From Macrostomum lignano (Eukaryota), in assembly GCA_002269645.1 (NCBI GenBank), contig NIVC01000694.1:62001-126000 (forward strand): a stretch of DNA of 64,000 nucleotides, given 5' to 3'. Under the pieces are notes generated by a model, which searched no databases, was not told the DNA's origin, and saw only the letters and a program-made list of their open reading frames with translations. The position numbers were made by a program, and so were the translations under genes. Every line of letters begins with the position of its first letter. Within the stretch, counting starts at the first letter, position 1. Positions 1 to 64,000 of this stretch are shown in pieces.

Positions 1-213
1 TACTTGCTAATTTGCCAATTTTTTCTCTTTTTAAATACTGATATCTGCTTTTCTGTTTAGTTTAGCTACAAGTTGCGCAGCCATTGGAGCTAAGGCCGCC
101 CACGCATTGCCTGGATGTAGTGCTCCTCACTAACCCCGTGCATAAAACTCCACATGGCCATGACAATCCAACTGCACTGTTAGTTCCACAAAAAAATTCT
201 ATGCCGCATACAT

Positions 214-367
214 GCGCAACCTGGGGAATCACTCGGCCGTTTCTATTGGCAACACACATGTAAGTCGCTATTGGCTGAGAATAGTCACGTGACTACTATT
301 CCATCCAATAGCAACTTACATGTGTGTGTTGCCAATAGAAATGGCCGGGTGAATCCCTAGGTTGCGC
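214..367. repeat. ~154-bp imperfect palindrome (foldback/MITE-like)
   Basis: Left arm GCGCAACCTGGGGAATCACTCGGCCGTTTCTATTGGCAACACACATGTAAGTCGCTATTGG is near-identical to the reverse complement of 305-367; centre AGTCACGTGACT at 283-294. Confidence 0.85.
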
Positions 368-2404
368 CCAGGCATGCTATGCCTGGTAAACACTTAACAC
401 TACACTGCTGGTTATTATACTCATATTTCGACCTCCAAATTAAGCCAAGCCTTTACAGTATTTAAATTTACTTTTCTGATTTACTTTTGATTTACTTCAT
501 AGATACAAGTACCATGTCATACAAAATATTTACTCAATTTTGCCCTTGCAGTTGCATATTATGAGCTGTGCATCTTTGTGCCTGGTTTATTTTTCCATTT
601 CTGAAACATCAAACATTGCAAAAAACCAATTCAAAAACAAAGAACATTTTCTATTTTCTACATCAGTATGTATAAATAATGTATCTATACATTGCTCTTT
701 TAATGTTTCAATGCACTGTATATATATTATAAATTACATCTTACATTCTTTGCAAGTCAAAACAGTTGAAAGTTCACATTTCAGATCTGTGAAACAAAAT
801 AAAATTCATTTGAAATGAAAAAAAGTCTTGTCTTTTTTATTTACTAAGGTGAAAGAGAAGTTATTAACTTTGAGTTATTTATAAGAAAGACATCACCAGC
901 AAAAATTAAGGTAGTGCCAATGAGTCTTGAAGTGCTAGTGTCAGCCAGCAAGCAGTTAAAGAACTGCAGTTGCTCATCTTGAATGCAGTGCACAGTAGAA
1001 TAGCCTCAAAGCTTGATGTTGTCTGGTTACTAGAGCACAGCAATCTTCTGTATGTTGACAACCAAACCAATTGCCAGCACAAAACCAACCAGCCTGCCTA
1101 GCTTTTTGGGTGGCAGGCTAGGTCACTGAGTTGTGACAAGTGAGCAGGACATGGAATGCCATAATGCAATCATTAGGTTGATCAAACATGAAGCATTCGC
1201 CAATACACAGCTAGTAGATAAGCTCAGAATGTAGGCTGAAAATCAGGCAGTGGCAATTGAAGCTTGTTGCTGGCAGCTGAAACAAAATATGTTGAAATAT
1301 AAAGAATTTAATTGTTCAGGGTTAATGCAAAAATAAATATTATCAAAGGTTGTCAATTGTATTTTAATATATAAGTCAACATAAAAAAAAGCTAATACAT
1401 AAGCAAAAGGTACAAAAATTCAATTAGAAGTTTTACTACTATATGATGTAAATTTTTAGCTAAAAAAGTAATTTAAACTTAAAATAGTACACATATAAAA
1501 CTATTTTAACAAATTCCTTTTTCTTAAACTATTATTTAACATTTACCTTTTCTAACGACTAATCTATTTATTTTGTTAATTATTAATGCAAATATATTTC
1601 TTATTAACACATTTTAACCTATAAAACTTGCAATTTAATAATAATAATAATAATAATAATATTAAAAGTTAAATACTAAAAAAATCTAGAATATTTCTTA
1701 TAGATAGGCCTACTTAGTAAAAATGGTTAGAGCTTGTTTTTGTGCCTAGGTCTATATGACTATATTCTTGGTCCTATATATGCAGGTCTAGCTTAAAAAA
1801 CTGATAGCTTTCTAAAGACTTGAGGCCTAGGTAAAACAAGAAAAATGAAAATGGTGGGGGCATATTGTAAATATTGTCCTTATATATTTAACTACATAGA
1901 CAGGTCTATTAGTATAGTTACTACATTGAAATGGAATTATACCTACAATAATGGCTTAATAGTACCGTAATGCAGCATTTTTATTGCAAATATACTTGAT
2001 TTTAAAAAGGAAAAATACAAAGTTCGGCTAATGCCACTTGTGAGTATTTTGCAACTTGGGGCTTATGAAATAAAAAGAAAATAATATGAAGATGAAACTT
2101 TCAAGACACAACTACATTAAAATATAATAGAGTAACATGTTGTGCGTGCTAAATAAAAAGAATGGTTATCTTAGCTGCCTTAGATCAAATGCAATCATTG
2201 ATTTTGTGATGAAAAAATGATTTGCTCCTATCTCCGCAGTGTATTTTTTCCAGGAAATCGTCCTCCTAAAAATTTACACGATCTTTGAGTTTTACGTCCT
2301 GCTAGTCTAGAAGTCCTTGCACTGTAAACTCAGGCAGGCCAATACTAGTACATGCAACCTGACAACTGGCAATCCGAAATTGTAACGACTGTCACTTGAT
2401 TAAG

Positions 2405-2944
2405 CTGAGGATCTGGGAGGCTTGTCAAACCTGAGGATCTGGGAGGCTTGTCAAACCTGAGGATCTGGGAGGCTTGTCAAACCTGAGGATCTGGGAGGCT
2501 TGTCAAACCTGAGGATCTGGGAGGCTTGTCAAACCTGAGGATCTGGAAGGCTTGTCAAACCTGAGGATCTGGGAGGCTTGTCAAACCTGAGGATCTGGGA
2601 GGCTTGTCAAACCTGAGGATCTGGGAGGCTTGTCAAACCTGAGGATCTGGGAGGCTTGTCAAACCTGAGGATCTGGGAGGCTTGTCAAACCTGAGGATCT
2701 GGGAGGCTTGTCAAACCTGAGGATCTGGGAGGCTTGTCAAACCTGAGGATCTGGGAGGCTTGTCAAGCCTGAGGATCTGGGAGGCTTGTCAAACCTGAGG
2801 ATCTGGGAGGCTTGTCAAGCCTGAGGATCTGGGAGGCTTGTCAAACGTGAGGATCTGGGAGGCTTGTCAAACCTGAGGATCTGGGAGGCTGGTCAAACCT
2901 GAGGATCTGGGAGGCTTGTCAAACCTGAGGATCTGGGAGGCTTG
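2405..2944. repeat. 26-bp minisatellite, left half (~21 units)
   Basis: Unit CTGAGGATCTGGGAGGCTTGTCAAAC read directly. Confidence 0.98.
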
Positions 2945-3043
2945 ACTTACTTGACTTAGCTGCAGGGTGGTCCGTAGACACAGCGGGGAGGCGAGGGTCG
3001 CCCATTCCGCTAGCCCCTGAAGGCCCGCAGAGGCGTGGGGCCG

Positions 3044-6000
3044 TCAGGGTGGTCCGCCGGTCCGTCCTGCAGCGTGATCTTCCGTTGGGAAGAAACTGGC
3101 TCGTCTAGTCGCCCGAAGGAACTGGATGAGCCGTGAGATGCTGTCGGGCTGGCAGACCTCGTCGATGGACGGGTTCGGCCCGAGGTAGCGTAGCCGGTCT
3201 CTGTTAAAGAAAGGGCAGTGACAAACAAAGTGCTGAGCATCTTCATTGTCGTGCTCGCAAAAGGGGCAAAGTTCGCACTCGAGGTCACCTCGGAGGAAGC
3301 AGTGCCTGGCGAGGTGAGCCATGGCCGGTGATGGTCATGACAAGGGCTCGAATATCCTTCCGATTCTGGTTCAGAAGGACGTTTCTGAGCCTGCGAGACG
3401 GGCAAGGAACCGCGGCACGAGATTGCCAGCAGTTTTTGGTGCCCGCCCATCTGTCCCTGTGGAGGGAGTCAGCCCAGTCATCGATCTGACGATTGATGAC
3501 TGTCAAGGGCATAGGGACCAGGGGGCAGGGCCGAAGAAAGAGCCAGAGCCGCCCCTCTTGGCGAGGGTGTCTGCCAGCTCGTTCCCCGAAAACCCTGCGT
3601 GCCCTGGGATCCACTTCAGCCTGACAGTATTGCTACTGGCCAGGAGGTTGAGCTGCCGGGCGCAGTCGGCGACTGTCCGGGAGTTCGTTGTGGTGTGGCA
3701 AAGGGCCTGTAAGGCCGCTTGGCTGTCGGAGTGGATGACAATAGTCTTTCCTCTCGTACCCTTGGCGTTCAGCTCTGCAGTGCAAGAGCTGATGGCAAGG
3801 ACTTTGTTCTGGAAGACTGTGGAGAGTCTACCAGTGTGCTGGGCATGCGTGGCAATTACGCGGCCGTTGATGATGATGCAGACCCCAAAGCCGGCGCGAC
3901 CGTCTTTGATGGATCCGTCCGTGTAGCAATGGACCTCCTGGAAATTCCAGTGGTCATTGGCAGCATCCCTAGAGGGGATGGTGACCTTGTAGCGCTGAAA
4001 GAGGTTGAGAGTGCGGGGTTCGCCGTCAGATAGGACGTGGAGCCCGCCGCTGTCTCTCAAGTCCTTGAGGCAGAGGTCAGCGTGGGGCAGAAGCTTGCGC
4101 TTAGCCATGGCCCTATGGGGCTGGATTCGAATGCCAGCGTCAGCTAGACGGCGGGCAGTCTTAGCCGCTTCCCTGCGTACAAAGATGCCCAGCGGAGGAA
4201 TGTTGAGGAAGGCGTTGAGGCCATCGAAAGGAGCAGGCGGAGGGGCGCTCATGATCATGCGACATGCGCGCCCTTGCGCTCTCCTGAGAGTCGTTAGACA
4301 GGTCTTTATCTGCAGGGCGCTAGCCCAGATCAGGCCGCCATACGAGATAGCGGGCGTAACCATTGCAGTGTAGATCCACCAGAGGCGCTTGGGGGTGAGC
4401 CCCCAGGTGGTGCCGACAGCCCTGCGCAATTGCGCGAGGACTGCGAAGGCCTTTTTGGCTTTTGCTTGAACGTGGGGTGACCAGTTCAGCCTGTGGTCCA
4501 GGGTAATACCTAGACATTTAGTCTGCTTGCAGACGGGGATTTCCCTTCCGTAAAGCGTGAGCGGCTGAATCTGCCACTCGGTCCTGCTAGTGAACATGAT
4601 CGCTGCGGTCTTAGTCTCAGAGAGCCTTAAACCACAGTGATCCGCCCATTGCTCAGCGGCGTAGATGAAGTTCTGAAGAAGGTCCCTGAGGGTATCAGGG
4701 GACGGACCAGATGCCACCGCGGTGACATCGTCCGCATATCCAACTTTCAGAATGGGGTCAGGCCGAACATCCCGGAGGAGCTCATCGATGACCATATTCC
4801 AGAGAACTGGAGACAGCACCCCACCTTGCAGGCTACCTTTGCAGATGGGGACCGTCCTCTGGTAGCCCAGCAGACTGGCGGTGGCCGTGCGATGGCTGAT
4901 CATGTACATGATCCATCTGGTGAGATGTGAGTGCGTTTGCCTCTCACAAAGAGCTCTTCGGAACGCCTCGAAGAGGACGTTATCGAAGGCGCCAATGATG
5001 TCCAGGAAGATCCCCAGAGCAAAGCCGTTACCAAGCACGGCCTTCTCGAGTTTATCGACCAGGACGTGCAGCGCGCTTTCAGTGGAGCGACCCGCCCGAA
5101 AAGCGTGCTGGTTCTCGCTGAGAGGTTTGTTCTTCAGCTCAACAGAGAGAAGGCGCCAAAGCACCGGTCTCTCCATCAGCTTGACCAGGGAGAAGGTCAA
5201 GCTGATCGGTCTGAAGGATTTGATAGAATGGTAGTCCAGGCGGCCTGGCTTAGGGATAAAAATCACCTTTGCCTCGGTCCATGCCTGTGGGACATAACCA
5301 AGCGTAATGCATGCCCGAAGAAGGCTGCAAAGTTTGCGTAGGAAGCCTGGGCATTTAACTGCCTCTCTTAGGAGGGCCGGTACAATGCCGTCGGGTCCTG
5401 GGGCTTTGAAAGGCTTGAAGGAATTAGCCGCTCTCACGATGCGGTCCTCCGTGATGATAGAGGCAGCCAGCGCGTGACCTCCCTCCGAGTGATCCGGAGT
5501 GGTAGGGTTAGCTGGCTCGTTGGGGAAAAACGCAGTGAGCATTACAGCAAGCGTTTCCCCTGGGTTGTCCGTGGACGTACCGTCGGTGCGTTTGACCGAG
5601 GAGAGCTTAGACATTTTGTCCAGCGTGAGCGCTTTCACAACTCTGGAGGTGGGGCGTGAGCCCTCTAGCTCCTCACAGTATTGTCGCCATTTTTGAGCCT
5701 TTGCATTCCTAACCTGCCTTTTAAACTCATGAATTGCTTCATGATAGGCTGTTTGGTCCGCTGGGCTCTTAGTTTTAGTTGCTCTGCGGTGGAGTCTCTT
5801 AGCCCTGCGACGGAGGTTGCCGAGCTCGGGATTCCACCACGGCGCGGACTTTTTCCCTTTATAGGCTTTTAAAGGGCAGGACGCCTCAAAGGCGGCGGTT
5901 AGCGTCTTTGTCAAAACAGTCGCGCACTCATCCGCCTCTCGGCACGACGTGATCGTGGATGGTTGGCCAGAAGACCGATGGAATTCCTTCAGGGCGAGCC

Positions 6001-6750
6001 CGAAAGTTTCCCAATCAGTATTTCTGGCGTCCCGTTTCCACGTAACACGAGTAGCGCTACGCGCGGCCATCAGGTTGAAGGAGATGAACTTGTGATCCGA
6101 GAGTGAGAACACTGGAAGCACCCCCCATGCCCCAATACTCTGGTAGAGTCTGGGCGTTGCGAGCGTAGCGTCGATCACCTCCGACCACCGTGCGTTGTCA
6201 AAGGTAGGGGTGGACCCAGAGTTGCAGAACTCGAGGGTCGTAGAGGCAACGTAGGCTAGGAGGTCTTCGCCTCTCTGATTAGTGCCAGTGCTGCCACAGT
6301 GAGTGTGGTGGGCGTTGACGTCGCCGGCAACAATGAGCTCGTAGTTTTTGGCAGAGCAGAGCTCTACCAGCGTAGCGAGGGCTCTGGGGACGACCGCAGC
6401 ATTACCTGGTAAATAAACCGAGGCAATGAGGGTGGTCTTCCCAGGAAGGAGGTCCTCGGATTGGATGACGCAGATGTCCCTTTTCGACAGGTCCTATCTG
6501 AGCCACGCACTGAGCGTTTTGCTCGCAAAGATGCAAGCTCTGGGAGGCTGGTTGGTCTCGCGAGGGTAAGTATTAAAACAATTGTAGCCGGCAGGGATGT
6601 TTTGAGGCTTGCATGATTGAGAGTCCAGGGTTCCTGGACGAGGATGAGCCCCGGCTTGTCGAGCTCGGCGTAACGCATAAGGTTGACCGAGGCTGCGACG
6701 CAGTGTTGCAGATTAATCTGCAAGCAATGGATTCCCTGATTGCTGATCAT
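3044..6750 (-). pseudogene. LINE ORF2: AP endonuclease, reverse transcriptase, RNase H, C-terminal CCHC finger; disrupted
   Basis: APE motifs LQINLQH, QEPW, SVYLPG, GDVNAHH, SDH; RT motifs QHAFRAGRST, LDIIGAFD, QGGVLSP, GYADD, CLGITLD; RNase H YTDGS, SDSQAAL, WIPGHAGFSGNELAD; CPFC..HFVCHC. Frameshifts near 6610, 3560 and 3320, TAG at 6494-6496, and the usual RNase H FQAE reads FQNK. Confidence 0.93.
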
Positions 6751-6752
6751 AA

Positions 6753-8196
6753 TCACGCAGTTGGGGAATCGTTGAGCAGGTCAACGTCCTCCTTTTCAGT
6801 GGTGGGTGACCCGCAGACCTCCATGGGAGTTTCAGCGTCCTCGGCAGTTATGGTGGCTGTGGAGTCCTCCGCGGTCGTGAGCCCAGCGTGGACGTTACCG
6901 TCGCCTCCCCTGCGTGCTTCGGTGCTGTCACTGCCCGTCCCCTCTGCCTCGTCGGTCAGGTCGATGCAGGTGGCGCCAGCCTCCTGGTGAATCACAGACT
7001 CGAACCAGTCGGTCGGCGCCTCCCCGCTTACAGCCTGGCCTTCTGGCTGTTGGGGTGGAGCGTGAGAAGCGCGGGCCCGCTCACGATACGCCCGAAGATA
7101 CGCCCGGACCTCCGGGTGCTCCTGGCGGGTCTGCGATTGCGATTTCCGGTTTCAGCAGCGCGAACTGCCTTACCGGGCATAGGATCGGCCGTTTGCCTCG
7201 GCTTCTTTGCCGGAGGAGCCTGGGCCCCAGTTCCGGTTTCGGAAGCCTTGGCATTCTTGGCTTCATCAGCTTTCCGCTCCTCGCAACGGAGGATGGTCAG
7301 CTGAGTCAGACCAATATGGATTGTGGACTTAGGCGGCAAGCGCTTAGCCCAGTCATCAGAGAGCCCTAGGATCACCGTAGCCCCCTTCTCCTTGCGGGAA
7401 GTGGCGTGGTGTAGGAGAGCCCGTTGACCTCAAGGTCTGGGTGCAGCTTTAGCAATATTTGCCTAAGCTGATCTCCGAACTTAATGGCATTACCGGCCGG
7501 GATCCAGACGCGAAAGCGCTGGGTCTTTTGTCGCTCGCCCTCGCTGGCGAAGACGAGCTTGCCGAGCTTCTTGGGCCAGTTCAGCTTTGGCAGAAGCTCG
7601 CGTAGACTGCGGCTGCTCTCCTCCGAGCTGCACCAGATGAAGATGCAGCCGTCGGTCTTGGCAGACTTGACCACGCTCACAGGGCGGCCCGCCAGGAGCT
7701 CGTCGATGAGCGCAGCATCGATGGTGCGCCAGGCACTGTCGAGCTCCTCGGCCGTGAGGTCTTGCTCTTCCCCGAAGACGATGACCGCCGGTTGGAGCTT
7801 GACCTTTGAGGCGTAGTTAGTGGCGGCGGTTCCCGAAGGCCCAGCCGCGCTTGTAGCAGGTTTACTGGGTGGCTCACCAGCGGGGGTTGTATCCTGGGGG
7901 GCAGGGGTTGCTGTGGCTCCTTTCGGCCCAACAGCAGCCTCGCCCTCCCTAGGTTCCCCCTCCGCCGGTGGCCGGCCCGCAGTATCCCGCAGTCGCCGTC
8001 GTCGCCGCTCGTTGCGGCGTTGGTTGCGGGCGCGTCGGGCTTCAGTGGAGGGCCCGGTTGCGCGTGCGGGCATGTCACTGGCCGAGCCGGCGGCAAGCCC
8101 ATCTGCCCCCGGTGGGGCGGCGCTGGTGCCAGAGTCACCGGCCGGAGTTGCCGGGGCCCCGGTTTCAGCGGGGTTGAAAGAGGCGGATGACGCCAT
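6753..8196 (-). pseudogene. LINE ORF1 (gag-like; central domain resembles DUF4780 of LOA/R1 ORF1s), frameshifted
   Basis: ORFs 7372-8196, 7028-7375 and 6753-6995 are consecutive frames: Ala/Pro/Arg-rich N-terminus, a globular VIVFG..FRVWIP..ILGLSDDW segment, and a stop next to the ORF2 ATG. Confidence 0.7.
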
Positions 8197-8665
8197 AGCT
8201 GAAAGCGGGAAGGAGTGAGCTGAGTCACAAAAGAAAGAGGAAAGAAGAAAAAGAAAAGGACCGCTAGCGACCGGACAACCCCCCGGCCTTCCAGCCCATC
8301 GGCACGGTCAAAAACCTTAGGCATTAGAGGGTACGTTAAGCAGTACCACGGCCTGCAGGCTGGCGAGCCAGACCCGCATACCCAAGTTCGGCCGAAGCCA
8401 CTGGATGGGTCGCCAGCGTCGGAGCCCAGTCTGTCCAGCAGCCCTAGGGTCTGCCTTGAACACACGCGGGGACGAGTACCCTGGGTCGACTTGCGAGACA
8501 GCGTGGAGGGGGGGTCTGCGGCTGCCAGCGGTAAATAGCGGGGGCATACCTCCCTCCAGCCTTGACCTGCTGAAGATAGGGGCAGGCGTGAAGCATCGCA
8601 GACCGTAGCCCATAGGCCTGGTCTGTCTCATACTTCACTGGCGTGCTGAATACGCCTTCGCGTGC

Positions 8666-9196
8666 TCTGGGAGGCTTGTCAAACCTGAGGATCTGGGAGG
8701 CTTGTCAAACCTGAGGATCTGGGAGGCTTGTCAAACCTGAGGATCTGGGAGGCTTGTCAAACCTGAGGATCTGGGAGGCTTGTCAAACCTGAGGATCTGG
8801 GAGGCTTGTCAAACCTGAGGATCTGGGAGGCTTGTCAAACCTGAGGATCTGGGAGGCTTGTCAAACCTGAGGATCTGGGAGGCTTGTCAAACCTGAGGAT
8901 CTGGGAGGCTTGTCAAACCTGAGGATCTGGGAGGCTTGTCAAACCTGAGGATCTGGGAGGCTTGTCAAACCTGAGGATCTGGGAGGCTTGTCAAACCTGA
9001 GGATCTGGGAGGCTTGTCAAACCTGAGGATCTGGGAGGCTTGTCAAACCTGAGGATCTGGGAGGCTTGTCAAACCTGAGGATCTGGGAGGCTTGTCAAAC
9101 CTGAGGATCTGGGAGGCTTGTCAAACCTGAGGATCTGGGAGGCTTGTCAAACCTGAGGATCTGGGAGGCTTGTCAAACCTGAGGATCTGGGAGGCT
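8666..9196. repeat. 26-bp minisatellite, right half (~20 units)
   Basis: Same unit as 2405-2944; essentially perfect copies. Confidence 0.98.
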
Positions 9197-9420
9197 GGTC
9201 TCAACTGCCTCGAGAGCCGCCAAGTACAGTACGTCAAGACAAACGCCAGACGCACCCTGAGTTGCCGCAGAGCATGCCAGAGCCACCGACACTAGCAGAA
9301 CGGTGAGAAGGCGCCGACAATGCATGTTCCAGCAAATCAATGATCTGGTAGGGACTAAAGTCTACAGGCGTGGAAGGCTCCACCGCTGGTCCAAAACAGA
9401 GTTTCAATCCTTTTATCAAA
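9197..9420 (-). pseudogene. Dead paralog of exon 1 of the 19237-19751 gene
   Basis: Near-identical to 19660-19885. ATG at 9275 reads MLCGNSGCVWRLS-stop because of a 1-nt deletion (AAGACAAAC vs AAGTACAAAC); the Cys-rich exon 2 is absent. Confidence 0.65.
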
Positions 9421-10559
9421 TATCAATTTTATCATTTCTGATAAAAAGAGACTCCTAAGACAAAATAGACTCCTAAAACTAAAAGGCGGAGCTGTGCAAT
9501 TTTAATGGTTTTTAGGCACAAGGCACGTGCAAATGTACGTACGTGGAGAATACCTCCAAGAAACGAGGTTTCCCGTCCTTCTACTTAAGTCGTCCTTGGT
9601 CGCAACACCTCTGGGAGCAACGCTAGTTCTCAGCGTCATCACGCCAGAACGAGCAACCTGGTACTCAGAACGTCAATGACGTCTGATTCTATGAAAGAAT
9701 GTCCAATGAAGTATTCAATTTTTTTAATGAGAGATAGCAGATAAACAACACTTATAGAAATGCTTATATATTGTACTGAACTAAATATATTACCTTCTAG
9801 TAATAAAAACATTGTATATTTTATCGATATTGTAGAACAATATTTTTACAAAATATCAGATAATGTTTTAAAAGCCAAAAAATTTCTCATGAAGCACAGG
9901 CTATACTGACAATAGTGCATAGCTCTGATAGTGGTCGAACGCCAAACAACTTTAAACATGGCGCTGTTACGCAAAACACGCCAAAAACATTTCCGACTTC
10001 TTGATGCACGCCGTGCACGCGGTATTAGACTGCCTGAGACCTTGCTGCACGCGAGAATTTTCCCCACAAAACGGCATCTTCAGGAGTATGGAGCGTCATG
10101 ACCCCTGTCAGCAGTGATATCATACTCGTATTGGCAGAGCGTCACAATTCGCCTGCAGGTAGCACCGTATTGTACTTGGGCTGGGCACCCAAACCGACCC
10201 GGGTTAGGATACTAATTAAATCATATTGCCAAACTTATGAGCGCAAGTACCTTGACGTACAAGGTAAAAGTCATGCAAATCGAGAGTATTATTATCGGAA
10301 GACGGTTAGTTATAGTTTACTTCTCTTTCACCAGGTGCGAGGCCAGCATGCGAAGAATTCACAGATAATAATTGGATGGTCGTCAGAGAATTTAAGCATA
10401 TTTTTGCACGCTATTTCTGCTATGTTGACGCAGACGAAAATGTAATATACTCAGCAACATGATGAAGTTTCCACCCTGAATCCAGTGATCAAAAAAGGCT
10501 GTTTTAACCCAACTCAAGCCGTAACTCTCCACGGCACAGACAGTATCAGGAACTCTTAC

Positions 10560-11396
10560 CCTCGCCGAAGCTTCCGGCTCCAAGTTTTCGCACCATGCTG
10601 AGAGTCTGGCGGGAGACTTCGATGGCGCACACGTGGCACCCGGGGCCCCCCCAGCACACGCGGTGGGTCGATCGGACAAGGCTCGGTCAATGGCGAGCAG
10701 AGACCACCGTCTGGGTGAGCAGAAGAACAAATGGAGTTTATACGCATCAATTGTCCTTAAAATACTTTGTTTACTTTGTACTTTGTTAGTCTCATACTGA
10801 AGTAGCTTTTTTCATTCACTTTTGTATTCATCGATCAGCTTCTGCATAGTCGGGTAGGTCTTCGACTTGTTGATGAAGAACACAGTTCCATTTGCCGAGT
10901 TCTTGATTTGGTAGTGCTCCACTAAGAAGTTGTTCTCGCATCTTGGGTCCGGAGTTCGAACGCAAAGCTCCAGCTTGGCCAAGCCAGCGTTCTGCCTGGC
11001 GCACGGCCGGATGATGTAGGTGCCAGCCTGCAGGCCGGCGCGCAGCAGCATCCGATCGGCGTCCATCCGGTTGCAATCCATCCAGCCATCCAGGTGGCAC
11101 GGCAGGCCATTGTACTTTGTGATGTAGTTGAAGGGCACCAGACCGCTCCTGTTTGTCTCAAGGTTGCGCGCCTTCCACCACTGACTACTCTGGCACTGCT
11201 CGGCGGTGAACTCCAACTCGATCATGTCGCCTCTGCAGATAGTGAGCTCGTCTGGCTGTGTAGCCACGAAGTTGTGGATCGCCATGTAGACGTTGCGGTC
11301 TGCTGGCCGGGCGGTCGACTTGTTGAGCTCAGTCTCGGCGTTTCCCGGCGAGACGCCCGTGCGCGGCTGCATGCAGACTGAGAAGACGCTGCCCAT
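10560..11396 (-). CDS. Src-family-like tyrosine kinase N-terminal half (SH4-SH3-SH2-linker-start of kinase); exons 11396-10820 and 10710-10560
   Basis: MGSVFS myristoylation pattern; SH3 (AIHNFVATQPDELTICRGD..WWKARNLETNRSGLVPFNY); SH2 (GTYIIRPC..LCVR..VEHYQI); phase-1 splice to NGGLCSPLTEPCP; after a 1-nt shift in a G7 run, IEVSRQTLSMVRKLGAGSFGE then a GTAAG donor. No later kinase exons found. Confidence 0.85.
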
Positions 11397-11562
11397 TTTG
11401 CCTGTTCTCCTCGATGCTGGCTGTTCGTGCAAAGCGTACGCAGAGGAAGCTCGCTTATGGCATTTATTTTCTGTTGTAACCAGGTGAGCCTGAACTTGGC
11501 GGACCAGTGCCAGGCAACTTGTGGAGTCGCGAGTGCTTACATCACTTACATGTGCTTACATC

Positions 11563-13074
11563 CGGGCGGCAAAGCGCTTGGTCCGGACGAGGTGCCCACC
11601 GAGGCGCTGCGGATCCACTGCGAGGCCACTGAGGTCGTCAGAGTGATGAACCGCGTGCTTTCCGGTGAGGTGGCGCCAAACGAATGGACCACGGCGCACA
11701 TCGTCGCCATTCCAAAGAAGCTGGGCACCACCAAGCTCGAGGAGCATCGAGGCATCTGCCTACAGTCCTGCGCCGCGAAGCTGTTCAACCGCATGCTGCT
11801 ATCGCGGCTACAGCCTGTGCTGGACCCGTACCTGCGGCCTGAGCAGAACGGATTCCGGCCCCATCGCGGCACAGTGACGCAGATCCTGGCTCCGGCGAGT
11901 CATCGAGGAGGCGCGCATCCGCCAGTTGACCCTGATCCTGATCTTCGTCGATTTCAGGAAGGCCTTCGACTCGGTCGTGAGGGACGCGCTCCCAGAGGTG
12001 CTCCGTGCGTACAACGTGCCAGAGCTGCTGATTTCTGCTGTCATGGCGCTGTACCACGGCACGACGGCTGCTGTCTCAACACCGGACGGCCTATCGGATT
12101 TCTTCGAGACATCCTCCGGGGTGCTCCAGGGAGATACGCTAGCGCCGTTCCTATTTATTCTGGTGCTTGACTGGGTGCTACGGACTGCTCTGCCTTCCAA
12201 CGACGACGGCTTCCTGCTGCGGCGACGCGTGGGTCGACGCCAACCGGAGAGACGGCTCAGCGTGCTTGGCTACGCCGATGACCTCGCCCTGCTGTCCTCA
12301 ACCGTCGAGGGCGCCCAACGACAACTGGATAGGCTGGTTGCCGTTGCGGCGAGCGTCGGCCTGGTGGTCAACACGCAGAAGACCGTCGTGCTATGCGTGC
12401 CGGATGACACCGAGGCTGCAATCTTCTGCCGAGGCGCTGACGGACAGGCGAGTGAGCTTCCAAGATGTCAGCAGTTCGTCTACCTCGGCGGTCTGGTTCC
12501 CGACGTTCGCGAGGATCTGCGGCGTCGCCGAGGACTTGCCTGGGCTGCCTTTCGTTCTATAAGGTCAGTCCTGCAGTCCGAGGCCCTACCGGACCGCCAG
12601 AGGGCGGCGCTGTTCCAGGCGGTGATCGAAACCGTCCTGTTATACAACGCCGAGACCTGGACGCTGACAGACTCGCTCGAGGCTCAAGTCGACGCGGCGC
12701 ACGCTGGCCTGCTGCGCGCCGCCTTCAAGATCGGCAACGAGCGAGTCACCAACACGGCGCTCTATCATCGCGCCGGCCTGGCCCGTCCTAGCGATCTGCT
12801 GCGCCGTCGGCGACTCCAGCTGGCAGGCCACGTCATCCGCGCCGAGGCCTACTGCCCGGAGCCGGTGCAGGAGGTGCTGCTACTTACGTTGCAGGCACCC
12901 TACCGGCGGGGACAGGCGAGGACACGGCGCTACGTCGACTGTCTGCTGGCTGACGCCGGCGCCCCGGACTCTGCCGGCGGTGCGGCCTTTGTTCGCGCCC
13001 AAGCCTCGAAGCGCGCCATCTGACGCTGCTTTTGCGAACCGGCAGCGTACTCTGTTGTTTGTTGTTGTTGTTTG
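11563..13074 (+). mobile_element. 5'-truncated RTE-type LINE (RT only)
   Basis: RT motifs GPDEV, IPKK..HRGICL, EQNGFRPHR, FVDFRKAFDSV, GVLQGDTLAPFLF, GYADDL, FVYLG; frameshift near 11890; stop 13023; (TTG)n-like tail; 7-bp TSD TTACATC at 11556-11562 and 13075-13081. Confidence 0.92.
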
Positions 13075-13534
13075 TTACATCAAATTAACATCTGCATTGC
13101 CCCCGTATCAGACATGCATCTAGTGGTGCAGCCTCGTTGCGACAACCTCAGTTTCACGAATCATCCAGAATGATCTCGCATGCAAGATGTAGGCCCAGCA
13201 ACAATTGCTTATCTCTTCGCCCCGCAGTATATGACTTCTATAGGCGGATCTCTCTCTCTCTCTTTCTTTAGCCCTTAAATATGACGTGGCATCTACTATA
13301 TTAAACGATCTAAAGTCAAATTTGGTCCTCGCACACTCTCTTCTGCCTTATGTCTTGGTATTTGAAGTCTAGCTTGCAGGGCAGTTGACTGCAGGATGTG
13401 CACTGCGGAACAATTGTTTATAACAGCTTGCGACACCCCACTTTGACCAAATTCAAGCTAAGCACCGTTTGTCAATCAGTGAAACGAGATGAACAAAACT
13501 GATATTACCTTTCAGTTTGGTTTCATCGCATCAG

Positions 13535-13660
13535 TTAACAATTAGCCCCCTTCAAATAGTTAAAACACCAAGGATACAGCCAGCAGTAGGACGAGGACAG
13601 AGCGACAGCCAAGCTGACAGCCAAGGCGAACAACACGCAAGTCTGTTGTTTTGGTGCCAT
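13535..13660 (-). CDS. Candidate 41-aa secreted peptide
   Basis: MAPKQQTCVLFALAVSLAVALSSSYCWLYPWCFNYLKGANC: a hydrophobic signal-like stretch then a Cys/Trp-rich tail. No homology recognised. Confidence 0.25.
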   Translation of the reverse strand: MAPKQQTCVLFALAVSLAVALSSSYCWLYPWCFNYLKGANC

Positions 13661-13670
13661 GTGGGTGAGG

Positions 13671-16600
13671 ATAAATGTATATATCGAACCCGCAAAACAC
13701 CCACCCCACTCCCTGATAAATTTATACAACGAACCCGCAAAGCACCCAACCCACTCCCTGATAAATGTATATCGAACCCGCAAAACACCCACCCCACTCC
13801 CTGATAAATTTATATATCGAACCCGCAAAACACCCACCCCACTCCCTGAAAAATGTATATATCGAACCGCAAAACACCCGCCCCACTCCCTGATAAATGT
13901 ATATCGAACCCGCAAAACACCCGCCCCACTCCCTGATAAATGTATATCGAACCCGCAAAACACCCACCCCACTCCCTGATAAATTTATATATCGAACCCG
14001 CAAAACACCCACCCCACTCCCTGATAAATGTATATATCGAACCCGCAAAACACCCACCCCACTCCCTGATAAATGTATATATCGAACCCGCAAAACACCC
14101 ACCCCACTCCCTGATAAATGTATATATCGAACCCGCAAAACACCCACCCACTCCCTGATAAATGTATATATCGAACCCGCAAAACACCCACCCCACTCCC
14201 TGATAAATGTATATATCGAACCCGCAAAACACCCACCCCACTCCCTGATAAATGTATATATCGAACCCGCAAAACACCCACCCCACTCCCTGATAAATGT
14301 ATATCGAACCCGCAAAACACCCACCACACTCCCTGATAAATGTATATATCGAACCCGCAAAACACCCACCCCACTCCCTGATAAATGTATATATCGAACA
14401 CGCAAAACACCCACCCCACTCCCTGATAAATGTATATATCGAACCCGCAAAACACCCACCCCACTCCCTGATAAATTTATACAACGAACCCGCAAAGCAC
14501 CCAACCCACTCCCTGATAAATGTATATATCGAACCCGCAAAACACCCACCCCACTCCCTGATAAATGTATATATCGAACCCGCAAAACACCCACCCCACT
14601 CCCTGATAAATTTATACAACGAACCCGCAAAGCACCCAACCCACTCCCTGATAAATGTATATCGAACCCGCAAAACACCCACCCCACTCTCTGATAAATT
14701 TATATATCGAACCCGCAAAACACCCACCCCACTCCCTGAAAAATGTATATATCGAACCGCAAAACACCCGCCCCACTCCCTGATAAATGTATATCGAACC
14801 CGCAAAACACCCGCCCCACTCCCTGATAAATGTATATCGAACCCGCAAAACACCCACCCCACTCCCTGATAAATGTATATATCGAACCCGCAAAACACCC
14901 ACCCCACTCCCTGATAAATGTATATATCGAACCCGCAAAACACCCACCCCACTCCCTGATAAATTTATACAACGAACCCGCAAAGCACCCAACCCACTCC
15001 CTGATAAATGTATATATCGAACCCGCAAAACACCCACCCCACTCCCTGATAAATGTATATATCGAACCCGCAAAACACCCACCCCACTCCCTGAAAAATG
15101 TATATATCGAACCGCAAAACACCCGCCCCACTCCCTGATAAATGTATATCGAACCCGCAAAACACCCGCCCCACTCCCTGATAAATGTATATCGAACCCG
15201 CAAAACACCCACCCCACTCCCTGATAAATGTATGCATCGAACCCGCAAAACACCCACCCCACTCCCTGATAAATGTATATATCGAACCCGCAAAAAACCC
15301 ACCCCACTCCCTGATAAATGTATATATCGAACCCGCAAAACACCCACCCCACTCCCTGATAAATGTATATATCGAACCCGCAAAACACCCACCCCACTCC
15401 CTGATAAATGTATATATCGAACCCGCAAAACACCCACCCCACTCCCTGATAAATTTATACAACGAACCCGCAAAGCACCCAACCCACTCCCTGATAAATG
15501 TATATCGAACCCGCAAAACACCCACCCCACTCCCTGATAAATTTATATATCGAACCCGCAAAACACCCACCCCACTCCCTGATAAATGTATATATCGAAC
15601 CCGCAAAACACCCACCCCACTCCCTGATAAATGTATATCGAACCCGCAAAACACCCGCCCCACTCCCTGATAAATGTATATCGAACCCGCAAAACACCCG
15701 CCCCACTCCCTGATAAATGTATATATCGAACCCGCAAAACACCCACCCCACTCCCTGATAAATGTATATATCGAACCCGCAAAACACCCACCCCACTCCC
15801 TGATAAATTTATACAACGAACCCGCAAAGCACCCAACCCACTCCCTGATAAATGTATATATCGAACCCGCAAAACACCCACCCCACTCCCTGATAAATGT
15901 ATATATCGAACCCGCAAAACACCCACCCCACTCCCTGATAAATTTATACAACGAACCCGCAAAACACCCACCCCACTCCCTGATAAATTTATACAACGAA
16001 CCCGCAAAGCACCCAACCCACTCCCTGATAAATGTATATATCGAACCCGCAAAACACCCACCCCACTCCCTGATAAATGTATATATCGAACCCGCAAAAC
16101 ACCCACCCCACTCCCTGATAAATTTATACAACGAACCCGCAAAGCACCCAACCCACTCCCTGATAAATGTATATCGAACCCGCAAAACACCCACCCCACT
16201 CCCTGATAAATTTATATATCGAACCCGCAAAACACCCACCCCACTCCCTGAAAAATGTATATATCGAACCGCAAAACACCCGCCCCACTCCCTGATAAAT
16301 GTATATCGAACCCGCAAAACACCCGCCCCACTCCCTGATAAATGTATATCGAACCCGCAAAACACCCACCCCACTCCCTGATAAATGTATATATCGAACC
16401 CGCAAAACACCCACCCCACTCCCTGATAAATGTATATATCGAACCCGCAAAACACCCACCCCACTCCCTGATAAATGTATGCATCGAACCCGCAAAACAC
16501 CCACCCCACTCCCTGATAAATGTATGCATCGAACCCGCAAAACACCCACCCCACTCCCTGATAAATGTATATATCGAACCCGCAAAACACCCACCCCACT

Positions 16601-17840
16601 CCCTGATAAATGTATATATCGAACCCGCAAAACACCCACCCCACTCCCTGATAAATGTATACATCGAACCCGCAAAACACCCACCCCACTCCCTGATAAA
16701 TGTATATATCGAACCCGCAAAACACCCACCCCACTCCCTGATAAATGTATACATCGAACCCGCAAAACACCCACCCCACTCCCTGATAAATGTATATATC
16801 GAACCCGCAAAACACCCACCCCACTCCCTGATAAATGTATATATCGAACCCGCAAAACACCCACCCCACTCCCTGATAAATGTATATATCGAACCCGCAG
16901 AACACCCACCCCACTCCCTGATAAATGTATATATCGAACCCGCAAAACACCCACCCCACTCCCTGATAAATGTATATATCGAACCCGCAAAACACCCACC
17001 CCACTCCCTGATAAATGTATATATCGAACCCGCAAAAACCCCACCCCACTCCCTGATAAATGTATATATCGAACCCGCAAAACACCCACCCCACTCCCTG
17101 ATAAATGTATATATCGAACCCGCAAAACACCCACCCCACTCCCTGATAAATGTATATATCGAACCCGCAAAACACCCACCCCACTCCCTGATAAATGTAT
17201 ATATCGAACCCGCAAAACACCCACCCCACTCCCTGATAAATGTATATATCGAACCCGCAAAAAACCCACCCCACTCCCTGATAAATGTATATATCGAACC
17301 CGCAAAACACCCACCCCACTCCCTGATAAATGTATATATCGAACCCGCAAAACACCCACCCCACTCCCTGATAAATGTATATATCGAACCCGCAAAACAC
17401 CCACCCCACTCCCTGATAAATGTATATATCGAACCCGCAAAACACCCACCCCACTCCCTGATAAATGTATATATCGAACCCGCAAAACACCCACCCCACT
17501 CCCTGATAAATGTATATATCGAACCCGCAAAACACCCACCCCACTCCCTGATAAATGTATATATCGAACCCGCAAAACACCCACCCCACTCCCTGATAAA
17601 TGTATACATCGAACCCGCAAAACACCCACCCCACTCCCTGATAAATGTATATATCGAACCCGCAAAACACCCACCCCACTCCCTGATAAATGTATATATC
17701 GAACCCGCAAAACACCCACCCCACTCCCTGATAAATGTATATATCGAACCCGCAAAACACCCACCCCACTCCCTGATAAATGTATATATCGAACCCGCAA
17801 AACACCCACCCCACTCCCTGATAAATGTATACATCGAACC
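13671..17840. repeat. 45/43-bp satellite, ~94 units, with higher-order structure in the left part
   Basis: Unit ATAAATGTATATATCGAACCCGCAAAACACCCACCCCACTCCCTG. Confidence 0.98.
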
Positions 17841-18333
17841 AAAGATCGCCATCCAGGCGGTGAAGGCCCACCCAACTGGCGTGAAACTGCTGTTAGTAAA
17901 CGCGCCTCGTTTGCTCCAAGAGCGAATTCCGCTCATATTGCCGGGCTCGAACAGGCCAATTTTCTGCCCGATCTCAAGACCAAAGATAGCTGGTTGCTAT
18001 ATGCTAAACACCAGGGCGAAGCTTGAGCACAGCAGTAGGATGCACTTTCCAACTCGCACCGAGCAAATTGTGTCTGGAAACAGTCAATTGAATGCGTTCT
18101 GCATTCTTAAGTATGGATCGAAATCTGCATCAAAATCTGTCGTGAAGAAGGATAACTAGAGCGTGTCTGAATTAGTTGATTAGGAGTACATGTAGGTTTC
18201 TATTTAATTGATTGGTTGTCCAATTGAAGCGGTTGTCCATTTAAATCTTTGTTTTCCAATATCAGCAAAAATAGACAGCAAATTTTCAACCTTGTGTGCA
18301 CGAACTCGATTTTGTATGATTATATTGTTGCAT

Positions 18334-18835
18334 GTTGCATGATTACAAACATGTTTGGCATGGCGTGATGTTGCATGATTACAAACATGTTTGGCATGGC
18401 GTGATGTTGCATGATTACAAACATGTTTGGCATGGCGTGATGTTGCATGATTACAAACATGTTTGGCATGGCGTGATGTTGCATGATTACAAACATGTTT
18501 GGCATGGCGTGATGTTGCATGATTACAAACATGTTTGGCATGGCGTGATGTTGCATGATTACAAACATGTTTGGCATGGCGTGATGTTGCATGATTACAA
18601 ACATGTTTGGCATGGCGTGATGTTGCATGATTACAAACATGTTTGGCATGGCGTGATGTTGCATGATTACAAACATGTTTGGCATGGCGTGATGTTGCAT
18701 GATTACAAACATGTTTGGCATGGCGTGATGTTGCATGATTACAAACATGTTTGGCATGGCGTGATGTTGCATGATTACAAACATGTTTGGCATGGCGTGA
18801 TGTTGCATGATTACAAACATGTTTGGCATGGCGTG
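18334..18835. repeat. 36-bp minisatellite, ~14 perfect units
   Basis: Unit GTTGCATGATTACAAACATGTTTGGCATGGCGTGAT; contains palindrome AAACATGTTT. Confidence 0.98.
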
Positions 18836-19236
18836 TGGCACAGTGCGAGTTCTGGTTCTCTCAGAACTGCCCTGAAGAACAAACTCACGAATGTCACCGA
18901 CACTTTGTTCATAATTTCCTTTATTCTGGTCCCTATTAGATACATGTATGCTCAAATAACATCTTGACATTTATTTAATAATGCGCTTGTAACTCTCGCA
19001 AAAAAACACCTTGCCTTCTTTTTCATTCTTTCACCATCTATATTGCCACTCCAAGTGAAGTTGAGTCAATGTATTGGAATTCAATATTTCATACAGCAAT
19101 GTAGACTCAGGCCCATACATGCAACCTGACATTAACTGGCAATCCGAAATTTTAACGACTGTCACTTGAGTAAGTTATCGCGAGAGTTTGTCGATTGATT
19201 TTTTTTAAATCACGCTGACTCGGCGACCCGTGGCCC

Positions 19237-19751
19237 CTATTTCCTCCAGGCCCTGTAGTAGCAGTAGCAGGTGGGGCACTTGCCGCAGTGGTACCTGGCC
19301 GGCTTGGTCAGGTCGACGATTCGCTTGCTCCGATTCACCGGATTCGGGTCCATGTCCACCACGTGGATTTCGAACTTGTGGCCGGGCAGCGCCTCGTCAA
19401 TCGGCCTTGCGGGCAGCTGCCTGCACAGGCGGCACTCCTGGCAGATGCCGCATATGAACTGCAGCTCGGACTCGCTGACCCTCACAAAATAGCTGTCTTC
19501 TGTGGGTTGAGCGATTTCTCTTTTGAGCAGCAAAAAACCATTTTACCTGAGCCTGAAGATCTGGTAGGGCCAAAGGCTGAGGATCTGAGAGGGGGATCAA
19601 GACTGAGGATCTGGGTCTGGCCAAGCCTGAAGATCTGGGAGGCTGGCCAAGCCTGAGGATCTGGGAGGCTGGTCTCAACTGCCTCGAGAGCCGCTATCAA
19701 GCAGTACGTCAAGTACAAACGCCAGACGCACCCTGAGTTGCCGCAGAGCAT
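19237..19751 (-). CDS. Candidate secreted Cys-rich protein, ~156 aa; exons 19751-19547 and 19499-19237
   Basis: Signal-like MLCGNSGCVWRLYLTYCLIAALEA; phase-1 join TCAG|GTAAAA..CACAG|AA across a 47-nt intron; exon 2 GC-rich with CxxCxxCxxC and CxxCxxCxC clusters and an RSKR site. The splice model is inferred. Confidence 0.5.
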
Positions 19752-20442
19752 GCCAGAGCCACCGACACTAGCAGAACGGTGAGAAGGCGCCGGTAATGCA
19801 TGTTCCAGCTAATAAATGATCTGGTAGGGACTAGAGGCGTGTAAGGCTCCACCGATGGTTTTCGAAAGCAGAATTTCAATCCTTTTATCGAAGCAATTCG
19901 GCAAATTGAAATCGGAACCACGGCTGGGGCTGGCGGTAAATTTGATGCTTCAGGCCAATCTCGCACTGGTTCGATCCCGAAAGCCGCCTCCGCATCGCAG
20001 CAGCCCAGCTTCCAGTTTCAAGAAATGAGTGCCAATTTGAAGAATTGGCAGATACTTTGATGCAGATCTCCATCCGCTGTCAACGCAGCGCAGAATTGGC
20101 GAGATCGAGTAATGAAAACCCCGGTATGGAATTTCAAAATCCCTAATTAGCTGCCTGCTGATGCGATCCGAATTTCAATTTAACTTCGATTAGTCGTGTA
20201 AATAGAAAGCCATTGAGCCGGACAACTTTGGCAAGCTGGCTTCTCCGTTCGCATCTCTTCCTTTCCAGTACTTTAGTTTCAGTAGTGATTGCCGTCCTCA
20301 ATCACCAGTAAAGAACTCTAAAGACGTAGCAACCTAGCACCTGAAAGAAACGTAGATTGCAAGTGAGGATTCGCTTTGAATTGGACCTGTGCTGTTGCTG
20401 GCACACCGCACTGTCACGGATCAAAACCACTTGAAAGTGGCA

Positions 20443-21348
20443 TGTAGAGCATCATTCATAAAATGCTACTGTAAGTAGAGTAATGCAAACATGCGCAGCG
20501 AAACTATGAAGCATGCTACTATAGCAAGATGTATCATGTTACTACTTATGATGAAAGATGAATCGTCTTACTACGAGCTATTTACAGCAAAAGAGAAATC
20601 ATGTTACTATTAATATGTCGAAAAACTTGCCAAAAAATACAAGCCAAAATCCTAGCTGAGATCTCAGACTCGGAGCAGCCTCCAAAGATCTTGAGCTTGC
20701 CGAAGCAGCTAAGCGAGGCTATATCTCTGAGGGAGAAGTAAACTAATTAGTGAGCCTTTGTTCGAGTATTCGTTATTTGATTATTGAGAGCGGTTTTATT
20801 GCCGGCCGTTACTGATCAGTTGATTTTACTGAGTCTATTGAATTTGAGGCCTCCCTATTCCTAAGGGATTGGATAGGATCTGCGGACCGATTCCGACAAA
20901 CTTAGAGGATTATTGATTGATTAATTTTGATACCATAGAGTAACCGATAGGTGCATACGACTCCGATTCCGTTATTTCTAGAAGAAGACGCCCTTTCTGG
21001 AGGACCTCGTTATTGTTATAGAGTTGACTTTGTTATTAGGGCGCATCGCTGATTCTGCACTCGGGGAATATTTTGATTTCGGCAATCGAGGAATACTTCG
21101 ACGTCGACGGATTTTTTGTTACGCTCTCACGTTCGGCCGATTTTTAGAATTCAAGAAGACTGCTCCGGAGGAAGAAGCTTTGAAGAAACGAGCTCGGAGA
21201 ACCTGCCCGACAAAGAAGAGGAGCCCGCATCAGTAAGTGAACACTGAATTCTGTTCCCAGGCTGAGGTCTGGAAGTGGGAGTTCGTGCGTTTAGACACTA
21301 GAATTAGGTCTCTCCCTCTCTCTCTAGTGTGCTAAAGCGAACTCTTCA
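20443..21348. mobile_element. Solo LTR (906 bp)
   Basis: Begins TGTAGAG and ends CTCTTCA (TG..CA, 6/7 inverted match); 4-bp TSD GGCA at 20439-20442 and 21349-21352; removing it restores an intact 61-bp repeat junction. Confidence 0.85.
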
Positions 21349-22209
21349 GGCAGACATCTCTGTTGTTGCTGGCACACCGCACTGTCACAGGTCAAAGCCA
21401 GTTGAAAGTGGCAGACATCTCTGTTGTTGCTGGCACACCGCACTGTCACAGGTCCAAGCCAGTTGAAAGTGGCAGACATCTCTGTTGTTGCTGGCACACC
21501 GCACTGTCACAGGTCCAAGCCAGTTGAAAGTGGCAGACATCTCTGTTGTTGCTGGCACACCGCACTGTCACAGGTCCAAGCCAGTTGAAAGTGGCAGACA
21601 TCTCTGTTGTTGCTGGCACACCGCACTGTCACAGGTCCAAGCCAGTTGAAAGTGGCAGACATCTCTGTTGTTGCTGGCACACCGCACTGTCACAGGTCCA
21701 AGCCAGTTGAAAGTGGCAGACATCTCTGTTGTTGCTGGCACACCACACTGTCACAGGTCAAAGCCAGTTGAAAGTGGCAGACATCTCTGTTGTTGCTGGC
21801 ACACCGCACTGTCACAGGTCCAAGCCAGTTGAAAGTGGCAGACATCTCTGTTGTTGCTGGCACACCGCACTGTCACAGGTCCAAGCCAGTTGAAAGTGGC
21901 AGACATCTCTGTTGTTGCTGGCACACCGCACTGTCACAGGTCCAAGCCAGTTGAAAGTGGCAGACATCTCTGTTGTTGCTGGCACACCGCACTGTCACAG
22001 GTCAAAGCCAGTTGAAAGTGGCAGACATCTCTGTTGTTGCTGGCACACCGCACTGTCACAGGTCAAAGCCAGTTGAAAGTGGCAGACATCTCTGTTGTTG
22101 CTGGCACACCGCACTGTCACAGGTCAAAGCCAGTTGAAAGTGGCAGACATCTCTGTTGTTGCTGGCACACCGCACTGTCACAGGTCCAAGCCAGTTGAAA
22201 GTGGCAGAC
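21349..22209. repeat. 61-bp minisatellite, ~14 units (plus one diverged unit at ~20378-20442)
   Basis: Unit GGCAGACATCTCTGTTGTTGCTGGCACACCGCACTGTCACAGGTC(C/A)AAGCCAGTTGAAAGT. Confidence 0.97.
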
Positions 22210-22742
22210 GGGCACAGAACACATTGGTTGCAAAACTGTCATACTTCTAAAGCTGAAAATCCTATCGGCAATGACCATTTCGAGTGCCCAATTCAAAACG
22301 TAAAACCAGTTAAAGGATGGAACTGAAGGAAACATGCCTTCTCAAAACATTTCTTCATAAACTTTATCAAGCATCCCAACCTGTTGGGTGACGACTCAAG
22401 CTGCAGCAGGCAGTGTGCGAATCACAGAAATGAAATAGAAGAATTGCGCAATCAATCGCAAAACTTGCAAAATCGCACCGACAGAGCAGGTTTGGCAATT
22501 ATTCAATTTGTTTATTTGGCGTGCAAAATACTTGGCTGCTGAAGAGGAACTCCCAAGGCGATCTACACTGACTCGACAAGCAATGAACTTATTTAAAGCA
22601 CCTGGTAATTGCAGCATGCAGGCTGACTGACAACAGGGGAAATGCCGGGACCGGAGCTTGCAAAATTAGCAGCCTGGGCTGGCACTGGAGTCACCGAGAG
22701 CAACATTCAATGTCACCAAGCAGGCGCTGGCACCGCAGCAGC

Positions 22743-24432
22743 TCAGGACGTCTCCTTCCTGACACCGCGTTTCCGCACTTGCTGACCGGAAGTGGCCGGA
22801 CGGGGATTCTCGGCCAGCTCGTCCGAGTCCTCGCCGCTGGCCTCATCCGGCTTGTCCACCTTCGCCGAGTCGCCTTTCGCGTCGCCGGGAACTGCGGCCG
22901 CCTCCTGCTGCCGGTGCCGCCGCCTGGCGCTCAGCAGGTCGCACAGGCAGACGAGGATGAGGCCGGCCACGAGGCCGGAGACCAGGGTGGCCAGCGCCAG
23001 CACCAGATAGGCCAGCGGGGAGGGCAGGCCGCGCTCCTCCACCAGGTGAGTGTGCAGCTTCTTCAGGCGGACGGCGGCCTGAATGAGGCGGCCGAGGCAG
23101 CGCATGTGCAGCGCTGTGGGCACCCGGTACCACGGCAGCGGCGGAAGGCGGGCGTACTCGGCCTGAGTTCGGGTGGCAAGTATTAGCCGCAACTGCCTAC
23201 TCATAGTAGAATCGTTTGCTGAGTCAGTGTTCCCATCTCATCCCAGATTTGAGTCCACCCTCATCATGATCCCACCTCATCCAAATTTAAGCCTCCTCAT
23301 GATTCCATCTCAACCCAGATTTGAGTCTCCTCATCATGATCCCATCTTATCCAGATTTGAGTCCATCCTCAAAATCATCTCATCTCGTCCCAGATTTAAG
23401 TCCACCTTCATCATGATCCCATCTCATCCCAGATTTGAGTCCACATTCATCATGATCCCATCTTTTCCAGATTTGAGTCCACCCTCATCATGATCCCATC
23501 TTATCCAGATTTGAGTCCACCCTCATCATGATCCCATCTCGTCCCAGATTCGAGTGCACCCTCATCATGATCCCATCTCGTCCCAGATTCGAGTCCACCC
23601 TCATCATGATCCCATCTCGTCCAAGATTAGAGTCCACCTTCATCATGATCCCATCTCATCCCAGATTCGAGTCCACCCTCATCATGATCCCATCTCATCC
23701 CAGATTCGAGTCCACCCTCATCATGATCCCATCTCATCACAGATTTGAGTAAACCCTCATCATGATCCCATCTCGTCGCAGATTTGAGTAAACCCTTATG
23801 ATCCCATCTCGTCGCAGATTTGAGTCCACCCTCATCATGATCTTATCTTACCCAGATTTGAGTCCATCCTCATCATGATTCCATCTTACCCAGATTTGAG
23901 TCCATCCTCATCATGATTCCATCTCTGGACAACTTCGAGTTTACCTAATGATCCATTACACCTTGAGCCCAGGCCGCCATCCCATACCCCATGAGCAGCT
24001 GAGCAGTCGCGCTCACAGCCCCACACAGCCGGCAGTCACCTGCTGGATGTAGCGCAGCAGCGCAGGCAGTGACCGGTCGCCGCTGTGCTGCCAGAATTGG
24101 CCTTCGTGCAGCACGTACAGAGAAGGCAGGCCGGTGACCAGGAACATGCCAGCCAGGGCCTCGTTCCTGGTGACGTCCACCTGGGCGATGCTGACATCCC
24201 GCGGCAGGTCCTCACTGGCCGCCAGGTTCTGCCAGGTGGGCGCCAGGCTGCGGCAGGCGTCGCACCAGGGCGCGTAGAATTTGATGAACCAGCGGCCGCC
24301 AGCCAGCACCTCCGGCCAGGTTTCCTCGTCGATGTCCACCCGCATGCCGCCGCGGGCAGCAGCAAGCGGGACTTGGCCAGCCAGCAGCAGCAGCACAGGC
24401 AGCAATGGGAGCAAGCTGCGTTGAAGCAGCAT
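22743..24432 (-). CDS. TMX1: Thioredoxin-related transmembrane protein (TMX1/TMX4-like); exons 24432-24040 and 23162-22743
   Basis: Signal peptide, WFIKFYAPWCDAC thioredoxin site, IAQVDVT..LAGMFLVTGLPSLY, phase-0 splice, LHTHLVEERGLP, a TM helix ending VCLCD, acidic tail and RKR near the C-terminus, matching TMX1 architecture. Confidence 0.88.
23255..23925. repeat. 39-bp minisatellite (~17 diverged units) in the TMX1-like intron
   Basis: Unit CATCATGATCCCATCTCATCCCAGATTTGAGTCCACCCT. Confidence 0.95.
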
Positions 24433-25237
24433 GATGGCAGAGTACTGCATGAATTCAAACAGCTTGACTTGCACTGCGCTCGCATGGGAGGCTGGGAGCC
24501 AAAGAATGTACTTTTAGCAAATTATGTTGCAGTAGGAGTTAATTTTCTGATATGATGGCAAGCATACAAGTTGCTAGCTAATATGGGCATATATAGACTG
24601 CCTATTTAAAAAGGCAAACATCCACAGACCCTACAACTAAACTGAAGCTATGCTACTGTTAGTAGTATCTATTAGTAGCATATCTCCCTGTGGTATTTTA
24701 GTTATGGTGAAATCAATTAATTCTTTGGAGCTTCAAAAGGAAATTTAAATAGAAATAAAAATACCTTTTTTGCTTTCTGAATATTGAAAATACAAAGCAT
24801 TGCATCTATAACTGCCTGATTTTACAAGTCTATCTATCTTGGCTTACAAGCATAAACCAGAATTTCTTTAATGTTTTAGGCCCAAAAATGTTAAACCCAA
24901 GCTTAAAGTTGTCTACTAGGCCTAGCAAAAGCAAAAGTTGGCAAAGTCTGTTTGCTTAAGGTTGTATTTTTTTACTTTTTCTCATCCTTTTTTCTTATTT
25001 GGCTTATGTTGCACATTAGGTTTTCTAATCATCTGCACCCTATATTAGAATGAACCTAAAAATAGATGAGCCTAGACACTTAATCAAGCATGCAGAAAAA
25101 CTTTGATTCTAAGCATATAGCTATGTAGGATCATAAGAATAATAATAAAAAAGGAATTCTTAGAATATGGCTGTCCAGAAAGTTGTGAGAATGTATTTAA
25201 AAAACCAGTCAGAACTATCAGAAAACATGATAACATA

Positions 25238-26300
25238 CTAGTTGGTAATATAATCTCCTCATGCATTGATTACAGCTTGGCAATGGTCAACAAGTCACTG
25301 AACCTCTCTTTTCAAGCAATCTTCATCAAGGCCTCTTACCCATTGCAATGCAGCTTTTCAAACTTCATTGTGGTCACTGAACACTTGCCTAGAAAAATCA
25401 GTCTTCATCCAACTGAAAAAATGGTCACACAAATTGAAGTCTAGGCTGTAAGGACTCTGAAAAACCAGATGAACTCCATGGGACTCTATGTACTGCTACA
25501 CAGAATGAGCCACATCAGGTTGCGCATTGTCCCACTGCTAAATAACATCCAAAAGATGAATTGGCCTTGACCAGAGAGTACGTCATAGGTCTCCCATGTG
25601 CCAAATGAATTCAACTATGCCATTTGCATCAACAGTTTGCTTTGGGGCTATGGATTCAATAGAGAAGTGCTTGTTAGAGTAAAAGCAACTAGAAGCATTG
25701 TCTTTGCATTGCCAACTGAGTGCCTGACAACCTAGGGTCGATTATCCCCTTGGCCAAGTCAGCACCTATTGTTTTGCTTTGTGCCAATATTATTTAGGTA
25801 TACCTACATCTCATCTTCCACCATGTACTTGTCACAAAAGTTTTCCATGGCCTTGCAAAAAAGCCTGCAAATTTGCTTGGCACAATTGATGCAAGCAGTC
25901 TTGTTCACCTTGGATCGAGCACGAGGAACCCAGACAGTAGAAACATTTTAAAGGTGCAAATCCTCAGTCAAAATTTTGTACACTATAGTTTTTCCAACTT
26001 CCAAAAAGTCAGCAAGGTCTTAGACACTAACTAACTTTTGGATCCTTTTCAACAAGAGCTTGGTAGGTTTCAATCAGTTCTGCTATCCTTGTTGACTATG
26101 GCTAGCCAGTCCAAGGAGCTGAGATTAGGGGAAATGCTTTGTCACAGAACTTTAAATAGGCCCAACCATCTATAAATCATTGACTAGGCTGGTGCAGCAT
26201 CTTTATAAACTTTGAGCAGCTTATCATGATAGCTGATAACAAAGATTCTAAGATAGTATCTAACACAGGCATAAGCCTGGAAGTCTTCCTGATAGCCTGG
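25238..26300 (-). mobile_element. Degenerate mariner (DD34D) transposase relic
   Basis: Minus-strand translation gives HDKLLKVYKDAAP, VWVPR (WVPHEL motif), VEDE, QWDNAQP..SPYSLDFNLCD with 34 residues between the last two Asp, and C-terminal GDYI; several stops and frameshifts; TIRs not identified. Confidence 0.85.
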
Positions 26301-26604
26301 AAGCCTGGAAGTAACATGGCCTTAACCAATTTCTATAACCTTTCTATTCTAAGAAAAAGTGAATTTCTAGCTTGCTAAGCCTAGTAAAGTTTTTATATTC
26401 TTTTTTCATAGGCCTATAAGAAAATTGTGACTAGAAGTAAAATAAATAGTCTTGTAAAGACTTTACTAAAGTACAATATGAACAAATATTTTCTAGGCCT
26501 ATTATCTGGATTCTCACTTTGTAATAAAAAATCTAAGAAATGGTAGATAGGCTAATGCTAATAATGTTTTATAAAAAAGGACATGATATAGCATAGCAAT
26601 AAAC

Positions 26605-27248
26605 GGTTTCAACCCACTTCGGCGAAAGAATTTTCGGCGAAAGTCGATAACGGCGAAAAATACTTTCGCAATGACCATTTTGTCTAAAAGCTGACCATTT
26701 CGGCGAAAGATTTGTTTCAAGGTTCGGTGAAGAGTTTTTGTTGTTTTACGCTCGTAGAAGAAAGTTAAGAAGAAACGAACTTTATAAAGACTAATTTTAT
26801 TGTGACATGTTTTTTGTTATGTCGCAGTTTAATTCAGTTGTTTTATTGGATGCCGTTTCGTTACGGCGGGATTTCAAAGTTCGATTTTAGAAACTGAAGA
26901 TCAGTGGAACGACTTAAAAACCACAATTGTTACACACCGTCATCATCCCTAATCTCTCGATTGCATATCGATAGATCGCGCATGTACATAAAATAGCTAC
27001 CGGCTAAGTCATGAGTTTTTTTAATTTTCTAACTGCAAATAAATTGCAGCAATGAATAATTTATTAAAAGCTTCAATCACCAAATATATATTTGCAATTA
27101 TTGATATATAGGCCTACGTACTACGTAGCCGATCTTTTCGCCGAACTGGTCACTTTCTTTCGCCGAAATGTACATCGATTTAAACTAAAAATTCACTTTC
27201 ACCGAAGTGTCTTTCGCCGAAGATTCCTTCGCCGAAATGGGCTGCACC
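26605..27248. mobile_element. Non-autonomous DNA transposon (MITE), Mutator-like
   Basis: Inverted ends with multiple TTCGGCGAA / TTCGCCGAA subterminal repeats; 9-bp TSD GCAATAAAC / CCAATAAAC (8/9). Confidence 0.75.
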
Positions 27249-29172
27249 CCAATAAACATAGCATAAATAAACTAAAAAATTCTTCAAATTCTTCAGTTGG
27301 TGAATGCTAAATTAATTAAGGTGACGAAGCGACCTATAAAAGGTGCTTGATGAATGACAAAATGACTATGGCTAGGTCCTAGGAACTAATTTCTATATGC
27401 CTTGGCTTGGCTTTGAAAGCAAATAACAGGGCAATAGGCCTTACATTCTATGCTTGATATTCTGTATAACTATGTTCTGTGTAAAATACTAAAGCCAGTA
27501 CCATACCCTAGAGACATTACAGTACGAGCGTACTTACACTAACAGACGTACGAGTTTCCTGTTAAGACTACTTTCTAAGAAATGTAAGCGGAATGAATGC
27601 GATGAACAAAAGCTAGCTAGATTTTGTATCGGCCAGACGAGTATGTGTAACAGAATTCCCTGAATTGATTCGATTCATATATAATTTTTTCTTTGGCTCG
27701 GTTGACATCCAGATTCATGCAGTTGGTCTGGTAGCTTTACATACGAACGTGTGTATTCTTAGAGACCTGTACCTGGAAATATCGCAAACAGCCGGTGCTT
27801 GAATTCATTCAGAATATGATTTTAGACGGATGATAAATCACATGACGGAATACTGTGGATCCTACTGTGCTTTAGACCCTGGTGGCTGCACTGAAGAAAG
27901 ATCAGGGTCTGAATACGATGCTTTAAACGAGTCATATAATATGTATGCGTGAACTTTTGTTAAGAGTACATGTACTTTTGTCCCCACATAGCCCCATATA
28001 GTGGTCCTTCACATAGCATGGCGTGTGCTTGTGAAATGCAGTAGTGTAGCAATACTAGCTATAATTTTTATCCATCTGGATAGCATTACTAACACTGAGA
28101 ATAGTCGCGTACTTTAATATGCAGCTATTTATGTGCTCAGGTCAAAATCTAAAAGTTGGTTAGGGGGCACTTCTATTAAATTCCATGTAATTATAAACAG
28201 GTAACAGACAGGTGTTATTGCTTGGAACAGGCTGATAAAACCTCTCAGACCCATAAATCTTATCTCGCCCATAGTCTGGTTCAAAAGTCAGAAGTGTGTA
28301 GTGCACATTGTGTATAGTTGTGTCATTTTTACAGTCTTTGCCATTTCATTTCGCCGTCTTCTTTGGGTTGATAAGCTGATAGATTTAATAATGCCAGTCG
28401 GGTCACAGTTTTCATAGTTTGACAATTTACCACACTATTGTGCAGAACGTTATAGAGGCTTTGGAAGCAGAAAAAAATGCATGGCAGACCTTGTTGAGAA
28501 GACACTGCTGTGATGTTTAATGTACCTTAGAAGTCAGGCATGTAATATACATGTAACAGACACACGAAGCTTCCAGTGATGTCCGCAGCAGCAACCAACA
28601 CCGGTGACAAAATAAAGACAATTATTAAATTTGGCAGTAACTCTTCTTTATAAATAACTCTTCTTCTAAAAGGAATCTGTCTCAGGCTTTATAAGCTCCA
28701 GAAGACAAATCGCAGACAACTTAGTATATAAAATATAATAGCCACCCCTCTTCTACAGCCGAAGCCAGACGGAGGGCTTGAGAAGCAATTTATCTTCTCA
28801 GGAGTCTACAGTGGCAGCTACTCAAATTCGAGGCCAGCCTGACAACCTGCTCAAGCTCTCTTAGACTGGCTGGATTGCGTCTCCTACCCACGAATGTTGC
28901 TTTGCTGTTTATTGCCCCTGCTCAGGTTAACGGTGCACCGGGCCTAAGCCTTAAGCCTGAGCGTCCAGTCGTCTCGTTTTTTAGTGCGTCTCTGAGTTAA
29001 GACGATAAGTGTGTCGCCGCGTGTATTACTGCGCAACACCCAATCCAGGCGCAGTCTCGCCGTGCACTGGCTGCAATAATACAGTGTAAAATAAATGACA
29101 AGCAATTGACGTCAGTTTTCGGTGAACCACTGCTCCGCTATTCCGCAGCTGTTCTACAAAGTGAGCACCAAC

Positions 29173-32100
29173 ATGTTGAGTCGAGCGCACACATTTCACG
29201 GCGACTCGACGGCGGCCAGGCGGTTCAACGTGTCGACCCGCATGAAGGAGTCGCCGCAGGAGCCGGTGCGACTGCCGCCGATTAAGCGTGAGCCATCAGC
29301 TACTCGTATCTGTTTGCCAAGCATTCACTGGCTGAGTAGTTTACAGGCAAAGCAGTGCACTTTAATCAATCAATTAATGTAGATTTCGAACCCTACTCCA
29401 GCGTGCCTGTTAACATCAACTGGGATTTCTTCAAGAAATTCAAGTACGCGAAAGCTGGTTTTCAACGTGTGACAATCTGTTGGCTACGGCCGCACTAGAA
29501 ACTTAGATTAAGGAACTTTTCAGTTGTCCTTGGTTAGCCACTGAAGGTTGATACTTGCACAAGTTCATCAAATGGTTTTTCAGTTGTCCATGGCTAGCCA
29601 CTGAAGGTTGATACTTGCACAAGTTCATCAAATGGTTTTTCAGTTGTCCATGGCTAGCCACTGAAGGTTGATACTTGCACAAGTTCATCAAATGGTTTTT
29701 CAGTTGTCCATGGCTAGCCACTGAAGGTTGATACTTGCACAAGTTCATCAAATGGTTTTTGTTATTTTTGCTAGTTTTTACCCTAGATTTTCACCAATTA
29801 AATCTTATTGTCTCATTTCTAAGGCTTAACAGTATTGGTTTTGTCAGCCTAACTGAGAGTAAAGCCATCCAAAGTGAGAATCCTGCCTACGCTGACTGCG
29901 AAGGGCCTGGCTGCGTGCAGCCTTAGTCTATGGGCCATAGACTATAAAGGATAAGCAAAGTGATAGAAAGCCATCCAATGTGAGAAACCTGCCTACGCTG
30001 AATACGAAGGGCCTAGCTGCGTCCAGCCTAGTCTATGAGCCATATACTATAAAGGATAAGCTAGGATTGGCTAGTCATATGGCTCAGAAGCTCAGAAGGT
30101 ATAAAAATAAAAGAATACGACGCATAGACCAATCGATTCTCACATTGGATGGCTTTTTATCACTTTGCTTGTCCTTTATTGTCTATGGCCCATAGACTAA
30201 GGCTGCACGCAGCCAGGCCCTTCGCAGTCAGCGTAGGCAGGATTATCATTTTGGGTGGCTTTATTCTCAGTTGGGCTGACAAAAGCAATACATGTGAAGG
30301 TTATTAAACCGTGACCCATGACCGTGATCATTTGCAAGAAACACTTCAGACCAAACTTTCACCCTCTGGATAAAACACCACTGAGATTTGGGAGGCAAAA
30401 AGCATATGCAACAAAGGCACATGTAAGCTACTCGAAATAGAAGCGTGTGTTTTACTTACTATTATATTACGCTTTCGTGGCTCCCTAGGGACCGAGTACT
30501 CGTACTCTGCAGCTATAAATGCCCTTCATTTAACCCCTACTCACAGACAGCTTCAAACAATAGAAAATTTTATCATTATACCATTTTGCCAAACTGCTAA
30601 CAAGCTTCTGTGCAGCGAGGCGAGCGGACAGAATTAATGACGACCCCGTCAAGCTTGAGACTCGCCTTAATCCCTTAATTGTTCTCTCATCGCTGCAGTG
30701 CTCAATGCCGCGCAGTTACTAAATTATGCCAGGTGGCTTAGAGTGGTAATAGTCTATCTCTGAGTCTGTTCTACTCAGCCGTCAAGCCCTTTTTTGAACC
30801 AATCTCTGGCAGCCTCTGAAGCGAGCCCTCAGCAGGCGGCCGGCCTCAACAACGAGCTGATCCGCCTGCGCGCCCAGCAGACAGTGGGCGGCAACCCGAA
30901 GCTCTGCTTCTCGGAGGCAAGTTTTTTGGAGACATGGAAATCTTAATTGTAATAGTGACTTGAGCAGACATTCAGCCTCAGCTGCTCTGTTCATTTTAGT
31001 GATTTGAGCAGACATTCAGCCTCAGCTGCTCTGTTTATTTTAGTGACTTGAGCAGACATTCAGCCTCAGCTGCTCTGTTCATTTTAGCGACTTGAGCAGA
31101 CATTCAGCCTCAGCTGCTCTGTTCATTTTAGTGAATTGAGCAGACATTCAGCTCAGCTGCTCTGTTCATTTTAGTGACTTGAGCAGACATTCAGCCTCAG
31201 CTGCTCTGTTCATTTTAGTGATTTGAGCAGACATTCAGCCTCAGCTGCTCTGTTTATTTTAGTGACTTGAGCAGACATTCAGCCTCAGCTGCTCTGTTCA
31301 TTTTAGTGACTTGAGCAGACATTCAGTGTCAGCTGCTCTGTTCATTTTAGTGACTTGAGCAGACATTCAGTGTCAGCTGCTCTGTTCATTTTAGTGACTT
31401 GAGCAGACATTCAGTGTCAGCTGCTCTGTTTATTTTAGTGACTTGAGCAGACATTCAGCCTCAGCTGCTCTGTTCATTTTATAGCGACTTGAGCAGACAT
31501 TCAGCCTCAGCTGCTCTGTTCATTTTAGTGAATTGAGCAGACATTCAGCTCAGCTGCTCTGTTCATTTTAGTGACTTGAGCAGACATTCAGCCTCAGCTG
31601 CTCTGTTCATTTTAGTGATTTGAGCAGACATTCAGCCTCAGCTGCTCTGTTTATTTTAGTGACTTGAGCAGACATTCAGCCTCAGCTGCTCTGTTCATTT
31701 TAGTGACTTGAGCAGACATTCAGCTCAGCTGCTCTGTTCATTTTAGTGACTTGAGCAGATATTTAACCTCAGCTCTTCTATTTATTTCAGACCACAGTGT
31801 TCCCAGCTAGAAAAGAGGTAGGTCCACTTTTGACGAAGTGTGGCAATCTGATTAGCAAAACCTAGTTTAAATACATGCATGCAGAACAGTTTAGTCTCAG
31901 GCATTCAATTTCGCTTGGCAGCCCAAAACGGCCATCTCGGTGCACCCGAAGTTTCTGGACGAGCCGCCGTCCGGGCGCTACTATTACCCCGGATACTCTC
32001 CCTACCTGATGGACCGGGACAGCGAGCAGCGCTACTTTATATCCGGCTACTCCGGCTTTGTGCCCCGCCTGCGGCAACGCCTGGGTGGCACCTACCCGGT

Positions 32101-32968
32101 GCTCACACACGACGCTCTGGAGGACTTCGACCGGGCCAGGCGGCTGCACGCGGCTGCGCTGGCCGGGCTTGAGGCCTCGGACGCTGAGGCTGTCGGCGAG
32201 GAAAAGGCGGCGGGCCAGGCAGGGCGGGGGCGCCTGCGGGGGAGGCGTGGCGAGGGGGTCATCTACCGCAAGTGCGAGGGGCTCCTGCCGAACTATTACG
32301 GACACATCCCAGGTGAGCAGGCGGACTCATTTCTGCAGAAGGCGCTCAAAATAGGCCACAATTTATTAGAAGTTGGTTGGCTACTAATTCCCTAAAATCT
32401 CTGAACTACATGAATTGGTCTCCTTAACGGTACTTTTACAGCGCTGACTACACTTACATTTTAGTATAAGATGTGCACTAAGCATATTTGTCTCTGATAA
32501 TCAATTTTTTTCAAGCAATTCTGTAGACCTGGAAATCTGCTTGCTGATATACCTACACTTTCTCTAGCAGTTGGGATCTCAAAACAGAGATGATGTAGCT
32601 CGAACTTTGTATATAGTCCTTTTCTATTTTTTATTATTGTCTTGTACACGATTGCTACGTCCAGGGATCTGCTCTGGGATTCTGTTCTGAGATTCTATTC
32701 TGGGATTCTGTACTGGGATTCTGCTCTGGGATTCTGTACTGGAATTCTGTACTGGAATTCTGTACTGAGAATCGGTACTGGGAATCTGTACTGGGATTCT
32801 GTACTGGGATTCTGTACTGGGATTCTGCACTGGGATTCTGCATGCGAAAAGCTTCTGAGCACGGCAAAACAGCGCCAACTTGTCCCACCTTTGACTTTCG
32901 CAGGCCACCGTCGCCGCTTCGGACAGTCTTTCGGTCGCATCACCGTGAACGCCAGGGAGCTGGCCTAG
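29173..32968 (+). CDS. FAM166/CIMIP2-like ciliary microtubule inner protein, 224 aa; exons 29173-29287, 30813-30916, 31922-32312, 32904-32968
   Basis: All four exons join in phase; two FAM166-type repeats (FISGYSGFVPRLRQRLGGTYPVLTHDAL and LLPNYYGHIPGHRRRFGQSFGRITVNA); intron 2 has a GC donor. Confidence 0.8.
29521..29760. repeat. 60-bp tandem repeat x4 (intron 1)
   Basis: Unit CAGTTGTCCATGGCTAGCCACTGAAGGTTGATACTTGCACAAGTTCATCAAATGGTTTTT. Confidence 0.97.
29832..30291. mobile_element. Foldback/MITE-like element with ~155-bp inverted arms
   Basis: 29832-29986 is the near reverse complement of 30137-30291; the spacer holds a direct copy of part of the left arm; TSD not resolved. Confidence 0.7.
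30955..31775. repeat. 44-bp minisatellite, ~19 units (intron 2)
   Basis: Unit GACTTGAGCAGACATTCAGCCTCAGCTGCTCTGTTCATTTTAGT. Confidence 0.97.
32665..32845. repeat. 13-bp minisatellite (intron 3)
   Basis: Unit GGGATTCTGTACT, ~13 copies. Confidence 0.93.
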
Positions 32969-34193
32969 GCTGCAGTGCGCAGCAGGCGGTGACCGGACCG
33001 GCTGCTGCACTCCAACTTTGCTTGGCTCAGGAGCCAACAGATTCAACAGATCCAGACTTCTGATCTGCTAATAAATTTCAGTGTGTACTAAAACATTATG
33101 AACTTAATTTCTCCCAATAACTTTTGTAATATATTCCTACCGATTCTAATGGTTAGCAAATGAACTAACTTAACGACCAATTATTTTGATAACAATAATC
33201 GCACAATACACAGGTGTAGTTCGTCAAAAAAACGTTCGATTCACTTTGTGCACTCGGAGTGGAGCTTCAGACAAATGTCTGAGTTGTTTGAAATCATTTT
33301 TCAAACACTTCTTGTTTTGAAAAAAATCCTTTTATTTGAGAATACATCCAAGATTAATAAATTGATAAAAACATTGCGTGGAGTGCACCGATAAGGTTTC
33401 TGGATATTAAAAGTGAACATTGAAGACAATTTCCCTCAATGCAGAGAGCAATTTACTTTTTGAAAACGTGTTCAGAAGAACTGGAAAATCCGCGGAAAAA
33501 CCGTTGAATCGGGAGCTATCTATTCTAGTAGGTTAATTGTACTCATATGCATTAAAACTGTATTAATTATGTTACTGTACGAGCAAATACAAGGTTATTT
33601 GAGGTCCTTGAGGTCCAGTCCTAGCAGCGGAAGCCAAAGAGTAGCTGTGATTCAAGTAGAGAGCATCACCTTGTTGGGGCACGAAAAGGCACAAATTTAT
33701 CAAAAGTATACATGCCCCGGTATATCCGATAACCCCAGACAAACTTGGAGACTACGAGCGTACCTTCTTCACCTCTTTTGGATACATACGACGATATTTG
33801 ACGCTTTGAATTTCAATTCAGTATGCTCGTAATGAGGACCTTAAAAATGTAAGTTTATCAGTGTGCTTTGTCGCGTTCCAAAGCAGGTGGAATTATGTAT
33901 GGCTTTACATTTTCAAAATGGGATTAGCTGTTGCTGATGAAACTAAACAGAGGGAATAAGGGTTTCTCATAGGAATATATAAAGCTTTTATTTTTACTTG
34001 TACCAGCGAACCAAAATCTTCAACAAGTAGAACGCAACGTCGCATTGCAAAGCCAACTTGAGGCTCAGAAAATTCAGAACGAACGGCCAACCGTGAAAGC
34101 AGAAAAATTAAATTAGAGTTAAATTAGAGCAAGAGTGTGATAAAAATGAAATATGAAAGTATTTTCCACTCAATTCCAAACCCTTGGTCAGTT

Positions 34194-36227
34194 CTAAGCA
34201 CGAGGCTCCACGTAAAGCTCTGACAGAACCTGCAGGTACCCATTATCATCCACAAAAGTGCGAAGGACCTCCTCCATGGGATCATCACGCCTGGACTTCT
34301 TAGTTGCAGGGTCAGAGACTGAAAATCATCATGGAAAATAAAAATAATGCGTAAGGATTTGCGCCATTAAATTTAGTAACAAAACGGTTACCTGACGGAT
34401 CGTTTGACAAATTGATCAGCTCCAGTTTCACCGGCTCGCTCGAGTCATCATTCCTCTTGTCAATGAGGGTCACAGAAAATGAGCCGGAAACAACGTTTGT
34501 CAAGGTCAGCTGCTCGAAGTTGAACACTACCAGGTGCTGTAAAGGCATTAGGAACATTTAGAGGCATGAACGCACGAACTGACAAGATGACCAAAATTTT
34601 TCTGATCGACATTAAATAAGCTTCCGTTGCCTCTGAAAACATACCTGGGATAAAAGGTTATCGCAATTGCATGATTGAAGACCTTTAAGTTGGATTGCAA
34701 GCAGTGATTTGAGGGGTTGCTAACGTACAGCTCGTGCTTCTGTTCCACCTTCTATTACAGTGCTTTTGAATAGGTAACTATGCTGATCACTCAGCCCTGA
34801 CTGAGATTGCGTAATTATGCAGTGTATTTCTGCATCAGTTTACACATGAACTCTGAGACTTTACCTTCTTCAACTCCTTTGGCTGCAGCTCGATAATCAA
34901 AAAAGGCTCTGATTTCTGCTCCAGCCGCACAGTTAATTCGGAAACTTTTTCAGCTGCAATTGTGATCTGATTTATTTGCATTCAGGAATTCAAAAATGCA
35001 CAATTTGGTAATCCAAATAAAAGCTGCATACCTGGCAGATCGTCCTTCGTGTAAAGCCACACGTCCTGGTCGGGACGCGACACCGAGTCCGGAATGATTA
35101 ACTCGATTTCCATTTTGGAGAAGATCTCTGGAATGAAATAGCTCTTGTTCTAAGTCAAGCAGTCTCTCAGGTCATCTACCTGATTGCAAATACCTAACGC
35201 AAAGTTAAAGGGAAAGTTCACTCACTGGCATCTCCAATGACTTCGGTGTACACAGGTCTGCAGTCCGCAGCGAGCCAGTCACTTGAGCCCGGCAGCTGAT
35301 AAAACACTTGGAAGGCCAGTCTGAGTTTGTTGATGTCTTTGCCTAGGAATGGCCTCTCCCTTGGATCCTCTGCGGATGAATGAGAGCTTACCTTCTTGAA
35401 AAGACGGATTCAGCGTTTTGAAGGTCTATCAAATCATGACTTACTTTTAAAAAAGTTGTACTTTTGAATTCTTTCCATGTAAAAGTTATCTTCTTGTGCG
35501 GTTCCATTCTGAAGGCCGATATACGCTGGAAATCCATTCTCAGAGGCTCCGCTCGGCTTGCCTTTCGACTTCCTCTGCTTTTTCGGAGTGCACACGATGC
35601 CGACCTTCTCCAGCCTGAGTAGAAGCAGAATGCATCGATCAGGTAGTATGTGCAACAGGAGATCCTTCAGCTCTTTCTAATACTTTGTTTCCTAATGTCT
35701 TTATGTTCATACTTGCACTTTTAGCTCACTTTTTATGCTGTGTGGGCCAGCATAAGCCCAGAGCCCGAAACAGGAGAACGGAATTCGCAAAAAGTCTTGC
35801 CTCTCCACACTTCTAAAACTGACCCATGCTCGACTTCTTCCGAGAAGGAAAAAGTGGACACTCCTCAGATAAACTAGACTGCGATAAAGACTGAGACTCA
35901 CTTCACTTCCTGCTCGGATGGCCCGGATTCGCTGCTCAGCTTCTTCTCGAACACGCCGTTCCGACAGTCGTCCCCAGTCAGGTAGAACGGGTGCGTCATC
36001 AGGTCCTCGAATACGGTGCAGCCGACCAGCTTCAGCTTGCAGTCGGGGCTCACAGATTGGACAGTCGCAGTCACCTCAACTGGATGCCTGCCTCCAGGAG
36101 CGCGGCTGCGCAGAACACTGCCCATGCGGCCATCGCTGACCTCCCTCAGGTAGCGAAATCGATGGATTTTCGTCGGCTGATGCTGATCAGCGATGGACAG
36201 AGACAGCTTGGGAGCCGGTTCAGACAT
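34194..36227 (-). CDS. Rel-homology-domain transcription factor, paralog 1 (364 aa); exons 36227-35902, 35614-35445, 35369-35226, 35127-35032, 34953-34865, 34536-34392, 34318-34194
   Basis: Seven exons join in phase: QPTKIHRFRYLRE loop, HPFYLTGDDCRNGVF, LEKVGIVCTPKK, INKLRLAFQVF..PVYTEVIGD, IPT-like DQDVWLYT..ELTVRLE..ELKKHLVVF..VTLIDKRNDDSSEP, basic KKSRR and a short acidic tail. Confidence 0.85.
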
Positions 36228-36329
36228 TTGCGTTTGCTGGATAAAAATATGGCAAGGCGTGGGGAAGCAGTTGTTGTGCAGCTGTCAGGAGGGTCGCCAC
36301 ACACATCCTTAATAACCCCGGCTAATTCT

Positions 36330-36480
36330 AGCAAACATTTTATTGCTGGGTGCACCGAAGCAATGCAGAGTTAAGTGGTCTTGCTCAAAAACACAAACTG
36401 TTTTGAGTGGGTCTCAATCAAACCCTCGACAGCTCGGTCGTGAGTCTGACGCTCGAACTGACCACTATGCCACAACCCAT
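36330..36480 (-). mobile_element. tRNA-derived SINE fragment with CORE/V-like central domain
   Basis: Minus strand has A-box-like TGGCATAGTGG, B-box-like GGTTTGATT, then TTTGAGCAAGACCACTTAACTCT..CACCCAGCAATAAAATG resembling conserved SINE central domains (from recall). Confidence 0.5.
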
Positions 36481-39063
36481 AGCAGATTAAAAATTAGAAA
36501 CTATACAGTTCTGCAAGAGCAGTGCAATCAGTTGGTTCAGAATGAGCAACTTATTAGATACTCAAAGCGATTACAATCTCAGAATTTAAACCTCTTAGTT
36601 TTCATTGTTTGCTAAACATTCTATTTTAGAAGAGAAAACAAAGCTACGAGTAGGAGAACCGGGGAGCTGGACCAAGAAGAGTGAGGAGAGACGTAGAGTG
36701 ATCAGAAGAACTCTCCGGAATCAACAGGTTTTTATTGCCGCTCAAAGCTTTGTTCGCAAACCATAATTTGTGAATGAACAGGTCAGCAGTTTCAGTCAAT
36801 AAAGTTTTCGAAACTATAAGTCACAATAGCGCATGCGGAACCTCAAAAGTCATTTTTTGCTCAGAAAAATGGCTGCACTATGCGCACACGTTCGATTATT
36901 ACGTCCCTCTAAACGCTTCTTACAACTTAAACCATTATGAGCCGGGATACGCCTTGTTGTTAATGCCTTATTTTAATCCAGCCTTGTAACCCCACTGTAG
37001 ATTGGCAGTCATCTTGGACACAGAAATGCCGCACGAGCTGTGACCCAGTACATGTACGCTTTGCTCCACAGCAGCTTTTTAATTCCATACAGATGTTCCA
37101 CCGATACTGCTTACTTGATAATCTACTCGTAACTTGATAATGCTTTATTTGTTGCTTAATCGCTTGCTTAATGAGCAGTCAAAATATTCTTCAGAAAATG
37201 TATTCTCATCCGTGCATCAGTGCAAAATCGACCCTTAGAAGTTAATTTATTCGAGAGTTGCCAGCATTGCTACCCAAGAGACTCCTTCAGTTCACTGCAA
37301 ATCAAAAAGGACAGTTCTTTGATGAAGCCTGTAGCCCCAAATAACCTGAGATTTCTGGGTTAGCTACTCATACAAGTGAAGCGTCTTATTCATCGCAGGA
37401 TACACACAGGACGCATCAATCACTGCGGCATATTCGGTGCGTGCTTGAAATATGTATGCACTAAACTTGGCAGTCGCCATATTTCATCAACTTTAAACTC
37501 CACAATCCTCATATTTCACAACCCTTTATTTAACTCTCTCCCAAGTTTTTCCCAATCCCTAATCTATACAAGAGTCTCAATCTTCACATTGTGCACACGC
37601 TTTCACAACCTCAATTTGGGATAGTATTTGGGACTGAAATATGAGGAATATACATTTTGAGGTGTTTCGCTTCCCTCTGAAAATCAGCAAACGATTTATG
37701 GATATAGCGAGTGTCCTGAAAACCGTTGCACTTTATGCGCACCAACTGTGAGCTAGCATTTTTATTTTTGCCCTTTAACTTAAGTTACTTAACGGTGATA
37801 CAGTAAGCGTGTGCCAGTCTCAGAAAACTAATTTGGAGGCTAGCTACGAGCTCGTATATTGAGCTAAAAAATTAAAAATTGTAGATGACCGCGGTCAACA
37901 CTTCAAAGCCCACTAACTCCATGAAGAGACATAAAAGTTTCATTAAAAGCTTGAAAAGCAGGCAATTTAATTTGCTCACAGACACAACTTTAACCACGCA
38001 ACCAAGCAATTCAAAAGTTATGGAAGAAGCAATTTATGAAAAATCGAACATATGCAATATGGGGATGCAAATTTTTGTGATTGTGAAGTTGGGGGTAATT
38101 GTGAGTCGTGAAAAATTGGGAATGAGAACATTTCTCAGACGCCGAATCATATGTATTAGCACTGCTTGAATTTTTTTACGTTTAAAAAATTTGCCCAACA
38201 CTAATAATACATAGAGTGAATGATCAAGCTGGAAGAAATTAGGTTTCAATTTTAATTTAAAGACAAAATCGTTAAAAAAAACACTTACTTTCGAAGCAGT
38301 ACTTTTTTGACGAAAACAGCGACAAAACTGCAATAATGCAGCAGCAGTCTGGCCGCTTTTAAAAGGAAAATAAGGAACTCCGCAAACGACAGAGTAGGCT
38401 GTACAATGAGAGTACAGTGTATGCACGCAAAACTATACGTACACAGACATAGAGAGAACAAAATGAAGTGGAAAAACCATGGAAAAGCCGTCAGAACATG
38501 GAGCTATTAGCGTACATTACTTGTGCGAGTACTCTCAGCGTGTGCATTCAAAAGCGAAGCAATTTGCTCTGGGAATAGTGAGACTATACTTCAGCTTTTA
38601 AAAAATGAAATAAATAAACAGTTGCAAACAACGACATTTCAAGTTAGTACGCTCTCAATATTAAGAACTTAAATGAAGAATGCTGGCATTATCAGTGTCC
38701 TTGTACGCGTTCCGAAGAAAGTGGCATTATGGCTCTGCATTTCCAAAAAGTGATTAGCTGTTGCAGATGATAGAAAAATTAAATTAAACAAAGGGAAGAA
38801 TTCCTCCTGAAAAATTACGAGCTCAGCATGTGCACTTGTACAAGCGAACCAACATATTCAACAAGTAGAACGCCGCGTCGCATTGCACAGCCAACTTGAG
38901 GCGACTGAGTTAATGTTAAAATTTCAGACTCGAAAAACTCAAAGCCAAAGCCGATGCTGACAGCGGAAAATTCAAATTAGAGCATTGATGCTGAGTAAAA
39001 CAAAAGTTGGAAAGCCTTAGTCTTTTTTTCACTCAACTCTTGGTCTTTATGATTCGGTCAGTT

Positions 39064-41171
39064 CTAAGCACGAGGCTCCACGTAAAGCTCCGGCAGCTCC
39101 TGCAGGTCTCCATTACCATCCAGAAAAGTGCCAAGAAGCTCATCCATGGGATCTTGAGAAACAGTTGGCTTCTCATCACGCCTGATCTTCTTATTTGCAG
39201 GGCCTGAGCCTGAAAATCATCATGGATAATAAAAGTATTGTTAAAGGATTTACAGCATTAAATTTAGTAACCAAACGGTTTACCTGACGGATCATTAATC
39301 AGCTCCAGTTTCACCGGCTCGCTCGAGTCATCATTCTTCTTGTCCACGAGAGTCACAGAAAATGAGCCGGAAACAGCGTTTGTCAAGATCGGCTGCTCGA
39401 AGTTGAACACTACCAGGTGCTGTAAAGGAATTAGGAACACGCTTTAGAGACATGAACGCACGAACTGACAAACTGACGAAGGTTTTCTCAGTACTACTAA
39501 TCTTCAGCAGCTTCTGAAAAACATAACCGGGACAAAAGGCTATCGGAATTGCATGATTAAAGAACTTAATTTTGATTACGAGTACAACCAGTGATTTCAG
39601 AGGCTGCAATCGTACAACCCATGCATGTGTTCCACCGTCATGTACAGTACAAATTAAATAGGTACCTATACTGCTCACTCAGTCCTGACTGAGATTGCGT
39701 CATTAAACACGTGCATCGGTTCCAACAAACGCAATAGACTTCCTCAATTCTCAGTCCTTTACAACGCATTTCTGCATCAGTTTACACATGAACTCTGAGA
39801 CTTTACCTTCTTCAACTCCTTCGGTTGCAGCTCAATAATCATAAACGGCTCTGATTCATGCTCCAGCCGCACAGTTAATTCGGAAACGGTCTGAACTGCA
39901 ATTGTGATCAGATTTATTTGCATTCAGGCATTCAAAAAAGCACAATTTGGTACTCAAAATAAAAGCTGCATACCTGGCAGATCGTCCTTCGTGTAAAGCC
40001 ACACGTCCTGGTCGGGACGCGACACCGAGTCCGGAATGATTAACTCGATTTCCGTTTTGGAGAAGATCTCTGAAAAGAAAAAGCTCTTGTTCTAAGTCAA
40101 ACAGTCTCTCAGGTCATCTACCTGATTGCAAATACCTAACGCAAAGTTAAAGGGAAAGTTCACTCACTGGCATCTCCAATGACTTCGGTGTACACAGGTC
40201 TGCAGTCCGCAGCGAGCCAGTCGCTTAAGCCCGGCAGCTGATAAAACACTTGGAAGGCCAGTCTGAGTTTGTTGATGTCTTTGCCTTGGAATGGATTCTG
40301 CCTTGGTGGCTCTGCGGATGAATGAAAGCTTGCCTTCTTGAAAAGACAAATTCAGCGTTTTGAAGGTCTATTAAATCACGACTTACTTCCAAAAAAGTTG
40401 TACTTTTGAATTCTTTCCATGTAAAAGTTATCTTCTTGTGCGGTTCCATTCTGCATGCCGATATGTGCTGGAACTCCATTCTCAGAGGCTCCGCTCGGCT
40501 TGCCTTTCGACTTCCTCTGCTTTTTCGGAGTGCACACGATGCCGACCTTCTCCAGCCTGAGTAGAAGCAGAATGCATCAATCAGGTAGTAGGTGCAACAG
40601 GAGATCCTTCATCTCTTTCTAATACTTTGTTTCCTAATGTCTTTATGGTCATACTTGCACTTTTAGCTCACTTTTTATGCTGTGTGGGCCAGCATAAGCC
40701 CAGAAATACAGGGTCCGCAACAGGAGAACGGAATTCGCAAAAAGTCTTGCCTCTCCACACTTCTAAAACTGACCCATGCTCGACTTCTTCCGAGAAGGAA
40801 AAAGTGGACACTCCTCAGATAAACTAGACTGCGATAAAGACTGAGACTCACTTCACTTCCTGCTCGGATGGCCCGGATTCGCTGCTCAGCTCCTTCTCGA
40901 ACACGCCGTTCCGACAGTCGTCCCCAGTCAGGTAGAACGGGTGCGTCATCAGGTCCTCGAATACGGTGCAGCCGACCAGCTTCAGCTTGCAGCCGGGGCT
41001 CACAGATTGGACAGTCGCAGTCACTGCAACAGGAGTCTTGCCTCCAGGAGCGCGGCTGCGCAGAACACTGCCCATGCGGCCATCGCTGACCTCCTTCAGG
41101 TAGCGAAATCGATGGATTTTCGTCGGCTGATGAGCGATGGACAGAGACAGCTTGGGAGTCGCTTCGGACAT
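39064..41171 (-). CDS. Rel-homology-domain transcription factor, paralog 2 (recent duplicate of paralog 1)
   Basis: Same exon structure; HQPTKIHRFRYLKE, identical HPFYLTGDDCRNGVF, in-frame exons where checked, tail KKIRRDEKPTVSQDPMDELLGTFLDGNGDLQELPELYVEPRA-stop. Confidence 0.83.
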
Positions 41172-41735
41172 TTGAGTTGCTGAAACACATTTACACAGGT
41201 ACAGAACGCATTTGATCACATTACCATGTTCTGGCAATAATCTGTGTCTATCCTCGTTAAATTGTTCTAGGATGTCTCTATGCAATGTGATAGGACACTA
41301 TGGATAAAGGCTACATTTAAACTATGGATACAGAGAGGAACAAATGTGTCCTTTGCCTGCTGTTGTTATAAAAATAAAAAATAGACAAAAAATGAAAAAT
41401 ATTCCTTTTTTATAACTTATATATTAATTTAAAAAAGTAAATTTCATTGAGCCTAAATAAAAGAAAAATTTCTGCTCTTCTCTACTCAATTTCTTTTAGA
41501 TTTACCAGTAAGATCCATATCTATAAGATTTTTATGAGTAAGTGTTGCTGTGTTTCTTTAAGTCATCTCAGGAAATAAATTCCATTAGCACAAAGAAGAT
41601 CCTTTGGAATGTAATCCGAAAGTCTGAGTCTCCTGACTCGAAAATTGCTGTCTGCTGAAAAAACGCAGACTGCCACCGACGTGAACTTCGAGTGATTCGC
41701 GCTCGCATTCAATTCGCGGCCAGGGGGCATGAAGG

Positions 41736-43741
41736 TCAAGTCTCTTCCTGCACAAGCGAGGCAGTAGCGGGTCGCTTCCGAGCTGTCCTGGCCTGTTAAT
41801 TGAAGCAGAAGATTTATTTTCCGTCATTGGAGCTCATTTGGATCAAAAAGTCAAAATTTCGAAACTGCTTACAACCTGTTCTCCAGGAAGGAACGCGATA
41901 GTAAGCGCCGAATTTGTTGAGTCCTCGGTTTTGGCCAAGTTCTGTTCGACGAGCACTTTGGCCTTCGTCCGCTCGGTCTTCACGTACATCTGAACGCCTG
42001 GCACAGTGACGATGATGAGGTGCTGCAAGGTACGCAGATTTTTGTCGTTACCTGGCGCATCAAAAGCCTCTATTGTCTGTCAGTATAAACTGCAGGCAGG
42101 TTTTACCTTCATCACTTTTTTTGACACAGCCAGAAACGGGCACAGTTGTCTCACTGCTCTCAACACTGAGCTCGAATACTACTCGAATTTCCTCTTTAAT
42201 TGGCATTTGTGCTGAAAAAATTTATAAATGTTTGGCTCGTCTTTAGAAAGCACGATTCAATCAACAAATTCGTATCTCTAATAACAAAAGCTGCGCCCTT
42301 ACAATTTGTGCAATAGATGGCGATTTCGCCTCCATTTGGCGCAACTTCGGGAGGATTCAATGACTCCGGGCAAATGACCCTGACTTCTTCTGGAGAATTT
42401 AAAGATGAGTTACTGACGTCAACTCTTGATAGAAGCTATGAGTAGTACAGTACTACAGTAGTGACGGCTAATTCATTATTTTCTTGAAACTGTCCAGAAG
42501 GCTCTCGATAGGGCTCGATGAAGCAGAAACTCAAGCCAGAGAATGAGAAACGGAGGCTCAAGAGGACAAAAAAAATTGTACTATTTGTTTAGACTTTCGG
42601 CCCAAAACTAGCTAATGAAAATCTCACTAGTCGTACATACTGATATCGGCGATCACATCACTGAATATTGGCTGCAGGTAGTGGCAGTAGCCAGTGCCAG
42701 AGAAGCTGAGCTGGAAAACCAGACGAATCGAGCCCAGATTTCTGCCGTTGTACTTCTGAGCCGGCTGGTTCAGACCTGGATGAGCAATTCACGTTCGAGC
42801 ATTTAAGGTAAAGTACCGGATGAATTTTCTAGCTAATTAATAAAAAAACTCACCGTTGGGGAGAAGACAGCTCTGAAACTGTTCCTCGCCCTTTTTCAGT
42901 GCCTCCTGAATGGCACCAGACGACGTCTTGCAACGAATAACAGCCAGCCTTTCGAACCTGAAACATCGGACGGTTCCAGAGCGTCAATCATCATTTTGCT
43001 AAGCTTGCACAGCAGCTATAAAAGAGGCGCAGGGCACAGCCATAAAATACTTTGAGATATTGTATACATTTGTAAACATGCAAAGCATAGCCATGAAGTG
43101 TTCTAGAAACTATGACAGGACAGATTCTCCTGGAACCTCAGGGAGCAGCTGGAAGTAATACAACGAGCATCTCCATCATCAACGTTTCCTTCTGTTCTGC
43201 TGTGCATCTCATGTACCTTCAAATTCTAGTAACTGCAAGCCTCTCCCACTGGTAACTGCTGCGCTTGAAGAGTTTAACTACTCGATTTTGTCTGCGACGC
43301 TCTCGTTGAATCGGTTCCGAAAAACCTGGAATTTGAGTGCGGCGTGATCATTACACCCGAACTCAAATACTATACTACTCTTGAGCAAGCATAATTTAAC
43401 ATAATCTAAAAAGAAATTGAGCATTACTTTATTTCAGCATCGCTTTGGGTCCTATTGTCGACGTGCTTCACCCAGAAAAAGCAGCCATCTCTGCAGCCGT
43501 CTCCGTGCAGGTAGTAGGGATGCAGCTCTCCATTCTGACTGGCCACGCACACAAACAACTGCAGCTCGCGGTGCACTGCTGGGTCGATTCCACTGATCTT
43601 CAGCTTGATGAAGGCTCTGTTGTCCTTTCCGGTTGAGCCGCGGCCGAGCAGCAGGCCGCCAATCTTGTTGGTTGAGATCTCCGACTCGTAGCGGGGACGG
43701 TGGTGCTCAACCGGCTGAGTCAGAATCTCTAACGCAAGCAT
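41736..43741 (-). CDS. Rel-homology-domain transcription factor, paralog 3 (divergent, NFAT-like recognition loop)
   Basis: MLALEILTQPVEHHRPRYESE, LHPYYLHGDGCRDG, FERLAVIRCK, NLGSIRLVFQLSF..LQPIFSDVIAD, GGEIAIYC, EEIRVVFE, HLIIVTVP, RKRP; intron positions match paralogs 1 and 2; one exon needs a 1-nt correction in an A7 run near 42116-42122; 5' and 3' ends less certain. Confidence 0.78.
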
Positions 43742-44746
43742 CTGATGAAGTATAAAATAATGAGAATCAATGTTCATATCTGCTACAACAAAAATTGTTT
43801 AATTCTATGCGCATTTTTTCACTTTTTACCGTGCATACCTGATAATATGGCTCCTGGCAAATCGCTTGCAAAAGGATATGAGCAAAGAGATGCCAGCCTC
43901 TTCCTCTAATGCATGAAGCAGTAAAACTGCTCAGTTCTAGTTCAGCCTGAAAGAGCAGGTTTTAAAACAAATTTAGAGTTGGACGGTGTGGAAACCCCAT
44001 GGCAGTGCCCAGTATATTCCACGGCATTGCCTTGGAATAGCCTAAAAAGCTGTACACTGCAGACGGGTTTTCCATGGGAGAGCCAGCAGCTGAAGCTATT
44101 TTTAGAAAATATTCATAAGTTCCTTATAGCATGTTCACAGTCTGGCGCAGGCGCTACAGTGCTTGGAGCTTGGAGGATTCTAGTGCTTGGAGCACTAGAT
44201 TGGGAAATTTAGGCTTTGGAATTGTATTGTAAGCTGAGCACAGATTCACTATTGCCTACTTGAACCGGTTTCAATAAAAATAGTTTTCAAGTCATTAATT
44301 CTGTTGAAACTAAGCTTTTACAATTGGACTTGATTAGTTGATTTTTTATGAACACAACAAATTCAAAAGCAAAAGACTGTTTTAGTTACAAAAACTAATA
44401 TTAAATGAAATATACCTCTTACCTCGATTGAGTTCTGAACAGTTGGATCAGACAGAGCAGCTACTCAGTCTACCGAGATTATCGGAGTTACCGCAAGTGT
44501 AGTTCAACACACGTTGAAATCGTACGAGTATTATGCATAAAAAATGCTGAAAAGCCCGCGGCAATTCCATCCGATATTCCGTGGAAAATCCATGAAAATT
44601 CTGTGCAATGTACAGATGAATGTACACTGAACAGTGGGCATTAGAGAATGAATGAACAAGGCACTAGTTATTATTGTAGAACAAGCAGAATGAGTAGAAC
44701 GTTTTTTTTAAACCCAAGCTTAACTTCTCTTTGCATACCTGCCGAG

Positions 44747-45400
44747 GGATGCACGCAAATTCGGCGACAGAAAGTTAACACGGACCAATTCGGCAAAAGA
44801 AAATTCGGTGACACATATTTTTATAGCTAAAGAGACAAGTTAAAGCAAATTACATGTAAAGGCTTCCTTAAAATGCTCGTGAAAGTTTATAAAGTTTAAC
44901 CAAAACAACTTTAGTTTAAAAAAAATTTTTGGTCTTTGTCCACACCCGTACGCTTTTTACCTAGGAAGCAAGTTCTGTTTACAATGCTGCTTATCAAGCA
45001 GATGTGACCCGATTCAAGGACTTGTATACAGAATTGTGGAGAATTTTATGCAATTTTATTTTTTCAAATTATATTTGTGATGGAATGACTACGTTTTTCG
45101 ACTGCTACTCATAGTAATAAAACGTGGATTACACAAGCCAAATTAATAAGTTAAGGATCAAACGTTAAAATGACGTTGTTGCCATGTTGTGTTGCAATCA
45201 TAAGATAGAAATAATTTCCTTTCATTGTAACAACCAGCATATGGCTGCCCGGGTCCCTTTCCCCGACATTGTAATCAATTGAAGGACCTTTATAACAATT
45301 GTTTTTCCTTCATTAATTGTCGCCGAATTCGCTTTCGCCGACTTGGTCCATTGTGAATCTCTGTCGCCGAATTTGCTTGTCGCCGAATTGGTCAGCACCC
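44747..45400. mobile_element. Non-autonomous DNA transposon (MITE), Mutator-like
   Basis: Inverted ends with AATTCGGCGAC / GTCGCCGAATT subterminal repeats; 9-bp TSD CCTGCCGAG / CCTACCGAG (8/9). Confidence 0.78.
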
Positions 45401-45672
45401 CCTACCGAGCCATTCGAACCCCCAATCGAACACCCTCCGTTTAACAGGCAACTCCCGTCAGGCAGAGAGAGAGAGCCTTTCACAATAAGATGATAGCTGC
45501 ATGCAAATCAGTAGATGGATTGGCCATAGACTAGGGAGCTTCCCGCCTGCCCAGCAAGATCCTCTGTTTTGAACCCCTGAGTTAGAGTGGAATTTAATAG
45601 TCAACATACACAGCTGAAATTGTCTCTAGCAGTTCAGCGCTGCGTGCGGCAGGTAGCCACTGAATTTACAGC

Positions 45673-48600
45673 ATGGACCCGGACAAGCGGTTCTCCTGGA
45701 GCCTCGCACAGAGCGGCCGCGTGTCAGTCACGCACCAGAGGCATCCCGGTGTGGTGAAGAACCAGGTGCACATCCAGTGCGACTGCCAGCCTGACTCCCT
45801 GCTGTGGGACATCGTCAGCTCAGACCGGCAGGGAGACGTCCGGCCCGCAGCCCCGACCCTGCTGAAGAAGCGGGTCGTCCAGGACGCGGCGCCCGCCTCT
45901 GACGCGGCACCAAGTGCTGCCAAGGCAGCGACAGGCGGCAGCGAGGCGAAGGAGCCGAGTGAAAGGACTCTAGTAGCTCGGGTCAAGTCGGCGAAGCACG
46001 AGAACAACGAGCTGCTGCTGACGGATGGCGAGCTGGTTCTGCAGGGCGAGGTAGTGATCGTGCGCGATGGGGTGCCGTACTTCCAGGCCAAGTCGCAGCT
46101 GGAGGCGCAGCCTTCCGTTGGGCCGCCGACTCTGACAGGCAAATCATTGGACCGGAAAGGCCTGGAGTCCCTGGCGGCCAGGGACAGCCAACACAACCTG
46201 TACTATGGCAACTCGGAGCTGCTTGACGGCCACAAGCCGATCATGCAGGATCCGCAGATTCGCTTCGCCGCCGATGTTGTCCCCATGAAGTCGGCCGCCC
46301 GCGGGCGACCACAGGTCGAGAGCATCGACTTGGACCAGGTGAAGCAGCTCCTGCCGAGCTACGACAAACTCGCCGCCATCGAAGCTGAGGGGAGCAGCGC
46401 AGCCAACCAGACCAGCCTGGAAGTCAAGGGCGAAGGCGGAGAGCTCAACCAGGTGAGGCAGCGTAGAAGACTTGTTGTCTAAACCCCCATCCGCTTAAGG
46501 CCGGTTTGCATTGCCACCAGTAGCTCAGCGGGATCAAGATTGCTCAAGTCAATTTTAAAATCGGTCTGAACCAACCACCTGCGGAGAAGCTACTATGATA
46601 TTGAGTTTGACACAGAACTGCATCTGAAACTCAAACCTGTCTCTCAGGTGGTTTTGGTGAGCGGCCGCTGTGTGCTGAAGGACAACTGCATCGCCATACT
46701 CAGAGGTCTTCTGCACGTCGGCCGCACGTGGCACCGAATTATCAACGGCCAGATTGTGGGCTCGAATGCCGACCACGTGACCATCACGGGCAAGCCGGTG
46801 TACAAGGACGCCTCTGACTGCAGCCACATGCTGATGAACGGCGCCACCCTGTACAGCCTGGGAAGCACGGTGTACGCCGGCAACGCGCCTCTGCTGGAGG
46901 ACGCGGTGCTGCACGCCGACGGCCAAGTGATAAACATCTCGGAGCTGCCTCTGGGCTCCCTGTGCGGCATCCCGGCACCGGAGAGGCCGGAGCCTCCGCG
47001 TCTGTTTGTTCAGGGCGGCCGCTTCTCGGTGCAGAACACCGGCCTGAGCATCCGCGATGGCACAGTCTGGCTGCAGGATGTGCGCATGCAGCTGCCGGAG
47101 GACACCAACGAGGAGGTTCGAGTGAGCGACTCGCTGGTTTTCATCAGCCCGGCCACCGTGGGCCAGGAGGCGAACAGGGTGGGCGAGGCGCGCGACATCA
47201 TCTACGCGAACGGCACGCTGCTGCTCGACGACCTGACACCCCTGCTGAAGGGCGGCTCCGTCTGCCTCGGTGACCAAAAGCAACCGCTGGCCTGGCTGTC
47301 TGGGAATTCTGCAGCCCGCAGCCCGCAGCCCGCAGCTGCCCGCCCCAAAGAAAGAGGAGTTAAAAGACCGCGTGCAGATGCTGACGGAAGCTACTTGCAT
47401 TCTTGACCAGAACGGGCTGTACTTCATCCAGGGCAGCATGATCCTGCAGGGCAAGAAGGTGCTGATCGACCGTGGCGTTCCGATGTTCAGCGCCGAAACC
47501 GCTGAAGAGATCAGGTGAGACAAATTGGGCGAAAATATGCGATGGCGTTGCGCATCACCGCAAACCGAAAGTGAATTTCATTTTTTTACTCCTCAAAACT
47601 ACGAGTACTTCACCTCTTCCTGCAACTGGCCAGGAAGATGAACCTGGGCAGTCCGCCCCCCTGCCTGACCGGCCGGGTGCTGCTCGACGCTCAGACAGCC
47701 AAAGACTTGGGCGCCAAAGCCATCGCGGACTTCTTTGTGCTGAAGGATGTCCGGCTGGACATGACGGACGGCAGGATCATCCTCAACGACCAGGCGCCCA
47801 TCCTGAGTGACTGCCAGCTGGTGATGGACCGGCATCTGCTCAGCCCGATGCAGCTGGGCTTTGAAGCCGGCGGAAAAGAGGCGGCGGCGGCTGAGGCGGC
47901 TAGAATGAGAGAAAAAAATGCGGCAAAGTCAAGAGGCCGGGCTCCGGCAGGGAGGGACAGAGCTCCGGCCATAAAGAAGAAGGGAGCTCCAACTGAAGCG
48001 GACGGTCCGAAGGCGAATGCCGGAGCTGACAAATCAGACGAAGATGAAAATGCAAAGAGCGCAGCGCCAAAAGGTCGTGGCCTTCCGCAGGCGGACGCAG
48101 TTGACGAGGCTGGACTCTCTGATGACGCCAGCACGACACCAACCCAGCAGCCAGTGGCAGCCGCCCTCGCTCTGCAGAAAACCGGCGTCTCAATAGCCGC
48201 AACTTCCACGGCGGACATGGAGGACAGCGGGCGCGGCACCTCCGACTGGGCGGAGAGCAGCCAGCGGGCGGCGACCGCTCTGGGCAGCGTGACGGAAACT
48301 CCGGGGGGTAAAAAGTCGAGGCCCGCGACAGACTCGGAAAGTGAGGCGGATGCTGGCAATGCGGGGAGCCGGGTCGCCTCCGCCTCCGACCGCCGCGGTG
48401 GTAGGGGTGGAGCGCCGTCGGGGTCAGAAGAAGCGCCATCAGAGCCATCAGCATCAGGCGGCAAGGCGGCCCAAAGGGGCTTGGAGAAAAGGTCGCGTCA
48501 GACAGAAAGTGACGACTCGGGCAGGCCGCGGACAGAACCGGCAGACGGCGAAAAAAGGAAAATTTCAAGCCGATATTCAGATTTCAACTCGGACGGCACG

Positions 48601-51600
48601 CTGATAGACTTAAGCCAGCCTGGCCGAGTGTCGGCCCGCCAGTCCGGCGTGGGACAGAACCCGGATGCGGATGTCCAGCTCGAGGAATCTGGAGAGAAGC
48701 CGAACAGACTGTCCAGCAAGTCCCTGGTTAGCGGGAAGAACATCGGCGTGGAGATGGGCAGAGACTCAGTGGCGGATTCCTACAGAGGCTCGATGGCAGA
48801 CTTTGACGGCGACCCGGATCTCGGAGCCAGAGCTCCGGCGGCGCAGCAGCGGACTGCTGACAGCGGCGCAGACGGTGGTCGGCATGAGCGCGAAGTGCCG
48901 GCCTCGGCTAACATCGTGCCGCTGGGAGACACCTCGGTGAGTGGCCGGGCGCCGCCATCAGATTGGAGCAGTGCTTTGATGAATTGAATTGCAATGCTGA
49001 CTGCGGCTGCTTGTGTTCCAATTGAACTGCAACAGCATGCTGACTGTGGCTGCTTGTGTTCCAATTGAATTGCAACAGCATGCTGACTGCGGCCGCTTGT
49101 GTTCCAATTGAACTGCAACAGCATGCTGACTGTGGCCGCTTGTGTTCCAATTGAACTGCAACAGCATGCTGACTGTGGCTGCTTGTGTTCCAATTGAATT
49201 GCAACAGCATGCTGACTGTGACCGCTTGTGTTCCAATTGAATTGCAACAGCATGCTGACTGCTTGTGTTCCAATTGAACTGCAACAGCATGCTGACTGCT
49301 TGTGTTCCAATTGAACTGCAACAGCATGCTGACTGTGACCGCTTGTGTTCCAATTGAATTGCAACAGCATGCTGACTGTGACCGCTTGTGTTCCAATTGA
49401 ACTGCAACAGCATGCTGACTGCTTCTGTTCCAATTGAATTGCAACAGCATGCTGACTGCTTGTGTTCCAATTGAACTGCAACAGCATGCTGACTGCTTGT
49501 GTTCCAATTGAACTGCAACAGCATGCTGACTGCTTGTGTTCCAATTGAACTGCAACAGCATGCTGACTGCTTGTGTTCCAATTGAACTGCAACAGCATGC
49601 TGACTGCTTGTGTTCCAATTGAATTGCAACAGCATGCTGACTGCTTGTGTTCCAATTGAATTGCAACAGCATGCTGACTGCGGCCGCTTGTGTTCCAATT
49701 GAACTGCAACAGCATGCTGACTGCGGCCGCTTGTGTTCCAATTGAACTGCAACAGCATGCTGACTGTGGCTGCTTGTGTTCCAATTGAATTGCAACAGCA
49801 TGCTGACTGCTTGTGTTCCAATTGAACTGCAACAGCATGCTGACTGCTTCTGTTCCAATTGAATTGCAACAGCATGCTGACTGCTTGTGTTCCAATTGAA
49901 CTGCAACAGCATGCTGACCGCTTGTGTTCCAATTGAACTGCAACAGCATGCTGACTGCTTCTGTTCCAATTGAATTGCAACAGCATGCTGACTGTGACCG
50001 CTTGTGTTCCAATTGAACTGCAACAGCATGCTGACTGCTTGTGTTCCAATTGAATTGCAACAGCATGCTGACTGTGACCGCTTGTGTTCCAATTGAATTG
50101 CAACAGCATGCTGACTGTGACCGCTTGTGTTCCAATTGAACTGCAACAGCATGCTGACTGCTTCTGTTCCAATTGAATTGCAACAGCATGCTGACTGCTT
50201 GTGTTCCAATTGAACTGCAACAGCATGCTGACTGCTTGTGTTCCAATTGAACTGCAACAGCATGCTGACTGCTTGTGTTCCAATTGAACTGCAACAGCAT
50301 GCTGACTGCTTGTGTTCCAATTGAACTGCAACAGCATGCTGACTGCTTGTGTTCCAATTGAATTGCAACAGCATGCTGACTGCTTGTGTTCCAATTGAAT
50401 TGCAACAGCATGCTGACCGCTTGTGTTCCAATTGAATTGCAACAGCATGCTGACTGTGACCGCTTGTGTTCCAATTGAACTGCAACAGCATGCTGACTGT
50501 GACCGCTTGTGTTCCAATTGAACTGCAACAGCATGCTGACTGTGACCGCTTGTGTTCCAATTGAACTGCAACAGCATGCTGACTGTGACCGCTTGTGTTC
50601 CAATTGAACTGCAACAGCATGCTGACTGTGACCGCTTGTGTTCCAATTGAACTGCAACAGCATGCTGACTGCTTGTGTTCCAATTGAACTGCAACAGCAT
50701 GCTGACTGCGGCCGCTTGTGTTCCAATTGAATTGCAACAGCATGCTGACTGCGGCCGCTTGTGTTCCAATTGAACTGCAACAGCATGCTGACTGTGACCG
50801 CTTGTGTTCCTTGGTAAAAACTGACTCCCCTCAGGGCCAGTGATTTTGATAATCATCTTTAATGAGCAAAGGGTTCAATATCATATAATAGGGAGGCGCG
50901 GGGCATGCGGCCTGATATGCAGTCAGATACGCAATATTAAAAAGTGAACAACCAAAAAGATTTTATAAGATTTGCCGGTCAAGTAGCACAATATCCAACT
51001 CAAGTCCAGCATAGCCATCTCAAGTGCATAAAATTCAGTTTAGCTGCCAAAATAGTGAAGTGCAAATTGGCCAATCAGAGCGCTTCTCAATATTACCCCA
51101 CTGTTCCGTGCACTTACGACAACAGATGCAAAAGGCCAAACCAAGTGCAGCAATGCCAACTCAACATTAAATGACTGCTGCACGAGCAGATTATCCGCTG
51201 GGGACATGCAGTGGTTGATAGACAGACGCATTTGAATGAGGAACATTCACAGAAATGAATTAGCTTGCAACTTGAAGTGACTACGAGCGTATGATGCCCT
51301 TGACTTTTGGTCTTTTGGTAACTCTGAATTGACGCCACTTGATGTCTCACTTGAACTGAGTGTTTGCGTTTGAGCTGGCTTACTTGACCGGAGAAGCCTT
51401 TAAACAATCCAGCAATTGTGATATTTGTGATATTTCAGTTCTATGATTGTTCGGGTTTGTGATATTTTGGGTTTGTGATAATTTGGGTTTGTGATATTTC
51501 GGGTTTGTGATAATTTGGGTTTGTGATATTTCGGGTTTGTGATATTTCAGGTTTGTGATATTTCAGGTTTGTGATATTTCAGTTCTATGATTGTTCGGGT

Positions 51601-52805
51601 TTGTGATATTTTGGGTTTGTGATAATTTGGGTTTGTGATATTTCGGGTTTGTGATAATTTGGGTTTGTGCTATTTCGGGTTTGTGATATTTCGGGTTTGT
51701 GATATTTCGAGTTTGTGATAATTTGGGTTTATGATTGTTCGGGTTTGTGATATTTCGGGGTTATGATTGTTCGGGTTTGTGATATTTCGGGGTTATGATT
51801 GTTCGGGTTTGTGATATTTCGGGTTTGTGATAATTTGGGTTTATGATTGTTCGGGTTTGTGATATTTCGGGGTTATGATTGTTCGGGTTTGTGATATTTC
51901 GGGGTTATGATTGTTCGGGTTTGTGATATTTCGGGTTTGTGATAATTTGGGTTTATGATTGTTCGGGTTTGTGATATTTCGGGGTTATGATTGTTCGGGT
52001 TTGTGATATTTCGGGGTTATGATTGTTCGGGTTTGTGATATTTCGGGTTTGTGATAATTTGGGTTTGTGATATTTCGGGTTTGTGATATTTCGGGTTTGT
52101 GATATTTCGGGTTTGTGATATTTCGGGTTTGTGATATTTCGGGTTTGTGATATTTCGGGTTTGTGATATTTCGGGTTTGTGATATTTCGGGTTTGTGATA
52201 ATTTGGGTTTATGATTGTTCGGGTTTGTGATATTTCGGGGTTATGATTGTTCGGGTTTGTGATATTTCGGGGTTATGATTGTTCGGGTTTGTGATATTTC
52301 GGGGTTATGATTGTTCGGGTTTGTGATATTTCGGGGTTATGATTGTTCGGGTTTGTGATATTTCGGGGTTATGATTGTTCGGGTTTGTGATATTTCGGGT
52401 TTGTGATAATTTGGGTTTGTGATATTTCGGGTTTGTGATATTTCGGGTTTGTGATATTTCGGGTTTGTGATATTTCGGGTTTGTGATAATTTGGGTTTGT
52501 GATATTTCGGGTTTGTGATATTTCGGGTTTGTGATAATTCGGGTTTGTGATATTTCGGGTTTGTGATGTCCCACCCCCCCCCCACTTCTGACTGTTGCTA
52601 AGTAGTGCAGATAAATGAAAATTCGGTGAGTATTGCATGCTGCTACTGCAAGTAGCATAAGGCAGACTATTCAATCCCGCACTCGCAGAGCAACGCAATC
52701 ACGGGCAATTTCTCCGTGACCAGCAGCAGCGCGGACAAGAAGCTGATCTTCAGCCTGAAGGCGCGAATCGACGAGATGCTCAGCTTCCTTGACCAGCAGC
52801 GCTGA
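45673..52805 (+). CDS. Unknown ~1000-aa protein (beta-rich repeats plus long disordered tail); exons 45673-46452, 46648-47514, 47634-48936, 52689-52805
   Basis: Long GC3-rich ORFs with canonical GTGAG donors in matching phases; a frame change at the (GCAGCCC)3 tract 47311-47335; the last exon is inferred from phase and codon style. No family recognised. Confidence 0.7.
48985..50810. repeat. 37/43-bp minisatellite, ~46 units (intron 3)
   Basis: Unit GCTTGTGTTCCAATTGAACTGCAACAGCATGCTGACT with an optional 6-bp insert (GTGACC/GCGGCC/GTGGCT). Confidence 0.97.
51420..52568. repeat. 17/18-bp minisatellite, ~65 units (intron 3)
   Basis: Units TTTGTGATATTTCGGGT and GTTATGATTGTTCGGGT interspersed. 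Confidence 0.96.
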
Positions 52806-53410
52806 CACAGGATTTTGTTTGATGGGACGGCAGGCCATCGATTCGCGCATATTATTTCACTTGCACTCCCCATTTTTCAACTGTGGCGCTCAGCCGCTGT
52901 ATTACAAAAGTAAAACGAGAGAAAAATGCGCAGCCCCGTAATTTGAGTTGGCGGTCCGCCGCCGACTCTCCGCTTGAATTCCTCGGCTTAACCCATTTTT
53001 AGTTGGTTCTAATAAAAGTTGCTTTTCCTGTATATTGACGTGTTCATAGCGCTCGCTAGCTACCGCAGCATTGCTAATGCTTTTCAACACTGCGCTGAGT
53101 CGCGGGCGCCGATTCTTATTCTTTTTCTAATCAGAAATAGCGCGCACCCCCACCGGCTCGCTCACGCCGCCATCAACTCGCGCAGTTGAAGTAGAAGCTT
53201 AGCTGCTTAACTTCAGAGGCTTGCAGTTTAGCATAGGCAGCTTGGCATGGATGCCATTCACAATTCTGGCGCTGCAATATTGCTTATAGATCTGGAACTC
53301 AGCACTCACCTGTTTGACTCTGGGGTAGAAAAACGGTGTTCAAATTTGCTAGACTATACGGCACGCCCAATGTACATCTCTCTGAATGTACAGTCTGGCA
53401 GTGTACAGTT

Positions 53411-53454
53411 GGGGGCGGGGGCTAGGCGCAGGGAGGCGGGCCAGCTCTATAAAT
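53411..53454 (+). promoter_or_regulatory. Putative Pol II core promoter: GC box and TATA box
   Basis: GGGGGCGGGG at 53411-53420 and TATAAAT at 53448-53454, 41 nt before the ATG at 53495. Confidence 0.45.
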
Positions 53455-53494
53455 CCGAGCGGGTTGGGCAGGCAGCGAGCAGCCCAGCCCAGCC

Positions 53495-54265
53495 ATGGAG
53501 CAGCCGCCAGCCAGCCTGACCCAGCGGGTGCGCCCCGCGGCGCCGCCCGGCAGCCAATCGGACGACGCCGCCAGCCCGAACGCCAGCCTGCACAGCGAGC
53601 TGAGCGAGGAGGTCTCCGTCCTGGTCAGCGTGAAGCGCCGCCCCCTGGCCGACCGCAACAACAACAGCAGCGGCGACAGCAGCGGCCACTTCGACCCCGC
53701 CTGCTGTCAGGAGCTGCAGAAGCCGCCTCCGCCGCCGCCGCCGCCTCCACCATCGTCTCCACAGCTGACGAAGAAACCGAAGCAGCTGCCGCACGAGGAG
53801 TGCAACGCCGCTGACAAGTGCCGCACCTTTGTTGGCCTCTCGCAAGGTCGCCGCGGCAGCCTCCAGCAGCAGAAGGCGGCCAAGTCAAGCGGCAGCGTCT
53901 GCTGCTTCGTGGCTCCGGACGGCGAGGCCTACAGCCTGACGGACTGGCTGCGCCGCGTCAAAGCGCTCAAGAACGAATTCGGCGGCCTGCAGCGGCAGCC
54001 GCCGCGGCTGCCAACGGAGGCGCCGAGCGTGGCGGCGGTGGAGGCGGGGCTGCGCAGCCGAGCGGCCGAGCGCAGCTACCCGGTGCAGAGCCCGGGCCTG
54101 GGCGTCCGCAACCACTACTGCCGCTACCAGGTGGCCGGCATCTGCAGGCTGTGGCGCCGCAACTGCCCGTTCAGCCACCAGCAGCAGCTGACCACCTGCA
54201 AGTTCTGGCACTCCGGCTTCTGCATGAAGGGCACGGACTGCCCCTTCCTTCACGGCTACGTGTGA
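53495..54265 (+). CDS. Intronless tandem CCCH zinc-finger protein (256 aa)
   Basis: C-terminal CRYQVAGICRLWRRNCPFSH and CKFWHSGFCMKGTDCPFLH; Pro/Ser-rich N-terminus; GC-rich codons. Confidence 0.85.
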   Translation: MEQPPASLTQRVRPAAPPGSQSDDAASPNASLHSELSEEVSVLVSVKRRPLADRNNNSSGDSSGHFDPACCQELQKPPPPPPPPPPSSPQLTKKPKQLPHEECNAADKCRTFVGLSQGRRGSLQQQKAAKSSGSVCCFVAPDGEAYSLTDWLRRVKALKNEFGGLQRQPPRLPTEAPSVAAVEAGLRSRAAERSYPVQSPGLGVRNHYCRYQVAGICRLWRRNCPFSHQQQLTTCKFWHSGFCMKGTDCPFLHGYV

Positions 54266-54715
54266 GCTGGCGTCCGAGTTTTGAGTTCACATTGTCCTCA
54301 AGTAACCCACATTTTGATGCACTGTGTTTTCTTGTCAGTCCATTGGTGATCGCCCAGCCACTGCTTGCTTTACTTTGATCCGACTTGTGTCTTAGAAAGT
54401 CTTGTTTTCTCTGCAGTTCAACTTTTTGCAAATAATATTGATCGCGTTCTTCTGCTAACTGTATTTAATTTTGCATATTAATGTCTACTTTGTGATGTTC
54501 ATGCAAACTGGCTGCGTGAATCAGCATTTAATAGCGATCTTTGCTGTCCAGAACTCCCTAATAGTCAAATATCCGCGAGCCTCCCCTGTCTCCGGTCAAC
54601 ATGCACCCTTCTTTGGCCTCGCAAAAGTGCGGAATAAAAAATCGAATTTCGCGCAACCCGCAGACGAGTTTATTCGACATTCGCAAAATTTTGCGCCTCT
54701 TCCGCCTCTTTGCTT

Positions 54716-54985
54716 TGCCGCCATTGGCGATGGGGTCTCTCAGAAACTTTGCCGCCATTGGCGATGGGGTCTCTCAGAAACTTTGCCGCCATTGGCGATG
54801 GGGTCTCTCAGAAACTTTGCCGCCATTGGCGATGGGGTCTCTCAGAAACTTTGCCGCCATTGGCGATGGGGTCTCTCGGAAACTTTGCCGCCATTGGCGA
54901 TGGGGTCTCTCGGAAACTTTGCCGCCATTGGCGATGGGGTCTCTCGGAAACTTTGCCGCCATTGGCGATGGGGTCTCTCAGAAAC
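54716..54985. repeat. 34-bp minisatellite x8
   Basis: Unit TTTGCCGCCATTGGCGATGGGGTCTCTC(A/G)GAAAC with internal CGCCA-T-TGGCG hairpin; no spacers. Confidence 0.96.
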
Positions 54986-55094
54986 GTTAAAATCTTCTCA
55001 ACTTTCAAATCGTGAACGAAGCTGTTAAATTTATAATAACAGCTGGATAAGTTCACGAAATGATTGGCTGACGCTCTGTGATATGATAAAACAA

Positions 55095-55770
55095 TAGTCC
55101 CAATGATCCCAATAGTCCCAATGATCCCAATAGTCCCAATGATCCCAATAGTCCCAATGATCCCAATAGTCCCAATGATCCCAATAGTCTCAATGATCCC
55201 AATAGTCCCAACAGTCCCAATAATCCCAACAGTCCCAATAATCCCAACAGTCCCAATAATCCCAACAGTCCCAATAATCCCAACAGTCCCAATAATCCCA
55301 ACAGTCCCAATAATCCCAACAGTCCCAATAATCCCAACAGTCCCAATAATCCCAACAGTCCCAATAATCCCAACAGTCCCAATAACCCAAACAGTCTCAA
55401 TAATCCCAACAGTCCCAATAATCCCAACAGTCCCAATAATCCCAACAGTCCCAATAATCCCAACAGTCTCAATAATCCCAACAGTCCCAATAATCCCAAC
55501 AGTCCCAATAATCCCAACAGTCTCAATAATCCCAACAGTCCCAATAATCCCAACAGTCCCAATAATCCCAACAGTCCCAATAATCCCAACAGTCCCAATA
55601 ATCCCAACAGTCCCAATAATCCCAACAGTCCCAATAATCCCAACAGTCCCAATAATCCCAACAGTCCCAATAATCCCAACAGTCCCAATAATCCCAACAG
55701 TCCCAATAATCCCAACAGTCCCAATAATCCCAACAGTCGCAATAATCCCAAAAGTCTCAATAATCCCAAC
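55095..55770. repeat. 18-bp minisatellite, ~37 units
   Basis: Unit CCCAATAATCCCAACAGT (left-edge variant CCCAATGATCCCAATAGT). Confidence 0.97.
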
Positions 55771-56157
55771 AATCGCGAAAATAGCAATAAACACAATTAT
55801 CCCATTTATATTTCTTATAATTTTAGCTGTCACCACCCATCAAATATTTGATTTCCATTGGAAGGATCAGTGAGGGCCCCTCTGTGAGGTCAGAGCTGTT
55901 TAGTTAAACTGCACAGGAGGCATGCAAAGTAAGAAACACAAAATTCTGTGCTGATATCAACCAAGGAGTTCTATTTCTGAGTTGTATTTGCCCGATGAAG
56001 GAGAACAGGTGAAATAAGCTTTAAATATTGACAGCTTGGGAGTTTTGGCCAGGTTCTAATAAGTTTATATTACTGGATCAGCTGTGGGTGGATTACGTTT
56101 TTGAACTTCTACTCTCTTATTTATATGCTCTTGCAAATCACGCTCCTTGTAACCAGT

Positions 56158-56503
56158 CATTCACACTAATCACGCTCATTGTACACGATTCACAACCGCA
56201 GTCACTCACACTCATCACGCTCCTTGTACACGATTCACAACCGCAGTGATTCACACTCATCACGCTCCTTGTATACGATTCACAACCGCAGTCATTCACA
56301 CTCATCACACTCCTTGTACACGATTCACAACCACAGTCATTCACACTCATCACGCTCCTTGTACACGATTCACAACCGCAGTCATTCACACTGATCACGC
56401 TCCTTGTACACGATTCACAACCGCAGTCATTCACACTGATCACGCTCCTTGCACAGGATTCACAACTGCAGTCATTCACGCTCATCACGCTCCTTGTACA
56501 CGA
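56158..56503. repeat. 45-bp minisatellite, ~8 units, directly after the SSUH2-like stop codon
   Basis: Unit CATTCACACTCATCACGCTCCTTGTACACGATTCACAACCGCAGT. Confidence 0.95.
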
Positions 56504-56510
56504 TTGCCAG

Positions 56511-59500
56511 TCAGAGCAGCGAGCAGCAGCAGCTACCGGCCCGTGGGAACTGCTCAATGTACAGCCGGTTCTCGAAGCCGTAAACGAAAAACACGCCGGA
56601 GCCGCCCGAGTGCTGCTGGAAGTGGCACTCGGCTACGGGCACTCCGCGGAGCCGGTGGCGCTGCCTGATCACCCGCTGCCCCTTCACAGCCTTGTCCTGC
56701 TCCGCCACCAGCCTGGCAGAGGCCTCGTTCACCGGCGCGTAGGGAAAATTCAGGATTGGCGACACCTGAATGAAGAATCGAGTTCATGAGTTCATGAGTC
56801 ATGAGTGAGTGAGTGAGTTCATGAGTCATGAGTGAGTTCATGAGTTCATGAGTCATGAGTGAGTGAGTGAGTTCATGAGTTCATGAGTCATGAGTGAGTG
56901 AGTGAGTTCATGAGTCATGAGTGAGTGAGTGAGTTCATGAGTTCATGAGTCATGAGTGAGTGAGTGAGTTCATGAGTTCATGAGTCATGAGTGAGTTCAT
57001 GAGTGAGTTCATGAGTGAGTTCATGAGTGAGTTCATGAGTGAGTTCATGAGTGAGTGAGCAAGTGAGTGAGCAAGTGAGTGAGCAAGTGAGCAAGTGAGT
57101 GAGTGAGTGAGTGAGTGAGTGAGTGAGTGAGTGAGTGAGTGAGTGAGTGAGTGAGTGAGTGAGTGAGTGTGGGAGTGAGTGAGTGAGTGAGTGAGTGAGT
57201 GAGTGAGTGAGTGAGTGAGTGAGTGAGTGAGTGTGTGAGTGAGTGAGTGAGTGAGTGAGTGAGTGAGTGTGGGAGTGAGTGAGTGAGTGAGTGAGTGAGT
57301 GAGTTAGTGAGTGAGTGAGTGAGTGAGTGAGTGAGTGAGTGATTGAGTGAGTGAGTGAGTGAGTGAGTGAGTGAGTGAGTGAGTGAGTGAGTGAGTGAGT
57401 GATTGAGTGAGTGAGTGAGTGAGTGAGTGAGTGAGTGAGTGAGTGAGTGAGTGAGTGAGTGAGTGAGTGAGTGAGTGAGTGAGTGAGTGAGTGAGTGAGT
57501 GAGTGAGTGAGTGAGTGAGTGAGTGAGTGAGTGAGTGAGTGAGTGAGTGAGTGAGTTAGTGAGTGAGTGAGTAAGGGCAGCTCACGCTGTCATCCTCTTC
57601 AGCAAAGAGTACTGTTCCGGACACGTCCCGCACGAGCTCATCCGGCATGTCGGTTTTCTCCTCGATGAAGTCCACCTGCCGCTTGCGCCACTCGCACTTC
57701 ACCTTGATGGAGAACAGCAGCTGCTTATGGCCAAGGCAGGTCGGGCACTCGATTTCACCGGAGCCGCGACAGCCCGGACACCTGAGCGAGCGGGAATGAG
57801 ACGAGGGTGACTGGCACTGAGGGAGGGTGAGTGTGAATGACACTGGGTGAGAGTGAGTGTGAATGACACTGGGTGAGAGTGAGAGTGAATGACACTGGGT
57901 GAGAGTGAGAGTGAATGACACTGGGTGAGAGTGAGTGTGAATGACACTGGGTAAGAGTGAGAGTGAATGACACTGGGTGAGAGTGAGTGTGAATGACACT
58001 GGGTAAGAGTGAGAGTGAATGGCACTGGGTGAGAGTGAGAGTGACTGACACTGGGTTAGAGTGAGAGTGACTGACACTGGGTTAGAGTGAGAGTGACTGA
58101 CACTGGGTGAGAGTGAGAGTGACTGACACTGGGTGAGAGTGAGAGTGACTGAAACTGGGTGAGAATGAGAGTGACTGGCACTGGGTGAGAGTGGGAGTGA
58201 CTGGCACTGGGTGAGAGTGGGAGTGACTGGCACTGGGTGAGAGTAGGAGTGAATGGCACTGGGTGAGAGTGGGAGTGAATGGCACTGGGTGAGAGTGAGA
58301 GTGACTGACACTGGGTGAGAGTGGGAGTGACTGGCACTGGGTGAGAGTGGGAGTGACTGGCACTGGGTGAGAGTGGGAGTGAATGGCACTGGGTGAGAGT
58401 GGGAGTGAATGGCACTGGGTGAGAGTGGGAGTGAATGGCACTGGGTGAGAGTGGGAGTGAATGGCACTGGGTGAGAGTGGGAGTGAATGGCACTGGGTGA
58501 GAGTGGGAGTGAATGGCACTGGGTGAGAGTGGGAGTGAATGGCACTGGGTGAGAGTTGGAGTGACTGGCACTGGGTGAGAGTAGGAGTGAATGGCACTGG
58601 GTGAGAGTGGGAGTGAATGGCACTGGGTGAGAGTGGGAGTGAATGGCACTGGGTGAGAGTGGGAGTGAATGGCACTGGGTGAGAGTGAGTGTGAATGGCA
58701 CTGGGTGAGAGTTGGAGTGAATGGCACTGGGTGAGAGTGAGTGTGAATGGCACTGGGTGAGAGTGGGAGTGAATGGCACTGGGTGAGAGTGAGTGTGAAT
58801 GGCACTGGGTGAGAGTGGGAGTGAATGGCACTGGGTGAGAGTTGGAGTGAATGGCACTGGGTGAGAGTGGGAGTGAATGGCACTGGGTGAGAGTGAGTGT
58901 GAATGACACTGGGTGAGAGTGAGTGTGAATGACACTGGGTGAGAGTGGGAGTGAATGGCACTGGGTGAGAGTGGGAGTGAATGGCACTGGGTGAGAGTGG
59001 GAGTGACTGGCACTGGGTGAGAGTGGGAGTGAATGGCACTGGGTGAGAGTTGGAGTGAATGGCACTGGGTGAGAGTGGGAGTGAATGGCACTGGGTGAGA
59101 GTGAGAGTGACTGACACTGGGTGAGAGTGGGAGTGAATGGCACTGGGTGAGAGTGGGAGTGAATGGCACTGGGTGAGAGTGGGAGTGAATGGCACTGGGT
59201 GAGAGTGGGAGTGACTGGCACTGTGTGAGAGTGGGAGTGAATGGCACTGGATCAGAGCCGCCATTTGCCACCCTGCGACTTTCTAGGAAAAGTCGGTCAC
59301 TCGGGTGCACAAGCAGAGGCAGAAATCTAATTAAGACGCCGCCTGCTAGCCCGACAGCCTCCCAATTCACCTGCTGCCTCCAGCTGCACTTCCGGTGCCG
59401 GGGGGGAGGCTCAGCTCCCCCGGCGGGATCGTCCCGCCAAATTTCTCACCGCCTTGACTTCGTGATTCCCGTTTCCTGGAATGCGTCTCCCCAGTAGTGC

Positions 59501-62500
59501 GGGTCCCAGAAAACTCAGTTAATTGCTGCGAAATCGGAGACTCGCATGCAGCGTTGCCATGACAACCGGCCCCATCTCCGGCAACGCCTCCTCCTCCAGG
59601 TCTTTCTCCAAAAGTACATTGAACGCCGGTCTCAAAATCTGCGAGCAGATTATCTAGCTGCCCCTGGCAACAACGCAGTTTTTAATAATGCAGATTTTCA
59701 CACCTTGGCTCAGCATTTGTTTCCCAATTCTGTCATTTTGAGTTCCCCGCCATTCGTGGCTGAGGCTGCGAGGCCGTGAGGCATTGAAAATATCTGAGAA
59801 GGGTCAGCTGCCCAGACCTGTCAGTCTCACTTTTCCTTTATCGAATTTGGCGCAGCATTAAAGTGCTAAACAAGAGGCCTATTTTCAGTGCCAGCTTGTC
59901 CTTTGTGTCACATTGGGTGGGGAAAATTGCACTCTTATTTGATTATGCCTGCAGAATTGATTTTTCTATGGCCAAATCTGCTTTAGGTCTGTTGCATTAT
60001 GTGTGCAGAATTGATTTTTCTATGGCCAAATCTGCTTTAGGTCTGTTGCATTATGCCTGCAGAATTGATTTTTCTATGGCCAAATCTGCTTTAGGTCTGT
60101 TGCATTATGCCTGCAGAATTGATTTTTCTATGGCCAAATCTGCTTTAGGTCTGTTGCATTATGTGTGCAGGATTGATTTTTCTATGGCCAAATCTGCTTT
60201 AGGTCTGTTGCATTATGTGTGCAGGATTGAAATTTATTTTGAGTGGAGTCCGGAGTGGATGGCAGAGTAGAGTCCGGAGTGGATGGCAGAGTGGAGTCCG
60301 GAGTGGATGGCAGAGTAGAGTCCGGAGTGGATGGCAGAGTAGAGTCCGGAGTGGATGGCAGAGTGGAGTCCGGAGTGGATGGCAGAGTAGAGTCCGGAGT
60401 GGATGGCAGAGTGGAGTCCGGAGTGGATGGCAGAGTGGAGTCCGGAGTGGATGGCAGAGTGGAGTCCGGAGTGGATGGCAGAGTGGAGTCCGGAGTGGAT
60501 GGCAGAGTAGAGTCCGGAGTGGATGGCAGAGTGGAGTCCGGAGTGGATGGCAGAGTGGAGTCCGGAGTGGATGGCAGAGTGGAGTCCGGAGTGGATGGCA
60601 GAGTAGAGTCCGGAGTGGATGGCAGAGTGGAGTCCGGAGTGGATGGCATGGAGTCCGGAGTGGATGGCAGAGTGGAGTCCGGAGTGGATGGCAGAGTGGA
60701 GTCCGGAGTGGATGGCAGAGTAGAGTCCGGAGTGGATGGCAGAGTGGAGTCCGGAGTGGATGGCATGGAGTCCGGAGTGGATGGCAGAGTGGAGTCCGGA
60801 GTGGATGGCAGAGTGGAGTCCGGAGTGGATGGCAGAGTAGAGTCCGGAGTGGATGGCAGAGTGGAGTCCGGAGTGGATGGCATGGAGTCCGGAGTGGATG
60901 GCAGAGTAGAGTCCTGAGTGGATGGCAGAGTGGAGTCCGGAGTGGATGGCATGGAGTCCGGAGTGGATGGCAGAGTGGAGTCCGGAGTGGATGGCATGGA
61001 GTCCGGAGTGGATGGCAGAGTGGAGTCCGGAGTGGATGGCATGGAGTCCGGAGTGGATGGCAGAGTGGAGTCCGGAGTGGATGGCATGGAGTCCGGAGTG
61101 GATGGCAGAGTGGAGTCCGGAGTGGATGGCATGGAGTCCGGAGTGGATGGCAGAGTGGAGTCCGGAGTGGATGGCAGAGTGGAGTCCGGAGTGGATGGCA
61201 GAGTGGAGTCCGGAGTGGATGGCAGAGTGGAGTCCTGAGTGGATGGCAGAGTGGAGTCCTGAGTGGATGGCATTGCAGAAATTCGCTCACTTTTTCCTGC
61301 CCTGGCCATCACAGGCTGAACAGGCGGCCCGCCTGGCCACCGCTCCGTACGCGGCCGTTTTGTGCCCCTGGCCGCTGCACTCGCCGCACTTAACCTGCCG
61401 ACGCCCCTTGCAGCGGTTGCAGCTGATCTGGCCGCGCTGCTTGCAATGGTGGCAGGGCTGGCGGGTGGTCGGGCGGGGGGGGGTTCGCGAGTCTTCGTTT
61501 AAATAAAAAAGTTAAATAGAATGGGTTTTGGGGTAGAGTGGGTGTCGGGTAGAGTGGGTGTTGGGTAGAGTGGGTGTCGGGTAGAGTGGATGTTAGGCAG
61601 AGTGGGTGTTGGGTAGAGTGGGTGTCTGGTAGAGTGGGTGTCGGGTAGAGTGGGTGTCGGGTAGAGTGGGTGTCGGGTAGAGTGGATGTTGGGTAGAGTG
61701 GGTGTCGGGTAGAGTGGGTGTAGGGTAGAGTGGATGTTGGATAGAGTGGGTGTTGGGTAGAGTGGGTGTCTGGTAGAGTGGGTGTTGGGTAGAGTGGGTG
61801 TCGGGTAGAGTGGGTGTCGGGTAGAGTGGATGTTGGGTAGAGTGGGTGTCGGGTAGAGTGGATGTTGGGTAGAGTGGGTGTTGGGTAGAGTGGGTGTTGG
61901 GCAGAGTGGGTGTTGGGCAGAGTGGGTGTAGGGTAGAGTGGGTGTCGGGTAGAGTGGGTGTTGGGTAGAGTGGGTGTCTGGTAGAGTGGGTGTTGGGTAG
62001 AGTGGGTGTCGGGTAGAGTGGGTGTCGGGTAGAGTGGATGTTGGGTAGAGTGGGTGTCGGGTAGAGTGGATGTTGGGTAGAGTGGGTGTTGGGTAGAGTG
62101 GGTGTTGGGCAGAGTGGGTGTTGGGCAGAGTGGGTGTAGGGTAGAGTGGGTGTCGGGTAGAGTGGGTGTTGGGTAGAGTGGGTGTAGGGTAGAGTGGGTG
62201 TCGGGTAGAGTGGGTGTTGGGTAGAGTGGGTGTCTGGTAGAGTGGGTGTCGGGTAGAGTGGATGTTAGGCAGAGTGGGTGTTGGGTAGAGTGGGTGTCTG
62301 GTAGAGTGGGTGTTGGGTAGAGTGGGTGTCGGGTAGAGTGGGTGTCGGGTAGAGTGGATGTTGGGTAGAGTGGGTGTTGGGTAGAGTGGGTGTCTGGTAG
62401 AGTGGGTGTTGGGTAGAGTGGGTGTCGGGTAGAGTGGGTGTCGGGTAGAGTGGATGTTGGGTAGAGTGGGTGTCGGGTAGAGTGGATGTTGGGTAGAGTG

Positions 62501-63900
62501 GGTGTTGGGTAGAGTGGGTGTCGGGTAGAGTGGATGTTGGGTAGAGTGGGTGTCGGGTAGAGTGGATGTTGGGTAGAGTGGGTGTTGGGTAGAGTGGGTG
62601 TCGGGTAGAGTGGATGTTGGGTAGAGTGGGTGTCGGGTAGAGTGGATGTTGGGTAGAGTGGGTGTCGGGTAGAGTGGATGTTGGGTAGAGTGGGTGTCGG
62701 GTAGAGTGGATGTTAGGCAGAGTGGGATTTAGAGACTTATCCCCTCACCTTGACTGTGTCGGTGTGAGGCACGATGCCCTCTCTGTCCTCGTCCTCGAAC
62801 ATGTCGGAGGGCTTCAGCTCGACATCCCAGGGCCCGGGGACGCGGCCGGAGTCCCTGCTGTCAACCTCCTCCTGGCCGGTGAAGGGCTTGTAGGTCCAGC
62901 AGGTGTAGCGGGCCTCCAGGAAGGACTCCAAGTCGTACTGCGGAGTTCGAGGGAGACGACCAGCGTTTGATTCGGGGGAATCTGGGGGGGGGGGGAGGTT
63001 CAGTTGGAGAAACTCAGCTCAGTTGGGTGAGACTCACGTGCCAGGCCAAGGTGTTCTCAACCTTGGTGATCGGCAGATCCTTGATGAAGTCCCGGCCTCG
63101 GCAGCACTGCTCAGCTGCCGCCTGCAGCAGAATGTCGCGGGCCATCGCCTCTGTCACTTTCGGCAGCCTGCGGAAATGGGAGCGAGGGGTCAGCCAGTCC
63201 GTCCCCGCCTGTCCCAGCCAGTCCGTCCCCGCCTGTCCCAGCCAGTCCGTCCCCGCCTGTCCCAGCCAGTCCGTCCCCGCCTGTCCCAGCCAGTCCGTCC
63301 CCGCCTGTCCCAGCCAGTCCGTCCCCGCCTGTCCCAGCCAGTCCGTCCCCGCCTGTCCCAGCCAGTCCGTCCCCGCCTGTCCCAGCCAGTCCGTCCCCGC
63401 CTGTCCCAGCCAGTCCGTCCCCGCCTGTCCAAGCCAGTCCGTCCCCGCCTGTCCCAGCCAGTCCGTCCCCGCCTGCCCCAGACTCCAGGATTGAATTCCC
63501 AGATCCCAAGCCCAAAAAATTGCCAGTTTTCCTCCTGGGTGGCAGAATTCAGTTTGCATGGAAATTTCACCGGTGCTCTCTAGGCGAAACTCCACCAAGT
63601 TGATCAAACTGGCCAAACATTTTCGGAGAAAAACACGGGCGACGCAGCTGCGGTAGGGAAGCCGGCGCGGCTCTCACCTGCGTGCCGCAATTAATTGCTC
63701 TGAATTTGCTGCTCCTGGGGGGGGGCTTCTCATCCCGGAACTCGCGGGGGGGGGGCTGTGCAAACAAATTCAATCTGCCAAATCTCCCCAGGACTCAACA
63801 GCATCTGTGAGAGGCGCCACTCACTGCTGGAAGGTCTTGATTCCCGCGTCCGGGTCGAATCTGTAGGCCTCCTGCTTTGGCGCCGGCTGGTGTGACAGCT
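56511..63900 (-). CDS. SSUH2: SSUH2 homolog, 5' end outside window; exons 63900-63825, 63167-63038, 62937-62749, 61457-61291, 57781-57586, 56765-56511
   Basis: Six exons join in phase; [42 protein letters not shown], DnaJ-type CxxCxGxG zinc repeats, [31 protein letters not shown] and a C-terminal CCCSLL. Confidence 0.88.
56785..57572. repeat. (GAGT)n microsatellite with GAGTTCATGAGTCAT-type lead-in
   Basis: Read directly; fills the last intron. Confidence 0.98.
57805..59250. repeat. 26-bp minisatellite, ~55 units
   Basis: Unit CACTGGGTGAGAGTGGGAGTGAATGG. Confidence 0.97.
59940..60228. repeat. 54-bp tandem repeat x5
   Basis: Unit TGCAGAATTGATTTTTCTATGGCCAAATCTGCTTTAGGTCTGTTGCATTATG(CC/TG). 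Confidence 0.96.
60241..61272. repeat. 24/21-bp minisatellite, ~44 units
   Basis: Unit GAGTGGAGTCCGGAGTGGATGGCA with a 3-bp deletion variant. Confidence 0.97.
61530..62725. repeat. 16-bp G-rich minisatellite, ~75 units
   Basis: Unit GGGTAGAGTGGGTGT(C/T). Confidence 0.97.
63191..63480. repeat. 24-bp minisatellite x12
   Basis: Unit CAGCCAGTCCGTCCCCGCCTGTCC. Confidence 0.97.
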
Positions 63901-63932
63901 CTGCAATGGTTAGCGGCGGCGGACTGGCATGC

Positions 63933-64000
63933 GACTGGCATCTGACTGGCATCTGACTGGCATCTGACTGGCATCTGACTGGCATCTGACTGGCATCTGA
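63933..64000. repeat. 11-bp tandem repeat running off the window edge
   Basis: Unit CTGACTGGCAT. Confidence 0.9.

Follow-up and report, generated by a model that had tools for sequence, protein, structure and literature searches.

Do flatworms retain transcription factors with a Rel homology domain (RHD), and what form do such proteins take? A 2024 survey lists no p50/p105 in Platyhelminthes and does not mention it as a phylum that has c-Rel (PMC11432056), and planarian work still finds no clear NF-kB while describing, in 2026, seven highly divergent RHD transcription factors in Schmidtea mediterranea (PMC13563047). An earlier note on the DNA studied here gave NF-kB as reported missing in planarians and schistosomes; such an absence from flatworms is only partly current, as the survey agrees for p50/p105 and the seven Schmidtea factors qualify it. 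We analysed a window of 64,000 nucleotides in which that note had described three compact RHD genes, adding that they would matter more if the host were a flatworm. It is: the host is Macrostomum lignano, and the window matches contig NIVC01001367.1 (GCA_002269645.1) at 99% identity. M. lignano is a free-living flatworm model with established transgenesis. We consider it likely that the locus holds three real tandem genes of this species, belonging to an expanded family of compact class-II-type Rel-homology transcription factors.

Gene models at the locus

Three minus-strand genes, transcribed in the order RHD3, RHD2, RHD1, lie between 34194, the stop codon end of RHD1, and 43741, the start codon end of RHD3; these limits coincide exactly with the coordinates given in the earlier note. 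When spliced by hand with canonical GT-AG introns, all three have seven exons and intron phases of 2, 1, 1, 1, 0, 1. RHD1 (364 aa, intact) occupies 36227-35902, 35614-35445, 35369-35226, 35127-35032, 34953-34865, 34536-34392 and 34318-34194; RHD2 (366 aa, intact) occupies 41171-40852, 40556-40387, 40311-40168, 40069-39974, 39895-39807, 39419-39284 and 39209-39064; and RHD3 (316 aa after removal of one A) occupies 43741-43428, 42957-42854, 42775-42641, 42389-42303, 42211-42107, 42022-41873 and 41792-41736. The shared intron positions that the earlier note had described are present, and its first paralogue of 364 aa matches spliced RHD1 exactly. Its count of three genes holds outright for RHD1 and RHD2, but for RHD3 only if one A is dropped from a run of seven.

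As assembled, RHD3 is out of frame in exon 5 through a 1-nt frameshift at this A7 homopolymer (42116-42122, minus strand), which is A6 both in L001, the 99%-identical locus, and in L002, the second public cluster. With A6, exon 5 ends in a paralogue-like manner (...VKKVMK/HLIIV, donor AAG/GTAAAA), and the deposited protein P0004 reads SGCVKKVMKHLIIV at the frameshift site. Given its position in a homopolymer and its absence from L001 and L002, the frameshift more likely reflects an assembly error or a private allele.

The independent NCBI models P0001, P0002 and P0004, which represent paralogous or allelic copies, are collinear with the spliced proteins across the exon junctions, RHD2 with P0001 and P0002. 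Model P0003 (Mlig033322g3) is 97% identical to RHD1 and P0004 (Mlig013462g1) 91% identical to RHD3, and the deposited models use the same stop codons as the spliced genes. The close database matches are genome-derived gene models throughout, with none from a transcriptome assembly.

At their 5' ends, the genes have polypyrimidine-AG acceptors that can be read directly from the sequence: TATTTTTATCCAG a few bases 5' of the RHD1 ATG (36228-36240, minus strand), TGTGTTTCAG upstream of RHD2 at 41171, and CTTCATCAG directly abutting RHD3 at 43741. The distance from AG to ATG is 0-9 nt in the three genes, and the NCBI partial CDS of a paralogous copy starts no more than 2 nt from that polypyrimidine-AG. 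We infer that the AG near the start codons is a putative spliced-leader acceptor.

Domains of the encoded proteins

On Pfam RHD_DNA_bind (PF00554, gathering score 27 bits), RHD1 scores 40.3 bits, RHD2 40.5 bits and residues 1-186 of RHD3 46.8 bits over profile positions 1-168, so that the profile comparison proposed in the earlier note places all three above threshold. Full-length RHD3 gave no match to this profile, which may be a HMMER filter effect. The DNA-recognition loop lies 10-20 residues from the protein start and reads RFRYLRE in RHD1 (36141-36161), RFRYLKE in RHD2 (41091-41111) and RPRYESE in RHD3 (43679-43699), all on the minus strand and aligned with the canonical RFRYxCEG. Its base-contacting Arg, Arg, Tyr and Glu (RxRYxxE) are kept in all three proteins, and the redox-sensitive Cys is replaced by R, K and S, respectively. 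Homologues of Dorsal, p65 and RelB have counterparts in the alignment for the loop, for the motifs HPxxLxGDxC and LRLAFQ, for the linker Lys and for the NLS. The linker Lys (Lys214 in RHD1) falls on the second K of DKK in Dorsal and RelB homologues and on the R of DNR in c-Rel, a position that we take to be that of p65 Arg187. The N-domain of RHD1 and RHD2 also contains a lysine-rich insert of ~25 residues, modelled with low confidence.

The C-terminal half is more diverged. In RHD1, exons 4-6 (34392-35127, minus strand) encode Lys214 and the IPT/dimerisation domain (~aa 215-320), as supported by hhalign, AlphaFold (AF2) and Foldseek; the equivalent exons lie at 39284-40069 in RHD2 and 41873-42389 in RHD3, on the same strand. 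The IPT domain claimed in the earlier note is missed by Pfam in all three proteins but recovered by profile-profile comparison and by the model of a close proxy. Even with the limit relaxed to E <= 10, Pfam RHD_dimer (PF16179) matched neither RHD1-3 nor the C-terminal halves taken alone, and its best score in a paralogue was 14.2 bits (P0007) against a cut-off of 28.3. In contrast, hhalign aligned the family C-terminal halves with canonical RHD dimerisation regions over 97 columns (probability 94.9%, E = 4e-8). The AF2 monomer model was built for P0001, a proxy ~88% identical to RHD1, and has a mean pLDDT of 81, with most 10-residue blocks between residues 215 and 320 at 85-96 and one at 78; a confident model needed canonical Rel proteins in the alignment, since a family-only alignment gave a pLDDT of 45. 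When this model was compared with the PDB using Foldseek, two-domain chains of NF-kB/Rel proteins made up the whole of the top 30 (E from 1e-17 to 5e-13, with a maximum TM of 0.73), the best matches being RelA (TM 0.73), RelB, c-Rel and p50 structures, and isolated dimerisation domains of p52 (TM 0.72) and RelB (TM 0.69) matched as well. Pfam RHD_dimer fails because of the strong divergence of this IPT domain, whose GG neither RHD1 nor RHD2 retains.

Directly after the IPT domain, at the canonical Rel position in the alignment, each protein has a putative NLS: KKSRR in RHD1 (34287-34301), KKIRR in RHD2 (39178-39192) and RKRP in RHD3 (41769-41780), all on the minus strand and aligned with KRKR of the Dorsal, p65 and RelB homologues. 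The tail beyond it is at most ~30 residues long. RHD1 has an acidic-hydrophobic tail, DPMEEVLRTFVDDNGYLQVLSELYVEPRA (34197-34283, minus strand), that resembles a D/E-L-L-x-x-F motif, and RHD2 has its equivalent at ~39067-39153 on the same strand; RHD3 has no acidic tail and stops 10 residues past its NLS. Similar motifs recur in the tails of the paralogues P0010, P0013, P0018 and P0019, and the short tail of RHD1 and RHD2 looks like a small activation motif. The order of RHD-N, IPT, basic motif and short tail is seen in all three proteins, as had been described. To judge from the sequence, each amounts to hardly more than a Rel homology region: a DNA-binding Ig-like domain, the linker Lys, a diverged IPT domain, an NLS and the tail of ~30 residues or fewer.

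With the IPT domain as their interface, such proteins would pair as homo- or heterodimers; the basic motif would take them into the nucleus, and their targets would be kappaB-like sites. RHD1 and RHD2 would probably activate transcription via the acidic-hydrophobic tail, and the tail-less RHD3 type would probably be a p50-like non-activating partner. It could also be, as the earlier note had suggested, that these proteins act mainly as competitors or dominant-negative partners, occupying kappaB-like sites or titrating other RHD proteins in the manner of p50 homodimers. The missing long C-terminal activation domain and the abrupt end of RHD3 are consistent with this, and the coexistence of several paralogue types makes heterodimers plausible. 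However, short activation motifs typically look like the recurring D/E-L-L-x-x-F tail of RHD1, RHD2 and several paralogues, and the matches looked up included no M. lignano Rel or NF-kB protein of the long form that could serve as a partner. We regard a mainly inhibitory role as unlikely for the set; the heterodimer or dominant-negative idea fits RHD3 better, since RHD3 has no acidic tail.

Relationship to Rel, NF-kB and NFAT proteins

To which known class do these proteins belong? A single-regex scan found no ankyrin-like motif in any frame of the 64 kb window, which also contains no further RHD exons outside 34-44 kb and no coding continuation after the three stops. The proteins have no long activation domain or NFAT N-terminal region, and the window has no glycine-rich region or death domain. 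The window scan and the deposited stop codons thus agree with the earlier note, which saw no ankyrin, long transactivation or NFAT regulatory region. Because each ATG lies so close to an acceptor AG, an N-terminal regulatory region is also absent.

Searched against PDB sequences, the family profile gave RelB at 1.1e-14, c-Rel at 1.6e-11, p65 at 8e-10, p50 at 1e-8 and NFATc1 at 0.44. RelB and Dorsal are the nearest named representatives outside Macrostomum. In a neighbour-joining tree, which is rough and has long branches, the family adjoins Dorsal, p65 and RelB, and p105 falls outside; this is the phylogenetic comparison with Rel and NF-kB that had been suggested. Membership of RHD1-3 in the RHD superfamily, closest to class II (Dorsal/RelA/RelB-like) and without ankyrin repeats, is supported by these comparisons. 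NFAT/NFAT5-type or other IPT-domain factors would be a different answer, and NFAT5 (TonEBP, 1imh) does appear among the Foldseek matches at 3.7e-9; a planarian NFAT5 homologue is also described as well conserved (PMC13563047). Yet the top structural matches are all Rel/NF-kB, with TonEBP a much weaker fold match, NFATc1 stands at E = 0.44 against 1e-14 for RelB, the tree places the family beside Dorsal, p65 and RelB, and ATGs 0-9 nt from an acceptor AG leave the calcineurin-docking N-terminal region of NFAT absent. An NFAT-type identity is, of all the alternatives that we weighed, the least credible.

With class II Rel proteins (Dorsal, Dif, RelA/p65, RelB and c-Rel), which are their best sequence (RelB, 1e-14) and structural (RelA, TM 0.73) matches and nearest named tree neighbours, RHD1-3 have several features in common: an RHD of two domains, the RxRYxxE loop, a basic residue in the linker, an NLS right after the IPT domain and a lack of ankyrin repeats. 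They differ in size (316-366 aa with a tail of at most ~30 residues, against roughly 550-700 aa with a long activation domain), in the loop Cys (R, K or S instead), in an IPT domain below Pfam RHD_dimer detection and, for RHD1 and RHD2, in the lysine-rich N-domain insert. Class I proteins (NF-kB p105/p100/Relish) share the RHD fold, and p50 and p52 are strong structural matches, but the family profile scores them more weakly than class II proteins, and the glycine-rich region, ankyrin repeats and death domain that they carry (cf. Tachypleus p105) are absent from the window.

Family expansion and duplication

An exhaustive HMMER search of a 1.8-billion-protein library, in which relatives were named only for those looked up, returned M. 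lignano proteins as its best matches: among the 18 best representatives, down to E = 2.6e-12, all 17 with a source name come from this species, the remaining one (P0021) being a transcript without a source name. Recognisable Rel proteins begin at 2e-10. The relatives form about ten paralogue groups of Rel-like proteins of 340-390 aa, and further tandem clusters are indicated by runs of consecutive NCBI accessions that fall on one contig. These results bear out the lineage-specific radiation that the earlier note had proposed. Its treatment of the three genes as one set needs dividing. RHD1 and RHD2 are 94.5% identical over 1.4 kb, introns included, with indels in exons 1, 6 and 7, and RHD3 shares 26% protein identity with RHD1. 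Judged by these identities, RHD1 and RHD2 are a young tandem duplicate or gene-conversion pair and RHD3 is an old paralogue.

Could the triplet be an assembly artefact, with haplotypes or duplicated genome copies placed side by side? M. lignano assemblies are repeat-rich, and identity to the public contig drops abruptly from 99% to 89% at ~42625-42632. Nevertheless, contig NIVC01001367.1 has the same order of RHD3, RHD2 and RHD1 with the same spacing, RHD1 and RHD2 are distinguished by their indels, and RHD3 at 26% identity cannot be a haplotype copy. We consider an artefact very improbable.

A related concern is that the cluster is wholly or partly decaying duplicate DNA, with RHD3 and perhaps RHD1 or RHD2 being pseudogenes in a duplicated, repeat-rich genome. 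The frameshift in RHD3, the lack of a transcriptome-derived protein among the close database matches and an RHD copy number that is not the same at the two loci recovered from the public assembly would fit, as would a dN/dS between RHD1 and RHD2 of 0.73 overall and ~1.1 in the first 245 codons (the N-terminal two-thirds), values that come from only 68 differences and by which constraint on this pair may be weak. However, RHD1 and RHD2 have uninterrupted frames and every splice site intact, and their loop and linker still carry the residues with which canonical Rel proteins touch DNA. The frame of RHD3 is broken at a homopolymer, and neither the 99%-identical copy nor L002 shares the break. Paralogues at 25-30% identity all retain the architecture and motifs, which requires long-term purifying selection. 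Decay is distinctly unlikely in our estimate, and we favour real tandem genes in a cluster that grew by tandem duplication.

RHD factors in flatworms

Like the Schmidtea factors (PMC13563047), the Macrostomum family shows that flatworms kept RHD factors despite surveys listing NF-kB as absent. The two sets share a flatworm host, long branches and no clear NF-kB orthology; tandem clustering and compact size are not among the features reported for the Schmidtea genes in the passages considered here (PMC13563047), and no planarian sequences were identifiable among our family-search matches. Because published surveys list flatworms as lacking NF-kB, compact Rel-like genes are of modest importance here. 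Their value is limited by a classical fold and domain order, and the proteins are already deposited under the automatic label "RHD domain-containing protein"; our literature search found no paper describing the Macrostomum family. The genes offer a tractable entry to RHD roles in flatworm immunity, stress response or regeneration, and they raise a second question, that of the minimum size of a working Rel protein.

It is tempting to speculate that Macrostomum replaced the canonical NF-kB/IkB module with a fast-evolving tandem set of about ten minimal Rel types, forming a combinatorial dimer code that was perhaps driven by pathogens. This idea, which we hold to be improbable, is prompted by a dN/dS close to 1 where the youngest pair encodes its DNA-binding half and by copy-number differences between the two public loci; if true, regulation would occur without ankyrin inhibitors.

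Ankyrin-less NF-kB proteins are also found in early-branching lineages: Nv-NF-kB of Nematostella is one, and the NF-kB paralogues of the choanoflagellate Acanthoeca spectabilis heterodimerise among themselves. The latter (NF-kB1-3) are ankyrin-less and RHD-only or nearly so, with several paralogues per genome (PMC8677719). These early-branching proteins are described as class I-like, whereas class II proteins are the better-scoring matches for the Macrostomum family, whose expansion is recent, confined to its lineage and arranged in tandem arrays.

Gene structure and reading frames

RHD1, RHD2 and RHD3 are real genes for compact Rel transcription factors of class II type, from a family expanded in Macrostomum; their gene structure, domains, residues, expansion and host are direct observations. 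We joined the exons by hand, and all introns are canonical GT-AG. The genes lie on the minus strand with seven exons each: RHD1 (36227 to 34194) encodes 364 aa, RHD2 (41171 to 39064) 366 aa and RHD3 (43741 to 41736) 316 aa. Intron phases (2, 1, 1, 1, 0, 1) are identical across all three, and protein alignment places the splice junctions at homologous positions, which bears out the shared intron positions that the earlier note had described for three minus-strand genes. The interval it proposed, 34194-43741, runs exactly from the RHD1 stop to the RHD3 start, and its figure of 364 aa for the first paralog is exact in hand-spliced RHD1.

The cluster of three stands as proposed for RHD1 and RHD2. 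In RHD3 the frame is broken, which had been missed: an A7 run at 42116-42122 puts exon 5 one base out of phase in the window assembly. Both L001, a public copy of the RHD locus with 99% identity, and L002, a second cluster on another contig, have A6 at this site. Read with A6, exon 5 gives the ending ...SGCVKKVMK/HLIIV with an AAG/GTAAAA donor, matching exactly the deposited RHD3-like gene model P0004 (Mlig013462g1). Given A6 in both loci and the agreement with P0004, an old pseudogene is a less likely reading than a private allele or a mistake in assembling the homopolymer. An alternative 55-nt intron (donor 42107, acceptor CCAG ~55 nt downstream) would also restore the frame, adding ~10 residues ahead of the conserved KHL strand; we consider this a less probable explanation than an error in the homopolymer.

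Each gene has a polypyrimidine-AG 0-9 nt upstream of its ATG, and for a paralogous copy the partial CDS on deposit starts no more than 2 nt from the corresponding AG. This arrangement fits a putative spliced-leader acceptor, which would leave no room for an NFAT-type N-terminal regulatory region, in agreement with the claim that none is present. Ankyrin repeats had likewise been described as lacking, and we found no ankyrin-like motif in any frame of the 64-kb window and no further RHD exon in it outside 34-44 kb; on this motif scan we rejected additional exons of either kind in the rest of the window. The tails are as short as claimed: RHD1 and RHD2 continue for ~30 residues after the NLS, with an acidic-hydrophobic motif (DPM-D/E-E-L/V-L-x-T-F) to which motifs repeated in the tails of several paralogues are similar, while RHD3 ends 10 residues past the NLS.

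DNA-binding and dimerisation domains

The HMMER comparison with Pfam that the earlier note had proposed gave a divided result. On RHD_DNA_bind, whose cut-off is 27 bits, RHD1 scored 40.3 bits, RHD2 scored 40.5 bits, and the N-terminal half of RHD3 reached 46.8 bits; despite the score of its half, full-length RHD3 gave no match in the Pfam scan, possibly a HMMER filter effect. RHD_dimer, however, matched neither RHD1-3 nor their isolated C-terminal halves, and paralogues reached 14 bits at most. Thus, of the proposed order RHD-N followed by IPT, Pfam supports the first part; the second is recovered by profile-profile comparison and by fold. A family profile of the C-terminal half matched the canonical dimerisation-region profile over 97 columns, at a probability of 94.9% and E = 4e-8.

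For structure prediction and representative searches, deposited near-identical proteins (P0001 and others) stood in for the spliced window proteins. P0001 is ~88% identical to RHD1; its deposited model has 371 aa spread over 7.2 kb, a span suggesting that it probably merges exons of two tandem copies. Its AlphaFold2 model has a mean pLDDT of 81, with 85-96 in most 10-residue blocks of residues 215-320. This model came from a 57-sequence alignment that included canonical Rel proteins, whereas a five-sequence family-only alignment gave pLDDT 45 and left the C-terminal half unmodelled. In a Foldseek search of the PDB with the P0001 model, the top 30 matches were exclusively two-domain NF-kB/Rel chains (E = 1e-17 to 5e-13), the best TM being 0.73, to RelA; among isolated dimerisation domains, p52 gave TM 0.72 and RelB 0.69. 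Searching all PDB sequences with the family profile found only Rel/NF-kB chains: RelB at 1.1e-14, c-Rel at 1.6e-11, p65 at ~8e-10 and p50 at ~1e-8. An NFAT identity for RHD1-3 was rejected, with NFATc1 at only 0.44 in the profile search and TonEBP at just 3.7e-9 in Foldseek.

In a joint alignment with Rel homologues, the recognition loop retains its base-contacting residues (Arg, Arg, Tyr and Glu), the HPxxLxGDxC and LRLAFQ motifs are also kept, and the linker lysine aligns with the basic DKK/DNR linker residue. The NLS-like motif previously noted is indeed basic and sits at the canonical Rel NLS position. The recognition-loop cysteine is lost. In RHD1 and RHD2 the IPT domain has also lost its GG turn, and the N-domain has gained a lysine-rich insert that is modelled with low confidence.

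Duplication and copy number

RHD1 and RHD2 form a young duplicate pair in tandem, repeating every ~4.9 kb. They share 94.5% identity across 1.4 kb (introns 1-4, 92-98%; 3' third, ~80%), and RHD3 is an old paralogue with 26% protein identity. The dN/dS between RHD1 and RHD2, the youngest pair, is 0.73 (dS = 0.084, 68 differences), so constraint on them is weak or uncertain.

Contig NIVC01001367.1 of the same assembly (GCA_002269645.1) carries three RHD genes in the order seen in the window and matches window 42622-29577 at 99.09% over 13.1 kb. Identity drops abruptly at window ~42625-42632, within RHD3 intron 3, from 99.1% (42622-29577) to 89.4% (44388-42632); this may mark a change of haplotype, the edge of a gene conversion or a chimeric assembly. 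L002 (NIVC01000020.1:337347-364600) combines a single RHD3-type copy with three of the RHD1/2 type, so cluster copy number is dynamic.

Family expansion and phylogeny

We scanned 1.84 billion representative proteins exhaustively with HMMER. Sixteen matches at E <= 1.1e-26 were followed by a gap, past which came the transcript P0021 (1.2e-12) and P0022, a C-terminal M. lignano fragment (2.6e-12); ordinary Rel proteins such as RelB and Dorsal begin at ~2e-10. All 17 named sources among the 18 best matches are M. lignano, as is that of the weaker match P0033. Close database proteins are only entries of the flatworm M. lignano, labelled "hypothetical" or "RHD domain-containing". P0021 (SRR26183987, 417 aa) is the closest non-Macrostomum relative, and a search for a close named homologue of it found none. 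Collapsing gene-model variants leaves ~10 paralogue groups, and this number, together with the sources of the best matches, upholds the lineage-specific radiation suggested earlier. Consecutive accessions on single contigs (e.g. PAA90847-90851) indicate further tandem arrays of RHD genes elsewhere. Deep paralogues, at 25-30% identity, keep the architecture and motifs.

The phylogeny called for earlier was run as a rough neighbor-joining tree. It places the family by Dorsal, p65 and RelB with p105 outside, and all Macrostomum members fall into one clade with 100% support. The clade is not exclusive, however, as it includes P0044, a 969-aa RHD protein of the mollusc Potamilus streckersoni, whose placement may be long-branch attraction. 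P0021 is sister to the Macrostomum/P0044 clade. Together, the positions of P0044 and P0021 hint either at a divergent clade older (spiralian) than Macrostomum or at long-branch attraction.

Among the proteins encountered, P0124 of the hemichordate Ptychodera flava (1299 aa) carries ZU5, UPA and death domains besides a canonical RHD. We know of no earlier description of this architecture.

Likely function and setting

The kinds closest to RHD1-3 are proteins of the Dorsal/RelA/RelB type and the Acanthoeca NF-kBs that lack ankyrin repeats (PMC8677719). In the proposed mechanism, the proteins would pair as homo- or heterodimers through the IPT domain, enter the nucleus in an NLS-dependent manner and use the conserved loop to bind kappaB-like sites. 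RHD1 and RHD2 are probably weak activators by virtue of the acidic tail, and RHD3 probably a non-activating, p50-like partner.

The earlier note gave NF-kB as reported missing in planarians and schistosomes. In partial agreement, a 2024 survey reports Platyhelminthes without p50/p105, and where it names holders of c-Rel the phylum is not mentioned (PMC11432056); against a simple absence, a 2026 paper on Schmidtea describes seven highly divergent RHD factors, with no clear NF-kB (PMC13563047). Our literature searches returned nothing on Mlig gene identifiers, nothing specific for Macrostomum with NF-kB and no paper on Macrostomum RHD genes; the proteins are already known as deposits with automatic RHD annotation.

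Other features of the window

Just downstream of the RHD cluster, a weak match to the ciliary microtubule inner protein CMI2B (31940-32395, plus strand) agrees with a gene called at the corresponding place in L001. A minus-strand thioredoxin-domain ORF at 24013-24474 (64 bits) resembles TMX or PDI proteins and has a hydrophobic N-terminal stretch that, judged by eye, is a possible signal peptide. An exon-sized minus-strand ORF (10812-11432) encodes SH3 and SH2 domains and probably comes from the N-terminal region of a Src-type kinase or else from an adaptor, and a plus-strand ORF at 53495-54265 ends in a CCCH zinc finger.

Within 2405-9200, a non-LTR retrotransposon has a minus-strand ORF with reverse transcriptase and RNase H (3503-6178) and an upstream ORF (7372-8196); it is flanked by two arrays of one 26-nt minisatellite (2405-2944, 8666-9200), as if inserted into a single array. 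A second, truncated reverse-transcriptase ORF lies on the plus strand at 11427-13023 (Pfam RVT_1, 64 bits). The 4.2-kb array at 13670-17840 comprises 93 copies of a 45-nt unit with 95% matches and an extreme GC skew of -0.6. At least 18 more minisatellite arrays occur (e.g. 49009-50794, 57807-59257, 60241-61272 and 61517-62726), and many of the window's arrays give rise to long spurious ORFs.
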